Assembly (NCBI RefSeq): GCF_965641715.1
Contig: NZ_OZ282453.1
DNA from: Escherichia coli
GTDB lineage: Bacteria > Pseudomonadota > Gammaproteobacteria > Enterobacterales > Enterobacteriaceae
Strand: one strand, 5' to 3'
DNA: 64,000 nucleotides
Shown: one piece after another, positions 1 to 64,000 of the stretch
Numbering within the stretch: the stretch's first letter is position 1
Layout of the letters: each line of letters opens with the position of its first letter
Translations under genes and position numbers: made by a program
The notes under the pieces: generated by a model
Database searches by the model: none
What the model saw: the letters and a program-made list of their open reading frames with translations, nothing else
What the model was told of the DNA's origin: nothing

Positions 1-12900: not shown

Positions 12901-15212
12901 TGCCGGATGAGGATGTGAAATTTACCTTGCCAGCCTCCATGACCGGGAACTTCACGCTAAGTAGTGAAACCGCCCGCACCGATACAAACGGTGATGCCGT
13001 GGTCACATTGCGAGGCACAAAAGCGGGTGAGTTTACAGTTACGGCGACGCTGACCAGAAATAATACCGTTGCTTATCAGCAAGTCACTTTTATTGGGGAT
13101 ACAAACAGTGCGCAGCTCCAGCCGCTGACTGCCTCATTAAATCCCATTGTTGCGGGTAACAGTACGGGGAGTACCCTGACGGCAACGATCCTGGACGCTT
13201 ACCAAAATCCGCTTAAAGACCAGTTGGTCACTTTCCAGAGTAACGATGTCACTCTAAGCGGAAAAGAAGTCACCACCAATACGCTGGGTCAGGCGACGGT
13301 AACAATGACCAGCAATATTGCCGGACAACATAACGTCGTGGTGAGCCGGAAAGCGCAAGCCTCCGATAATAAAACGTTTAGTTTATCAGTGCTGCCGGAT
13401 GAAAGTTCGGCGAAGGTAATAAGTATAACCGGAGCCGAAAAAACGATAACGGTGGGCGAAAACATCACGCTACGGATACTCGTCCAGGACGCGTTTAACA
13501 ATGTAATCGCGGGTCAACGCGTCAGATTAAGTGCGCAGCCAACAACTAACATTACGATAGGCGATACGGCTTACACCGATAATAACGGTTATGCGTACGT
13601 TAACCTTCTCAGCACCCAACCTGGGGTTTATCAGGTGACGGCAACGCTGGACAATAACAGTAGTAGTAAGGTTGACGTGAATGTGGCAAATGGCAAACTC
13701 GAGTTAACATCATCGAAACCAGAAACCACGGTCCATAATAGTGAGGGTATTACGCTGACCGCAACGGCGAGAAATGCGCGGGGTGAATTGATGCCAGGGC
13801 AAATTATCACCTTTAGCGTAACGCCTGAAGGTGCAACGCTAAGCAATACAGGGGAAGTCCTTACTGACCAGTCAGGTCAGGCCAAAGTGACACTGACCAG
13901 TGACAAAGTGAATGTCTATACCGTTACGGCCATAATGGGCAAAGATGTTCCCGTTCAGAGCCAGGTAACGGTTGCGGTTAAGGCAGATGCTAAAACGGCA
14001 CATGTTGTGAGCGTCGTGGCTTCTCCTGACACCATCACCGCCGACGGCATCGATAGCAGCACCATCACTTCACGAGTAGAAGATGATTACGGATTCCCGG
14101 TTGAAGGTGTCGATGTTAGTCATGGCTTAGACACCAAAGGCAGCCCGGTAGTTAATATTCCAACTACGCGTACCGATCAGTCCGGGCAAGTCACGGCGAC
14201 AATAACCAGTACATTAGCAGAAACCTTAACAGTCAATGTGCAAGTTCCTGGTACAGCCAACCAATCCGCAACCATTACATTGGTTGCCGGCACGGCCGAT
14301 GAAAGTAAGTCAATTTTGAAATCCGATGTTGACACTCTGAAGGCTGACTACCAGCAGAGCGCAAAACTTACGCTAACATTGCAAGACAAGTACGGTAACC
14401 CGATAGTGACGTCTGATCATCTGGAATTTGTCCAGTCAGGCCCCTTCGTGAACTTTCTCAAGTTGAGCGATATTGATTACAGCCAAAGAAATTATGGCGA
14501 GTACACCGTGACTGTCACTGGCGGAAAAGAGGGAACAGCGACCCTCATTCCCATGCTGAACGGGGTTCATCAGGCAAACTTAAGCATATCGCTGAATCTC
14601 ATCCAATCGATAAAAGAAATGTCCGGTCATGTCACTGCAAACAACCATACCTTCTCAACGGCTAAATTCCCGAGCGAAGGCTTTGCAGGGGCGTATTACA
14701 CACTCAACAATGATAACTTTGAAGCGGGTAAAACCGTTGATGATTATATGTTTTCAAGTTCACAGGGTTGGGTGTCTGTCGATGCTTCAGGTAAAGTTTC
14801 TTTCGCAAATATCGGCGATCAAACGTCAGTCACAATAAGCGCGGTTCCCCGACAAGGAGGTACAACCTACCAGACCTTAATTAAGCTGAAAGGCTGGTGG
14901 GTGAATAATGGAAATCATACCAATATCTGGCTAGCTGCCAATGCGCTCTGTCATGCTAAAAATGATGGATATAATCTTCCTGGCATCACACATTTGACGT
15001 CTGGCGAAAACAAACGCACGCAGGGATCACTGTATGGTGAATGGGGGAACGTTGGAGCGTTTTCCAGTAATTCGCAATTTACACCGGGAGCTTACTGGAC
15101 AAGTGAATCTGATGATTACAGTCGGCACTACTATGTGCAGATGCTAACCGGTATGACCGGAAGCGACGCTGATTCCAGCCCCCAACTGACCGCCTGCCGT
15201 AAATCACTTTAA
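9972..15212 (+). CDS. inverse autotransporter (intimin/invasin family) adhesin: LysM, beta-barrel, multiple Big (bacterial Ig-like) repeats, C-terminal lectin-like region
   Basis: 1746-aa ORF; LysM-like segment (VADRFGISLEELRRLNQF), intimin/invasin-type beta-domain (ISLGVDEDFSLKNSQFDFLHPWYD), many repeats of about 100 aa of the TLTATVTD.. type. Confidence 0.8.
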   Translation: MASTNAHQIKNNDQNSLCGLGDKIRRLTAGVCLFTQIFFPVMATAQNVVHAKPQTTVSSAPPLIENNTVPYTLGALESAQSVADRFGISLEELRRLNQFRTFARGFDNVRQGEELDVPATTSQKSHEQQNAIPPANGENTLENQIASTSQRVGTLLSQDMNSEQASGMARGWASSEASGAMTDWLNNFGTAKISLGVDEDFSLKNSQFDFLHPWYDTPDYLLFSQHTLHRTDDRTQINTGLGWRHFTSSWMSGINLFFDHDLSRYHSRAGLGAEYWRDYLKLSSNAYIGLTGWRSAPELDNDFEARPANGWDLRAEGWLPAWPQLGGKLVYEQYYGDEVALFDKNDRQSNPHAITAGLNYTPFPLLTLSAEQRQGKQGENDTRFAVDLTWQPSSSMQKQLNPDEVAGRRSLAGSRYDLIDRNNNIVLEYRKKELIRLSLLDPVKGKSGEIKPLVSSIQTKYALKGYNIEAAALEAAGGKVSTSGKDITVTLPGYRFTNTPETDNTWSIDVTAEDVKGNLSRHEQSMVVIQAPTLSQKDSLLSVNPLTVAADKKSTTTLTVTAHDSDGTPVPGLALQTRSEGVQDITLSDWTDNGDGSYTQILTAGTTSGSVTLTPQINGESAVKESIVVNIVPVVSSRDHSSITIDNVSYYAGDDIKVRVELKDESNQPVAYQKEELVKAVTVENSKPGATIVWHEEQPGVYTANYPAHKQGTALRAQLSLHNWNAPLQSHIYNIEANQNKARVATLSATNNDVYADKKTFNTLTINVTDESDNPLINHQVTFKNEKGSAEFVEPPQQNTDAYGVATINMVSQVAEENTISATLPNGFSQRIIAKFVSDSSTPKFKQLVADPDTIIAGNSQGSTLTAIVTDFHNNPLKDMKVNFVAPGGSQLDNTTATTDQSGIVRVHLTSSKAGSYSVDASLEVDKNIHQSVTITVVPNREQSVMTLNAGSGSAIANNTNTVTLTASVKDVYGHPLPDEDVKFTLPASMTGNFTLSSETARTDTNGDAVVTLRGTKAGEFTVTATLTRNNTVAYQQVTFIGDTNSAQLQPLTASLNPIVAGNSTGSTLTATILDAYQNPLKDQLVTFQSNDVTLSGKEVTTNTLGQATVTMTSNIAGQHNVVVSRKAQASDNKTFSLSVLPDESSAKVISITGAEKTITVGENITLRILVQDAFNNVIAGQRVRLSAQPTTNITIGDTAYTDNNGYAYVNLLSTQPGVYQVTATLDNNSSSKVDVNVANGKLELTSSKPETTVHNSEGITLTATARNARGELMPGQIITFSVTPEGATLSNTGEVLTDQSGQAKVTLTSDKVNVYTVTAIMGKDVPVQSQVTVAVKADAKTAHVVSVVASPDTITADGIDSSTITSRVEDDYGFPVEGVDVSHGLDTKGSPVVNIPTTRTDQSGQVTATITSTLAETLTVNVQVPGTANQSATITLVAGTADESKSILKSDVDTLKADYQQSAKLTLTLQDKYGNPIVTSDHLEFVQSGPFVNFLKLSDIDYSQRNYGEYTVTVTGGKEGTATLIPMLNGVHQANLSISLNLIQSIKEMSGHVTANNHTFSTAKFPSEGFAGAYYTLNNDNFEAGKTVDDYMFSSSQGWVSVDASGKVSFANIGDQTSVTISAVPRQGGTTYQTLIKLKGWWVNNGNHTNIWLAANALCHAKNDGYNLPGITHLTSGENKRTQGSLYGEWGNVGAFSSNSQFTPGAYWTSESDDYSRHYYVQMLTGMTGSDADSSPQLTACRKSL

Positions 15213-15229
15213 TTTCAGCAGTTGTTATT

Positions 15230-15259
15230 AAAGGATACCCTTTTGCGAGGGTATCCTTT
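15230..15259. terminator. hairpin between convergent adhesin gene and kptA
   Basis: Inverted repeat aaaggataccc-ttttgcga-gggtatccttt directly downstream of the adhesin stop. Confidence 0.5.
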
Positions 15260-15283
15260 CAGACTGATAACAAACGCTACATT

Positions 15284-15312
15284 GCCTGATGCGCTGCGCT
15301 TATCAGGCCTAT
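15284..15312. repeat. REP (repetitive extragenic palindrome)-like element
   Basis: gcctgatgcgctgcgcttatcaggcctat resembles the E. coli REP consensus. Confidence 0.5.
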
Positions 15313-15335
15313 ATAGCCCCTGCAATATATTGAAT

Positions 15336-15920
15336 TTATTGTTTTTGTACCCCAGTCGGCATAAACGACCACTCAAGAAACTCAACAGCAACCGTTGATG
15401 TCAGCCAGACCCCGTTTTCCGCTTGCCAGAAAGGGATGCCTCGTTTCGCCATCTCCTGTGCTTTGACGGTTAAGATAACCGGCGATCCGTGTCTTGCTCC
15501 CACTTTGCGTGCCGTTGCTTCATCAGCAGAGAGATGCACGTAATGACGACCCCCTGCAATCAGCCCCTGTTTTTTTATCTCGTCAAGGAAACGGCTTGCC
15601 GTACCGTGGTAGAGAAACTGTGGCGGTGTTTTTTCGGCAAAGGAAATAGCGACCTGCGAAGTCGAATGCCCCTGAACCGCGCGGATGCACCTACCATCAC
15701 TGGAATAACTAAAACGCTTTTTATCGCTGGTTGCGACCACGGTATCCAGCAATGCACGGGTTAATCGCTTGCCCGCTTTTTGGGCACAAAGTATGAGCTT
15801 ATCGATATTCGCCCATCCTTCACGGTCCAGTACGATACCAATCGCCTCCGGTTTGTGTCGGAGGACAAAACTTAAAAACTTGCTCGTATCCGCCAGCTCT
15901 TTTTCGTTGTACTTTGCCAT
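15336..15920 (-). CDS. kptA: RNA 2'-phosphotransferase (Tpt1/KptA family)
   Basis: ORF 15336-16022; conserved protein begins at [25 protein letters not shown] (start about 15920). Confidence 0.8.
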
Positions 15921-16169
15921 CGCGTTTTCGTCCCTGGGTTTTCTGTTTTTATTTACCAATGTCATTGTCACTGGGTTTATGAATTTTCTGCAACTCAATC
16001 CTGCGCAGAACCTTTTCCACACAGCGTAATGTTTCCCCTATGCAAAAAACGCATAGCCAGAAACATACTTGCATTTTCCCCATACCCACATGGCTGATAA
16101 GGTTTTTCAGTTCCAGGAATTTTCCTGGCTCAAGCAACACACAAACACAAAAAAACAATGGGGATTGTT

Positions 16170-16853
16170 ATGACACAACAAGGGGATGCTGTAGCCGGGG
16201 AGCTGGCGACAGAAAAAGTGGGCATTAAAGGGTATCTGGCTTTTTTTCTCACCATAATCTTTTTTTCCGGTGTTTTTTCCGGAACAGACAGCTGGTGGCG
16301 CGTTTTTGATTTTTCCGTTCTGAACGGATCGTTTGGGCAACTGCCTGGTGCGAACGGAGCCACCACCTCATTTCGCGGCGCGGGTGGTGCGGGGGCTAAA
16401 GATGGCTTTCTCTTTGCGCTGGAGCTGGCACCGTCAGTCATTCTCTCTCTGGGGATTATTTCAATTACCGATGGTCTTGGTGGATTACGCGCCGCGCAGC
16501 AGTTAATGACACCTGTGCTAAAACCGTTGTTGGGCATTCCAGGGATCTGCTCGCTGGCGCTGATCGCTAACTTGCAAAACACTGATGCCGCCGCCGGTAT
16601 GACCAAAGAGCTGGCGCAGGAAGGTGAAATTACCGAACGCGATAAAGTGATTTTCGCCGCATATCAAACCAGCGGTAGCGCCATCATCACCAACTACTTC
16701 TCTTCCGGCGTCGCGGTGTTTGCCTTTCTGGGCACGTCCGTAATCGTACCTTTAGCCGTCATCCTGGTGTTTAAATTTGTCGGAGCCAACATTTTGCGCG
16801 TCTGGCTTAACTTCGAAGAACGTCGCAACCCAACGCAAGGAGCGCAAGCATGA
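16170..16853 (+). CDS. yjiH: inner membrane protein (nucleoside-recognition-like, YjiH family)
   Basis: ORF 16158-16853; K-12-like start at MTQQGDAVAGE; overlaps yjiG start by 4 bp. Confidence 0.75.
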   Translation: MTQQGDAVAGELATEKVGIKGYLAFFLTIIFFSGVFSGTDSWWRVFDFSVLNGSFGQLPGANGATTSFRGAGGAGAKDGFLFALELAPSVILSLGIISITDGLGGLRAAQQLMTPVLKPLLGIPGICSLALIANLQNTDAAAGMTKELAQEGEITERDKVIFAAYQTSGSAIITNYFSSGVAVFAFLGTSVIVPLAVILVFKFVGANILRVWLNFEERRNPTQGAQA

Positions 16854-17311
16854 CAACTCAGGTCCGCAAAAACGTCATGGATATGTTTATCGATGGCGCG
16901 CGCCGTGGCTTTACTATCGCCACGACCAACCTGCTGCCAAACGTGGTGATGGCGTTTGTCATCATTCAGGCGCTGAAAATTACCGGCCTGCTCGACTGGG
17001 TGGGGCATATCTGTGAACCCGTAATGGCGCTGTGGGGATTACCCGGTGAAGCGGCAACCGTCCTTTTAGCCGCATTAATGAGTATGGGCGGCGCAGTCGG
17101 TGTTGCCGCCAGTCTGGCAACCGCTGGCGCTTTAACCGGCCACGATGTCACCGTTTTACTACCCGCAATGTATTTAATGGGCAACCCGGTGCAAAATGTC
17201 GGTCGCTGCCTGGGGACAGCCGAAGTGAATGCCAAATATTACCCGCATATCATTACGGTCTGCGTGATTAACGCATTGCTGTCGATCTGGGTTATGCAGC
17301 TTATTGTTTAA
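16850..17311 (+). CDS. yjiG: inner membrane protein YjiG (SpmB-like)
   Basis: 153-aa hydrophobic ORF coupled to yjiH. Confidence 0.75.
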   Translation: MTTQVRKNVMDMFIDGARRGFTIATTNLLPNVVMAFVIIQALKITGLLDWVGHICEPVMALWGLPGEAATVLLAALMSMGGAVGVAASLATAGALTGHDVTVLLPAMYLMGNPVQNVGRCLGTAEVNAKYYPHIITVCVINALLSIWVMQLIV

Positions 17312-17323
17312 CAAGGAGTTACC

Positions 17324-18496
17324 ATGATTGATTATACCGCAGCCGGTTTTACCCTGCTGCAGGGAGCGCATTTGTATGCGCCGGAAGATCGGGGAATTTG
17401 CGATGTCCTCGTCGCTAACGGCAAAATTATCGCCGTTGCCAGCAATATCCCTTCTGACATTGTACCGAACTGCACGGTTGTCGATCTCAGTGGGCAGATC
17501 CTCTGCCCAGGTTTTATTGATCAACACGTTCATTTGATTGGCGGTGGCGGCGAAGCAGGTCCCACGACGCGCACGCCGGAAGTGGCGCTAAGTCGCCTGA
17601 CGGAAGCGGGCGTCACGTCAGTGGTTGGTCTGCTGGGCACCGACTCTATCTCTCGCCACCCGGAATCCCTGCTCGCCAAGACCCGTGCGCTCAATGAAGA
17701 AGGCATCAGCGCCTGGATGCTGACCGGCGCTTATCATGTCCCTTCCCGCACCATTACGGGTTCCGTGGAAAAAGACGTGGCGATTATCGATCGTGTGATT
17801 GGCGTGAAATGCGCCATCTCTGATCACCGTTCTGCCGCACCGGACGTTTATCACCTGGCTAATATGGCGGCAGAATCCCGCGTTGGCGGTTTGCTCGGCG
17901 GTAAACCTGGCGTCACCGTGTTCCACATGGGCGACAGTAAAAAGGCATTACAGCCTATTTATGACCTGCTGGAAAACTGCGATGTGCCGATCAGCAAGCT
18001 GCTGCCGACCCACGTTAACCGCAACGTACCGTTGTTTGAGCAGGCGCTGGAGTTCGCGCGCAAAGGCGGCACCATCGATATCACCAGCAGCATTGACGAA
18101 CCGGTCGCCCCTGCCGAAGGTATTGCCCGCGCCGTTCAGGCGGGTATTCCGCTGGCACGCGTCACCCTCAGCTCCGACGGCAACGGTAGCCAGCCGTTCT
18201 TCGATGATGAAGGGAATTTAACCCATATCGGCGTTGCAGGTTTTGAAACGTTGCTGGAAACCGTGCAGGTGCTGGTTAAAGACTATGATTTCAGTATCAG
18301 CGATGCCCTGCGCCCGCTCACCAGTAGCGTAGCCGGTTTCCTTAACCTGAGCGGGAAAGGCGAAATTCTGCCAGGCAATGACGCAGACTTACTGGTCATG
18401 ACGCCAGAATTGCGCATTGAGCAGGTATACGCTCGCGGCAAACTGATGGTCAAAGACGGCAAAGCCTGCGTGAAAGGAACGTTTGAAACGGCTTAA
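17324..18496 (+). CDS. iadA: isoaspartyl dipeptidase (amidohydrolase superfamily)
   Basis: 390-aa ORF; metal-binding HxH motif (IDQHVHLIGGGGE); K-12 IadA by recall. Confidence 0.85.
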   Translation: MIDYTAAGFTLLQGAHLYAPEDRGICDVLVANGKIIAVASNIPSDIVPNCTVVDLSGQILCPGFIDQHVHLIGGGGEAGPTTRTPEVALSRLTEAGVTSVVGLLGTDSISRHPESLLAKTRALNEEGISAWMLTGAYHVPSRTITGSVEKDVAIIDRVIGVKCAISDHRSAAPDVYHLANMAAESRVGGLLGGKPGVTVFHMGDSKKALQPIYDLLENCDVPISKLLPTHVNRNVPLFEQALEFARKGGTIDITSSIDEPVAPAEGIARAVQAGIPLARVTLSSDGNGSQPFFDDEGNLTHIGVAGFETLLETVQVLVKDYDFSISDALRPLTSSVAGFLNLSGKGEILPGNDADLLVMTPELRIEQVYARGKLMVKDGKACVKGTFETA

Positions 18497-18560
18497 ACGG
18501 TTGTCAGCCGCCCTAATGGACGTAGAATGCCCGCAAGGGCGGCTGACAGAGTAAAACGTA

Positions 18561-19472
18561 ATGGATGACTGTGGTGCGGTTTTGCATAATATTGAAACCA
18601 AATGGCTTTATGATTTTCTGACCCTGGAAAAATGCCGCAATTTTTCCCAGGCGGCAGTCAGTCGTAACGTCTCGCAACCGGCATTCAGCCGCCGCATCCG
18701 CGCGCTGGAACAGGCGATTGGCGTTGAATTGTTTAACCGCCAGGTGACGCCGCTGCAACTCTCAGAACAAGGGAAAATCTTCCATTCGCAGATCCGCCAT
18801 CTGTTGCAACAGTTAGAAAGTAACCTTGCAGAGCTGCGTGGCGGCAGCGATTACGCGCAACGTAAAATCAAGATAGCCGCTGCACACTCTCTTTCCCTCG
18901 GTCTGTTACCGTCCATTATCAGCCAGATGCCGCCGCTCTTTACCTGGGCGATTGAAGCTATTGATGTCGATGAAGCAGTCGATAAACTGCGTGAAGGGCA
19001 AAGTGACTGTATTTTTTCCTTTCACGACGAAGATTTGCTGGAAGCGCCGTTTGACCACATTCGCTTATTTGAATCTCAATTATTCCCTGTCTGCGCCAGT
19101 GACGAACACGGAGAAGCACTTTTTAACCTCGCGCAGCCACACTTTCCGTTACTGAATTACAGCCGCAACTCCTACATGGGGCGATTGATTAATCGCACCC
19201 TGACGCGCCACAGCGAGTTAAGTTTCAGCACCTTTTTTGTCTCTTCGATGAGCGAGCTATTAAAGCAGGTTGCCCTCGACGGCTGTGGGATTGCCTGGCT
19301 GCCGGAGTATGCCATCCAACAAGAAATTCGCAGCGGGCAGCTCGTTGTGCTGAATCGGGACGAACTGGTGATCCCGATTCAGGCCTACGCATACCGGATG
19401 AATACCCGCATGAATCCAGTTGCCGAACGCTTCTGGCGTGAACTGCGCGAGCTGGAGATTGTGCTTAGCTGA
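18561..19472 (+). CDS. hypT: LysR-family transcriptional regulator (hypochlorite-responsive HypT)
   Basis: 303-aa ORF; N-terminal LysR HTH ([32 protein letters not shown]). Confidence 0.85.
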
Positions 19473-19857
19473 CATTCTCCAGCGTCGCACTGCGCCAACC
19501 GCCATTATCCCAGACCAGATCAAACGTTAGCGGTTCATCGTCGTGGTACAGCATTATCTCAAGGCTGATCGCCAGAGTGTGGCAGTACGCTTCTTTCAAA
19601 TTAACCTGCAACGCCGCAATCCGTGGCTCATGAAATAACAGTGCAGAACGCAGCTGACGGCAATACCAGCTCTGGAGATGTTTGTCGCTCGGGTTATGCA
19701 CTTGCCACTCGGGCATGCCTGAAACAAGTAATGACGGTAATGCCGAATGAGGAGAATTAAAAAGAGTGAGGAGATCGCTGCATACCGATTTACGCAGCAA
19801 TGACGTTTTATTGCCTGAAATTTCAGGTAAAACAGCCTGAAGTGATTGGCGCATCAT
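19465..19857 (-). CDS. iraD: anti-adaptor protein IraD (RssB inhibitor)
   Basis: ORF 19465-19866; K-12 start at [12 protein letters not shown]; convergent with and overlapping the hypT 3' end. Confidence 0.8.
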
Positions 19858-20529
19858 TTTGCGCACTCCTGACGTTTAGCAACATATGCGGCTTGCCCTG
19901 AACACCGGGCACCACTGTATTGATGCTCATTTTCCATAGCCATTCCCTTTTGTTCATTACATCCATGTCAGTCTGAGACAGGCCTGAATCCTGTCAGCAA
20001 AGTATAAAACCTTACTTGCCTATGAATATCTACTGACTTTTCAGGAAAAAAGTCATGATTTGATAAAAATCATCAAACTCAAAAAAAAACCGCTAGTATA
20101 TTCTGAATATTCCGAATAGTTACGTAGATGAAAATTCTTGTCACCGCCGCTACTTAATTTCGGTGGGAAATTATTTATTTCCGCATAATCAGCCATGTAT
20201 TATTTGAAACAATTAGTTTGTAAATAATATAAATTGATAACATATCAAATACATCAAAAATACCATTCACAGGCATTATTAATATAGACATCAATATAGC
20301 AACATCAAATTCCAATTAGTAATAAGATATGCTTTTTAATTGCATGAAAATAATTTCAAATGAGCGTTTTTTGATACTTTAGAGTGTTTCCTACCCTTTA
20401 ATATCACCGTGTAGAGTTGATATCACTACAACAGAAACATGCATGTCATTTTTTTACTTCTCATTTTACTACAGAAAAATTTATCTATTTTTCTAAACAT
20501 CAGTGAAATACTCATAAAAGGTAACTATT

Positions 20530-21360
20530 ATGTCTATGCCATTAAGCAATACCCTTCAGAGCCAAATTATTACAGATAATCACTTCCTTCATCATCCAAA
20601 AGTCGACAGTGAGTTAACACGTAAATATGAACGTGCACGCCTGGATACGGAAAATATCTATCTTCTGCCTCTTGCTCGTGGCAATAACCATAATTACGAT
20701 GGAAAAAGCGTTGTCGAAATTAGAAAACTTGATATTAGTAAAGAGTCCTGGCCATTTAATTATGTGACAGAAGCATGCAGAGAATCCGATGGTATTACAA
20801 CAACAGGACGTATGCTCTATCGAAACTTGAAAATCACCTCAGCTTTAGACGAAATATATGGTGGCATATGTAAAAAGGCGCATGCTGCTACAGAATTAGC
20901 AGAAGGTTTACGGCTAAATTTATTTATGAAGAGCCCTTTCGATCCTGTTGAGGACTATACAGTTCATGAAATAACATTAGGCCCTGGTTGCAATGTTCCA
21001 GGTTACGCCGGAACCACGATAGGATATATTTCAACCCTTCCAGTTTCTCAGGCAAAAAGATGGACCAATGAGCAGCCAAGAATTGATATCTATATTGATC
21101 AGATAATAACTGTCTCAGGGGTAGCAAATTCTTCCGGATTCGCCCTTGCCGCATTACTTAATGCTAATATTGAGATGGGAAATGACCCAATCATTGGTAT
21201 AGAAGCCTATCCTGGTACCGCGGAGATCCATGCAAAAATGGGATATAAAGTTATCCCCGGTGATGAAGATGCGCCACTCAAACGCATGACTCTGCAACCG
21301 TCATCTCTTCCAGAACTGTTTGAATTAAAAAATGGTGAATGGAATTATATTGGCAAATAA
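20530..21360 (+). CDS. yjiC: uncharacterised protein YjiC
   Basis: 276-aa ORF in a low-GC segment, preceded by about 660 bp of AT-rich non-coding DNA. Confidence 0.7.
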   Translation: MSMPLSNTLQSQIITDNHFLHHPKVDSELTRKYERARLDTENIYLLPLARGNNHNYDGKSVVEIRKLDISKESWPFNYVTEACRESDGITTTGRMLYRNLKITSALDEIYGGICKKAHAATELAEGLRLNLFMKSPFDPVEDYTVHEITLGPGCNVPGYAGTTIGYISTLPVSQAKRWTNEQPRIDIYIDQIITVSGVANSSGFALAALLNANIEMGNDPIIGIEAYPGTAEIHAKMGYKVIPGDEDAPLKRMTLQPSSLPELFELKNGEWNYIGK

Positions 21361-21500
21361 CCACTGAGAAGAATGAGTACTAACATTCAGGTTATATAGA
21401 TATTTAAACAATACCCTGCAATTTACAAAGTAATACTCATTGCGACTTCTTAATTTAAGAAAGCGCAAGGAACGTTTACCCTTGCGCTTATCATAATCAG

Positions 21501-22274
21501 TCAGGCGTCGACTTTATCCAGCGGCCATGAATCAAAGAGATAGCCGTCAAAATAAATATCGTCAACGTTCGAGAATTCCAGCAGACGTTGCTTAACGTTT
21601 TCCAGATGCTGCCACATTGCCAGCTTCGCCGCTCGGGCATCTTTTTTGATTAACGCGGCAAGGATCTGTTTGTGATCGCCCAACCACTCTTTGCGATACA
21701 GGCTGTCATCCAGATGGCTGTGCAACTGGATCCACATTGGATTGTTTTCCCGCCACTGCCAGGACTGACGGAATAACTCCACCAGCATGCTGTTATGCGT
21801 TGCTTCAGCAATGGCGAGATGGAACTGCATGTCACCGCTTTCGCTGCTACCCGGCGCGCTGGAAGCCAGTTCACGCTCTTCCAGTTGCAATGCCTGACGC
21901 ATTTTGACGATATCTTCGCGGGTAGCCTGCAGGGCGGCAAACTCGGCGATGTTACTTTCCAGTAACTGACGCGCCTGTAACAGCTCAAAAGGACCCGCAT
22001 CATTGCAGACGTTGGCATCCGGACTGTCTGTGTTGTGGCTGCCTGAGCTATCAAGAACATAGATACCGGCACCCCGGCGCACTTCCACCAGCCCTTTGAT
22101 CTCCAGCATGATCAGCGCTTCACGTACCACCGTCCGCGTGACATCAAGCATTTCTGCAATTTCACGCTCCGGCGGCAGCCGTTCGCCAGGATTGTACGGC
22201 GTCTTTATGATCAGATCGCGGATCATCGCCCCGACTTCCTGGTAAGGTCTTTGCGCAGAGGTGGCAGATTTCAT
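21501..22274 (-). CDS. uxuR: GntR/FadR-family repressor of hexuronate utilisation
   Basis: 257-aa ORF; GntR HTH (RLPPEREIAEMLDVTRTVVREAL). Confidence 0.9.
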   Translation of the reverse strand: MKSATSAQRPYQEVGAMIRDLIIKTPYNPGERLPPEREIAEMLDVTRTVVREALIMLEIKGLVEVRRGAGIYVLDSSGSHNTDSPDANVCNDAGPFELLQARQLLESNIAEFAALQATREDIVKMRQALQLEERELASSAPGSSESGDMQFHLAIAEATHNSMLVELFRQSWQWRENNPMWIQLHSHLDDSLYRKEWLGDHKQILAALIKKDARAAKLAMWQHLENVKQRLLEFSNVDDIYFDGYLFDSWPLDKVDA

Positions 22275-22300
22275 GGTGTTGTGTCCGTTAGGTGCGGTTA

Positions 22301-22334
22301 ATCAAATTTTTGCCGGATGCGGCGTGAACGCCTT
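22301..22334. repeat. REP-like element
   Basis: gccggatgcggcgtgaacgccttatccggcctac. Confidence 0.5.
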
Positions 22335-22488
22335 ATCCGGCCTACAAAGGGCAATTTTACGGCCCCCGTTAATCTCAAACTATACCATTAGCACTGGAAG
22401 TTGGCACGTACAGGTGGGCAAAAAAACGAAAACTGGTCAACCAAATATCAGTTTGATTGACCAGTAAGTCTGTAGGGTAATCAGTTAG

Positions 22489-23949
22489 TTACAGCGCAGC
22501 CACACACTCGCGCGCACCGCGTTCGCACAGCTGCTGATATGCCGCCGTCACCGCGCCAACAAAGTCGGCATTCTGCGGCAGATCATCGGCAAAAATACCG
22601 CTCAGGCCCAGCAGCGCTTTCACGCGGTCTGCGCCCTGATACTGCGCGTTAATCTTCTGGAACTCGGCCAGCATCGGGTCGACCACGTCAATGGCATTAC
22701 CCTGCTCATCCACGCCCTGGGTGTAACGCATCCAGCCAGCCACGCCCAGCGCCAGGTGACGCCAGCTGCCGCCGTTTTGCAGGTGCAGACGCACCGGGTC
22801 CAGCAGACGCTGCGGTAACTTCTGGCTGCCGTCCATCGCAATCTGCCAGGTACGGTGACGCAGAGACGGGTTGCTGAAACGCTCGATCAGCAGCGTCGCA
22901 TAGGCGTTCAGGTCCGTACCTTCCGGCATCGACAGCGTTGGCGCTTGTTCCTGCATCATCAGGGCAAAGGCCGCTTTGCGATAATCCGGGTTAGTCATGG
23001 TGTCGGCAATAGTTTCATAGCCGCCGAGGTAACCGAGGTACGCCAGGAAAGAGTGGCTACCGTTCAGCATACGCAGCTTCATCATTTCGAACGGCACAAC
23101 GTCTGCAACGAACTGTGCGCCCACTTTATCCCAGTCCGGACGACCATTAACGAAGTTATCTTCAATCACCCACTGACGGAACGGTTCGCAGGCAATGGCG
23201 CACGGGTCGTAAACACCCAGCTGATCAGCAATTTCCTGTAAGGTTTCTGGCGTCGCCGCCGGAACGATGCGGTCAACCATGGTGCACGGGAAGGTGACGT
23301 TCTCTTCAATCCATGCCGCTAGCTGCGGGTCACGCGCCTGAGCCAGCCCCAGTACCGCGACCTTCGCCACATGACCGTTTTCACGCACGTTATCGCAGGA
23401 CATCACCGTAAATGCTTTCAGCCCTTTTTCACGACGCAGACGCAAGGCTTCGACGATGTAACCAATCGCGGACTTCGGCGCAGTCGGGTTTTCCAGATCG
23501 TGCTTGATCAGCGGGTTATTGAGATCCAGTTGACCGCTTGCCGCATCAGCGCAGTAGCCTTTTTCCGTGACCGTTAGAGAGACAATCGCCGTTTGCGGAC
23601 GCGCCATCGCGTTGAGAATACCTTCGCAGCCGTCGATTTCCGGATGCAGCGCTTCTTTCATCGAACCGATAATTTTCAGCTCGGTGCTTTCTGCGCCTTT
23701 TTCCGCTACGGTGTACAGCAGTTGCTGTTTTTTCAGGTTTTCGATCAGCACGCGGTCGTTGCCTGGCATCAGGTTAACTTCGCAGATGCCCCAGTCGCTG
23801 TCGGTGCTTTCCAGCAGATGATGGGTATACAGCGCCTGGTGCGCGCGGTGAAACGCCCCGCAACCGAGATGCACAATGCGTGATTCCAGACGAGAATGAT
23901 CCCATGACGGGCGGGCAACCGGCAGATTGCTGTCAACAATAGTAGTCAT
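22489..23949 (-). CDS. uxuB: D-mannonate oxidoreductase (fructuronate reductase)
   Basis: 486-aa ORF, N-terminal Rossmann fold (VHLGCGAFHRAHQA). Confidence 0.9.
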   Translation of the reverse strand: MTTIVDSNLPVARPSWDHSRLESRIVHLGCGAFHRAHQALYTHHLLESTDSDWGICEVNLMPGNDRVLIENLKKQQLLYTVAEKGAESTELKIIGSMKEALHPEIDGCEGILNAMARPQTAIVSLTVTEKGYCADAASGQLDLNNPLIKHDLENPTAPKSAIGYIVEALRLRREKGLKAFTVMSCDNVRENGHVAKVAVLGLAQARDPQLAAWIEENVTFPCTMVDRIVPAATPETLQEIADQLGVYDPCAIACEPFRQWVIEDNFVNGRPDWDKVGAQFVADVVPFEMMKLRMLNGSHSFLAYLGYLGGYETIADTMTNPDYRKAAFALMMQEQAPTLSMPEGTDLNAYATLLIERFSNPSLRHRTWQIAMDGSQKLPQRLLDPVRLHLQNGGSWRHLALGVAGWMRYTQGVDEQGNAIDVVDPMLAEFQKINAQYQGADRVKALLGLSGIFADDLPQNADFVGAVTAAYQQLCERGARECVAAL

Positions 23950-24029
23950 CGTAAACTCCAGAATCCGTCTTCAGAGAGTGACGGCAAGGAAGAAGGAACC
24001 GGCACGGCGCGCAGCCATGCCGGTGGGTA

Positions 24030-25214
24030 TTAACGGCTAAAGAAAGCGCGCTGGATCGCCAGTTCGACACCGCGAACTTCGGCCAGGCCTTTCAGACGAC
24101 CAATTGCGGAGTAACCTGGGTTGGTTTTCTTCTTCAGGTCGTCCAGCATCTGATGACCGTGGTCCGGACGCATCGGGATCAGGTCTTCTTTGCCTTCCGC
24201 TTTACGACGGTGTTCTTCTTCAACAATCGCTTTCACCACTTCGTACATATCAACGTCACCGTTCAGGTGCGCCGCTTCGTGGAAGGTTTTCGGGTTATCT
24301 TCACGCATGGTGGAGCGCAGATGGGTGAAGTAAATACGCGGACCGAACTGCTTGATCATATCAACCAAATCGTTGTCAGCACGCACGCCGTAGGAACCGG
24401 TGCACATGGTGAAACCGTTCGCCATGCTGTTTACGGTATCAACCATCCACTGCATATCTTCAATGGTGGAAACAATGCGCGGCAGGCCGAGGATCGGGCG
24501 CGGCGGATCGTCCGGGTGAACAGCCATACGGACGCCAACTTCTTCGGCAACCGGAATAATCGCTTTCAGGAAGACAGCAAAGTTTTCGCGCAGTTTGGCT
24601 TTGTCGATATCTTTGTACAGCTCCAGGTGCTTACGGAACTGGTCGAGGGTGTACCCTTCTTCCGCACCTGGCAGACCAGCGATGATGTTACGGGTCAGAC
24701 GCGCTTTGTCTTCATCGCTCATAGTGGCGAAGCGTTCAGCTGCCTGAGCAATTTCTTCTTCGGTGTAATCCGCTTCCGCGCCTGGACGTTTCAGGATATG
24801 CATTTCGAATGCAGCGAATTCGATCTGGTCGAAGCGCAGAGCTTTGGAGCCGTCTGGCAGCACGTATTCGAGGTCAGTACGGGTCCAGTCGAGCACCGGC
24901 ATGAAGTTGTAGCACACGGTGCGAATGCCGCACTGCGCCAGGTTGCGCAGAGTCTGCTGATAGTTAGCGATCCACTGCTCATAGTTGCCAGTGTGGGTTT
25001 TGATATCTTCGTGAATTGGTACGCTTTCTACGACAGACCACACCAGGCCTGCGTCTTCAACGATCGCCTTGCGTTTGAGGATCTCTTCTACGGACCATAC
25101 TTCGCCGTTCGGGATATGGTGCAGCGCGGTAACCACGCCAGTTGCGCCCGCCTGACGGACATCAGCTAAAGAAACCGGATCGTTTGGGCCGTACCAGCGC
25201 CAGGTCTGTTCCAT
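24030..25214 (-). CDS. uxuA: mannonate dehydratase
   Basis: ORF 24030-25250; K-12-like start [16 protein letters not shown] at about 25214. Confidence 0.9.
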
Positions 25215-25553
25215 GATTTTTCCTCTTTCACATAGTGGGTTCCACAGCAAAGAGACGCGGAACCCTGGAGTTGTTTAGGTATCCGGATGAACAACCAGAC
25301 CGCAGCCGTGGCGTTGCATCGGATGAGATGGCGTATAAGTTCTACCTTTTGGTAAGACATGTCAACCCGAATTCTAAAATTGGTTAACCACATCACAAGA
25401 ATTTCACTCTCATGGTTGTTGCTGCAAATTGCAGCAAAGGGTAATCGATGGTTATTGATCAGAGGATGTGACATTCATCGCAACAATGGTTGACCAATTT
25501 ACATAACATGTCGCCCAAAATAACAACGGTTCAACCAGGTAAGGTAAAACGTT

Positions 25554-26897
25554 ATGCATGTGCTTAACATTCTCTGGGTGGTATTCGGCATTGGTCTGAT
25601 GCTGGTACTGAATTTGAAGTTCAAAATCAATTCAATGGTGGCTTTGTTGGTGGCGGCGCTGTCCGTCGGGATGCTGGCGGGCATGGATTTGATGTCGCTG
25701 CTGCACACCATGAAAGCGGGCTTCGGCAACACGCTGGGGGAACTGGCTATCATCGTGGTGTTCGGTGCGGTCATCGGTAAATTGATGGTCGACTCCGGCG
25801 CGGCTCACCAGATAGCGCATACGCTGCTGGCGCGTCTCGGTCTGCGCTATGTACAGCTGTCGGTGATTATCATCGGCCTGATTTTTGGTCTGGCGATGTT
25901 CTATGAAGTGGCCTTTATCATGTTAGCGCCGCTGGTTATTGTCATTGCCGCCGAAGCTAAAATTCCGTTCCTGAAACTGGCGATCCCGGCAGTAGCAGCT
26001 GCCACTACCGCACATTCACTGTTCCCACCGCAGCCGGGTCCTGTGGCGCTGGTGAATGCTTATGGCGCAGATATGGGGATGGTTTATATCTATGGCGTAC
26101 TGGTGACGATCCCAAGTGTAATCTGCGCAGGTCTGATCCTGCCGAAGTTCCTCGGCAATCTTGAGCGCCCAACGCCATCATTCCTGAAAGCAGATCAACC
26201 GGTAGATATGAACAATCTGCCCTCTTTCGGCGTTTCGATTCTGGTGCCGCTGATCCCGGCGATCATTATGATCTCTACCACCATCGCCAATATCTGGCTG
26301 GTAAAAGATACCCCTGCCTGGGAAGTGGTTAACTTTATCGGTTCCTCGCCGATTGCAATGTTTATTGCGATGGTGGTTGCATTCGTACTCTTTGGCACCG
26401 CACGTGGTCATGACATGCAGTGGGTGATGAACGCTTTTGAAAGTGCGGTGAAAAGCATTGCAATGGTGATTCTGATCATCGGTGCGGGTGGCGTGCTGAA
26501 GCAAACTATCATCGACACCGGCATTGGCGACACCATCGGCATGTTGATGTCCCACGGCAATATCTCGCCCTACATTATGGCATGGCTGATCACTGTGCTA
26601 ATTCGTCTGGCGACGGGTCAGGGTGTCGTTTCGGCGATGACCGCCGCCGGGATTATCAGTGCTGCAATCCTTGATCCAGCAACTGGTCAGCTGATTGGCG
26701 TGAATCCGGCGCTGCTGGTGCTGGCGACGGCTGCGGGTTCCAACACCCTCACCCACATTAACGATGCCTCATTCTGGCTGTTCAAAGGTTACTTTGACCT
26801 GTCAGTAAAAGACACGTTGAAAACCTGGGGACTGCTGGAGCTGGTCAACTCCGTGGTTGGGCTGATTATTGTGTTGATTATTAGCATGGTAGCGTAA
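25554..26897 (+). CDS. gntP: gluconate/fructuronate transporter (GntP family)
   Basis: 447-aa polytopic membrane ORF. Confidence 0.9.
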
Positions 26898-26962
26898 AAG
26901 AACACCAGAGCCTGCCAATGGCAGGCTCAGTTCGGATTGTCGGCAAAGTGCGCTTTGTTTAT

Positions 26963-26997
26963 GCCAGATGCGACGCTGACGCGTCTTATCTGGCCTA
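26963..26997. repeat. REP-like element
   Basis: gccagatgcgacgctgacgcgtcttatctggcctac between gntP and fimH. Confidence 0.5.
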
Positions 26998-27071
26998 CAA
27001 AGGGCTAACGTGCAGGTTTTTAGCTTCAGGTAATATTTGCGTACCTGCATTAGCAATGCCCTGTGATTTCT

Positions 27072-27974
27072 TTATTGATAAACAAAAGTCACGCCAATAA
27101 TCGATTGCACATTCCCTGCAGTCACCTGCCCTCCGGTACGTGCGTAATTTGCCGTTAATCCCAGACTTACCGCCGAAGTTCCTACTGCTCCTAACGATAC
27201 CGTGTTATTCGCTGGAATAATCGTACCGTTGCGCGTCAACTGTACGCCGACGCCCTGCGCTGGTGAAAACGACGCGGTATTGGTGAAAATCGAGTTGCCC
27301 GCATCTGCGGTTGTGCCGGAGAGGTAATACCCCAGGTTTTGGCTTTTCGCACAATAAACGGTAAGAGGAATTGGCACTGAACCAGGGTAGTCCGGCAGAG
27401 TAACGGTGACATCACGAGCAGAAACATCGCAGCCGCCAGTAGGCACCACCACATCATTATTGGCGTAAATATTCCACACAAACTGGAAATCATCGCTGTT
27501 ATAGTTGTTGGTCTGTCGCAAAATAAGCACGGCAATTAATGAGCCAGCTTTAATCGCCACCCCGCCCGCACTGCTCACAGGCGTCAAATAAAGCGCCACC
27601 GGCCACGGCTTATCCGTTCTCGAATTATAAACAACCCGCGGCGTTTCGCTGGTGGTCGGAAATGGATAGCTACTGCCACTATATTTTACGGTCCCGGAAA
27701 AATTAGATAACACGCCGCCATAAGCCGAGCCTCGTTGCAGTGTGACATAGTCTGTAATGGTTTCCGGATAATCGTTATGGCAAAAGATTTGCGTCGAAAG
27801 ATCTACGACCAGGTTTTGCCCCACATTCACGGCAGGCGCAAGGTTTACATAAACATTAGCGCTGCCACCGCCAATAGGGATAGCGGTACCATTGGCGGTT
27901 TTACAGGCGAATGACCAGGCATTTACCGACCAGCCCATCAGCAGTACAGCAAACAGGGTAATAACTCGTTTCAT
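27072..27974 (-). CDS. fimH: type 1 fimbrial adhesin (mannose-binding tip)
   Basis: 300-aa ORF, signal peptide then FACKTANGTAIPIGGGSANVYVNLAP. Confidence 0.95.
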   Translation of the reverse strand: MKRVITLFAVLLMGWSVNAWSFACKTANGTAIPIGGGSANVYVNLAPAVNVGQNLVVDLSTQIFCHNDYPETITDYVTLQRGSAYGGVLSNFSGTVKYSGSSYPFPTTSETPRVVYNSRTDKPWPVALYLTPVSSAGGVAIKAGSLIAVLILRQTNNYNSDDFQFVWNIYANNDVVVPTGGCDVSARDVTVTLPDYPGSVPIPLTVYCAKSQNLGYYLSGTTADAGNSIFTNTASFSPAQGVGVQLTRNGTIIPANNTVSLGAVGTSAVSLGLTANYARTGGQVTAGNVQSIIGVTFVYQ

Positions 27975-27993
27975 TACAATTATCTCTTCGGGT

Positions 27994-28497
27994 TCAGCTG
28001 TAGGTATAGGTGATGCTAATCACTGCCTGAATGGTTCCCTGAGTGGCTCCGCCATTTACCGTCAATGCTCTGACCTGTAACGGGAAGTGCGCTGATTGTG
28101 AGGAATCATCCACCTGAACTGTTTTGGTTGCGCCAGTATTCAATGTGTTGCCACTGTCATCCTGTAGCTCTAACTGGATGTTTTGCGCGGTCCCCTGGTT
28201 TTTATAATATCCGGTACTGTCGGCTGCCCCGCTGAAGCTGGCAGTGACCCTCGACGTTCCCACCGGACAATTAGTCAACTCAAGAGCAACATCATGCCAG
28301 GCCGATGCCGCCCCGGCAGACATCAGACTGAAAGAATAAAGATCGCCGAGATCAACCGTGGCATTGGTGGTGGAAACTGTGCACGGTTTGGCGACGACCT
28401 TACCGTTCACCGTGATGGTGACATCGGCTGCCTGTATCGTCGCACTTGCGAGCGCCAATATTGCCGCCAATAAATACCCACGTTTGCGCCATTTCAT
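27994..28497 (-). CDS. fimG: type 1 fimbrial minor subunit
   Basis: ORF 27994-28503; pilin-like with signal peptide. Confidence 0.9.
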   Translation of the reverse strand: MKWRKRGYLLAAILALASATIQAADVTITVNGKVVAKPCTVSTTNATVDLGDLYSFSLMSAGAASAWHDVALELTNCPVGTSRVTASFSGAADSTGYYKNQGTAQNIQLELQDDSGNTLNTGATKTVQVDDSSQSAHFPLQVRALTVNGGATQGTIQAVISITYTYS

Positions 28498-28509
28498 GAG
28501 CATCTCCAG

Positions 28510-29040
28510 TTACTGATATTCAAGAGTGAAGGTAGCCGTGGCATTGATATGCCCCGCAATGACAGGCACCTGTGTCGCCATTAGCCGGGCGTAAAAATTC
28601 AGCGTATTTGGTTTACCCGGCGTCAGGGTCGTCCACGAAAGCGCGGACGATGGAGCATTAAGGGGTATTTGATTTTGCTGCTCATTCAGAAGCTGTATTC
28701 CCAGTCCCGCAGCCGCTGACACCGTATTTTCAAGTGCAAGCAGGTTGGCATTGTGGCTATCTGCAACGCCGGTAAACCCAACCTTTACGGCAGAAACGGC
28801 GTTACCACAGGGTGACAGCAAAATACGAAATGGAACGACAGGAGTCGTTGCGCCAATGTTGTTAAATTGCTTCGCCGCGTTTTCCATCAGATCAACAGTA
28901 AAATTGGTTGATTCAGCGGCCACACTACAGCCGTTATCTCTGACATAGCCGCGGATAGTAATCGTACTATCCGCAGCCAAAGCGTGACTCACCGCCAGCC
29001 ACAAAAAAGCGCACAGAAGATAAAAAGGTTTGTTTCTCAT
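28510..29040 (-). CDS. fimF: type 1 fimbrial minor subunit
   Basis: ORF 28510-29043; start at MRNKPFYLL. Confidence 0.9.
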
Positions 29041-29049
29041 CACGCCCCC

Positions 29050-31686
29050 TTAACGACATTCAGCTGATAGCTGGGTTAATAACTGCTGCTGACTCTCTGG
29101 TGGCAGTTGATAATTGGCGACACAGTGAGCATTTTCCTCTTCTCCCCATTTCACCTGAACTTTTCCCGCTAGAGGCATTCCGCTGAGGTAAACCTGACCA
29201 TTATCCGCAACAATGCCGCTACTCTGGCTACTCTCTGATGTCACCATCGCCCCAAACGGCAGCGGCTTATTATTGTGGGTTAGCGTCATGAGCAGTTTTA
29301 TCCCAACGCGCGCTTTAAACTCTGCTCGCACGATCGCCCCACGAGTGGGAACAACGTTAGCGACCGCGTTATCTAAATCGACGTTATCAGCCAGGGTATT
29401 GGTATCCAGCGCCACTCTGTTTTCCCGATATTCGGTGGCATAAGGCAGCACGGCATAACCGCGCCAGTCGGTACGCACCCCCGTCTGGTTTTCGACTTTT
29501 GCATCTTTTGCGCCAGGCGCTTTAACAAGTACCACCGTATCGTTTAACGGCTGCCCCAGCGTTACGCCATTGGCATGAGCCAGTACCCCACCGCTGACTC
29601 CGTAATAGAGCTGCTTAATATCATCGCTATGGCTGTAACCGATATTGGCATTGCCGTAACCACCGCGATAATTCAGCGTGGCGTAGCCTGTGCTTCCGCT
29701 ATTACCATCGCCTCCCCCGGCATAGCCGGTTTGCACGCTATAGCTGAGGTTGTTGTCTTCCAGCAACGTACCGTATACGCCAGCCAGATTGGTCATCCGA
29801 CCGTTGAGATCGTGTGACATGCTGTAGCTGGCACTGGCATGTCGCCACTGAGATTTACTATCAGAACGCAGCCAGTGGCTGAAAGGAATATTGACGTTAA
29901 GCGCTAACATCTGATCCCGTCCTTTTTGCCAGGCGTTTTTCGTCAGGCTATAGCTGAGCGTCCAGTTGATATCTTCGAACGCAGTATTTAAACCAGCCTG
30001 GAATTGCTCATCGACATTACTCGTTCCCCAATAAGTTTGATGGCTACCACTCAAATACAGTGTTGATGTGCGCCCGAGTTGCTGAGTAACGGTGAGTTGT
30101 AATTTCCCGCGTTTGTTATAAGCGAGGTTGTAATAGTCGGTGAATTTCGGCTTAACCTGAATAACTCCGTCCTGTGTTTCGATGTTGTAGCCATTCATTC
30201 GACTGTATGTTGTATCAGCGAAATTAAAATATCCGCTGGTCGAATAACGGTAACCCACTAACTGAATATTCGTGCCTGACTCATTGAGCGATTTATTATA
30301 GAGAAAACGCACCGATTGTCCGTCATGCTGACTGTCATCGGGAAGTGTGGAATTAGCCTGAGTCATATCCACAGACAGAGCGCCCAGTGCCCCCATATTT
30401 TTCCCGATACCAAAATTAAAAGCACGATAACGATCTGCCAGTTGCGTTCCACCATATATTGTCCAGCCAGCCGGAAGGCCGTGGAGTAATGTACTTTGGA
30501 AAAAGCGGGGTTTTTCCTGTTGCGCATTTCCACTACGGTATTCTCCTGCCGTAATGGAATAACGAGTATGCCCTTCACGTTGCAAAAGCGGGACTGACGA
30601 ATAGGGTACGGTAAAAATCTGCGTGCTGCCGTCAGCCTCTTTAATCGTTACCTGCAAGTCACCACTATTACCTGCGGCATAGATATCGTTGATGGTAAAA
30701 GGCCCCGGCGGCACCGTACTATTATAAATGTCATACCCATTTTGTTTAATAGTGACCTGTGCAGTACCACGAGCAATACCGTGGATCACCGGGGCAAATC
30801 CTCTTTGGCTATCGGGTAACATATTGTCATCTGAGGCCAATTGTGCGCCGCGAAAGTTAATACCATCGAAAATATCGCCCTGGGTATAACCATCACCCAG
30901 CGTCAGCCGGGAACGTAAAGGAATTATGTCTCGCTCAAGCCAGGTATTGATATGCTGCCATTTATTTTTGCTACCTGATGAACTGTCGCTACTGTTATAA
31001 CTCCAGGTGGTATTGTCGCGTAAACGCCACGCACCAATATTTAACCCACTCTGTAGGTTTAAATATGCATAATGGCTGTTACCCCCAATCCGATTCTGTA
31101 CACTATTTCCGCTGAAATTATAATTGAGCAATCCGGCATTAATACCGGGATCCCATAACTCAGGAGGAATATAACCACGCGCGCGATTACTCATAAATGC
31201 CTGAGGGATCGTCAGGTTCAGTCGCTGCTGACCAACATCTAAATGCGCAGTAGCGTCCTGGACCATTGTGGTTAATGGCACACAGGCATCATCCGCCAGC
31301 AGATTCATACCGGAGACAGAAGCCGTATTCAGCCCCATACTGGCAAGTTGCGCGCGTGTCAGGCAGGGAACAATCCCTTGTTCGCTGTCGCCCGTATTAA
31401 ATGTGACATCACGCGTTGCCATATAACCATTATTCAAATAGATATCGACACGATACGTCCCTGGCGGTAATTCTTGCCCATTTTCAAAACGCGATAAATC
31501 AGCCACAGCCTGGGGATCATCCGCTAAAAAGCGCGGATTAAAATAGAGTTCGGCAGATGACAAAGGTGTCTGTGCGGCAAAAGCACAGGCGACAAAGAGC
31601 CGGACAAAAAAACCAGCCAAACGATGCTTACGAATATGCAAGCATTGTGTGTTTCGCTGGTAAAGTCTTAAATTCAGATATGACAT
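29050..31686 (-). CDS. fimD: fimbrial outer-membrane usher
   Basis: 878-aa ORF. Confidence 0.95.
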   Translation of the reverse strand: MSYLNLRLYQRNTQCLHIRKHRLAGFFVRLFVACAFAAQTPLSSAELYFNPRFLADDPQAVADLSRFENGQELPPGTYRVDIYLNNGYMATRDVTFNTGDSEQGIVPCLTRAQLASMGLNTASVSGMNLLADDACVPLTTMVQDATAHLDVGQQRLNLTIPQAFMSNRARGYIPPELWDPGINAGLLNYNFSGNSVQNRIGGNSHYAYLNLQSGLNIGAWRLRDNTTWSYNSSDSSSGSKNKWQHINTWLERDIIPLRSRLTLGDGYTQGDIFDGINFRGAQLASDDNMLPDSQRGFAPVIHGIARGTAQVTIKQNGYDIYNSTVPPGPFTINDIYAAGNSGDLQVTIKEADGSTQIFTVPYSSVPLLQREGHTRYSITAGEYRSGNAQQEKPRFFQSTLLHGLPAGWTIYGGTQLADRYRAFNFGIGKNMGALGALSVDMTQANSTLPDDSQHDGQSVRFLYNKSLNESGTNIQLVGYRYSTSGYFNFADTTYSRMNGYNIETQDGVIQVKPKFTDYYNLAYNKRGKLQLTVTQQLGRTSTLYLSGSHQTYWGTSNVDEQFQAGLNTAFEDINWTLSYSLTKNAWQKGRDQMLALNVNIPFSHWLRSDSKSQWRHASASYSMSHDLNGRMTNLAGVYGTLLEDNNLSYSVQTGYAGGGDGNSGSTGYATLNYRGGYGNANIGYSHSDDIKQLYYGVSGGVLAHANGVTLGQPLNDTVVLVKAPGAKDAKVENQTGVRTDWRGYAVLPYATEYRENRVALDTNTLADNVDLDNAVANVVPTRGAIVRAEFKARVGIKLLMTLTHNNKPLPFGAMVTSESSQSSGIVADNGQVYLSGMPLAGKVQVKWGEEENAHCVANYQLPPESQQQLLTQLSAECR

Positions 31687-31752
31687 TATTCCTCCGGTTT
31701 AAAATCACCCGGCAGTCAATTCTTTTTATTCAGGCGAAAAATTCCCCCTGCG

Positions 31753-32478
31753 TTATTCCATTACGCCCGTCATTTTGGGGGTAAGTGCGCCATAATCATT
31801 TATTGTTCGGTAAGTAATATTGCTTCCCGCATCAGAAGGCAATTTAACCGTGCTTTCGCCCATTGGAGGCACCAAGGCATTTTCAAGAACCCGGGCTCCG
31901 GCATTCAACTCTGTTACCGTCAGGTAATAGGGTGTCGGGTTAATCAGCGTCAGAGAATTCGCGCTACGACGAAATCTTAATTTTTCTGCGGCCTGATCGG
32001 GTGGCAACGCTAATTTAGCCGGACGATAGTACAGTTTAATGCGGCTGATAATTGCGAGCTGTAGCGTATTCTCAGTCAATTTTGATTTATCCATTGACGG
32101 AATCGCTTTAACGTTCATCCAGAATAAACTTTCCCGGTCCTGTGGCAATTGGTTATTTGTTGCATCAAGAATACGCAAGGTATTCTCTTTTTTTCCCTTC
32201 ATCGCAAATAGAGGAGGCGTCACGATAAAACGACCATCCTTTACACCATCGGCATTTTCCACCCATGATTGAATTAAATAGGTACTATTTTCATCATTAT
32301 TTGTCACGGCAAGTTGCACTTGTTTTTGCCCTGCCGGATAAATTACGCGAGTCGCACCTAAGGCCACTCCCGCTTCAGCACGTCCGGCAACCATCATTGC
32401 CATGAACATCAGGATACCTGCCAGCAAGCAGAATGTTATTTCCTGCGATTTCCTTACATTGACGTTTTTATTACTCAC
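31753..32478 (-). CDS. fimC: periplasmic fimbrial chaperone
   Basis: 241-aa ORF, PapD-like. Confidence 0.95.
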   Translation of the reverse strand: MSNKNVNVRKSQEITFCLLAGILMFMAMMVAGRAEAGVALGATRVIYPAGQKQVQLAVTNNDENSTYLIQSWVENADGVKDGRFIVTPPLFAMKGKKENTLRILDATNNQLPQDRESLFWMNVKAIPSMDKSKLTENTLQLAIISRIKLYYRPAKLALPPDQAAEKLRFRRSANSLTLINPTPYYLTVTELNAGARVLENALVPPMGESTVKLPSDAGSNITYRTINDYGALTPKMTGVME

Positions 32479-32514
32479 TGTCCTGTTCCTGTTATCACAT
32501 TATCTGCTGAACAA

Positions 32515-33054
32515 TTACTGATAGGTTAAAGAGAACCAGGCCTGGGCATTGGCGATGCCGCCAGTAACCCGACGCCCGGTAGCACGATATTTGGCGATGA
32601 AATGTAGCGAAGTAGAGCCTGAGTAAAGCCGTTTCCAGTTTGCTGGAGGACGATTAATCGGTACGAGGTTTCCTTCATCATCAAACAACGCTACGCCAAT
32701 ATTGGTGGCTATCCCTGGCCCCTCTCCCACGGAAAGCACATCCGGATTTTTACCATCCGCGACACCGTGAAACGCCACCCCCACACGTTCACTCACCACC
32801 GTGCTACATTCCCGTAAATGAATAACAAAAGGCACCGGTGCGCTATCTTCCCCTACCGCATGAAACCGGTTACTGCTGATTTGCCCCATATTGACCGTCA
32901 TTTGTTTATCACCGGCTTCAATCCGGCAAGTTTCCGCAATAATGACGCCCTGAAATTGCATATTTCCGCCGGGCAACGTGGTATTCCATTTATTTCCGGC
33001 CAGAGCAAACATTGGCAGCAACGACGCTAATAGAAATAATCTCTTCCTTTTCAT
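32515..33054 (-). CDS. fimI: fimbrin-like protein FimI
   Basis: ORF 32515-33186; conserved start [19 protein letters not shown] at about 33054. Confidence 0.85.
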
Positions 33055-33118
33055 CGTTATTTTTATCGCACAAGGGTGGGCATCCCTGCCCGTAATGACG
33101 TCCCTGAACCTGGGTAGG

Positions 33119-33667
33119 TTATTGATACTGAACCTTGAAGGTCGCATCCGCATTAGCTGCGCCAGGGGTTGCGACACCAATTGCATAATAACGCGCCTGG
33201 AACGGAATGGTGTTGGTTCCGTTATTCAGGGTTGTTTGTGCACTAAATGACGCACCATCCAGCGCCAACGCAGCTCCTGTTTTATCCAGGATCTGCACAC
33301 CAACGTTTGTTGCGCTACCCGCAGCAGAACTCTGCAGAGCCAGTACGTTGGTATGATTCGTGTCAATTGTTGTACCTAAGAAGGCAACAGCAGCTTTGCT
33401 TGCAACATCGGTATCGCAATCATTCAGCTGAATGTTAAAACCGACAGCAGAGCTGGTCGCTCCATCCTGGTCCAGCGAAGCGGTACGAACCTGACCTAAC
33501 TGAACGGTTTGATCAACAGAGCCTGCATCAACTGCGCAAGCGGCGTTAACAACTTCCCCTTTAAAGTGAACGGTCCCACCATTAACCGTCGTGGCAGCGG
33601 CCAGAGCCGCTGTAGAACTGAGGGACAGAGCCGACAGAACAACGATTGCCAGAGTTTTAATTTTCAT
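33119..33667 (-). CDS. fimA: type 1 fimbrial major subunit
   Basis: ORF 33119-33724; start at [23 protein letters not shown] (33667). Confidence 0.95.
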
Positions 33668-33786
33668 GCTGCTTTCCTTTAAAAAAACTATTTCTAAATC
33701 GACATGGGCAGTCGTTCTGTACACTTTGTTTTGTCAACGAGTTTGACTGCCAACACTGCACAGTTTTCCCCCAAAAGATGAAACAT

Positions 33787-34100
33787 TTGGGGCCATTTTG
33801 ACTCATAGAGGAAAGCATCGCGCACAAACTTTTTCAGTTTATTTGTTGGCTTAATATTCTATTGTTATCTTTATTTATAGATTTTTATATTGCATGAGGT
33901 GGTTTTTGGAGAGAAGAATGAGGAAGATGCGTCGAGCCACAGAAACGTTAGCTTTACATATAGCGGAGGTGATGTGAAATTAATTTACAAGAGAAATAAT
34001 TTACATATCAAACAGTTAGATGGTTTTTGTCGTTTTTTAAAATTTTTATGCTTGAGAAAAAATACGTAACTTATTTATGATATGGACAGTTTGGCCCCAA
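33787..34100. promoter_or_regulatory. fimS: fimS invertible promoter element (314 bp) bounded by 9-bp inverted repeats
   Basis: ttggggcca at 33787-33795 and its reverse complement tggccccaa at 34092-34100; sigma70-like TTGAGA-N17-TATGAT at about 34045-34074 reads toward fimE (+ strand). Confidence 0.85.
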
Positions 34101-34147
34101 TTGTCTTGTATTTATTTTTTTTTTAACTTTATTATCAATAAGTTAAA

Positions 34148-34744
34148 TCAAACCTCTTCTCTTTTTAATTTTTCGTTTATGAGATTATTTCTTTCCCATA
34201 ATCCGGCAAAACGAGCAGCATTACTGGCGGTATAACGTACAGTATGGCGAATATTTCGATGCCCGAGATAATCCTGAATTAAACGAGTATCTGCACCACG
34301 CTCCGCCAGTTCATAACCGCAAGCATGCCTTAACATATGAGGATGAGTCTGCGTTACGGTTCCAGCTTCAATACCGGCATCGCGAATAATGCGATAGGCC
34401 TGCTGGCGAGAAAGCCGACTCCCGCGGCGAGAAATAAATATAGCGTCGGTCCGGTCAGCGCCTTTCCAGTTAGCACGTTCCTGGGTCCAGCGTTCCACAG
34501 CTTCACGCTCATCAAAACGTAACGGGTGAACGGTAGAAAATCCGTTCTTCAGTCGGCGAATATTTATTCGACCTTCATTAAGGTCAAGATCCTGATAATG
34601 CAGATCAAGTAGTTCACTAATACGCATCCCATGCCGATATGCCAACAGAATAAGGCAATAATCTCTGGCTCCCGTTGCCCCGTAACAAACCGCCTGCATC
34701 ATGGCCTGAACTTCTTTACCGGTAAGATAACGACGTTTACTCAC
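34148..34744 (-). CDS. fimE: fimS site-specific tyrosine recombinase (ON-to-OFF)
   Basis: 198-aa ORF; tyrosine recombinase C-terminus (HMLRHACGYELAERGADTRLIQDYLGHRNIRHTVRYT). Confidence 0.95.
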   Translation of the reverse strand: MSKRRYLTGKEVQAMMQAVCYGATGARDYCLILLAYRHGMRISELLDLHYQDLDLNEGRINIRRLKNGFSTVHPLRFDEREAVERWTQERANWKGADRTDAIFISRRGSRLSRQQAYRIIRDAGIEAGTVTQTHPHMLRHACGYELAERGADTRLIQDYLGHRNIRHTVRYTASNAARFAGLWERNNLINEKLKREEV

Positions 34745-35221
34745 AATAGTAGTACTCCTAACTGAGATATATTTGAATGAATACCTATAGGAAACCTCAA
34801 TCGGTCAAAATTAGCCCAATAGATAAAAAGATAACCACACACGAAGTGATATGGCTATCAGTCAATTACATTAAATATCATACAAAAATAAAATATCACT
34901 GATGTGATAACATCTATTTTCATTGATTTGATTCAATATAACAATAGATTGCAGTGGATTAACTTCCAGTTGCTTAAAAAATAAAGAAAAAAGTGCAGAA
35001 ACAGGAGAATTTAAGTGATGTGTAAATTTATGAATGATTTTGTTTATTTATTTTGAAGAACATAAACCATTGTATTTTGTGTGGATATGGTTAACTTAAT
35101 GTTTATTATGAAAATTAATAATCACACTTACAATAACATCAATTAATAAATGGTTAATCATTTTTGATATATCGTAAGAATAATGTAGTTTTTAACACCA
35201 TCCCTGGTATCTCAACTATCT

Positions 35222-35824
35222 CTATAAAACAGCGTGACGCTGTCGTCCTCTGGCTCTATCCCAGATGCCGTAAAAACGCCCTGCATTGCTGGCGGTATAC
35301 CAGACAGTATGACGAATATTGCGATGCCCAAGATAATCCTGGATAAGTCGCGTATCTATTCCCATATTCGCCAAAGCAAAACCACACGAATGGCGTAACA
35401 TGTGCGGATGAATCTCCAGTGACAACCCGGCATTACCACCGGAAGTCGAGATAATATGGTAAAACTGTTGCCGAGAAAGCGGATTTCCCTTACGTGATAA
35501 AAATACCCACTCGCTCTCAGCATGCGGGTACGAAGTACGGATACTCAACCAGTTTTTTAAAGCCTGAACTTCTTTGTTCAATAGCGGATGCGTTGTTGAA
35601 AAGCCTTTTTTTAATCGATGGATATATATACACTTTGCCTTAAGATCAATATCCGAAATCCTCAATCGACAAATTTCACTCGCCCGGAAACCATGAATAA
35701 AACAAAGCAAAGTCAGACAATAATTACGTGCTGCATGAGGCCCGGTATTTGCTGCTTTAAGGAGTGATTCGATTTCACTATGGGTCAGGAAGTTCCTTTT
35801 TTTGTTATCAGCCTTATTCTTCAT
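35222..35824 (-). CDS. fimB: fimS site-specific tyrosine recombinase (bidirectional)
   Basis: ORF 35222-35854; start at MKNKADNKKRNFLT (35824); paralogous to FimE. Confidence 0.95.
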   Translation of the reverse strand: MKNKADNKKRNFLTHSEIESLLKAANTGPHAARNYCLTLLCFIHGFRASEICRLRISDIDLKAKCIYIHRLKKGFSTTHPLLNKEVQALKNWLSIRTSYPHAESEWVFLSRKGNPLSRQQFYHIISTSGGNAGLSLEIHPHMLRHSCGFALANMGIDTRLIQDYLGHRNIRHTVWYTASNAGRFYGIWDRARGRQRHAVL

Positions 35825-36838
35825 CGTTTTTCCCTTATAATTACAGACGCGCACTAGCTGTGCTGGGTTAGCAATAATCCAACATTTTTATCCTGATTAT
35901 GTTTATAAAAGCGAACGTTTGCTTAATAACTAACGTAAGTGGACCAGTTCTTCTGAGTGAACTTAAATGGAGTAGCAACAGTTAATTATAATAACGTTGC
36001 CATACAAACGCTATGCTCTTGCATGCTATGTACCTTTATATATTTATCAATCGGATACGAATCTAATAATAACCCTCATCATTAATGCAACTAATCTTAT
36101 CTATATATCATGTGATATGTTCTGTAACAAGTAAAATCAACATAAAAAATTCAGCAAAATTTAATATTCGTTCAACTAGCCGTCTCACATATGACATTAT
36201 TAGTCAACTCCATTTGCCACAAAATGGCTATTTCATGGAACGCAGTAATTTCTTAGTGGCTATTATCATGCTAATTCTTAGGTCCCTAGCGATTATTCCT
36301 GGCTGGTTCGTCAGTTTAGGCCATGAGATTGTTACATTCCTTTTTATCATGGAGATATGGGGGAAAGCAGGAAACGATTTTTTCATCTACATTCGTTGGT
36401 AAATATAGCTTTGGTCACTACGACTTAAACCTTCCTCAATCACAGGTATTCGCCGGGCGATACGGCAAACAAACTAAGTGAAACATCATCCTGAAAACAC
36501 CAACATCAACAAGCCTCTCCAGATCGACTTCAGAAGTGACCAGTTACAAGCCACAAACCAGGAAACATATTTCATGATGAGAATTATGCTCAGCCTGATG
36601 GCGGGTAAACACTGATTTTCACCAAGCTCACTGAGTTAGCTTGCAAAGCTTTCCTTGTTTAGACTCTAAATAAATTATTTATAAAACAAATAGTTAAACG
36701 AAGATCTTTAGTTTTTGAAGACCACCGCAAGTGTTCGTCTGGCTTCACATGGCATCTTCCTCTTAGAAAAAGATCGACATATTTTGTGACACGAATTGCA
36801 AATCTGGTTTTGTTGTATGGATTGCGTGATTTTTGATC

Positions 36839-36859
36839 TGGTATAACAGGTATAAAGGT
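36839..36859. promoter_or_regulatory. NanR operator-like GGTATA repeat upstream of nanC
   Basis: ggtataacaggtataaaggtg, the GGTATA-repeat pattern of NanR operators, in the long fimB-nanC intergenic region. Confidence 0.5.
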
Positions 36860-37278
36860 GAACCACGATAGACAATGAGACAGGGCATCTCGCAATCTAT
36901 GGCAAACATCACTTCAGTTCTTTCTCATCGGGTGATGAAAACGCACTTCAGTCTGAAAGGAATATGAAAATGAGATCAACAGACACTCTATTTTATGACT
37001 CTGGGTAAAATGAATTGAGTAAGTGATCTAGCTTACGAACATTCAAATCAATTAAACATCAGAATAGATTTTATACTCAAGTATTTAATCTGGCTCTCTG
37101 TTTATTTAAATAATGTGGAAAGAGATTTTTCACAGGAGACATTATACAAAAAATATAAAATACAGCTATCGGTTGCCAAAGACACTATAAGCCTGGCAAA
37201 AAATATTACACAACATAAATGCTAATTGTTTATGCGGGCTTTGTATTGCTTTCTGTATCCTACAAATGAGTGAAATTT

Positions 37279-37995
37279 ATGAAAAAGGCTAAAATACTTT
37301 CTGGCGTATTATTACTGTGCTTTTCGTCACCATTAATTTCTCAGGCTGCAACACTTGACGTACGTGGTGGATATCGTAGTGGAAGCCACGCCTATGAGAC
37401 TCGACTCAAAGTCAGTGAGGGATGGCAAAATGGATGGTGGGCAAGCATGGAAAGTAATACCTGGAATACCATTCATGATAATAAAAAGGAAAATGCCGCA
37501 CTCAATGATGTTCAGGTTGAAGTTAATTACGCAATTAAACTTGATGATCAATGGACGGTGCGCCCGGGAATGTTAACGCATTTTAGCAGCAACGGCACAC
37601 GCTACGGACCCTACGTAAAACTGTCCTGGGACGCGACAAAAGATCTTAATTTTGGCATTCGCTATCGTTACGACTGGAAAGCTTACCGACAACAAGACTT
37701 ATCCGGTGATATGTCTCGTGATAACGTTCATCGTTGGGATGGATATGTCACTTACCATATTAATAGTGATTTCACCTTCGCATGGCAAACGACGCTATAC
37801 AGCAAACAGAACGATTATCGCTATGCAAACCATAAGAAATGGGCGACGGAAAATGCATTTGTTCTACAATACCATATGACGCCCGATATTACGCCATACA
37901 TAGAATATGACTACCTGGACCGTCAGGGTGTTTACAACGGCAGAGATAATTTATCGGAAAACAGTTATCGCATTGGTGTGTCATTTAAACTGTAG
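37279..37995 (+). CDS. nanC: N-acetylneuraminic acid outer-membrane channel (KdgM family)
   Basis: ORF 37270-37995; start MKKAKILSGVLLLCFSSPLISQA. Confidence 0.9.
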   Translation: MKKAKILSGVLLLCFSSPLISQAATLDVRGGYRSGSHAYETRLKVSEGWQNGWWASMESNTWNTIHDNKKENAALNDVQVEVNYAIKLDDQWTVRPGMLTHFSSNGTRYGPYVKLSWDATKDLNFGIRYRYDWKAYRQQDLSGDMSRDNVHRWDGYVTYHINSDFTFAWQTTLYSKQNDYRYANHKKWATENAFVLQYHMTPDITPYIEYDYLDRQGVYNGRDNLSENSYRIGVSFKL

Positions 37996-38014
37996 TAGAC
38001 AGGAGACAGTCACA

Positions 38015-39121
38015 ATGAATAAAACAATAACGGCGCTTGCTATCATGATGGCTTCATTTGCCGCAAACGCGTCTGTATTACCGGAAACTCCTGTGCCATT
38101 TAAAAGTGGTACCGGAGCAATTGATAACGACACTGTCTACATTGGTTTAGGTAGCGCAGGTACGGCATGGTACAAGCTGGAGACACAGGCCAAAGATAAA
38201 AAATGGACAGCGTTAGCTTCATTCCCTGGCGGACCAAGAGATCAAGCAACCTCGGCATTTATTGATGGTGATCTGTATGTGTTTGGCGGCATTGGCAAAA
38301 ATAGCAAGGGCTTGACTCAGGTATTTAATGACGTACACAAATACAACCCCAAAACCAATAGTTGGGTTAAATTGATGTCGCACGCACCGATGGGCATGGC
38401 GGGTCATGTGACTTTTGTACACAACGGCAAGGCTTATGTTACTGGCGGTGTTAACCAGAATATCTTCAATGGCTATTTTGAAGATCTCAACGAGGCTGGA
38501 AAAGATTCAGCCGCTATAGATAAAATCAACGCTCACTATTTTGACAAAAAAGCAGAAGATTATTTCTTCAATAAGTTTCTGTTGTCTTTTGATCCCTCAA
38601 CCCAGCAATGGAGTTACGCTGGCGAATCTCCCTGGTACGGAACGGCTGGTGCGGCGGTTGTGAATAAAGGTGATAAAACCTGGCTTATTAATGGCGAAGC
38701 CAAACCCGGATTGCGAACGGATGCCGTATTTGAACTTGATTTCACCGGTAATAATTTAAAATGGAATAAGCTTGCTCCCGTCTCATCACCAGATGGCGTC
38801 GCTGGCGGTTTTGCGGGGATAAGCAATGATTCTCTTATATTTGCCGGAGGGGCCGGATTCAAAGGTTCACGAGAAAATTACCAGAACGGTAAGAACTATG
38901 CGCATGAAGGCCTGAAAAAATCATATAGCACTGATATTCATCTTTGGCATAACGGGAAATGGGATAAATCGGGTGAATTATCGCAAGGTCGGGCCTACGG
39001 AGTATCATTGCCCTGGAATAATAGTCTATTGATTATTGGCGGTGAATCTGCAGGCGGCAAAGCGGTGACGGATTCAGTTTTGATCTCTGTGAAGGATAAT
39101 AAAGTTACAGTACAAAACTAA
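38015..39121 (+). CDS. nanM: N-acetylneuraminate mutarotase (Kelch-repeat beta-propeller)
   Basis: ORF 37907-39121; start at MNKTITALAIMMASFAANA (38015). Confidence 0.9.
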   Translation: MNKTITALAIMMASFAANASVLPETPVPFKSGTGAIDNDTVYIGLGSAGTAWYKLETQAKDKKWTALASFPGGPRDQATSAFIDGDLYVFGGIGKNSKGLTQVFNDVHKYNPKTNSWVKLMSHAPMGMAGHVTFVHNGKAYVTGGVNQNIFNGYFEDLNEAGKDSAAIDKINAHYFDKKAEDYFFNKFLLSFDPSTQQWSYAGESPWYGTAGAAVVNKGDKTWLINGEAKPGLRTDAVFELDFTGNNLKWNKLAPVSSPDGVAGGFAGISNDSLIFAGGAGFKGSRENYQNGKNYAHEGLKKSYSTDIHLWHNGKWDKSGELSQGRAYGVSLPWNNSLLIIGGESAGGKAVTDSVLISVKDNKVTVQN

Positions 39122-39126
39122 CGCTT

Positions 39127-39152
39127 CAGGGCCCCAGTAAAGGGGCCCTGCT
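39127..39152 (+). terminator. hairpin downstream of nanM
   Basis: cagggcccc-agtaaa-ggggccctg inverted repeat. Confidence 0.4.
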
Positions 39153-39185
39153 ATCAATTTGTCATTTCAATTACGCGAAATTTAT

Positions 39186-40166
39186 ATGAACGCAATAATA
39201 TCGCCTGATTATTACTATGTTCTTACTGTTGCTGGTCAGTCTAATGCCATGGCGTATGGCGAAGGACTGCCATTACCGGACAGGGAAGATGCGCCTCATC
39301 CCAGAATTAAACAATTAGCGAGATTTGCGCATACGCATCCCGGAGGCCCGTCATGTCACTTTAACGACATTATTCCACTGACTCACTGCCCACACGATGT
39401 TCAGGATATGCAGGGTTATCACCATCCTCTGGCAACGAATCATCAAACACAGTACGGCACCGTTGGCCAGGCACTGCATATTGCACGGAAATTACTGCCC
39501 TTCATTCCTGATAATGCAGGGGTTCTCATCGTTCCATGTTGCCGTGGCGGATCGGCTTTTACCGCGGGCAGCGAGGGGACATATTCAGAACGGCACGGAG
39601 CCAGCCATGATGCTTGTCGTTGGGGAACGGATACTCCGCTGTACCAGGATTTAGTCAGCAGAACGCGAGCCGCACTGGCAAAAAATCCGCAGAACAAATT
39701 CCTCGGCGTATGCTGGATGCAAGGCGAATTTGACTTAATGACCAGTGACTACGCGTCACACCCTCAACACTTTAATCATATGGTTGAAGCCTTTCGTAGG
39801 GATCTAAAACAATACCATTCTCAGCTGAATAATATTACTGACGCGCCGTGGTTTTGCGGCGATACCACCTGGTACTGGAAAGAAAATTTCCCTCATGCGT
39901 ATGAAGCTATTTATGGCAATTATCAAAATAATGTTTTAGCTAATATTATTTTCGTCGACTTCCAGCAACAAGGTGCAAGAGGGCTAACGAACGCGCCTGA
40001 TGAAGATCCGGACGATTTAAGCACGGGATATTACGGTTCAGCGTACCGGTCACCGGAGAACTGGACGACGGCACTGCGAAGCAGTCATTTCAGCTCAGCA
40101 GCCCGTCGGGGGATTATTTCTGACAGGTTTGTAGAAGCAATTTTGCAGTTTTGGCGCGAAAGGTGA
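39186..40166 (+). CDS. nanS: 9-O-acetyl-N-acetylneuraminate esterase
   Basis: ORF 39159-40166; start at MNAIISPDYYYVLTVAGQSNAMAYGEG (39186). Confidence 0.9.
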   Translation: MNAIISPDYYYVLTVAGQSNAMAYGEGLPLPDREDAPHPRIKQLARFAHTHPGGPSCHFNDIIPLTHCPHDVQDMQGYHHPLATNHQTQYGTVGQALHIARKLLPFIPDNAGVLIVPCCRGGSAFTAGSEGTYSERHGASHDACRWGTDTPLYQDLVSRTRAALAKNPQNKFLGVCWMQGEFDLMTSDYASHPQHFNHMVEAFRRDLKQYHSQLNNITDAPWFCGDTTWYWKENFPHAYEAIYGNYQNNVLANIIFVDFQQQGARGLTNAPDEDPDDLSTGYYGSAYRSPENWTTALRSSHFSSAARRGIISDRFVEAILQFWRER

Positions 40167-40173
40167 GCGTTCA

Positions 40174-40824
40174 TTAATTTGATTTATTCGCATCCATCAG
40201 CGCTTTTAACTCCTCCGGCGTAAACGGTGGTTTGCGTCGGTGCAACATCGCATGGCAATTAGGGCACACAGGAAGTAAATCATTAACTGGATCCAGCTGG
40301 TAATCCTCTTTAATGGCTGAAAGCGGCACCAGGTGATGCATATGGATAAAACCCTCAGCGATATCGCCATAGATCTTCACCAGATCAACGCCGCATACGT
40401 TGCACTGGCATCCGTGATGTTCGACTGCTTTCTCGCGAGCTTTTTTATCGCGTTCATAGCGGTTTACCGTCACCTTTATCGCCGCACCTTCAACGTAGGT
40501 CCCCTGCGACGGCAACTCATCCGGGAACAGAACATCGGCTATGGGAGCCGCAGCGGCTTTATCCTGATGAATATGAAATCCCTGATCTATAAGTAGCTTG
40601 ACGCATTTAGATTTTATTCCGCCGGTGAAATCCGCAGGGGTAAATTGCGTCCCCGTCATCAATGTCGCTGCGATGCCAGCAATCGCCTTCGAGGGGTAAC
40701 GTCGGCCATGATATTCAATCTCATACAACCGCGCAGGCTGGAACTGATGAGTTTCTCCCGCATCCCATAAATGGATAGCTTCGATGATATACCGCCGCGG
40801 AAGATGGTCGGGAAGTTTATTCAT
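40174..40824 (-). CDS. HNH endonuclease with N-terminal domain of unknown function
   Basis: 216-aa ORF with RBS; C-terminal HNH signature (CQCNVCG ... HMHHLVPLS ... PVCPNCHAMLH); convergent with nanS. Confidence 0.75.
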   Translation of the reverse strand: MNKLPDHLPRRYIIEAIHLWDAGETHQFQPARLYEIEYHGRRYPSKAIAGIAATLMTGTQFTPADFTGGIKSKCVKLLIDQGFHIHQDKAAAAPIADVLFPDELPSQGTYVEGAAIKVTVNRYERDKKAREKAVEHHGCQCNVCGVDLVKIYGDIAEGFIHMHHLVPLSAIKEDYQLDPVNDLLPVCPNCHAMLHRRKPPFTPEELKALMDANKSN

Positions 40825-41517
40825 GGGGAATATCCTTATACGTTCTCAGAACAGGCAGCAAAAAAACAAATGAGATCAAGGTAATATATCTTCACTTGCA
40901 GGCTTGAACAGCAGAAAATTTGCGAGCATGATCGCAATTATTTCACTGCCAGGGATATCAATGGCTTCCAGTAAATCGCTACAGCAGGCAATTGCCAATA
41001 TAAAAATCTGGCACAAGGGTGAACAGCGCACGCCGCATAAGCCATTGTTATTGCTATACGTATTAGCGGGATACCTGAATGGACATCCGCACCTTTTCGA
41101 TTATTGTAGTGGAACAGTCTACGAGGATGCAGTTCGAAGTGAGTAAGTAAAGGTTGCTGGAAACGATCAATGCCGCCATACAATGATATTTGAGGATCAA
41201 CAATGAGTAATAAAAACTACGAAAGTCACCGCAAAGCGATTGTTAGTAAAGGTATACCACCCGCTCTATTAAATAGGCTCACCAATTCGGATGTTCAGGT
41301 GATCAATACCTTCTTAACACGAGTGAGCAAACTGGAACTATCTCAACAAGAGAAAGACTGGATCATAAAAATCATCTCTATGGTTTAGAGAATTTCAGCC
41401 TTGTAGTGGTCAACAAAAACTGGTCACAATTTTAGATTTTTCCAGTATCTATTTTCCGATTCGTTCGGCGGTAATCCACCGATATATTCATGAGGCCGGG
41501 GTACACTACAATATTCA

Positions 41518-41649
<132 letters not shown>

Positions 41650-41841
41650 CTACTTGATCCGATAACACCACAGCACCTACCTGAACTGTCCGCTTGTGTA
41701 ATGGCTCCCCTGGTCGCCCTTTTAAGAGTCAAGACGTTATCGGGATGCTGTTGATTTCGTTGTAATGTATAAACTTCACGTCGCCACACCACACTTGATT
41801 TGGCTCTGTCACGGCGAACTGCCGTTCAGGGAGTCCTGACA

Positions 41842-42027
41842 TCAAGAGCGCGGTAGCTTTTTTCCTTTAGCCTCACGTATTTCGATTTGTTCCGGAATTA
41901 TCAGGGAGGTTTTTGGTGTTTTGCCCTTACGCTCATCACGCTGTTGTTTGCCCCATCTTGTTATCGAGGAAAAGCCGACATCCATAGCTTTGGCGGCATC
42001 TGCCACAGTATTGTTCGGGGTGAACAT
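41842..42027 (-). mobile_element. IS3-family (IS911-like) transposase OrfA remnant
   Basis: 61-aa fragment [33 protein letters not shown]...PEQIEIRE resembles the IS911/IS3 OrfA HTH region; no intact transposase or terminal repeats seen. Confidence 0.7.
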
Positions 42028-42301
42028 ATCCTCTGTTCAGGTGGACAAATTCAGTAAACCATTACATATGAGGCAGTGGCGGTAACACGGTCTCAACGAT
42101 ATGACGCTGCACACTACGATAAAAAAGAGGAGTTTAAAGATAAGATAAAGGGCGGCTTCAGGGGGATAAAATAGAATGTAATGCGCAGAAAACACGTATA
42201 AATTTCAAACAACGATGGTTAAAAAGTTAGCTGGGTCAACTCCCCCACACTGAGTCGGTGGAGGAGTATTCGTGATTAAGGGACGAAGGTTATAGACCGT
42301 G

Positions 42302-44533
42302 TTAGTTCTCAACCATCAATCGGGAAAGTTTGGCAAAAATCGAACTCTTACTACTTTCGCCACTCCTGAGCATATCCAGGGTGAAGCTATTGAGGTAAGC
42401 ACCAGTTAACGGGTGGTTAAATACATCTACGGCCTTACCTTGGGCGTCCCATATCAGCAGATTTTCTACCAGGTTAGGCCGTGCAATAGTAGGATTTGTA
42501 GGCTGAGCATCGCTTACCAGAACAAACACTCCATTCACATGCGGTTGCAGGTAAATATGGTGATGCTTCATCTTTTGAGTTTTGGTCAACGAGTCGTATT
42601 TCGAGCGGCCCGGTGATATCAGATAGGGCAGTACGTTTTGCTCCAATTTTGCTGAGCGGGTGATGGTATAGCCGTTAAATTTATCACCTTTACGCTCCGC
42701 CAGCGCTTTTTCTTGTTCCTGATAAGCATATGAATCGACGATATTAAATTGCGCTGGGCCAATCAGGCGCGGCACGCGGGAGCTGTTATAGGTGGTAAGC
42801 AGCACATCTGCTGTGTGGTCGTAGAGATAGAAGCTTTTATCGAATAATTTCTTTAGTCGTCCCAGAGCTGGATGATCAACAGATAGATACTCGAATTCAC
42901 CTTCAGCGATCCCGGTATCAACCACCCTAAGTTGGCCGCGCTCTATTTTTAGTTCAACATATCCAAGCAGGGAGAGATAGCTTTTTGTTTTGCGTACTGA
43001 ATAGGCGGTATAGTGCCCATCCGCCAATTCTGGCAGTGGTATGTTATGTTGATTGAGTAAGCTCTCTTTGAACCATAGTTCAGTTTTTGTTCGGCGTACC
43101 TTACTTTTCAATAAGGTAACTGCTGACTTGAGACGACTGTGTGGTTTCGTCAGTTCGATTTCGTATTGTGCAGGGTTGCTTACCAATTGTTCATTAATAA
43201 AATCAATCGCATCCAGCAACTTACGATCAATATTCATTCCTTGTAAAACCACAGGCACCGGTTGCTGATTTAGCCACCCTTGCAAACGATCTAGCTTAAG
43301 CTGGGTATAGGTATCCCAGTTGAGTTCAGGCTGTTTTCGGGCGTCGTCAAAGGCTGCATAGAAATCATTGTACTCAACAGATTCATTCTCTTGCTGCCGG
43401 ATGCTGTTGCTTCGTTCTTCCTCTACCGCATTGAGTACCAGAATAGATGTATTGGCAGGCAGCTCAGCAAATCCGGTTTGTCGGGAATGCTTAAGCGATG
43501 CAAGAGGCCAGAGTTGATACCCAGGGAACTGGTTGGCTAATGCATCAAAGAAATAAGCTTCTTGCGTGACGCTGAATTCGACGCCGTTATTAACCACCAA
43601 CAGCGTATTAGCCAGCTGTTGATCGAGGTCGGTAGCAAACTGATTGACCTCGTGTGTAGCCTGAAATGGGATAGGTTGATGGGGGATCTCTAGTTCACTG
43701 AGGCGCTCGCTGGCAGCATTCATGACCACGTTATAGGTATAGACCTGGCATTCGCCATAGCCGCTGCGCTCACGAAAAAAATCCAGTTTGCTATCACGGG
43801 CATCAAGTTTGCGCCGAGCTTTAAGCCGACGATTATCGATGTTAAACCACACGCTGGTATCATCCAGGGATAGGTGCATCTCATCCGCCGGTTCGACCAG
43901 GAATTTTCGTTTGTGCAAGGTAAAAGCGAGTTCATTATATTCTGAGGCATAAATGTCGAGCTCAAAGGCTTCCATCACCCCGATGCCTTTTTTTTGTGTG
44001 ACGGGCTGACTCAGACGAGCGTTAAGGTAAAGCGTTGAGTTGAAGTAAGTCGGCGATACCGAAAAGCGCTCACTGGCTTTTTCCAGCATTACCATTTTCA
44101 AATGCAGGCTAAATAATCCCTGAATCAGGCGAGATAGGTCATGATTTTCAGCGGTGAGTTGCTGACAAAGCGTTTCAATACGTTCTGCCAACGTCCTATG
44201 AGCCTGACTGTTCGGGTTAGTTGCAGGCGCCAGGAAAAAAAAGACGTGATGGTAATTTGGTAAGCAATGCAGTTCATATTTTACCTCCTGCCCGGCCTCC
44301 AGCCCAAGCTTCTGCCGCACGCAAGATTTTACCTCCTGATGAATTCGCGCATAGTAATCAGCGGATTTTTCTTTTCGCTCTTTAGTAAAGCGCTGAACCA
44401 TAAAGTCTATCGTATAGATATTAGATACAGGGGCCAATAGACGCTGGATGGTCGTCAGCTGATCTTCTTCAAGCTTGATCAAATTGGTTCGGGCAATCGG
44501 AGCATCCGTCAGTTCATTCAAATTAGGGATCAT
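42302..44533 (-). CDS. 743-aa protein of unknown function, second gene of the helicase operon
   Basis: ATG overlaps the upstream helicase stop (ATGA); RBS AAGGAAAAG; no motif I can assign. Confidence 0.8.
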   Translation of the reverse strand: MIPNLNELTDAPIARTNLIKLEEDQLTTIQRLLAPVSNIYTIDFMVQRFTKERKEKSADYYARIHQEVKSCVRQKLGLEAGQEVKYELHCLPNYHHVFFFLAPATNPNSQAHRTLAERIETLCQQLTAENHDLSRLIQGLFSLHLKMVMLEKASERFSVSPTYFNSTLYLNARLSQPVTQKKGIGVMEAFELDIYASEYNELAFTLHKRKFLVEPADEMHLSLDDTSVWFNIDNRRLKARRKLDARDSKLDFFRERSGYGECQVYTYNVVMNAASERLSELEIPHQPIPFQATHEVNQFATDLDQQLANTLLVVNNGVEFSVTQEAYFFDALANQFPGYQLWPLASLKHSRQTGFAELPANTSILVLNAVEEERSNSIRQQENESVEYNDFYAAFDDARKQPELNWDTYTQLKLDRLQGWLNQQPVPVVLQGMNIDRKLLDAIDFINEQLVSNPAQYEIELTKPHSRLKSAVTLLKSKVRRTKTELWFKESLLNQHNIPLPELADGHYTAYSVRKTKSYLSLLGYVELKIERGQLRVVDTGIAEGEFEYLSVDHPALGRLKKLFDKSFYLYDHTADVLLTTYNSSRVPRLIGPAQFNIVDSYAYQEQEKALAERKGDKFNGYTITRSAKLEQNVLPYLISPGRSKYDSLTKTQKMKHHHIYLQPHVNGVFVLVSDAQPTNPTIARPNLVENLLIWDAQGKAVDVFNHPLTGAYLNSFTLDMLRSGESSKSSIFAKLSRLMVEN

Positions 44534-47500
44534 GAGACTTTTCCTTTAGTCGGCAACTTTTCTACACCCAGCAGGGTTAGTAACATTGGGTTAATGTTCA
44601 ATGTCATGCTCAGTTTCGAATTTTCCAGAGCTCGTCCGCTCTCTCGATTTTTGGGCTGATAGTACTGATAGTCGGTTTGCAACAGGTTAAGGTAGTGGAT
44701 CGTGTGATCCACGTTATCTTGCCACATCAGATTATTGGGGTTCTGGCTGTAGGCGACGTTCAGATAGACAAATCGAATGCGTTCGTAACGGCCTGACAGC
44801 ACAGCCTGAAGCTGTTTCTGTCCCTCTGTATCCGCCTTTTGGCTGGTGATATTACGGATCTGGCGAATCTTGTTGTTGCTTTTCTCAAGCGTTTCTTCTG
44901 CCCGCGTTAAATCATCCAACTGCGTCGCCCAGCGTTTAACGTCGATGCAGAGCAGGTCGTTACCCACTTCAATAAAGCGGTCAAAAAACTCATATACTAG
45001 CGGTTCAAGGCGTTCAAACACCTGTTGATCAGAAAGTGGGGTAACGCCATAGCTTTTTAGCACTTTATCGAAGAGATATTCACCGACATTGCCTTTGAGC
45101 AACGGAACTAGCCTGGGGTTGGGTACCCATTTTTTGAATGCCGTTTCCTGGATGTTGTCACATTCACGAATCAACTCGCCGACCAGGTTGCCGGGGGTAA
45201 AATCGACATCGTTTCTATACTGCGGAAAGAGGGTGAGCTCAGGCCGGTACTCTCTTGCGCCGCCAGCGAAATCCGACAGGGCGGAATAATCTCTGTGGAC
45301 AAGTCCATCCGGGCCGCGTTTGTGGCAAAGTAAAATAGTTTGATTGCCCTGATGGCGGTCGATAAACAGGGCGTGGTGGATTGATTGCATTTGCCGATTG
45401 GCGGCATACAAGGAATTAGCCTGAAGTTTTTCCAGCCAACGCATGGGATTGGTAAAGGAGTCAGAATCGCGGAATAAATTACACAATTCGAGATATTCAA
45501 GGTTGCCGGCGCGTACCTGATTTATCCAGTCGGTTTTCAGGACTCGCTTATGAACAGCATCGATGCGGCGACCATTTTCTACGATAGCCTGTTCAAACGC
45601 ATACCGCTGTTCTGCATCTCTAAATGACTGGTTCTGACTCAGCTTTTCGCACTCCTCCATTAGGCGGTGGTTAAGCAAGGACATGCTTTCTGATACTACC
45701 TCGTTACCGCTATCTTCACTGAGAGCGGCGAACTGGAATGCAACATTACGGAACACATCGCGGGGTAAAAAGATTTCTGTTTTCAATAGAGTGTCGCGAC
45801 GCTCGACTCGCCCTACGGCCTGCACGACGACTTTGAATAAGCTCATATCATGTTCGGCCATTAACAGGCGATAGTTTTCGCCGTGGGCGAAATTAACGTT
45901 GAAATCGGCCAGCTTGTGGACGGTAATATCGTCATCAGCGTAGTGTTTAAGCACGGTAACGTAGTTAGGTAATGTATTAAGATTGCCGCTGTTGTCCTTT
46001 ACTTCGCTGTAAAACGAGGAGTTGATGAGCACTAAGCGCTCAAAATCGACATCCAGACGTGGTGCATTGATATCATTAATATCGCCGTCATGGTATTTCA
46101 CAAAGTAGTTGAGGCCAGTGCCTGCACTTTTGTAGCTGCTCATAAATACCAGTACGGTATTGCTGTTCTTGAGATAGGTTTCTTGCCTAATATCTTCGAC
46201 ATTAGCCAGTGGTGAATCGAAAAAGACCAAATGGACTGTGTGACGCCCTTTGAATGGGGTAAAGGTCAGGATCTGGTCATGTTTCTTATCGTTATCCGTT
46301 TTATCATCGCACCGGGAGTGCATACCGTACTGCTGACGCCAGGCTGATTGATGAGTGCGCCAGGCGCTGATAAAGGCCCGCTTAAATGTCCCTGAAAGGG
46401 ACAAAATCAGGCTGTTTTTACCCTCGTAGGCGGCAAGCAATAACGCTTCAAGCTCCCGCTGGTACTGACGCCGTTTATAGGTATTTTTCAGGTCGTACTC
46501 CAGCGGTTTCTTCAGCGCGTCGAAAAAGTTGTCATACGTCCTGCGATAGATCTCACAATTTTGGTAGATATCGGTCAATTTTAACTGCTTATCATCGAAC
46601 ACCCTGAAGTCGACGTTGCGGATACTGGCTCTCAACGCGCGTAGTGCTCTAAGCGTATCGATATCTGTTTTTTTACGTTCAATGACTCGATAGCCAAGGT
46701 CACGGCTATAGCGCTCCAGGAAGTGACGATTGAAGTTACCGTTTTTGGTGTGGCTAAAACCACTGGTGGCGCTAAATCCAATCACTTTATTGTGCGTGCC
46801 CGTTAATAAACGTAGCAGCATGGCTTCAGGCAACTCTTGTACCAGATCCATCTCAAACGCCAGAATAATTGTACGCTCGGCTCCACTGTTCACGTAATTG
46901 AGTTCAACTATCGGCGTCATCGTGAATACGGTTTTGGGTTGCAGATAAGTGTAGAAATGATCAATCAACAAGTTTTTATCGGTGGTGCGATCGAAGATAT
47001 GTCGCACCACTCCAGCTACATTATTGGCTGCGTCAACAAATTGGCCCAAAGGTGTATTCTGGCTGCTGGAGTTATCCTGGCCACCATTTTTTACCCAGCG
47101 CTTAAAGTGTCGGTTGGTGATATCAGAACAGGCGGCGAGGATGACGGAGACCAATTGGAACAGATCGTGCAGTGTGGGATTGGTGTCGCTGGCATCATTT
47201 TCGACTTCGTAATATAGCTCGGTGCGCGTTATGTCGCCTTCGCTGTTGCGCATACGAATGCGTTTCAGCCCCTCTTCATTAACGTACATTTTGGGGTTAA
47301 AACTGAACACATTCCGGGTAATGGAAATGATGCGTTCGGCGGCGTCGCCGTTAACTTCGAATGCTCCTAACTGGTCGCGAAACATCTCCAGGATCGAGCC
47401 CAGCGTCGTACCGGGTGATAATTCGCACTTTTTCGCCAGTAGGTCTCGAAGGATGGTGATGAATTTGACCATCTCTTGCTCAAAGGTCGTTTGCGCTTCT

Positions 47501-49239
47501 TTGGGCTTTTTCCGGCGCTCCAGGCTGAGTACCGCATTGTGAATACGTCCCGCGACAGAGATAACATGCGCCAGATTATTTTCCTGTGTGATTAGCTTTA
47601 CATGGCATGTTTCTTCAAGACGGGTGTAGGCTTCATGTAGTTCATCAATGATTACCGTAAAGCGAATATTTTTCTGGCGAAAAGGGCAGTCTGGATTACG
47701 TCTGAAGTGTTCATCACGAAGATAAGCAACCTGCCCGGAATGGCCAGCTGCCGCAACGGTGCTGATCTGTGGATCTTTGGGAGCCAGCTTGCCACCAATC
47801 AGCAAGTCGAAACCTACGGACTCAAAATGCACGCCTTCACCTCGCTGACGAGGCGCCAGTCGGTAAGTTGATGTGTCGAACTTATTTGTAGTCATTAATA
47901 GCACCGACGGGCGGTACTGGCAAACTTCGAAAGGCAATACCTGTTTGATAAGCTCGAAGTAGACTTCGTGTACGCTTAGTTCAGACTTGCTTGGTTTTCG
48001 TGCTGTCTCCGCGTGTTGCATTCGCTCTTGGCGCGCCTGGAGCCCGCGACGAATGTACTCTTTAATGGAAGCTTTTTCACTATCTGGTCCAAATAGTAAT
48101 TTACAGGCTGACTCAATCGTATTGCGGATACTATGACGACAGTTTTTTAGCTGCTCTTCAAGAATTTCTCTTTCGTAGTTGTTATCCTGAGAACCGTATG
48201 TTGTCAGCTTTTTTAACTGCTCTTCACAGCGATCAATTTGTGAGACATGGTAATTGAGCGAACGCATTGCGCTGCCAATATATTTGCTACCTTTCGCCCC
48301 TTCGTACCACTGAATATAGCGGTCGCGATTTTTCAGGCCCGTGGCCCAGTCCATAAAGTCGAGATCGGCAATATCCTTACGAGAGAGAACGCAAATGAAT
48401 TCGCCGCCAGAAGCCAGAATTTTATCTTTCTGGCTGCTATCCAGGTCGATTTGTGATTTTTGCGGCGACATGAACAGCAGGTTGGTAAAGCCACCTTCGG
48501 GAAACAGATCATCTGACTTTTGTTTTTTGGCGAAACACTCCAGATATTCGACATACCCTTGAATTACGCCATAACTTTTGCCAAACCCCGTGCCATCGGA
48601 ACTGAAGATGACCTCCGCGCCATCACGTTCATGCACGTGGTAAAGTTGAGAAACTTGGGCGCGGCAAGCGTTAATATCTTCAACCAGCGTTATGTCAGGA
48701 ATTTGCCTGGAGATGAGATCTTGCAGATTATTATTGATAGTTATCTCTCCCACACGCTCACACTCACGGTAACTATTGATGGTTATTTGGCTGCTTTCGA
48801 GCAGAATCTTTTCCACTTGCATGGGAGCAAGATGCAAGGCTGTTGCAATTTCATTGATAGTATCTGATAGAGGTTCGTGTGGATTGCTAATCGTGAAGTG
48901 GTTTAGTACTGCTGCAACGGTATCTGGATGCAATGCTTTTCTGAGAGTGGGGAAGGTGAGGCTGTAATCGTATAGCGCCAAATCATTGTTTATCAGACAG
49001 CGAAACAGCTGTTTAGTGGGATCGCCTCCAGGACGGCTGGCAAATCCCAGGATTTTTGCCTGTTCGAGTCGATACAACAATGCTGCAGCATCGCGATCAG
49101 GTGAGTCAAATGCATCGTGAAGCTGCTGGCTAAATGGCATTGTGGCATTCAGCCGGTTATGGCTGACCAACGCGGAAAAGTGCTGACGTACCAAGGTAAG
49201 CAGCTTACAATCTTCCTTTATAGTCCAGTTTTTTCTCAT
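44530..49239 (-). CDS. large divergent SF2 (DExH) helicase/translocase-like protein, possible C-terminal Mrr-like nuclease fold
   Basis: ORF 44530-49275, probable start at second Met (49239) behind AGGGGA; motif I SDGTGFGKS (nt about 48574-48600), motif II VIIDELHE (about 47635-47655), Snf2-like motif V SSYKSAGTGLNY, motif VI QAVGRVERR (about 45796-45822); C-terminal GEYLFDKVL...DLLCIDVKRW. Confidence 0.8.
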   Translation of the reverse strand: MRKNWTIKEDCKLLTLVRQHFSALVSHNRLNATMPFSQQLHDAFDSPDRDAAALLYRLEQAKILGFASRPGGDPTKQLFRCLINNDLALYDYSLTFPTLRKALHPDTVAAVLNHFTISNPHEPLSDTINEIATALHLAPMQVEKILLESSQITINSYRECERVGEITINNNLQDLISRQIPDITLVEDINACRAQVSQLYHVHERDGAEVIFSSDGTGFGKSYGVIQGYVEYLECFAKKQKSDDLFPEGGFTNLLFMSPQKSQIDLDSSQKDKILASGGEFICVLSRKDIADLDFMDWATGLKNRDRYIQWYEGAKGSKYIGSAMRSLNYHVSQIDRCEEQLKKLTTYGSQDNNYEREILEEQLKNCRHSIRNTIESACKLLFGPDSEKASIKEYIRRGLQARQERMQHAETARKPSKSELSVHEVYFELIKQVLPFEVCQYRPSVLLMTTNKFDTSTYRLAPRQRGEGVHFESVGFDLLIGGKLAPKDPQISTVAAAGHSGQVAYLRDEHFRRNPDCPFRQKNIRFTVIIDELHEAYTRLEETCHVKLITQENNLAHVISVAGRIHNAVLSLERRKKPKEAQTTFEQEMVKFITILRDLLAKKCELSPGTTLGSILEMFRDQLGAFEVNGDAAERIISITRNVFSFNPKMYVNEEGLKRIRMRNSEGDITRTELYYEVENDASDTNPTLHDLFQLVSVILAACSDITNRHFKRWVKNGGQDNSSSQNTPLGQFVDAANNVAGVVRHIFDRTTDKNLLIDHFYTYLQPKTVFTMTPIVELNYVNSGAERTIILAFEMDLVQELPEAMLLRLLTGTHNKVIGFSATSGFSHTKNGNFNRHFLERYSRDLGYRVIERKKTDIDTLRALRALRASIRNVDFRVFDDKQLKLTDIYQNCEIYRRTYDNFFDALKKPLEYDLKNTYKRRQYQRELEALLLAAYEGKNSLILSLSGTFKRAFISAWRTHQSAWRQQYGMHSRCDDKTDNDKKHDQILTFTPFKGRHTVHLVFFDSPLANVEDIRQETYLKNSNTVLVFMSSYKSAGTGLNYFVKYHDGDINDINAPRLDVDFERLVLINSSFYSEVKDNSGNLNTLPNYVTVLKHYADDDITVHKLADFNVNFAHGENYRLLMAEHDMSLFKVVVQAVGRVERRDTLLKTEIFLPRDVFRNVAFQFAALSEDSGNEVVSESMSLLNHRLMEECEKLSQNQSFRDAEQRYAFEQAIVENGRRIDAVHKRVLKTDWINQVRAGNLEYLELCNLFRDSDSFTNPMRWLEKLQANSLYAANRQMQSIHHALFIDRHQGNQTILLCHKRGPDGLVHRDYSALSDFAGGAREYRPELTLFPQYRNDVDFTPGNLVGELIRECDNIQETAFKKWVPNPRLVPLLKGNVGEYLFDKVLKSYGVTPLSDQQVFERLEPLVYEFFDRFIEVGNDLLCIDVKRWATQLDDLTRAEETLEKSNNKIRQIRNITSQKADTEGQKQLQAVLSGRYERIRFVYLNVAYSQNPNNLMWQDNVDHTIHYLNLLQTDYQYYQPKNRESGRALENSKLSMTLNINPMLLTLLGVEKLPTKGKVS

Positions 49240-50364
49240 TCTTCTTCCCCTTAATATAAATGCACCTGCAACCACTCAGCCAAACGCTCAACGTCAAAAC
49301 CCGTAATCCATACTCCCACGCCAAAAACGTCTTCGATAAATATTCATCATATTTTCGAGGCACTTTTCAGAGATGCTCTTGGCAAGACGGGACTCAGGGG
49401 GTAAACCTTCCTGTAGTAAATTGCTTAGCGTCTGCTTAACTTTCCCGAGCGTATTTTTTCAACTACGGCAGCAAATGAGACGGTCTTAAAACCGTGCAGG
49501 ATAGGCCATATCTACAACGTGTTTACTACTTGAGCACACATTGTGATATGGCAGTCACCTTTCCGACAAATGGTGAACCGTCCCTGACGAACAACAACAT
49601 TAACGCATATCTCTTCATCGCCTGATCAAAGTAGCTGCCAACTATTATTCGCCTCAACAATGAGTTTTTTTACTAACGATTTCTACTACCTTCCCAAAGC
49701 GACCACAACAATCAAAAATATTGTTTACACATCAGTCTCATATCACCGGAGTAAGTTGACTATTGATAAACCATTTCAAGATATTAATAGCTGATCATAC
49801 TTCCCCAAAGTGCTTATTTATAGCGAAGGCAAATAGCATAAACTGAAGGGCGAATTGTTAAATCATACCGTGAATGAGCTGAAGAACAAGCATAAAAATT
49901 ATATCATTTACATGACTTATGTGTTTTAGTTAAATGATAAATAGGCAGTATAAAATCCAATTCAACAGCCGAGTTCAAGCGATTAATTTTTTGATGAGCT
50001 TATCAAGCACGAGCAGCGATACCAGCAAATCCACTTGGTTGCTTGAAGAATATGACTCCTTCAACACATAGCAGATTATCTCCGCCGTTGGTAGAGAACC
50101 GTTCACCGTTGTTAGTCAACAGTTATAAATTTATATTAATGATTAGAAGAATCTATCTCGGGGTAGATCATCAACATTACTTATTCTAAACCACGTTACA
50201 CATGATCTCCGGGGCAGCGAAGTCATCAAAAAAGAGTATTATAAAACTCCGCCCTTAAGGAGAAAGGTTTCCTGGCGGTTGTAATGCCGTTGACGATACA
50301 GCGCACAACACGGATATAAACAACCATTTGATTGATTAATATCTGAAGGGCTGTTTATATTTAA

Positions 50365-50553
50365 TCAAGCTAACGATTCATTAATCTTTACATAGAGATG
50401 AGGTAATGTGGCCTCATTGCGATTCACATCCAGATAATCCGCCCCCCACTGCAGCATCTGCCGCTCTACCGCATCTCTCGGCCATAGCCCCGACTCAATC
50501 AACGACCTACACGCCATTGCCCTGAAACCATGCCCACAAAAAGCAGCTCTCAA
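50365..50553 (-). pseudogene. P4-type tyrosine integrase C-terminal remnant
   Basis: HGFRAMACRSLIESGLWPRDAVERQM ... WGADYLDVNR resembles the C-terminus of P4-like integrases with an internal deletion; no N-terminal part present. Confidence 0.65.
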
Positions 50554-50937
50554 TTTCCATTCATGCTTTATACCTTTTCTAATAGGCTTTTGCTTCAGGC
50601 TTAGCCGAACGAACCTTCACATCACTCAAAGCCATGATGAATACCCTTTCAAGGGTTTTGTGTGGGTACAAACATTATCCAATCGGGATATACCCGCAGC
50701 TGTAGCTGTACCCGCATCAGTAAGTTGATGTAGATTCGAAAAATAGCGGAAACCCTGTGTGACACTGATTTCAGGCACAAAAAAAGACGTCTGTTGACGT
50801 CTATTGATGGTGCGAAGGCCGCACCGCGATTCCAGACTCAACAATATGAAATCAATGGATTTTTAAAAATGCGAAGTTACTTTGTATACTCACATGTATA
50901 CTCAGTACCATTTCTTAAGAAATCAATTCATTCAATA

Positions 50938-51744
50938 CTACTCATCATCGTCTTCCACTGGTTCCAGCACATCAAGCGCAACTCGCACCATAGCGATAGA
51001 ACCAATACGAATGAAAGCATCTTCTCCATCTTCGTCGGTTATCATAAAACGATCCGTGGTTTCAGGCTCGCAATCCAGCGCGTCAAAAAAAGCATTCAAC
51101 TGGCCGATATCATCCGTCTCTTCGTTTTGCGGCGCATCTGGCTCAACACTCAGTGGAATCACTGGTCCGCCGTTTACCAGCGTGATATGGACATTAAAAT
51201 AATCGTCTTCGTAGGCATCATCCTCTTCGTCAACGATTGGCCGCAGACCATCAGAAAGGAACTGATGAAATACCACTTCACGCATATTTAACGCATAACG
51301 ATACTCGGAAGAATCAAAAACGAAGAAGCGTTCTATGTTTGGGGCGTTTTTTTCCTGAAAATAATAATAAAACCTCCGCTTATCCGCTGCTGAAATGGGC
51401 AACAGCAAATAGTCCCTCTGCCCCTGTAGCCAAAGTTTTACGGTCCAGAGACCGCTATCCATTTCAATGCCGCTTGTGGCTATAGCCTCAAGATCTTCAT
51501 CAGTTTTACGACGCTTTTTGCGGAAGTCGTTTATCAACCGATCGCTTTCCGGGAACACTACGTTTAGAGGCTTATCCAGAGCATTACATATCGCCTGTGC
51601 GAGACCCAGCTTTGCAGCAACCTTCCCGGTTTCGATACGCTGAATTTGTTGCTGGCTGGTGCCGACCATAAACGCCAGCTCGCGCTGGGTGATAGATAGC
51701 TGGGTACGGAGCTGTTTGATGTTGTTCTGTAACATGGCATCCAT
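50938..51744 (-). CDS. XRE-family HTH transcriptional regulator with acidic C-terminal domain
   Basis: 268-aa ORF; N-terminal HTH (LSITQRELAFMVGTSQQQIQRIETGK). Confidence 0.75.
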   Translation of the reverse strand: MDAMLQNNIKQLRTQLSITQRELAFMVGTSQQQIQRIETGKVAAKLGLAQAICNALDKPLNVVFPESDRLINDFRKKRRKTDEDLEAIATSGIEMDSGLWTVKLWLQGQRDYLLLPISAADKRRFYYYFQEKNAPNIERFFVFDSSEYRYALNMREVVFHQFLSDGLRPIVDEEDDAYEDDYFNVHITLVNGGPVIPLSVEPDAPQNEETDDIGQLNAFFDALDCEPETTDRFMITDEDGEDAFIRIGSIAMVRVALDVLEPVEDDDE

Positions 51745-51849
51745 CCTTCAGAAGGAATAGAAAGTGCCATTAAAACACAAAATTGAGTATAAACACATAA
51801 TCGTGTTTACACTCACTAATCAACACCCTTGAACGAAAAGAAAATCTCT

Positions 51850-52125
51850 TCATCGTTCTTCTCTGGTATGCCAGAGATCAACTATATAAATGTCATTGTC
51901 ACGAAGTTCGTAGTGAACCTCATAGTCATCAAATAACACTTTTCGGACTTCCCGAGGTTCATACCGAGTCTGCTGTACACCAATTGCCGGATGTGCTGTA
52001 AGACCAGCACAACCAGTAATCAGGCGATCCAAAACGTCATCGGCGTGCTGGCGGCTATACTGAAGGGCGAAACGATAGATACGCTCAAGGTCATCCTGAG
52101 CTTTAAGCGTCCAGTAAATTTCCAT
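51850..52125 (-). CDS. ParE/RelE-superfamily type II toxin
   Basis: 91-aa ORF immediately downstream of the RHH ORF (4-bp gap); ParE-like translation. Confidence 0.7.
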   Translation of the reverse strand: MEIYWTLKAQDDLERIYRFALQYSRQHADDVLDRLITGCAGLTAHPAIGVQQTRYEPREVRKVLFDDYEVHYELRDNDIYIVDLWHTREER

Positions 52126-52128
52126 TTA

Positions 52129-52401
52129 TCAGGATTTCTTTAAGCGATTAGCAAAATCCACCATGTCCGAGTGGCTCATCACACGACCGGCATCCACATC
52201 ATCAAGACCGGCCTGGATGCTCTGGTGACGCCGTTCTCTTTCGGCCAGCATACTGGTCAACGCTTCCTTAATAATCCAGCTCTTAGAACGGTCCAACTCA
52301 ATTGCCAGATTCTCAACAGCAGCGGCCAATTCAATAGGTATCTGTGCGCTGATGGTTTGTTTAGTAAGCGAACCCATAGGGATTACCTCGTTTAATAACA
52401 T
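52129..52401 (-). CDS. ribbon-helix-helix (ParD/CopG-like) antitoxin
   Basis: 90-aa ORF, upstream partner of the ParE-like toxin. Confidence 0.65.
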   Translation of the reverse strand: MLLNEVIPMGSLTKQTISAQIPIELAAAVENLAIELDRSKSWIIKEALTSMLAERERRHQSIQAGLDDVDAGRVMSHSDMVDFANRLKKS

Positions 52402-52453
52402 TTAATAACTCCTATTAATATTAGCATAGAGGTGCCTATAAAAACATCACATC

Positions 52454-53311
52454 TCATTTTGCAGGCAACATCCCGGGAAAGTGCTTCGCCACGATATCAT
52501 TCATCTTCTCCACCAGATCCAAACGTTTGAAAGTGATATGCCCACTGCCCTTCTGAAAGTAGCGAATAGTGAACAACTCATCTTCGAAAATCTGCTGATG
52601 CGGATTATCGCGCACAAAATCCATAAACCGGATGGAGACATCATGCCGGTTATCGGGAATGGCCTTCCCATCCAGCAGATAGAACATCCGTTCCAGATCG
52701 GCAAGCTGATCGCGCCGCCAGCCCCAGTTCAGGCTGTAGCCCCATCTGTCATGCTTCACCAGATTGTTAACGATAATCTTCTTACCGAAATAACAGGGAT
52801 TATTGGTTTTGTAGTCCCAGCTCAATCCCTTAAATACATTGATAATCCCACGTTCGAAAACATCCTGCTTATTGTGGTGAAGTTGTTCAAAGGTACTCAG
52901 GATGTTGGCTTCGCTAATCGCCGGGGGATCGCCCTCCTCCAGATTCTTTGCCCACTGACTGCGAGCTTCGGCATCCATCAGAGTCAACATACCGGACTTC
53001 AGCATGAGATCGCGCCAGATGCTGCGGTCGATATTGCGGGTGATCACCGGCATCGCTTTGTCGGTTGGCTGCATCAGCCAGCAGTCAAAGGCATATCCAT
53101 TCCGCATTGCCCAGGTTCCAGCCATATCACCGCCAATACTGGATGTCAGGCTGGAGATATCATCCAGTTTTTGGATTAACGTCGCTATCTGGTTCAGTGC
53201 ACTATCACGTCCTGTGACGATGCGCTCAATACTGGTCGAGCAAATTAGTTCGTTATGATCGGTTAAGACTTCAGCTTCTGTTTGCATAATCTTTTGTCCG
53301 TATAAAAGCAA
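52454..53311 (-). CDS. conserved island protein (possibly DUF4942 family)
   Basis: 285-aa ORF downstream of the CbtA-like toxin; family name is tentative recall. Confidence 0.5.
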   Translation of the reverse strand: MLLYGQKIMQTEAEVLTDHNELICSTSIERIVTGRDSALNQIATLIQKLDDISSLTSSIGGDMAGTWAMRNGYAFDCWLMQPTDKAMPVITRNIDRSIWRDLMLKSGMLTLMDAEARSQWAKNLEEGDPPAISEANILSTFEQLHHNKQDVFERGIINVFKGLSWDYKTNNPCYFGKKIIVNNLVKHDRWGYSLNWGWRRDQLADLERMFYLLDGKAIPDNRHDVSIRFMDFVRDNPHQQIFEDELFTIRYFQKGSGHITFKRLDLVEKMNDIVAKHFPGMLPAK

Positions 53312-53401
53312 ATGCGCCAGCCATGAACAGCAGGCGCATTATGCAGGGAGTTATGAGGGAAGTAATTTTGGCGATGTAAATCGGGAAGGAGACTCGCAGA
53401 T

Positions 53402-53743
53402 TCACCGTGCCGTGGTGTTATGGCAGCGACGCAGCAGACCTGTAGCCTGCCTCGCCCGCAAAATATCGACCGCACGAAGATAAGGCATCTGTTCCTGCCA
53501 GCTAAATCCTTTCCTGTCGATACGGATCAATTCGTACTTCTCTACCAGAAAATTGACGGCATCGACCAGAGTGATCCCGGCGTCTATGTGTTCCTGAATC
53601 ACCTTTTCATTGTTGAATGGTGTGTCATTAAGATTCAGCCCGTAGTGCTGCTCCAGCAGGCGGGCCAGTAATATTTGCCAGACCACGACGGGCGACAGAT
53701 AAGACGTCGTCGCCCGCAGCGTCGTTGCAGGAATAATTTTCAT
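53402..53743 (-). CDS. CbtA/YeeV-family type IV toxin
   Basis: [53 protein letters not shown] resembles YeeV/YkfI/YpjF. Confidence 0.8.
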
Positions 53744-53773
53744 AACGATGTTCCGTATTAAGGAGGTTAAAAC

Positions 53774-54109
53774 TCAGCGTTGAGTGGGATAAATAGCGAT
53801 ATAGACGTAACCACAGGAACCCAGCGTATCGGCTTCGCAGGTTAGTCCTTTGGCGTATAGCGTGACGGTACGTTTTTGGCAGGCGGAGAGTTCACCGTCA
53901 GCCAGTTTCAGCTCCAGTTGTTTCATCAGCACCGGAAAAGCCTGGTCGATATGCAGCAGATCCGGGGAGCTGAATTTCCCGGTGATTGCGGCCCGATCAG
54001 CCAGGTAATGCAGGTTATGTCTTTCCTGTACCAGTCGAGCAGTGAAGCGTGGTGTTACGGTACAGGGAAGCCCCCATTCTTGTTGCATGACCTTGTCCTT
54101 TTGCAGCAT
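53774..54109 (-). CDS. CbeA/YeeU-family antitoxin
   Basis: WGLPCTVTPRFTARLVQERHNLHYLADRA ... TVTLYAKGLTCEADTLGSCGYVYIAIYP resembles YeeU/YagB. Confidence 0.8.
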   Translation of the reverse strand: MLQKDKVMQQEWGLPCTVTPRFTARLVQERHNLHYLADRAAITGKFSSPDLLHIDQAFPVLMKQLELKLADGELSACQKRTVTLYAKGLTCEADTLGSCGYVYIAIYPTQR

Positions 54110-54582
54110 TACAGCCAGCCCCGTTCGGCAAAAGAGAGGACATCCCCCGCCCCAATAATGAAATGATCCAGCACTCTCACTTTCACCAAATCCAGTGTCT
54201 TAACAATATTCGTTGTAATAAGTCTGTCGGCCCGACTGGGTTCCGTCACGCCGGAGGGATGGTTATGCGCAAGGATCACTGCTGCGGCATTGTGCCGTAG
54301 CGCTGATTTCACAATCTCACGGGGATGTACTTCTGTGCTGTTAATCGTGCCGAGAAATAGCGTTTCGTGTTCCAGCAGTCGGTTCTGGTTATCGAGGTAG
54401 AGCACAACAAACATTTCCCGCTCCTGTCGTACCAGATTCAGTTGCAGCCAGGTTTTTGTGGCGTCAGAGGAAAGAAAAGATTCGCCAGGATTGCGTTGAT
54501 ATTTCTCCAGCAGACGCATCGCACGGCGGATAACGCGTTGTTCACTCACCGAAAATACCGGTGTTAGCATCAGTTCAGACAT
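54109..54582 (-). CDS. RadC-like JAB-domain protein (YeeS/YkfG/YfjY family)
   Basis: 157-aa ORF with JAMM-like HNHPSG motif. Confidence 0.8.
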   Translation of the reverse strand: MSELMLTPVFSVSEQRVIRRAMRLLEKYQRNPGESFLSSDATKTWLQLNLVRQEREMFVVLYLDNQNRLLEHETLFLGTINSTEVHPREIVKSALRHNAAAVILAHNHPSGVTEPSRADRLITTNIVKTLDLVKVRVLDHFIIGAGDVLSFAERGWL

Positions 54583-54611
54583 CGTGTTTCCTTTACCATT
54601 AATAGCGTTGT

Positions 54612-64000: not shown

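Follow-up and report, generated by a model that had tools for sequence, protein, structure and literature searches.

What is the role of the unusually long, AT-rich gap that separates iraD from the divergent gene yjiC in Escherichia coli? We analyzed this gap within a 64,000-nucleotide stretch of an E. coli contig (NZ_OZ282453.1, assembly GCF_965641715.1), referred to here as the window, in which the gene order iadA, hypT, iraD (minus strand), gap, yjiC (plus strand), uxuR, uxuB is syntenic with K-12. A preliminary description, made from the sequence alone, had regarded the gap as non-coding DNA of a type bound by H-NS and acquired horizontally, possibly containing iraD promoters and/or a small RNA. 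Our analysis indicates with high confidence that the gap serves as the control region for iraD transcription and translation, arranged back-to-back with yjiC. This is the already known, experimentally dissected iraD control region that is annotated in RefSeq, and as such it is not new.

The iraD–yjiC gap and its K-12 counterpart

IraD matches the NCBIfam equivalog NF010726 with 303.6 bits (cutoff 198), aligned over residues 1-130 of 130. The full-length match fixes the iraD start at the ATG at 19857 and hence the gap at 19858-20529; the left edge previously placed at 19867 stems from an in-frame GTG upstream of this ATG. The K-12 gap is likewise 672 bp long and was termed 'unusually large for E. 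coli' (Sass et al.). Among the stretches of the window that lack an open reading frame (ORF) of at least 100 aa, the gap is the fifth-longest, and its GC content is the lowest of all such stretches longer than 500 bp. At a GC content of 0.32, versus 0.472 for the whole window, it is matched by just 1.4% of 672-bp windows. It contains nine A/T homopolymer tracts of at least 5 bases, compared with 3.8 ± 1.8 in composition-matched shuffles. The initial view of a long, strongly AT-rich gap with poly-A/T tracts is thus borne out.

The base composition follows a gradient, with a GC content of 0.48 in 19858-19994, 0.30 in 19995-20274, and 0.26 in 20275-20529. Relative to the window (0.47), the gap is therefore AT-rich from 19995 to 20529, whereas the 137 bp next to iraD are not. 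The most AT-rich stretch, 20275-20529, is variable within E. coli, with ~8 variable columns per 100 bp, and our search of it found no mapped feature; for the yjiC promoter, neither a start site nor a regulator was found. Other low-GC stretches or long ORF-poor gaps of the window lie at 4700-6900, 33500-37000, 49300-50800, and 55400-57200; 34745-35221 has a GC content of 0.26, and 49276-50793 and 40825-42301 are devoid of ORFs of at least 100 aa.

The gap is identical to that of K-12 at 663 of 672 positions (98.7%). Counted from the iraD ATG, the nine substitutions are confined to the stretch from -606 to -279, and the two strains are identical over the 278 nt adjoining iraD (-278 to -1). Three of the substitutions alter YtiD residues and one is located in the P1 spacer; no functional difference is known to result from the nine. 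The neighboring genes, the length, the promoter hexamers, the GGA sites, idlP, and the ATGA overlap of the K-12 P1/P2 leader region, with ytiC, ytiD, and idlP (b4720-b4722), are all shared with the window. Owing to this near-identity, the K-12 experiments could be mapped directly onto the window, a K-12 position -n corresponding to window position 19857 + n (Table 1). All functional evidence cited below comes from K-12 and is transferred to the strain of the window by sequence identity.

Table 1 Features of the iraD–yjiC region in window coordinates, with positions relative to the iraD ATG in parentheses.
Feature	Position	Strand	Characteristics and basis
iraD, RssB anti-adaptor stabilizing RpoS	19465-19857	-	NCBIfam NF010726, Pfam GPW_gp25, RefSeq annotation
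iraD Shine-Dalgarno AGGAG (19866-19870) and hairpin GCGCA/UGCGC around the start codon	19848-19870	-	MFE and consensus folds
idlP (ORF27), 27-codon leader ORF, translational-coupling device	19854-19937	-	translation, annotation; function PMC5574718
iraD–yjiC divergent intergenic region	19858-20529		672 bp, GC 0.32; ORF map, RefSeq and K-12 annotation, composition
Proposed DnaA box TTTTCCATA ('box -81')	19930-19938	+	sequence present
CsrA site BS4, weak, overlaps idlP start codon	GGA 19933-19935 (-78)	-	PMC5574718
CsrA site BS3, overlaps idlP Shine-Dalgarno	19941-19947 (-90 to -84)	-	PMC5574718
CsrA site BS2, critical, high-affinity	19960-19969 (-112 to -103)	-	footprint PMC5574718
CsrA site BS1	GGA 19989-19991 (-134)	-	works only in P1 transcripts (PMC5574718)
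Promoter P2	start 19994 (-137); -10 TATACT 20001-20006	-	no good -35; published start and sequence
ytiD (ORF47), 47-codon leader ORF	20053-20196	-	annotation, PMC5574718
HusR (YnfL) motif CCGCTAGTATATTCTG	20090-20105		genomic SELEX, PMC12844172 Table 1; verbatim in window
yjiC-linked variable segment	20122-21500		1379 bp, low GC; pairwise alignment with A22-type allele
ytiC	20175-20243 (22-aa form, PGAP) or 20175-20276 (33-aa form, K-12)	-	annotation
Promoter P1	start 20274 (-417); -10 TATATT 20281-20286; -35 TTGATG 20303-20308	-	16-nt spacer; published start and consensus scan
Most AT-rich stretch, upstream of P1, with unmapped yjiC promoter and 5' UTR	20275-20529		GC 0.26; composition
yjiC, DUF2686 protein of unknown function	20530-21360	+	GC 0.40; Pfam PF10887, 508.8 bits; annotation

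Promoters and translational control of iraD

For K-12, Sass et al. and PMC5574718 give two iraD transcription start sites, -417 for P1 and -137 for P2; papers that cite the original mapping attribute it to Merrikh 2009 (J Bacteriol). Both lie in the gap, as the preliminary description had surmised for the iraD promoters. Its suggested comparison with the mapped promoters finds core elements 7 nt from both K-12 start sites: the P1 hexamers TTGATG-16-TATATT, located by a consensus scan, end 7 nt before -417, and the P2 hexamer TATACT, read from the sequence, ends 7 nt before -137. P1 uses sigma70 and explains why iraD expression rises during late log phase, while P2 is used by sigma70 or sigmaS and is active in every growth phase (Sass et al.; PMC5574718). 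Both promoters respond to ppGpp and, independently of LexA, to the replication inhibitor AZT, and are modulated by SspA (Sass et al.). In K-12 RNA-seq data, AZT induced ytiC 260-fold, ytiD 33-fold, idlP 18-fold, iraD 14-fold, and the divergent yjiC 11-fold, the P1-proximal ytiC being the most strongly AZT-induced RNA in the cell. Promoter activity and its regulation by ppGpp, SspA, and replication stress, as demonstrated for K-12, can be expected to hold for the strain of the window. E. coli 2018-18.25PC (NZ_AP023286.1, 3626-5328) has lost both P1 and P2: in this strain, yjiC and all DNA upstream of about -125 of iraD have given way to two IS1 copies.

Downstream of the promoters, the transcripts carry a second layer of control that the preliminary description had missed, namely repression by CsrA through translational coupling of idlP and iraD. 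In K-12, CsrA binds four GGA sites of the leader and represses idlP directly and iraD only through translational coupling (Park et al., PMC5574718); a CsrA review with CLIP-seq data forms a further part of the basis for CsrA control of iraD. GGA motifs occur in the window at -134, -107, -89, -78, and -12, exactly as in K-12. CsrA binding has been shown for the K-12 sites, and these matching motifs suggest that it would occur equally in the window. The GGA of BS2 at -107 is present in all Escherichia alleles (at -105 in E. albertii), and that of BS3 at -89 is likewise conserved (-88 in E. albertii). BS4 retains its GGA in the window and has lost it in E. albertii.

The idlP gene is preceded by AAGGGA and encodes a product of 27 aa, and its TGA stop shares bases with the iraD start codon (ATGA). 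We compared its geometry in E. albertii, E. whittamii, Escherichia sp. E1V33, E69, SCPM-O-B-8794, and A22-type E. coli; all seven Escherichia alleles have an idlP of 27 codons that begins with an ATG at -80 and overlaps iraD by ATGA. The IdlP protein is identical in 12 of 12 E. coli alleles and shares 55-78% aa identity with its counterparts in other Escherichia and A22-type alleles. This pattern fits a device in which position and translation outweigh the peptide.

Sequestration of the Shine-Dalgarno sequence (SD) of iraD by RNA structure has been reported in K-12 (PMC5574718). In our minimum-free-energy (MFE) and consensus folds, the 3' edge of the SD and the iraD start codon lie within a stem-loop, and thermodynamically the P2 leader folds no more stably than shuffled sequence (z = 0.10). 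The SD/start hairpin is invariant in all alleles, which makes covariation uninformative; in the consensus fold of the seven Escherichia alleles, the covariation term contributes just -1.5 kcal/mol. Given this z-score and the near absence of covariation, the structural part of the explanation rests on the published probing and not on the folds computed here.

Taken together with the K-12 literature, these features point to the following mechanism, which has been shown in K-12 and is carried over to the window by sequence identity. P1, responsive to late log phase, ppGpp, and replication stress, and the constitutive P2 would fire leftward on the minus strand and give leaders of 417 and 137 nt. 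With its own ribosome site sequestered, iraD would be translated only while ribosomes translate idlP, the stop codon of which overlaps the start of iraD (AUGA). CsrA bound to BS1-BS4 around the idlP ribosome site would block idlP translation, switching off iraD and destabilizing the mRNA. Titration of CsrA by CsrB and CsrC would raise IraD and thereby protect RpoS from RssB/ClpXP. The two other short ORFs, ytiC and ytiD, would be translated from the leader without effect on iraD. Repression by CsrA of other E. coli mRNAs, such as csrA and pnp (PMC5574718), similarly involves several GGA sites in the leader, one of them on an SD. Unlike in csrA and pnp, the ribosome site occluded in the iraD leader is that of the upstream leader ORF idlP and not that of the regulated gene.

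The gap is consequently neither non-coding nor free of credible ORFs, as had been assumed: 417 of its 672 bp are transcribed as iraD leader, and the three short ORFs within it, idlP, ytiD, and ytiC, are annotated in RefSeq and K-12 and were all translated in K-12 (PMC5574718). The 22-aa form of YtiC (ATG at 20243) matches ORF23 of Park et al. and the 'small protein YtiC' of PGAP, and the fusion end points in PMC5574718 fit its frame. This form starts at -386 and has no recognizable Shine-Dalgarno sequence. The ATG of the 33-aa K-12 form occupies -419 to -417 (20274-20276), with the published P1 start at -417 inside it. Either P1 transcripts do not yield the 33-aa YtiC, or transcription begins 2 nt farther upstream and gives a leaderless mRNA.

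Translation from lacZ fusions and strong AZT induction in K-12, along with the hydrophobic character of YtiC, which it shares with many small membrane proteins, could be taken to mean that ytiC and/or ytiD encode functional small proteins and that part of the region is coding DNA in the full sense. However, removal of either start codon left iraD expression unchanged (PMC5574718). The 12 E. coli alleles compared vary at 19 columns of ytiD, almost always with a change of amino acid, and in two of the 12 a single SNP converts the ytiD ATG to ATA and introduces a premature stop in ytiC. Neither ORF is found in E. albertii or in the alleles that lack yjiC, and searches of NCBIfam and Pfam gave no match for YtiC, YtiD, or IdlP. 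On these sequence data, ytiC and ytiD show no constraint at the protein level, and we consider functional proteins improbable; the reading was rejected on the population data from the 12 E. coli alleles.

The gap might instead encode an independent small regulatory RNA, an idea that its length, its many promoter-like sequences, and the short abortive oligonucleotides reported from such regions (PMC3661553) make worth examining. A permissive Rfam scan of 19300-21600 gave only chance-level matches to eukaryotic snoRNAs and lncRNAs, the best at 24 bits versus a gathering threshold of 50, and a terminator scan of the gap detected no terminator-like site on either strand. The promoter-like hexamer pairs occur at chance frequency (four, compared with 4.3 expected from shuffles), no sRNA is annotated at the locus in K-12 or RefSeq, none is mentioned in the papers searched, and the two of these that refer to both iraD and RIL-seq name iraD solely as a CsrA target. 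The small RNA that had been proposed for the gap is thus very improbable, and we retain the iraD control region as the explanation.

Several further inputs to this control region have been proposed. In K-12, mutation of the DnaA box at -81 derepresses iraD, and DnaA binds the 672-bp fragment in vitro in electrophoretic mobility shift assays (Sass et al.). A DnaA ChIP-seq study detected no DnaA at iraD, and its authors doubt that iraD belongs to the regulon (PMC11317965). Direct control of iraD by DnaA is therefore disputed. Matches to eight of the nine box positions occur in the window at chance frequency, so that presence of the motif alone proves nothing. The box overlaps both the idlP start codon and BS4, and given this overlap, the box mutations could act post-transcriptionally.

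Two repeats lie upstream of P2. A near-palindrome at 20099-20118, ATTCGGAATATTCAGAAT on the minus strand, matches at 16 of 18 positions; it shares sequence with the HusR motif, and the 'SEYSEY' repeat of YtiD is encoded by it. The Escherichia alleles that lack yjiC retain it as ATTCGGAATAATCAGAAT, and in E. albertii it is half-deleted. This near-palindrome, which precedes the P2 start by ~105-124 bp, may be a transcription-factor site. An inverted repeat, GACTTTT-N6-AAAAGTC, is located at 20035-20054, where ytiD has its 3' end, and precedes the P2 start by 41-60 bp. All Escherichia alleles conserve its AAAAGT and the bases after it, save for one change in E69; the repeat could be a protein site or form an RNA hairpin in P1 transcripts.

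A conserved core and a variable yjiC-linked segment

Sequence variation divides the gap into two parts. We counted variation among 12 E. coli alleles selected to cover the range of identity. Of the 44 variable columns, 43 fall between -672 and -234 and one between -233 and -1, with -200 to -138 invariant. The distribution shows strong constraint on P2, ~100 bp upstream of it, and the whole P2 leader, whereas the distal part varies like unconstrained DNA. The proximal ~265 bp are common to all Escherichia alleles examined. We infer that the proximal ~235-265 bp, with P2, the CsrA sites, and idlP, form the conserved core of the region.

The distal part with P1 belongs to a low-GC segment whose breakpoints, determined by pairwise alignment, are sharp and lie at the uxuR stop codon (21501) and at 20121. 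The segment, 20122-21500, contains the 5' part of ytiD, ytiC, P1, the 255-bp AT-rich spacer, yjiC, and the yjiC-uxuR spacer. In A22-type E. coli, it is replaced by 151 unrelated bp with a terminator-like hairpin of uxuR, such that in strain A22 uxuR is followed directly by 414 bp and then by iraD, with no yjiC. Of 5,395 complete E. coli genomes with a match, 492 (~9%) carry a divergent allele, the one seen in A22, that matches only the iraD-proximal 264 bp, at 72% identity. The segment is also absent from the four other lineages sampled, E. whittamii and Escherichia sp. E1V33, E69, and SCPM-O-B-8794. In all these yjiC-less alleles, only ~410-420 bp separate uxuR from iraD. Besides yjiC, they lack P1 and ytiC, keep only the 3' half of ytiD, and are 78% identical in the shared part. 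They have in common with the window iraD, idlP with the ATGA overlap, the GGA motifs of BS2-BS4, and sequence aligned to P2, as well as the palindrome ATTCGGAATA.TCAGAAT.

Where yjiC is present, its product diverges far more than the neighboring proteins. YjiC of the window is 93% identical to that of K-12 at the amino acid level, compared with at least 99% for IraD, HypT, UxuR, and IadA, and E. albertii carries a yjiC with 63% aa identity, compared with 95% for UxuR. The present/absent polymorphism of the low-GC 1.38-kb segment and the divergence of YjiC are the observations that bear on horizontal acquisition, and they would fit either gain or loss of the segment. Our one scan of genome contigs with IraD, under strict peptide patterns, returned only Escherichia loci and one contaminant contig, and so no outgroup for gain or loss. 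That contig (NZ_ABFU01000118.1, 605 bp), assigned to 'Bacillus coahuilensis m4-4', encodes an IraD with 99% identity, IdlP, and the end of HypT, and is almost certainly E. coli contamination in a Bacillus assembly.

The yjiC gene is a hotspot of local diversity, and in strain 13P484A it is a frameshifted pseudogene. In E. coli A22 (NZ_CP028753.1, 1-3500), polymorphism extends from the uxuR stop across all of iraD and past it; iraD is 78% identical, encodes 127 aa, and is followed by ptsP-dhaL-dhaK-like genes and not by hypT-iadA. In other lineages, iraD adjoins iadA and hypT is either missing or present as fragments.

The AT-rich part of the gap has been described from another angle. 'yjiC/iraD 4554354_526' is among 78 E. 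coli 'promoter islands' (Panyukov and Ozoline 2013, PMC3661553). Converted from U00096.2 coordinates with an assumed offset of +1977 to U00096.3, this island corresponds to about 19994-20519 of the window, nearly exactly the AT-rich part. It is marked as H-NS-bound ('K') in the ChIP data of Kahramanoglou and Oshima, and GIST, Nakamura, and Lawrence flag it as foreign (PMC3661553). H-NS inhibits iraD expression according to PMC6064147, which cites Battesti 2012 (J Bacteriol) for this result. Binding of the AT-rich part by H-NS and a lowering of iraD expression by H-NS, both published for K-12, probably apply to the strain of the window as well. The H-NS nucleation motif has one match in the gap, at nine of ten positions (20478-20487); this is chance level, so that its presence alone proves nothing.

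These results qualify the notion of an H-NS-bound, horizontally acquired gap. It stands for the distal part, which belongs to a published H-NS-bound island flagged as foreign (PMC3661553) and to a low-GC segment that is present or absent together with yjiC, and it fails for the proximal ~265 bp, which are neither AT-rich nor accessory. The RNA-seq and H-NS ChIP data to which the preliminary description had looked for a check exist for K-12, in the form of the AZT induction and the H-NS occupancy over the locus (PMC3661553).

The same evidence raises the possibility that the distal AT-rich part (~20122-20529) is a silenced foreign remnant whose role is just to bind H-NS, and that P1 is an accidental promoter within it. 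Membership among the 78 islands with their H-NS and foreign labels is in keeping with such a remnant, as are its GC content of 0.26-0.30, the neutral-like variation within E. coli, its absence along with yjiC both from other Escherichia lineages and from ~9% of E. coli, and the lack of conservation of the P1 -10 hexamer in E. albertii. Promoter islands share AT-richness, H-NS binding, and predicted foreign genes with the gap (PMC3661553). However, they are described as transcriptionally almost silent, while the one at iraD holds the productive and strongly inducible P1. In K-12, P1 is regulated and productive, as seen from its late-log induction and from the rank of the ytiC transcript among AZT-induced RNAs. 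We therefore regard a mere remnant as unlikely for the distal part as a whole; for the 255 bp upstream of P1, it is compatible with our main explanation of the gap as the iraD control region.

Within that explanation, we infer that the AT-rich distal part, including P1, belongs to the low-GC segment that travels with yjiC. Tentatively, and with somewhat less than even confidence, we suggest that P1, ytiC, and the 5' part of ytiD are not ancestral, and either came on or were lost with the 1.38-kb, low-GC, H-NS-bound yjiC segment. Xenogeneic AT-rich DNA would then have been recruited as a second promoter for the stabilization of RpoS.

Through IraD, signals of DNA damage, starvation (via ppGpp), and carbon status (via CsrA) bear on how stable the master stress sigma factor RpoS is, and the gap is the meeting place of these inputs. 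This role was established for K-12, and our account of it is nothing new by itself. The sole addition, a modest one, is comparative: P2 and the idlP/CsrA module form a conserved core, and P1 lies on an accessory, yjiC-linked segment. The location of P1 on this segment predicts strain-to-strain differences in IraD induction. If P1 indeed came or went with the segment, the ~9% of E. coli that lack it, together with the other segment-less Escherichia lineages, would differ in their induction of IraD during late log phase and replication stress.

Follow-up and report, generated by a model that had tools for sequence, protein, structure and literature searches.

The 64,000-nucleotide stretch of Escherichia coli DNA analysed here, referred to as the window (contig NZ_OZ282453.1, RefSeq assembly GCF_965641715.1), carries the canonical E. 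coli fimS switch, intact and in phase OFF, an identification that we regard as very nearly certain. The element is fimS itself and not an analogue from another locus: TTGGGGCCA repeats bound a segment of 314 bp, the segment lies between fimE and fimA, the genes for both FimB and FimE are linked to it, and it is homologous to the reference element. It is the textbook fim switch in its commonest recorded state and, as such, already known.

Boundaries and identity of the element

33787..34100, no strand: fimS invertible element, 314 bp, OFF orientation, assigned from the repeats, the alignment to K-12, and the in-silico BstUI, HinfI and OFF-probe assays
33787..33795, plus strand: IRR, the fimA-proximal 9-bp inverted repeat TTGGGGCCA, 119 nt upstream of the fimA ATG
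34092..34100, minus strand: IRL, the fimE-proximal 9-bp inverted repeat, TGGCCCCAA in plus-strand reading, 47 nt past the fimE stop codon (34148)

Within the 64-kb window there are exactly two copies of the 9-mer TTGGGGCCA, at 33787-33795 (plus strand) and 34092-34100 (minus strand), and they delimit an outer span of 314 bp and an inner span of 296 bp. An earlier note on this DNA had placed 9-bp inverted repeats 314 bp apart in outer coordinates, and the same coordinates were obtained here. The repeat finder places the 9-bp arms at the core of an inverted repeat that is longer but imperfect. By itself the count of TTGGGGCCA is weak evidence, as 0.63 copies are expected by chance and two or more copies are found in 11 of 100 shuffles; chance is ruled out, however, by the position of the repeats between fimE and fimA and by the gapless 314-bp alignment to K-12 fimS.

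Alignment of the 314 bp with fimS of K-12 MG1655 (NC_000913.3) contains 0 gaps and 5 substitutions inside the element, and the mean column identity over the 506-column alignment to the K-12 fimS region is 99%. The lack of any indel inside the element agrees with the previous description of this fimS as full length. The spacer between IRR and fimA contains 2 further substitutions relative to K-12.

Orientation by published assays run in silico

Three published laboratory tests of orientation were run in silico on the window, with an artificially flipped window as control. The relevant restriction sites are the following.

33819..33822, no strand: single BstUI site (CGCG) of the published orientation assay, 188 bp from the OL4 primer end, as in OFF
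33800..33804, no strand: HinfI site (GACTC) of the published phase assay, 198 bp from the fimA-side primer end, as in OFF
34063..34068, no strand: SnaBI site (TACGTA), in the promoter spacer, near the fimE side in the recorded orientation

With primers OL4 and OL20 the window yields a 727-bp amplicon that BstUI divides into 188 and 539 bp, the flipped window gives 434 and 293 bp, and the MG1655 reference gives 188 and 540 bp; the published fragments are 187 and 539 bp for OFF and 433 and 293 bp for ON (PMC9993118). The 559-bp amplicon obtained from the window with Phase_L and Phase_R is divided by HinfI into 198 and 361 bp, compared with 481 and 78 bp for the flipped window and 198 and 362 bp for the MG1655 reference. 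Published diagnostic bands for this assay are 359 bp for OFF and 489 bp for ON (PMC4349694), and the discrepancies of a few bp lie in these published sizes. The primers BSFORBIO and BSREVBIO, which define an OFF-specific probe published as 135 bp (PMC9993118), are convergent in the window at 33768-33788 (plus strand) and 33883-33902 (minus strand) and enclose exactly 135 bp. The core of the Fis site, at 33842-33849, lies 46 nt from IRR; the site has been placed "about 50 bp from IRR in phase OFF", and the end of the element bearing the Fis/LRP-2 site is described as the "fimA promoter-distal end" (PMC9993118).

The BstUI, HinfI and OFF-probe results agree in placing the promoter-distal end of the element next to fimA and its promoter end next to fimE, and fimS is therefore OFF. 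The earlier note had claimed this orientation and had proposed HinfI orientation PCR and alignment to reference fimS as ways of checking it. All three assays uphold the claim, the in-silico HinfI digest gives the OFF pattern, and the window is colinear with K-12 NC_000913, which is itself OFF by the BstUI and HinfI assays. Beside the fimA-proximal repeat, the minus strand showed no authentic fimA promoter. A literature search turned up no paper saying outright that the MG1655 reference is OFF, and NC_000913 is for that reason classed by the in-silico assays; the UTI89 reference is reported as OFF (bioRxiv 10.1101/494401).

Promoter-like sites

A sigma70 consensus scan covering 33600-34300, the region that contains fimS, found 3 promoter-like sites, compared with 1.9 expected from shuffles. 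The strongest is the following.

34052..34081, plus strand: fimA promoter candidate TTGAGA-N18-TATGAT, the best sigma70-like match in 33600-34300

This site matches the consensus at 10 of 12 positions and is identical in K-12. Its TATGAT -10 hexamer stops 10 nt short of the fimE-proximal repeat, and the site is directed toward fimE and away from fimA. In these respects it is the site previously described as the best in the element, on the plus strand, beside the fimE-proximal repeat and pointing away from fimA; the coordinates then given (about 34045-34074) were off by ∼7 nt, and the spacer is 18 nt rather than 17. Olsen & Klemm (1994) reportedly mapped the fimA promoter to the TTGAGA and TATGAT hexamers. 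A literature search for a mapped fimA promoter or transcription start naming these hexamers found nothing relevant, and a paper on EPEC shows the fimA start site in a figure only (PMC9096935). The OFF call was for this reason not rested on the hexamers. Their identity as the fimA promoter is that of a candidate, suggested by the reported mapping, by the description of the Fis end as promoter-distal, and by the phenotype-calibrated PCR assays.

A weak minus-strand match within fimS, TTGATA-N18-TAAATT (9/12), lies at 34011-33982 and overlaps the consensus match for IHF-2 described below. A minus-strand promoter driving fimA in the recorded arrangement was rejected, the published orientation assays all giving OFF.

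Downstream of the switch, in the spacer between IRR and fimA, one substitution relative to K-12 converts TTTACA to a perfect TTGACA on the fimA-sense strand (33733-33738, minus strand). Reading of the sequence revealed no -10-like hexamer 16-18 nt from this TTGACA and the promoter scan reports no site there; a promoter created by the substitution was rejected for want of a -10 partner.

Regulatory sites in and beside the element

33842..33849, minus strand: Fis/LRP-2 binding site core, CCAACAAA in minus-strand reading, its position taken from the mutagenesis primer FBSFOR2 (PMC9993118)
34006..34018, plus strand: candidate IHF-2 site inside fimS, TATCAAACAGTTA, putatively assigned from its fit to the consensus WATCAANNNNTTR
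34133..34145, plus strand: candidate IHF-1 site just outside IRL, TATCAATAAGTTA, putatively assigned from its fit to the same consensus

IHF-2 has been placed within fimS and IHF-1 adjacent to IRL (PMC9993118). Both IHF consensus matches are unchanged relative to K-12, and the 36-nt context of the Fis/LRP-2 site (33829-33864) is identical. The 5 internal substitutions spare the repeats, the promoter hexamers, the 13-nt IHF-2 match and the 36-nt Fis/LRP-2 context.

Between IRL and the IHF-1 match, an A/T run at 34113-34123 is 1 nt shorter than in K-12, where a C interrupts the run. This 1-bp change in the spacing of IHF-1 and IRL probably has a negligible effect on switching. It is quite improbable, in our estimation, that the fimS allele as a whole, with its 5 substitutions and the IHF-1/IRL spacer shortened by 1 nt, shifts switching rates or the ON/OFF bias relative to K-12; if it did, the allele effect would amount to a strain-specific set-point of fimbriation.

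The fim genes and the recombinases

34148..34744, minus strand: fimE, tyrosine recombinase biasing the switch from ON to OFF, 198 aa, 100% identical to K-12 FimE
35222..35824, minus strand: fimB, bidirectional tyrosine recombinase, 200 aa, 100% identical to K-12 FimB
33119..33667, minus strand (ATG 33667): fimA, major fimbrial subunit and first gene of the operon, 182-aa ORF
27072..33055, minus strand: fimI, fimC, fimD, fimF, fimG and fimH, all full-length ORFs

The fimA ORF has the length of K-12 fimA (549 bp) and is labelled fimA in matching genomes; the allele is a natural variant that differs from that of K-12. The remaining ORFs encode FimC (241 aa), FimD (878 aa), FimF (177 aa), FimG (169 aa) and FimH (300 aa), with FimI contained in an ORF of 223 aa, and the gene order agrees with the annotations of K-12 and of strain A30. 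The locus is flanked as usual, by uxuRBA and gntP on one side and by nanC and nanM on the other. The K-12 annotation places FimR2 between fimA and fimI; an Rfam scan of the whole window at gathering thresholds found no family, and a tRNA scan of the whole window found no tRNA.

Orientation of fimS in complete E. coli genomes

The 701-bp region was searched with megablast against 5426 complete E. coli genomes, as recorded and then with the element flipped, and an orientation was called when at least 80% of the 701-bp query was covered in one colinear piece. A genome of the opposite orientation covers only ∼55% of the query colinearly, so the OFF and ON counts do not overlap. The fimS region was matched in 4721 genomes, with the recorded (OFF) orientation in 4458 (∼94%) and the opposite (ON) orientation in 249 (∼5%). 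A further 14 of the 4721 match the region but fit neither orientation at the 80% coverage threshold, and 705 of the 5426 genomes have no megablast match to it; both groups presumably represent deletions, insertions or rearrangements of fim.

Essentially the same fimS allele as that of the window (99.9% identity) is found in the ON orientation in strain A16. Some assemblies of K-12 MG1655 and DH1 derivatives are likewise ON, whereas the NC_000913 reference is OFF. The occurrence of both orientations across assemblies of the same strains indicates that the orientation of fimS is a state of the culture and not a trait of the strain, and an OFF call in an assembly should never be taken as a strain property.

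Proposed working of the switch

FimB and FimE bind to half-sites on either side of the 9-bp repeats, and strand exchange takes place inside the repeats; FimB inverts fimS in both directions, and FimE mainly from ON to OFF. FimE is dominant in wild-type cells, so that most bacteria are non-piliated (PMC9096935; PMC11316696), and the recombination complex and its bias are shaped by IHF, Lrp, Fis and H-NS (PMC9993118). Inversion also connects fimE to, or disconnects it from, a Rho-dependent terminator inside fimS (PMC9993118).

In the working proposed for the window, the 314-bp fimS segment would be flipped by the neighbouring FimB and FimE and would carry the only promoter of fimAICDFGH at one end. 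In the recorded arrangement this promoter would fire toward the 3' end of fimE, leaving the fim operon without a promoter, and cells with this orientation would be expected to make no type 1 fimbriae. Inversion would bring the -10 hexamer to a position just inside IRR, with a predicted start ∼130 nt upstream of the fimA ATG. Because the repeats, the 314-bp length, the candidate IHF sites, the Fis/LRP-2 site, FimB, FimE and the operon are all intact, the switch should be able to invert, and as judged from sequence fimS in this strain is likely to do so in vivo. Type 1 fimbriae are important in colonisation and in urinary tract infection. With its switch intact and full length, its FimB and FimE wild-type and its operon complete, this strain should be capable of producing them, in contrast to strains locked OFF in the manner of O157:H7.

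The recorded orientation would most likely reflect the majority state of the sequenced culture, since the ON-to-OFF inversion by FimE is much faster than the OFF-to-ON inversion by FimB. Given the wild-type FimE, it is reasonable to suppose that the sequenced DNA came mostly from non-fimbriate (OFF) cells, an uninformative supposition insofar as 4458 of the 4721 matched genomes have the same orientation. An assembler gives one orientation only.

Alternative readings of the recorded orientation

Three other readings of the recorded orientation have to be weighed against an intact, phase-varying switch that happens to be OFF. If fimS were actually ON, the real fimA promoter would be another minus-strand site reading toward fimA, for which the weak TTGATA-N18-TAAATT match and the substitution-made TTGACA between IRR and fimA offer candidates. 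OFF is nevertheless the result of both published, phenotype-calibrated assays and of the OFF-specific probe, the weak site overlaps the IHF-2 match, the excess of promoter-like sites over expectation is not significant, and no -10-like hexamer stands 16-18 nt from the new TTGACA. This reading is effectively refuted, and the probability left to it is vanishingly small. The orientation might instead be the choice of the assembler from a roughly balanced mixture of ON and OFF cells, in which case it would say little about the majority. Both orientations of fimS have been found in cultures by read-level methods (bioRxiv 10.1101/494401), and the orientation varies between assemblies of the same K-12 strains as noted above; however, consensus assembly normally goes with the orientation that most reads support, and wild-type FimE imposes a strong OFF bias in cultures (PMC9096935), consistent with the 94% of assemblies that are OFF. 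We consider a balanced mixture unlikely.

It is also conceivable that fimS is locked OFF, genetically or by regulation, so that the orientation is a fixed trait and not a snapshot of phase variation. Such states are known: 16 bp are deleted from the switch of O157:H7 (PMC8605689), and EPEC E2348/69 is kept OFF via Fis and FimE despite intact fim genes (PMC9096935). The present fimS differs from that of K-12 at 5 positions, and its spacer between IHF-1 and IRL is 1 nt shorter. Against a lock, the element is free of indels between two perfect inverted repeats, and its 5 substitutions all lie outside the repeats, the promoter hexamers, the IHF-2 match and the 36-nt Fis/LRP-2 context. In addition, FimB and FimE do not differ from the K-12 proteins, and the nearly identical allele of strain A16 is found ON. 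Nothing in the cis elements, as read from the sequence, suggests a lock. A regulatory lock like that of EPEC E2348/69 (PMC9096935) may operate, and IHF, Lrp, the leuX tRNA, H-NS and Fis, on which the switch depends, are encoded outside the window. Taken over both its genetic and its regulatory forms, a locked switch appears highly improbable, and an intact fimS recorded in its OFF phase is the preferred reading.

Neighbourhood and flanking island

Over the 24 kb from 22000 to 46000, the closest of the 5426 complete E. coli genomes is that of strain A30, from baboon faeces, with 98.9% identity, and at least 80% of this stretch is covered in 439 of the 5426. With a best match of only 98.9% over 24 kb, the source lineage is absent from the complete RefSeq genomes.

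A variable island is situated to the right of nanM; it includes an HNH ORF resembling type IV restriction enzymes and, side by side, two large ORFs. The HNH ORF (216 aa, 40174-40824, minus strand) lies between the nan genes and the two large orphan ORFs. It contains an HNH endonuclease domain (PF01844, E=2e-4), and its PADLOC matches, to methyl-directed restriction enzymes of type IV, are weak (E about 1e-5); in strain A30, fragments of a phosphorothioate-dependent restriction enzyme and an integrase are among its neighbours. The two large ORFs, both on the minus strand, encode 1581 aa (44530-49275) and 743 aa (42302-44533), and the stop of one overlaps the start of the other. Neither has a Pfam-A or PADLOC match at E<=1e-3, and both are annotated as "hypothetical protein" in strain A30; they could be an uncharacterised two-gene module. 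By colinearity with the A30 annotation, the region 50000-57900 is predicted to contain genes of a CP4-type island, namely radC, genes for DUF932 and DUF4942 proteins, and RelE/ParE-CopG and CbtA-YeeU toxin-antitoxin pairs, together with an integrase fragment.

Comparison with known systems

The closest known system is the fim switch of E. coli K-12, reportedly described by Abraham et al. in 1985 and by Klemm in 1986. With fimS of K-12 MG1655 (NC_000913.3) the window shares the locus, the 9-bp repeats, the 314-bp length and the OFF orientation, as well as the promoter hexamers, the Fis/LRP-2 context, the IHF matches, FimB and FimE; it differs by 5 substitutions in the element, 2 in the spacer between IRR and fimA, and the A/T run that is shorter by 1 nt. 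The same flip principle operates in hyxS of UPEC, in fimS of Klebsiella and in the mrp switch of Proteus, which lie at other loci and have different repeats. It is also found in ipuS of UPEC, in which a tyrosine recombinase inverts a short promoter-bearing segment that has inverted repeats at its ends (bioRxiv 10.1101/494401), but ipuS occupies another locus and has 7-bp repeats in contrast to the 9-bp repeats of fimS. The fimS of O157:H7 lies at the same locus and is also OFF in the genome sequence, and its 16-bp deletion is said to prevent inversion from OFF to ON (PMC8605689). The fimS of the window has its full 314 bp without this deletion, and is therefore not the locked variant of O157:H7.

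Follow-up and report, generated by a model that had tools for sequence, protein, structure and literature searches.

The 64-kb stretch of DNA analysed here (hereafter the window) holds the E. coli fim and nan loci, and the spacer that separates fimB from nanC raises the question of whether this strain retains the NanR operator through which sialic acid is known to act on both genes. The region ties host amino sugars (sialic acid and GlcNAc, which are released in inflammation) to the phase variation of a major adhesin and to the uptake of sialic acid. NanR and NagC activate fimB (PMC3173223, PMC5401889), and NanR represses nanCMS, nanATEK and nanXY (PMC8012715, PMC3658417). The K-12 operator O_NR ('region 1') of the fimB-nanC (yjhA) spacer is summarised in PMC3173223 and PMC5934670, and genomic SELEX has placed NanR on the nanC/fimB spacer (PMC5934670). 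We conclude, with a probability of roughly 85%, that the tandem GGTATA motif in the window is the orthologue of this characterised K-12 operator of the fimB-nanC intergenic region. An O_NR in its known place is an already known, ordinary finding. The K-12 'region 1' work is said to be that of El-Labany (2003) and Sohanpal (2004 and 2007).

fimB and nanC are divergent and separated by 1454 bp (35825-37278), with a G+C content of 35.7% in this spacer against 47.2% for the window; the features discussed below are collected in Table 1. A divergent intergenic region of about 1.4 kb had been recognised correctly in a preliminary description of this DNA, but its left edge was given as 35855 and lies at 35825, because that description had used a GTG-extended ORF, whereas the K-12-annotated ATG of FimB ends at 35824. 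By megablast, the spacer is present in 5109 of 5426 complete E. coli genomes. RefSeq records carry no annotated features beneath it, and an Rfam scan of the whole window returned no match, so that no known RNA element occurs in the long leaders. A 105-aa ORF at 36085-36402 was considered as a gene and rejected: a 1-bp indel in K-12 falls inside it, two strains have a 12-bp insertion there, and nothing is annotated at this place in any RefSeq record. The area between fimB and nanC is also spanned by a supplementary alignment of LF82 and MG1655, whose text form does not have the NagC sites marked (PMC6013987).

The pathway downstream of the spacer, consisting of fimB, fimE and fimS, is intact, as judged by protein identity to K-12 and by the fimS repeats, and FimH is 99.7% identical to its K-12 counterpart. 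fimS matches K-12 at 309 of 314 positions and has the orientation of the MG1655 record. We take TTGAGA-17-TATGAT within fimS to be its promoter, and its pointing towards fimE to be the phase-OFF orientation. A 16-bp deletion has been described in the fimS of O157:H7 (PMC5401889); an element of 314 bp with both inverted repeats means that this deletion is absent here. On the nan side, nanS is full-length in the window and annotated as truncated in the MG1655-derived comparison record and in strain A30.

Table 1. Positions of genes and of known, candidate and predicted regulatory elements in the window (E69, a divergent E. coli genome).
Feature	Position	Strand	Remarks
fimH to fimA	27075-33667	-
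fimS, invertible element, downstream target of FimB	33787-34100		314 bp; both 9-bp inverted repeats TTGGGGCCA
fimE	34151-34744		between fimS and fimB; protein 100% identical to K-12 FimE
fimB, type 1 fimbria switch recombinase, 200 aa	35222-35824	-	200/200 residues identical to K-12 FimB
fimB 5' untranslated leader, about 271 nt	35825-36095	-	start near 36095 deduced from O_SA2
fimB core promoter (putative)	36102-36130	-	TTGTTA 36130-36125, 17-nt spacer, TATATA 36107-36102
SlyA operator O_SA1	36263-36274	-	exact published match; identical to K-12; 3 bp from O_SA2
SlyA operator O_SA2	36278-36289	-	exact published match; identical to K-12
NagC operator O_NC2 (candidate), CATATTTCATGATGAGAATTATG	36566-36588		-471 to -493; TT/AA and C/G at both +/-11
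IHF-like core, AAACAAATAGTTA	36684-36696	+	midpoint of the two NagC candidates
Dam site GATC	36772-36775		adjoins O_NC1 candidate; read from sequence
NagC operator O_NC1 (candidate), CATATTTTGTGACACGAATTGCA	36778-36800		TT/AA at +/-5,6; C at -11
Spacer between O_NC1 and operator	36801-36834	+	probably belongs to the nanC promoter; 100% identity with K-12 and E69
Dam site GATC	36835-36838		one base upstream of first GGTATA; read from sequence
NanR operator O_NR	36840-36862	+	GGTATA 36840-45, aca, GGTATA 36849-54, aa, GGTGAA 36857-62
Operator-to-nanC stretch, 416 bp, presumably nanC leader	36863-37278	+	85% identical to E69
nanC, N-acetylneuraminic acid outer-membrane channel, 238 aa	37279-37995	+	first gene of nanCMS; 100% identical to K-12 NanC
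nanM	38015-39121		protein 98.1% identical to K-12
nanS, full-length ORF, about 326 aa	about 39186 to 40166		from ATG at 39186

At the operator itself, at least two direct GGTATA hexamers are spaced 2-3 nt apart. Only two hexamers are perfect; the third, GGTGAA, matches at 4 of 6 positions, and the three perfect repeats of a three-dimer assembly are absent from O_NR. The match to the NanR repeat pattern had been proposed in the preliminary description and holds, since GGTATAACAGGTATAAAGGTG contains both perfect hexamers and shares its core with the O_NR and nanA operators of K-12 and with the nanX operator of strain 300081. The string quoted there, ggtataacaggtataaaggtg, is likewise present, although it had been placed one base too far to the left, at 36839-36859 instead of 36840-36860. 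Single GGTATA hexamers are common (31 in the window, counting both strands), and the signal therefore lies in the tandem: GGTATA-N3-GGTATA occurs once in the 64 kb and in 0 of 100 dinucleotide-preserving shuffles. A 23-bp operator of the nanA type finds one match in the window, with 2 mismatches, and none is expected by chance. One repeat is bound poorly by NanR, two repeats with a KD of 25 nM and three with a KD of 20 nM (PMC8012715). Because two-repeat binding is nanomolar, two perfect hexamers suffice for a high-affinity site. Two GGTATA repeats form only two NanR complexes, and the number of dimers thus differs from that on three-repeat operators (PMC8012715). At each of three GATC sites, NanR is stated to bind no more than 5 bp away (PMC5155068), and in the window a Dam GATC (36835-36838) lies within 5 bp of O_NR. 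The order GATC-T-GGTATA recurs at nanA and nanX.

Alignment to K-12, which the preliminary description had named as a way to check its proposal, shows that the operator has not been lost: the two spacers are collinear end to end and 97.8% identical. The adjoining GATC and the first 21 of the 23 operator bases are identical to K-12 (GATCTGGTATAACAGGTATAAAGGTG is the same in both). Over the full operator, 22 of 23 positions agree; the sole difference is at 36861, where the window has A and K-12 has C. The third hexamer accordingly reads GGTGAA in the window and GGTGCA in K-12, and is degenerate in K-12 too. Given that it is imperfect in the characterised K-12 nanC site, three perfect repeats define the nanA and nanX operators, not that of nanC. 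The window also carries the 26-bp core, TGATCTGGTATAACAGGTATAAAGGT, that is found at nanA in K-12 and at nanX in strain 300081, and its O_NR matches the operators of both at 21 of 23 positions. The K-12 nanR-nanA spacer and the region upstream of nanX (yjhB) in strain 300081 both read TGATCTGGTATAACAGGTATAAAGGTATA.

Conservation of the site was followed first within the species, in an alignment of the spacers of 11 diverse E. coli strains (94.8-98.6% identity to the window), where 171 of 1454 positions (11.8%) vary. Among the six longest invariant runs are 36807-36860, covering the operator and the spacer before it, 36773-36805, containing the O_NC1 candidate, and 36555-36588, containing the O_NC2 candidate. 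In permutations, one unbroken invariant stretch of 88 bp turned up 0.2% of the time, a figure that is only indicative because the real stretch, 36773-36860, has one variable position, 36806. The divergent E. coli E69 shares 98.8% identity with the window over an 84-bp block ending at the operator (36776-36859), as compared with 55% for the next 40 bp and 57-66% for the upstream spacers. Conservation in E69 ends right after the GGT of the third hexamer, which in that genome reads GGTACA, and this stop fits a nanC operator that is in effect a two-and-a-half-repeat site. A wider search for the 21-mer core, with one genome per species, gave 90 stretches across Enterobacterales, 80 of which were fetched. 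Nearly all of the 80 lie between nanR and nanA, in many genera, and nanC-linked cores occur only in Escherichia among these fetched loci. At the nanA operators of other genera, the third hexamer varies (GGTATA, GGTATG, GGTACA, GGTAGG, GGTCTA).

The base that distinguishes the window from K-12 is private in every comparison made. Position 36861 is A in the window and C in all 10 other strains of the alignment. Among the 5074 complete E. coli genomes with a match to 36826-36890, none is identical over that stretch, and the best differ by one base. As a control in metagenome contigs, a degenerate-pattern scan yielded 67 nanC-operator loci, of which 66 read GGTGCA and one GGTACA; the GGTGAA allele was found in none. 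This rarity counts in favour of an alternative in which the operator works but with a shifted output: the C-to-A change at 36861 would alter the occupancy by a third NanR dimer, and through it the cooperativity and the level of Neu5Ac at which nanC is induced and fimB turned down. Such an effect would find some precedent in the different numbers of NanR dimers assembled by three-repeat and two-repeat operators (PMC8012715). We nevertheless consider a shifted output unlikely. The hexamer matches at 4 of 6 positions with either base, positions 4 and 5 appear unconstrained in these comparisons, and the consensus T is matched by neither C nor A, so that little effect would be expected. Weak constraint on the third hexamer is also suggested by the point at which conservation stops in E69 and by the free variation at positions 4-6 of nanA operators elsewhere (ATG, ACA, AGG, CTA), and the affinity for two repeats about equals that for three (KD 25 nM vs 20 nM). 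Over core regions, the window is only 98.4-98.6% identical to the best of the 5426 complete E. coli genomes; at about 1.5% divergence from every one of them, private SNPs are to be expected, and the spacer has 5 in its 1454 bp. The narrower proposal that GGTGAA might change NanR dimer loading at the nanC/fimB operator and thereby retune the sialic-acid threshold strikes us as quite unlikely. If it were true, the lineage would have its own sialic-acid threshold for giving up type 1 fimbriae and opening its NanC channel.

The surroundings of O_NR were compared with the published map of the region. McVicker et al. printed the SlyA operators O_SA1, TTAGCATGATAA, and O_SA2, CTAGGGACCTAA, and located O_SA2 at -194 to -183 (PMC3173223). 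We anchored the fimB start site at about 36095 on the position of O_SA2, and the negative positions given here are counted from that start. The -10 element of the putative fimB promoter ends 7 nt before this O_SA2-derived start and lies inside the longest invariant run of the 11 strains, 36065-36168. On the same scale, O_NR is found at -745 to -767, and the published O_NR, O_NC1 and O_NC2 fall in the interval from about 760 to about 470 bp upstream (PMC3173223). The proposed fit to the known sialic-acid control of nanC and fimB is thereby supported, as the position of O_NR agrees with PMC3173223 and genomic SELEX puts NanR on this spacer (PMC5934670).

NagC operators follow a rule of TT/AA at +/-5,6 and C/G at +/-11 (PMC4288165). 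When the spacer was scanned with this rule, only two 23-mers fitted, 36566-36588 and 36778-36800, which are 212 bp apart. The O_NC2 candidate is invariant in the 11 strains, identical to K-12, and matches at 21 of 23 positions in E69; the O_NC1 candidate is also invariant in the 11 strains and identical to K-12, and it overlaps a CRP-like TGTGA-N6-TTGCA at 36785-36800. We infer these two assignments from the sequence, and they agree well with the published distances. The IHF-like core is identical to K-12, matches E69 at 12 of 13 positions and varies at 4 of 13 positions among the 11 strains; it is the weakest of our site assignments. Its core matches at 12 of 13 positions what we take to be the IHF consensus, WATCARNNNNTTR, and it lies midway between the NagC sites, where an IHF site would presumably be expected. 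The Dam sites adjoining O_NC1 and O_NR are both identical to K-12. That at 36772-36775 is polymorphic, being GATC in the window and K-12 and TATC in HS, PV0838, E69 and about 18 of the 67 metagenome contigs, and protection from methylation there can therefore not be universal in E. coli.

Towards nanC, the operator forms part of a larger conserved arrangement. At nanA, nanC and nanX, a homologous block is made up of the CRP-like box (36785-36800), a conserved spacer and the operator; the spacer (36801-36834) is homologous to the stretch upstream of nanX and, more loosely, to that upstream of nanA. TATAAC in the first repeat is likely the nanC -10 element, which would give a predicted start near 36854 and a leader of about 425 nt. 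Counted from this predicted start, the CRP-like box has its centre about 61 bp upstream, and the geometry at nanA is the same. A consensus promoter scan did not pick up this layout or anything else informative near the operator; it gave 4 promoter-like sites where 6.3 were expected, and no terminator. Beyond the operator, the presumptive leader of nanC is better conserved in E69 than the other segments of the spacer (85% as against 55-66%). Within it lies a NagC-like palindrome, CTCTGTTTATTTAAATAATGTGG, at 37096-37118, which hardly varies among the 11 strains. Also in this leader, the window alone has C instead of A at 37028, and this change gives rise to an extra GATC (37025-37028), which is unseen in the 10 other aligned strains. 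We also considered a 12-codon ORF at 36970-37008, preceded by AGGA 8 nt upstream and kept at the same length in E69, as a leader peptide; 4 of its 5 substitutions relative to E69 are nonsynonymous, and it was rejected for want of a coding signal.

For the orthologue of K-12 O_NR, binding and the direction of regulation are taken from the K-12 literature, while the window provides sequence, position, conservation and intactness. As established in K-12, NanR dimers would bind the tandem GGTATA hexamers cooperatively, beside the Dam GATC. Judged from the letters, the operator appears to overlap the nanC promoter, where bound NanR would occlude the -10 element and the start site and so block transcription of nanCMS; the CRP box would be overlapped by NagC sitting at O_NC1. 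As in K-12, NanR would act at a distance of about 750 bp to raise the transcription of fimB, which points the other way, and NagC at its two sites 212 bp apart, with the candidate IHF site between them, would work alongside NanR. Neu5Ac weakens the binding of NanR to DNA (PMC8012715). In K-12, its catabolite GlcNAc-6-P also inactivates NagC. nanCMS would then be induced, fimB expression would fall, and with it the FimB-driven OFF-to-ON inversion of fimS, leaving fewer fimbriate cells, as in K-12. By analogy, NanR would thus act in opposite directions, repressing nanC and activating fimB, so that sialic acid would lower fimB expression; this opposition was absent from the preliminary description. 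In the SELEX experiments, NanR was still on the nanC/fimB spacer with Neu5Ac present (PMC5934670), and the simple picture of release is therefore incomplete.

It had also been claimed that the regulatory coupling is intact in this strain. The claim stands for the cis elements and for fimB, fimE, fimS and nanC, judged by their match to K-12, and the cis side of the coupling is thus intact; nanR and nagC lie outside the window, with nanR in K-12 adjoining nanA, more than 1 Mb from fimB. A second alternative accepts that the site represses nanC and supposes that changes elsewhere in the 1.4-kb region have abolished or weakened the long-range activation of fimB. The sequence requirements of distal activation are not fully defined, and the differences from K-12 cluster at 36240-36375 (-145 to -280), within the extended H-NS-bound region (PMC3173223). 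Most of these clustered differences, however, also occur in other natural E. coli strains and are not private, and O_NR (bar base 22), O_NC1, O_NC2, the IHF-like core, O_SA1, O_SA2 and the fimB core promoter are all identical to K-12. Sohanpal (2007) reportedly found the DNA between O_NC2 and the promoter to be dispensable for activation by NanR and NagC, which likewise counts against a loss. We regard such a loss of fimB activation as very unlikely. Lastly, the notion that the tandem is an accident of an AT-rich spacer (35.7% G+C, in a window with 31 single GGTATA hexamers) and has no regulatory role is refuted by the conservation and identity data and has practically nothing to recommend it: the shuffles never reproduced the tandem, the site matches the K-12 operator, it is 100% conserved in E69 between flanks that are 55-66% identical, and the same core stands at nanA across dozens of genera.

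With an intact orthologue of O_NR in an intact region, the strain probably keeps the standard E. coli behaviour, and the value of the result lies in annotation, not in discovery. What goes modestly beyond the textbook is the stop in conservation after GGT, the polymorphic Dam site beside the NagC operator, and the rare allele of the third hexamer.

Outside the spacer, the window contains a variable island downstream of nanS. Its minus strand carries two large genes that overlap (42302-49275; 743 aa and about 1569 aa), and neither gives a match in Pfam or PADLOC. Near them are a gene resembling HNH or type IV restriction genes (40174-40824), toxin-antitoxin modules, CP4-type prophage remnants, a WYL-GTPase pair and a type I R-M system. 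The two large genes could be an undescribed defence pair. The island (40200-61359) is 99.4% identical to the baboon isolate E. coli A30. The source lineage of the window is without a representative among complete RefSeq genomes (best identity 98.4-98.6% among 5426 genomes).

Three characterised NanR operators can be set beside the site in the window. The nanXY (yjhBC) operator shares the same core and about 77 bp of homologous upstream sequence with the CRP/NagC-like box and the spacer. The region upstream of nanX in strain 300081 (positions 2962-3057 of the retrieved stretch), aligned with 36765-36862 of the window, is over those roughly 77 bp a paralogue of the nanC promoter-operator block. 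The gap from operator to ATG is also similar, about 411 bp at nanX and 416 bp at nanC, although the leaders themselves are not homologous. Unlike the site in the window, the nanX operator has a perfect third hexamer, GGTATA. The nanXY locus is absent from the window and is carried by only about 15% of isolates (PMC10088187).

The nanA operator of nanATEK-yhcH shares with O_NR the 26-bp core, the hexamer spacings of 3 and 2 nt, and a CRP-like site at the homologous upstream distance. It differs in that its third hexamer is a perfect GGTATA, whereas that of nanC in the window is GGTGAA; in that only 37 bp separate the end of the operator from the start codon, as against 416 bp at nanC in the window; and in that, unlike the nanC/fimB operator, it is not known to activate a divergent gene. 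Its (GGTATA)3 arrangement reportedly goes back to Kalivoda (2003). The (GGTATA)3 operator of nanA is also treated by Horne (2021; PMC8012715).

The closest counterpart is the K-12 O_NR. The two are set apart by the C-to-A change at base 22 (36861), which falls in an already degenerate third hexamer, and the spacers by about 31 further differences, scattered and none of them inside the named operators. In all other respects compared, the two sites agree: the same genes flank them, the spacers are collinear (1454 and 1455 bp), the adjoining GATC is kept, the operator lies at about -750 from the fimB start, and the flanking NagC-type and SlyA sites are identical.

Follow-up and report, generated by a model that had tools for sequence, protein, structure and literature searches.

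ScoMcrA of Streptomyces coelicolor (Sco4631; PDB 5ZMM) is a Type IV restriction enzyme with a head-SBD-SRA-HNH architecture, in which residues 91-260 suffice for phosphorothioate binding, so that the head is dispensable for this activity (PMC6224610). EcoKMcrA, a product of the e14 prophage (PDB 6GHC), combines an N-terminal specificity domain with a C-terminal HNH. Enzymes of the EcoWI type (NCBIfam NF045808) possess a reader SBD of their own (PF26340) and an HNH of the HNH_2 subtype; they are stand-alone dimers that restrict GpsAAC-modified DNA, and EcoWI works alone when cloned (PMC7461809). The 6mA-dependent wH-HNH enzymes, a size class of 224-283 aa, join a small N-terminal DNA-sensing domain, a winged helix of the DpnI/HhiV4I type, to an HNH.

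The Escherichia coli gene analysed here encodes a 216-aa protein that resembles each of these enzymes in part. It shares the head and the HNH with ScoMcrA but contains neither the SBD (phosphorothioate) nor the SRA (5mC/5hmC) domain, and is thus a minimal head plus HNH form. EcoKMcrA has the closest solved HNH module and follows the same overall plan, but the NEco domain at its N-terminus is not related to the head, and no match was found outside the HNH module. The protein is not a member of NF045808, the family of its divergent neighbor in intact cassettes. In size and layout, it is similar to the wH-HNH enzymes; its EVE-head-HNH relatives mirror the PUA-wH-HNH layout, and Mrr_N(wH)-HNH proteins with the same HNH module replace or accompany the head-HNH protein in Enterobacter and K. 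aerogenes. The 216-aa protein is already annotated as an HNH endonuclease and is common in E. coli.

The window, that is, the whole 64,000-nucleotide stretch of DNA that was analysed, carries fimE, fimB, nanC, nanM and nanS, in this order, followed by the HNH locus, as judged from the ORFs and from the RefSeq annotation of the near-identical strain A30 (L001), which was transferred to window coordinates with an offset of +31099. The locus is located at the nanS-proximal end of the hypervariable lptG-uxuR region anchored by tRNA-leuX, the most occupied defence hotspot of E. coli according to a recent review (PMC12707154). The three ORFs of the original prediction, 40174-40824 (minus strand, 216 aa), 40904-41146 (plus strand, 80 aa) and 41203-41388 (plus strand, 61 aa), were all recovered at these coordinates, and the IS remnant placed beyond the small ORFs proved to be of the IS3 family (about 41424-42026). 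The features of the locus are as follows.

40085..40174, minus strand: ythB-like ORF of 29 codons; its ATG overlaps the HNH stop codon (TAATG), and it is antisense to the 3' end of nanS
40174..40824, minus strand: gene for the 216-aa HNH protein, an intact ORF named 'HNH endonuclease' by RefSeq in near-identical strains
40174..40491, minus strand: McrA-type HNH (beta-beta-alpha-metal) module, codons 112-216 and the stop codon (Pfam, EcoKMcrA alignment, Foldseek)
40492..40560, minus strand: linker between head and HNH, codons 89-111, with pLDDT below 50 and with length and sequence that vary in the alignment
40561..40824, minus strand: ScoMcrA-like head domain, codons 1-88, with elements in the order alpha-beta-beta-alpha-alpha-beta
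40825..40960, no strand: divergent intergenic region of 136 bp between the HNH gene and the start of the EcoWI-like gene, defined from the sequence
40961..41104, plus strand: 5' remnant (pseudogene) of an EcoWI-like SBD-HNH gene, 48 codons (NF045808 match; marked partial by RefSeq)
41105..41406, plus strand: sequence that replaces the remainder of the EcoWI-like gene and contains the 61-aa ORF 41203-41388
41424..42026, minus strand: IS3-family transposase remnants, an integrase-core pseudogene and an OrfA fragment (A30 annotation, IS3 matches)

The N-terminal region, described in the original prediction as some 130 aa matching nothing, consists of about 88 aa followed by a linker of roughly 23 aa and is assignable to the N-terminal head of ScoMcrA. 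With phmmer, residues 24-87 align to residues 29-93 of ScoMcrA (PDB 5ZMM), and a profile built from 27 head sequences matches residues 4-92 of the same structure (E 1.8e-8); nothing else in the PDB was significant in the search with this profile, the sole other match having E 0.54. A cluster representative 95% identical to the protein is pre-annotated with PF26345.1 (ScoMcrA_N), and 2,637 homologues in a large protein collection carry both PF26345 and PF01844. Modelled alone with AlphaFold, the head is predicted with confidence (pLDDT 90, pTM 0.82); homology to the ScoMcrA head (residues ~1-95) and the same predicted fold both place it in PF26345. The proposed search for modified-base readers therefore ended with ScoMcrA_N rather than with SRA, YTH or EVE, and the 'unassigned' domain is an already catalogued Pfam domain of unknown function. 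The ScoMcrA alignments and the head model together define the architecture as head (1-88), variable low-confidence linker and HNH; in this respect, the prediction of an HNH fused to a separate N-terminal domain holds, in the alignment as well as in the model.

The fold of the ScoMcrA_N head weakly resembles those of HTH and winged-helix domains; it is no canonical winged helix. Its conserved motifs are H26-x-F28, Y34, Y43-P-x-K46-A47 and G68-G69-x-K-S-K-C74; among these and nearby residues, K46 at a helix N-terminus, the G68-G69-x-K-S-K loop, H26, F28, Y34 and F66 could contact DNA. A count in the sequence gives the head 10 Lys/Arg and 8 Asp/Glu, so that it is not strongly basic. A literature search on the ScoMcrA_N (PF26345) head yielded no publications beyond the 2018 ScoMcrA structure paper, and a search on RAMA-HNH fusions yielded nothing that bears on the head.

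The C-terminal HNH that had been read from the sequence is real: PF01844 matches aa 141-197 (E 4e-4), and profile positions 99-193 match the HNH domain of EcoKMcrA (McrA 176-269; E 4.5e-6). Across 48 homologues, C141, C144, C187, C190, H161, H163, H164, N189, H191 and H195 are invariant; the four cysteines are the zinc finger ligands, and the alignment thus contains the HNH histidines and the CxxC...CxxC arrangement of McrA-type PF01844 nucleases. The module starts with another invariant motif, EG...VNRYERD..AR (E112-G113). This EG...NRYER segment is modelled with low confidence, pLDDT being below 50 at residues 92-106 and 111-124. In Foldseek searches, the top matches of the module, and its nearest solved relatives, are the Type IV enzymes EcoKMcrA and ScoMcrA, followed by Cap5 and TagI. 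The PADLOC mREase_IV models match both halves of the protein weakly, at about E 1e-5. The same HNH module (residues about 95-215, roughly 45-58% identical) is found behind other N-terminal domains in 75 other species; these partners include DUF3427, Mrr_N, DUF7669 and, weakly, EVE, and most often have no Pfam match. Such a swappable reader-plus-nuclease layout is the design of Type IV enzymes. No methyltransferase adjoins the HNH gene among the neighboring ORFs or annotations, and the protein thus displays the Type IV architecture, a nuclease with a separate putative DNA-recognition domain and no cognate methyltransferase.

Searched with a profile, 1.84 billion representative proteins yielded 2,906 clusters (50% identity) with the head, 999 of them at E 1e-10 or better. 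These clusters nearly always combine the head with parts of Type IV restriction systems (HNH, EVE, SRA, DUF3427, McrB-type AAA, NOV_C). In the best-scoring 150 of the 2,906 clusters, the proteins range in length from 93 to 1,013 aa, with the head in an N-terminal or internal position. Of the head proteins from these 150 clusters, 90 are 250 aa or longer, and their partner domains were counted: HNH (37/90) and HNH_2 (20/90) lead, followed by EVE (13/90), NOV_C/DUF3883 (9/90), McrB-type AAA_5 (6/90), nSTAND3 (5/90), DUF3427 (4/90), SRA and DUF7669 (3/90 each), MrcB_N (2/90) and AspBHI_N (1/90). AFDB50 gives similar partners, including McrB-like and DUF3578 proteins. Four EcoWI-like proteins from enterobacteria served to build a local SBD HMM; this model, too narrow for ScoMcrA-type SBDs, matched 0 of 149 head-containing proteins.

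The two small ORFs upstream of the HNH gene, regarded in the original prediction as possible gene fragments or small partners, are of different kinds. The first (40904-41146) opens with a TTG, the true start being the ATG at 40961, and its homology to a real gene is limited to 40961-41104 (48 codons). This remnant matches positions 2-45 of the 284 positions of NF045808 with 55.7 bits, compared to the cut-off of 180 bits, whereas the intact 290-aa EcoWI-like gene of strain 3702594 (L003), which scores 435.7 bits, shows homology with the window that ends at 41104. Given the partial match below the cut-off and the end of homology at 41104, this ORF is a fragment of an EcoWI-like pseudogene rather than a functional family member. 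The junction between the remnant and the replacement sequence is common to 879-930 E. coli genomes. The second ORF (41203-41388) equals phrog_25874 along its whole length and is an orphan confined to E. coli, not a demonstrable partner. As a candidate phage or partner gene, it was rejected: none of the 50,697 phage records matches it, and the homologues listed are near-identical ones. Among the 120 listed of its 258 homologues, all are at least 97% identical, every named one comes from E. coli, and none is divergent.

The ythB-like ORF is annotated in A30 and is called YthB in K-12, a strain without the HNH gene. It was dismissed as a conserved partner or immunity gene because it is found only at the E. 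coli locus and is absent downstream in other genera; indeed, no conserved small partner was detected downstream of HNH homologues in nine other loci. A scan for promoter consensus found no sites within 40825-40960 and one in the whole of 39950-41450, against 2.9 expected by chance. The divergent spacing of 136 bp in the window is similar elsewhere, namely, 131 bp in Citrobacter and 179 bp in Klebsiella.

The suggested functional link between the HNH gene and the adjacent large operon did not survive comparison across genomes. The operon, which encodes 743-aa and 1581-aa 'hypothetical proteins', is at the end of a CP4-like island (CbtA/YeeU, RadC, DUF932) and the IS3 remnant lies between it and the HNH locus. 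It is present in 142 genomes compared to 1,246 for the HNH gene, with the junction between the two found in only 6; given these different distributions, joint action was rejected, and the operon is unrelated cargo of the mobile island. As to its description as a helicase operon, a Walker A motif (GTGFGKS), DELH and SAT are readable in the 1581-aa translation, but Pfam finds no helicase domain in either large protein, and neither has a PADLOC, NCBIfam, PHROG or Pfam match.

The distribution of the locus was traced across 5,426 complete E. coli genomes. The HNH allele is at least 80% covered in 1,246 of these and the EcoWI-like gene has an intact length in 1,914, with the two genes contiguous in 326. 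The arrangement in the window, with the HNH gene intact, the EcoWI-like gene truncated and the orphan ORF present, recurs in 879 genomes, and in about 1,900 the HNH gene is reduced to a 106-nt 3' stub. In the one genome of the stub class that was checked (L103), an intact EcoWI-like gene and an McrB-family gene lie beside the stub; no head domain was found in this McrB-family gene, which adjoins the EcoWI-like gene. K-12 has lost both the HNH and the EcoWI-like genes.

Among four E. coli HNH alleles, dN/dS is 0.07-0.14 at pS up to 0.16, in comparisons that include strains with and without an intact EcoWI-like partner. The HNH gene is thus under purifying selection (dN/dS about 0.1), and the copy in the window keeps all 32 family-invariant residues. 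Other alleles carry substitutions at invariant residues, R122C in A30 (L001) and C187Y in L002; these substitutions, together with the loss of the gene from most E. coli genomes, indicate that the gene is dispensable.

Beyond E. coli, the head-HNH family is widespread and well conserved across Gammaproteobacteria. The divergent pair of head-HNH and SBD-HNH genes is present in two Citrobacter species and in Klebsiella sp. R445, where it is next to Wadjet. In K. aerogenes, Mrr_N-HNH, SBD-HNH and head-HNH genes lie side by side, adjoining hsdR, and in Enterobacter sp. MGH24, an EcoWI-like gene is followed by one for an Mrr_N-like wH-HNH protein with the same HNH module. No SBD-HNH neighbor is found in Pantoea, Enterobacter sp. 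C2, Escherichia sp. ESNIH1, P. vulneris (Pseudescherichia) or Shewanella, in the last of which the gene adjoins those for a STAND NTPase and GmrSD_N. An integrative element carries a 58%-identical E. coli allele as cargo, and an apparently intact C. freundii allele lies beside a dnd cluster. Overall, the homologues occupy variable or defence regions, with neighbors including Zorya II, Wadjet, hsdR, GmrSD_N/STAND and SymE genes; PADLOC gave no matches among the neighbors of two distant homologues (the 675-aa C. freundii and 270-aa Shewanella proteins). The pairing, found only in the closest clade (at least 64% identity), points to linkage by descent within restriction islands rather than to obligate partnership, and the head-HNH and EcoWI-like genes look like a descent-linked two-gene cassette.

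These observations are best explained if the 216-aa protein is a stand-alone, single-chain, modification-dependent (Type IV-like) restriction endonuclease, as the original prediction had reasonably suggested, a reading drawn from sequence comparison to which we assign a probability of roughly 0.5. The ScoMcrA-type head would serve as the DNA-targeting (reader) module, tethered by a flexible linker of roughly 23 residues to the McrA-type zinc-finger HNH. The latter, probably dimeric and with a divalent metal, would nick or cut DNA at a short, variable distance from the site bound by the head; EcoKMcrA, ScoMcrA and EcoWI are the precedents for the dimer. We infer the DNA binding of the head, the modification dependence, the dimerisation and the use of metal; domain identities, the integrity of the gene, its purifying selection, its distribution and the gene contexts are shown. 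The target would be some feature that foreign DNA has and the Dam/Dcm-methylated chromosome of E. coli lacks; host compatibility would exclude G6mATC and C5mCWGG, and the coexistence of an apparently intact allele with the C. freundii dnd cluster argues against phosphorothioates as a general target. The HNH gene would work independently of its neighbors, with the EcoWI-like gene encoding a separate, phosphorothioate-dependent enzyme that was co-inherited and, in this strain, destroyed. Tentatively, the reading might be extended further: the head itself may read a DNA modification, and cassettes of head-HNH, SBD-HNH and, sometimes, Mrr_N-HNH may form an array in which each enzyme watches for a different foreign mark.

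The main rival, which we consider somewhat unlikely, casts the head as a generic DNA-binding, dimerisation or regulatory module, with a nuclease that is non-specific or otherwise triggered, for example, silent until an infection signal. An accessory clamp or regulator takes this place among the alternatives because the head so often accompanies proven readers, being found in one chain with EVE, SRA (SBD and SRA in ScoMcrA), DUF3427 and MrcB_N; it is also combined with STAND NTPases (nSTAND3 in the above count) and with a ZorC-like protein. Its dispensability for phosphorothioate binding by ScoMcrA and its weak likeness to HTH and winged-helix folds speak for such a role. In the 216-aa protein, however, the head is the only non-catalytic domain, and toxicity would be expected of an HNH joined to a generic clamp and left unregulated; yet 1,246 genomes stably retain the gene, under purifying selection, and no conserved partner or immunity gene accompanies it across genera. 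In relatives, moreover, the position of the head is held by the reader-type domains Mrr_N, DUF3427 or EVE. An improbable alternative sees in the gene what is left of an old restriction cassette, without function and in decay. The adjacent pseudogene, the loss of both genes in K-12, the stubs in about 1,900 genomes and the R122C and C187Y substitutions all hint at decay, but the reading frame in the window is full length with every family-invariant residue intact, dN/dS is low, and the family is conserved across Gammaproteobacteria.

That head-HNH and the EcoWI-like SBD-HNH are two subunits, or cooperating nucleases, acting on phosphorothioate DNA, with the copy in the window being an orphaned, non-functional half, appears very unlikely. 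In its favor, the same divergent pair recurs in E. coli, two Citrobacter species, Klebsiella sp. R445 and K. aerogenes, the head and the SBD are fused in ScoMcrA, and a head-HNH gene lies beside the dnd cluster in C. freundii. Nevertheless, on its own, EcoWI forms a dimer that cleaves phosphorothioate DNA and restricts it (PMC7461809). In 879 E. coli genomes, the HNH gene persists intact and under selection beside a truncated partner, and the converse state, an intact EcoWI-like gene next to an HNH stub, also exists. The restriction of the pairing to the closest clade, with its absence in Pantoea, Enterobacter sp. C2, Pseudescherichia, Escherichia sp. ESNIH1 and Shewanella, and the survival of an apparently intact gene alongside dnd in C. 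freundii further weaken this explanation. A homing endonuclease or an HNH associated with phage packaging is extremely unlikely. PHROG HNH families do match the C-terminal 75-90 residues of the protein, but the head was found in none of the 50,697 phage records, with just 8 weak HNH-only matches, and the gene has no terminase, intron or intein context, holding instead a conserved chromosomal place by nanS and restriction genes. The homing or packaging context named in the original prediction as grounds for abandoning it is thus absent, and the restriction setting it proposed is borne out.

The remaining interest of the locus lies in the role of the head domain. If the head is not a reader, the gene encodes an ordinary, annotated HNH endonuclease beside a pseudogene. 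The head, which has remained without an assigned function since the 2018 ScoMcrA structure, is nevertheless a common module, found in about 2,900 clusters and almost always in Type IV-like architectures, and the 216-aa E. coli gene is its simplest natural form, with head and HNH only. Since about one in four complete E. coli genomes carries the HNH gene, the ligand of the head can be tested for directly in a tractable host. Should the head recognise a specific DNA mark, a widespread defence gene would be explained, and a new modification-dependent enzyme could become available to map that mark, as EcoWI did for phosphorothioates; the 216-aa protein would then be a minimal model for the ligand of the head and for a new Type IV specificity.

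Across E. coli, the cassette formed by the HNH gene, which encodes the 216-aa ScoMcrA_N-HNH protein, and its divergent EcoWI-like (SBD-HNH) neighbour decays reciprocally. Some strains retain the EcoWI-like gene together with a McrB-family gene, and the HNH gene is reduced to a stub of 105 nt; in others, including the window, the HNH gene is retained and the EcoWI-like gene is truncated. The K-12 locus lost both genes, and in one isolate, the cassette is intact and adjoins a Type II Zorya system, the insertion of which truncates nanM and removes nanS.

L103 (E. coli FHI_NMBU_03), 1501-4077: EcoWI-like gene kept, HNH stub
L104 (DH5alpha), 2820-3216: K-12 locus, both cassette genes lost
L003 (E. 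coli isolate 3702594), 1770-5243: Type II Zorya (zorA2, zorB2, zorE) directly upstream of the intact cassette

Two short features of the HNH gene and its end were delineated in the window:

40453-40551, minus strand: segment of codons 92-124 with the invariant motif E112-G113 ... N121-R122-x-E124-R125
40085-40174, minus strand: ythB-like ORF of 29 codons, its ATG overlapping the HNH stop codon (TAATG)

The segment holding the invariant motif is predicted by AlphaFold with pLDDT <50, which suggests that it would become ordered only upon dimerisation or DNA binding. The ythB-like ORF lies opposite the 3' end of nanS, in antisense orientation; it is not kept downstream of HNH gene homologues in other genera, and in K-12, YthB is still annotated with the HNH gene lost.

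Homologues sharing the ScoMcrA_N-HNH architecture also occur in other genera, among them:

L098/L099 (Klebsiella aerogenes), 2260-4636: three adjacent single-chain HNH nuclease genes, beside Type I hsdR
L013-L015 (Citrobacter freundii), 5001-10651: ScoMcrA_N-HNH gene followed by the gene for a 675-aa protein

The K. aerogenes proteins have three distinct N-terminal domains (Mrr_N-HNH, SBD-HNH_2 and ScoMcrA_N-HNH), and together they resemble a modification-dependent nuclease array. The C. freundii homologue has intact catalytic residues, and the 675-aa protein has no match in Pfam or PADLOC; a dnd phosphorothioation cluster (DndA-like, dnd_assoc_4, DndD-like) directly adjoins this gene pair.

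The window also contains a large operon annotated as hypothetical proteins only:

42302-49275, minus strand: two-gene operon, products of 743 aa and 1581 aa

PADLOC, NCBIfam, PHROGs and Pfam give no match for either product; in the 1581-aa translation, a Walker A motif (GTGFGKS) can be read along with DELH and SAT motifs. Carried by 142 of the 5,426 E. coli genomes, the operon is the terminal cargo of a CP4-like island within a defence hotspot, and could be an uncharacterised defence system.

Follow-up and report, generated by a model that had tools for sequence, protein, structure and literature searches.

Most of the ParE toxins characterised so far inhibit DNA gyrase (PMC8706911, PMC11925232, PMC6614396), although a ParE-fold toxin without gyrase inhibition is known in ParE2 of Escherichia coli O157 (PMC8706911). 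The closest system to the one described here for which a biological role has been documented is ParE_SO/CopA_SO (SO_1444/SO_1445; structures 7ETR and 6IYA) from the element CP4So of Shewanella oneidensis, in which a toxin of ParE fold is likewise preceded by the gene for a CopG-type RHH antitoxin. This pair keeps the excised prophage CP4So in the cell (PMC8706911). On plasmids, the ParDE^I system, which is YacA/YacB of IncI and IncF plasmids, is reported to stabilise its carriers, to induce SOS and to cause filamentation (PMC6614396).

The DNA analysed here is a stretch of 64,000 nucleotides from E. coli (the window). Within it, the interval 51850..52401 is exactly filled by two open reading frames from the ORF list of the window, both on the minus strand. 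An earlier note had given no strand and had described this interval as a two-gene ParE/RHH toxin-antitoxin cassette, to be checked by a Pfam search. When that search was run, both profiles were matched above their curated cut-offs. The toxin matched ParE_toxin (PF05016) at 1.3e-15 with 58.2 bits (cut-off 23), over residues 3–90 of 91 and profile positions 1–88 of 89, while the antitoxin matched RHH_1 at 4.5e-7 with 30 bits (cut-off 20.5) through an N-terminal ribbon-helix-helix domain. The identity of the two genes as a ParE/RHH pair is far beyond chance. The features of the locus are as follows.

50365..50671, minus strand: tyrosine-integrase remnant of two short ORFs; RefSeq labels the E. 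coli A30 counterpart, at a locus with 99% identity, "tyrosine-type recombinase/integrase, incomplete"
50938..51735, minus strand: XRE-family regulator of 265 aa, Pfam HTH_3 at 1.7e-13; the ORF extends to 51744
51784..51815, minus strand: palindrome with a 13-bp stem and a U-rich run after it, in the gap from the toxin stop to the start of XRE
52125..51850, minus strand: toxin gene of 91 aa, of ParE type within the RelE/ParE superfamily; the protein is acidic (pI 5.07)
52126..52128, minus strand: junction of antitoxin stop and toxin start, 3 nt, TGA-TAA-ATG as read from the sequence
52129..52377, minus strand: antitoxin gene, 82 aa, RHH_1; an alternative start at 52401 (90 aa) is unlikely
52392..52426, minus strand: candidate promoter and operator, a conserved repeat block 5′ of the antitoxin

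The antitoxin gene lies 5′ of the toxin gene, the HTH gene of the XRE regulator (50938..51735/51744) lies alongside, and the cassette is placed between the integrase remnant and a CP4-like module, all of which the earlier note had right. The spacing that it gave as 4 bp is 3 nt, with the TGA at 52131..52129, a TAA at 52128..52126 and the toxin ATG at 52125..52123. The two genes probably form one operon with translational coupling. Two starts are possible for the antitoxin ORF, at 52401 (90 aa) and at 52377 (82 aa). The longer form was rejected because its ATG sits inside a conserved operator repeat and is not conserved, no ATG being present at this place in Dickeya or Serratia; RefSeq uses the 82-aa start too, and position 52377 is the likely start.

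The repeat block 5′ of the antitoxin contains a putative operator, TTAATA-N4-TTATTAA-N3-TTATTAA (52418..52392), just upstream of the SD sequence GAGG (52389..52386). The sequence TTATTAANNNTTATTAA occurs once in the 64-kb window, against 0.06 occurrences expected by chance. E. coli, Salmonella, Yersinia, Limnobaculum, Dickeya and Serratia all retain the block ATGCTA..TTAATA-N4-TTATTAA-N3-TTATTAA, and Photorhabdus has a variant of it, while the DNA further 5′ is unrelated in Dickeya, Serratia and Photorhabdus. A scan with the sigma-70 consensus returned no minus-strand promoter 5′ of the antitoxin. The sequence TGcTAATAT (52426..52418) is a candidate extended −10 element, for which the evidence is its conservation across species, and the TTATTAA repeats are presumed to be the site of autoregulation by the RHH antitoxin.

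The matches of the antitoxin among PDB sequences are RHH antitoxins and regulators, the best of which belong to ParDE systems. Its best match is 6XRW_B (E 5.6e-4, residues 16–79 in the numbering of the 90-aa form), followed by CopA_SO (6IYA, 7ETR_A; 0.003–0.008) and then ParD3 (5CEG_A). The alignment with 6XRW_B runs past the RHH domain into the C-terminal part, with the common motif GL.D..AGR...H, and the same C-terminal region also aligns with the antitoxin of an IncF plasmid. By sequence comparison, the antitoxin thus has, C-terminal to its RHH domain, a homologue of the toxin-binding extension seen in ParD antitoxins. RefSeq names the 82-aa protein CopG family RHH protein, and NCBIfam returned for it a sub-threshold RelB-like match only.

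Both PF05016 and the RefSeq name "RelE/ParE family" span two activities, and ParE was therefore tested against RelE separately. A profile built from 22 members of the toxin family and searched against PDB sequences returned ParE-type toxins only, namely Mesorhizobium ParE3, ParE_SO, E. coli ParE2, PaParE1, Mtb ParE1 and PrpT. The AF2 model of the toxin (pLDDT 93.8, pTM 0.83) has an N-terminal two-helix hairpin followed by an antiparallel beta-sheet, which is the fold of the RelE/ParE superfamily, and in structure comparison its seven best matches are all of ParE type. By structure and profile together the toxin is nearer to ParE toxins than to RelE, YoeB, YafQ or HigB. The motif W85-H86-T87 near the C-terminus is invariant in the subfamily, and every residue that is invariant in the family is present in the toxin of the window. 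From these comparisons of sequence and model we conclude that the toxin is ParE-type and not RelE-like. The usual pattern of charge is reversed in this pair, with an acidic toxin and a near-neutral antitoxin (pI 6.07), which is a point against a standard ParDE system.

The 801-bp region was found in 91 of 5,426 complete E. coli genomes, at one copy each, always on the chromosome and at 90–99% identity. Both ORFs in the window are intact and match those in the 91 genomes exactly or almost exactly, and there RefSeq labels them "RelE/ParE family toxin" adjoining "CopG family RHH protein"; the toxin is 100% identical to WP_001683517.1 of E. coli A30 and the antitoxin differs by one residue. Toxin homologues with 65–99% identity occur across the Enterobacterales, with close ones in Salmonella, Citrobacter, Klebsiella, Enterobacter, Yersinia, Serratia, Dickeya, Pectobacterium, Photorhabdus and Limnobaculum. 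Distant homologues are found on 1,756 plasmids (E ≤ 1e-3), the best E. coli plasmid match being 44% identical.

To compare the pair across lineages we used a set of nine distinct loci from at least seven genera. The order of antitoxin then toxin is constant in all nine, with a junction of 2–6 nt that measures 3 nt in seven loci, 2 nt in Photorhabdus and 6 nt in the locus L019. Values of dN/dS for pairs with unsaturated synonymous sites are 0.06–0.16 for the antitoxin and 0.04–0.08 for the toxin, and the pairwise identities of toxin and antitoxin are correlated (Mantel r = 0.96, p = 1e-4). These patterns indicate that the pair is inherited together and is under selection, the exception being an orphan antitoxin in Salmonella. 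It is very probable that the window contains a functional ParE-fold/RHH toxin-antitoxin module.

The Salmonella exception was seen in three S. enterica loci (L005, L006 and L007), where the antitoxin at 6001..6249 is 86.6% identical and retains an intact promoter/operator block, with a DUF4942 fragment upstream and ccdAB and an integrase fragment following; no trace of the toxin or of the XRE gene is left at these three loci. The protein occurs in more than 3,000 blocks of the genome collection, so that the orphan state seems to be fixed in many Salmonella. Thousands of Salmonella genomes have kept the antitoxin but no longer have the toxin, and loss of the toxin is therefore survivable. The orphan antitoxin may provide anti-addiction immunity. 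A different remnant was seen in E. coli E8 (L022, 4001..4175) and nine similar genomes, which carry an unannotated 175-bp relic of a related toxin (76.6% identical, about one third of the query) in another CP4-like island, next to a disrupted ISL3 transposase.

The CP4-like module of the window comprises DUF4942 (52454..53311) and, after it, CbtA, CbeA, RadC and DUF932, as assigned by Pfam. In E. coli A30 the island stands beside nanC-nanM-fim with an intact integrase at the far right, and the toxin-antitoxin pair and XRE gene are at the other end, where they adjoin what remains of the integrase of an older tandem island. The remnant in the window comprises an N-terminal piece of 18 codons (MALSDVKVRSAKPEAKAY) and a C-terminal piece of about 60 codons, some 25 nt apart. 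This apparent internal deletion suggests that two islands were joined in tandem. ARAGORN found no tRNA gene in the whole window.

Other cargo of the region was also recorded. A 325-aa TIR-domain protein (61217..62194, minus strand; TIR_2 at 2.4e-13) adjoins an HTH/WYL protein (60218..60988, minus strand), and the corresponding position in A30 is taken by a type I restriction-modification system. This position looks like a variable slot for defence cargo of the island. Just to the left of the integrase remnant, in the apparent older tandem island with HNH and restriction-gene fragments, are two large ORFs of 743 aa (42302..44533, minus strand) and 1,581 aa (44530..49275, minus strand) that overlap by 4 nt. 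Both are named "hypothetical protein" in A30; Pfam returned no match for either, and PADLOC, run on the 1,581-aa ORF, returned none. They are a candidate for a two-gene system without known family, and possibly of more interest than the toxin-antitoxin pair.

We prefer to explain the pair as a ParDE-type type II toxin-antitoxin operon that encodes a gyrase poison and serves in island addiction, an explanation that as a whole we regard as likely. A single promoter 5′ of 52377 would drive both genes, with the antitoxin made first and the toxin translated 3 nt downstream. An antitoxin dimer would bind the promoter-overlapping TTATTAA repeats through its N-terminal RHH domain and repress the operon, and its C-terminal segment would wrap the helical hairpin of the toxin, neutralising it by direct binding. 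Were the operon to be lost or silenced, the presumably labile antitoxin would decay and free the stable ParE-fold toxin, which would most likely poison DNA gyrase and so lead to DNA breaks, SOS induction and filamentation. Loss of the island would thereby be penalised, the cassette being placed distally in a CP4-like integrative island.

The target is one of the less certain parts of this explanation. By analogy with the ParE toxins already studied we lean towards gyrase, though only slightly. The toxin may instead combine the ParE fold with some other cellular target, as reported for O157 ParE2. E. coli ParE2 is the top structural match of the toxin, and the closest solved or characterised relatives are only 17–26% identical to it. 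The tendency of characterised ParE toxins to inhibit gyrase weighs against such a target, as does the description of two other top matches, PaParE1 and Mtb ParE1, as ParDE systems, and we judge a target other than gyrase to be unlikely, if the most serious of the alternatives.

The role of a gyrase-poisoning pair in its host is a separate matter. Island stabilisation is plausible because of the analogy with ParE_SO/CopA_SO and because the pair survives in decayed islands, and we consider the chances that it is the main role to be evenly balanced. The distal position of the cassette in a CP4-like island and its persistence after island decay are compatible with addiction. In Yersinia a DUF4942 fragment is all that is left of the island around the pair, and in Serratia the pair stands beside lptG with no island left. 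In Serratia, Photorhabdus, Limnobaculum and L019 the pair has only housekeeping genes around it.

The earlier note had suggested a contribution to abortive infection, and the main role of the pair could be an anti-phage one of this kind rather than addiction. Other toxin-antitoxin families act in defence, and the island carries defence-type cargo in the TIR protein and the WYL regulator, or in A30 the type I restriction-modification system. The suggestion found no support when it was followed up. PADLOC gave 0 matches, with no family in PADLOC-DB 2.0 for toxin or antitoxin at E ≤ 0.01, and the 50,697 phage records that were searched contained no homologue. The pair also stands alone among housekeeping genes as often as it does in defence contexts, and its close structural analogue ParE_SO/CopA_SO acts in element maintenance (PMC8706911). 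Defence as the main role is therefore improbable.

A third alternative is that the toxin is a RelE-like ribosome-dependent mRNA endonuclease, an activity that the family names would accommodate. The loss of RelE catalytic residues has been used as a criterion in this superfamily (PMC6614396). In a weak hhalign alignment (E 0.013) with a RelE sequence whose catalytic positions agree by count, R61 and R81 of RelE stand opposite E69 and E89 of the toxin. Both glutamates are invariant in the family. In the same weak alignment (E 0.013) Y87 has no counterpart, since the toxin ends at residue 91 and is without the C-terminal helix of RelE. The acidic character of the toxin (pI 5.07, net charge −6) fits poorly with an RNase that binds RNA. 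Neither phmmer nor the family profile returned an RNase of RelE or YoeB type from the PDB, hhalign aligned only 13 residues with YoeB, and no NCBIfam model matches the toxin, RelE/StbE included. With the best structural matches and all PDB profile matches being of ParE type, an endonuclease of this kind is a good deal less probable than a ParE-type toxin with another target, and we doubt it strongly.

The XRE neighbour raises the further question of whether the pair is part of a three-component system with the regulator as an integral member, comparable to PaaR-PaaA-ParE. E. coli, Salmonella and Yersinia share the collinear order RHH-ParE-XRE, in Yersinia despite decay of the remaining island, and an XRE gene is near the pair in Dickeya, where two inserted genes intervene. 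Five lineages have the pair without the XRE gene (Serratia, Photorhabdus, Limnobaculum, L019 and Dickeya L002), and the toxins of E. coli and Yersinia are 95.6% identical while their XRE proteins are 70% identical, which implies separate histories. A spacer of 105 nt separates toxin and XRE genes and contains the palindrome, which was found by a terminator scan and an inverted-repeat search and has an RNA fold of −19.8 kcal/mol (z −2.68). Its core, AAACAC-N6-GTGTTT, is the sole part kept in Salmonella and Yersinia, and it could be a weak intrinsic terminator of the toxin-antitoxin operon, an operator for XRE, or both. The pair occurs without XRE, the two have different histories and the palindrome intervenes; for these reasons we treat XRE as a separate transcription unit and, on comparison of the loci, as a frequent but dispensable neighbour. 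An obligate regulator and an antitoxin without a DNA-binding domain, which mark the PaaR-PaaA-ParE systems, were not found here, the antitoxin having its own DNA-binding domain and candidate operator. An integral role for XRE is highly improbable.

The XRE protein itself consists of the HTH_3 domain and about 180 C-terminal residues without a Pfam or PDB match, only the HTH part matching solved structures. Its AF2 model (pLDDT 85.7) folds the C-terminal residues into two similar beta-beta-alpha-beta-beta-beta units with an acidic tail, and the motifs TSQQQIQRIE and D.DGE.AF.R.G are conserved across the Enterobacterales. A more speculative arrangement, which we hold to be just as improbable as an integral regulator, is a sensor-controlled module in which XRE, with its duplicated C-terminal domain of about 180 aa, would respond to phage infection, island excision or a similar signal by letting an acidic, non-gyrase toxin be released; the orphan antitoxin of Salmonella would then be immunity against such incoming islands. 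Least probable of all is that the pair is a decaying, non-functional relic, as chromosomal pairs in old islands often are and as ten E. coli genomes with only the 175-bp toxin relic and Salmonella with only the antitoxin might suggest, for the ORFs are intact, dN/dS is well below 1, the invariant residues are present and the promoter/operator block is undamaged.

The ParDE-type operon that we prefer is a genuine but routine toxin-antitoxin pair, located distally in a genomic island of E. coli. It is ordinary and already correctly named by public annotation pipelines, and as one more ParDE-type addiction module in the E. coli accessory genome it is unlikely to surprise a specialist. The leuX-region island may be harder to cure owing to the cassette. 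The toxin represents an uncharacterised enterobacterial ParE subfamily that is acidic, 91 aa long and marked by the invariant W85-H86-T87; a literature search by RefSeq accession returned nothing and one by keyword returned surveys only, so that no experimental work on it was found. The side observations may reward more attention, in particular the orphan antitoxin of Salmonella, the C-terminal domain of XRE and the two large unannotated ORFs.

Set against the systems already described, the pair has the superfamily fold in common with E. coli RelBE, whose RHH antitoxin is likewise encoded ahead of the toxin. PaaA2 is not known to be an RHH protein, and in PaaR2-PaaA2-ParE2 the regulator gene lies upstream in the operon. 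In the locus described here the antitoxin is an RHH protein, and the XRE gene comes after the pair, with a control region of its own, and is dispensable; the ParE2 toxin of this E. coli O157:H7 system (5CZF, 5CW7) is 20% identical. ParD3/ParE3 of Mesorhizobium opportunistum (5CEG, 6X0A) is distant in sequence and lies on an alphaproteobacterial chromosome, not an island. The chromosomal ParDE of P. aeruginosa (6XRW) has an antitoxin that can be aligned over both domains, with a toxin that is 19% identical and a genomic context that differs.

Outside the subfamily, the nearest relative is an RHH-ParE pair that E. coli and Shigella carry on IncF plasmids (WP_024166087.1/WP_000421251.1), with 44% identity for the toxin and 36% for the antitoxin and with the same length class and gene order. 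It is plasmid-borne beside RepFII, and its genes overlap by 1 nt; no published description of it was found. In the IncF plasmid p_STEC1585_2 (L008, 1943..3276) two RelE/ParE-family cassettes adjoin next to RepFII, one with the toxin first and an HTH antitoxin, in HigBA-like order, and the other being the 44%/36% RHH-ParE pair. We rejected the identification of the IncF pair with the published ParDE^I, whose promoter is absent there and maps to yacA/yacB. ParDE^I has a ParE-family toxin of similar size (92 aa; PMC6614396), but YacB is 25% identical to the toxin of the window, YacA gives no alignment with its antitoxin and the promoter differs, which makes it a different system.

The comparison with ParE_SO/CopA_SO is the most informative. 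The Shewanella element is also of the CP4/P4-integrase type, and 7ETR_C, its toxin, was matched by the toxin profile at 0.0032 with 26% identity over 68 aligned residues. H91 is essential in ParE_SO, and H86 near the C-terminus is invariant in the toxins described here. CopA_SO, of which 93 residues were modelled, can be aligned with the 82-aa antitoxin of the window over both domains and is longer than it. The CopA_SO site is GTANTAC-N3-GTANTAC (PMC8706911), so that both operators would consist of two 7-bp repeats 3 nt apart, with GTANTAC there and TTATTAA here. Stabilisation has been shown for CP4So, and by analogy the pair in the window may do the same for its island.
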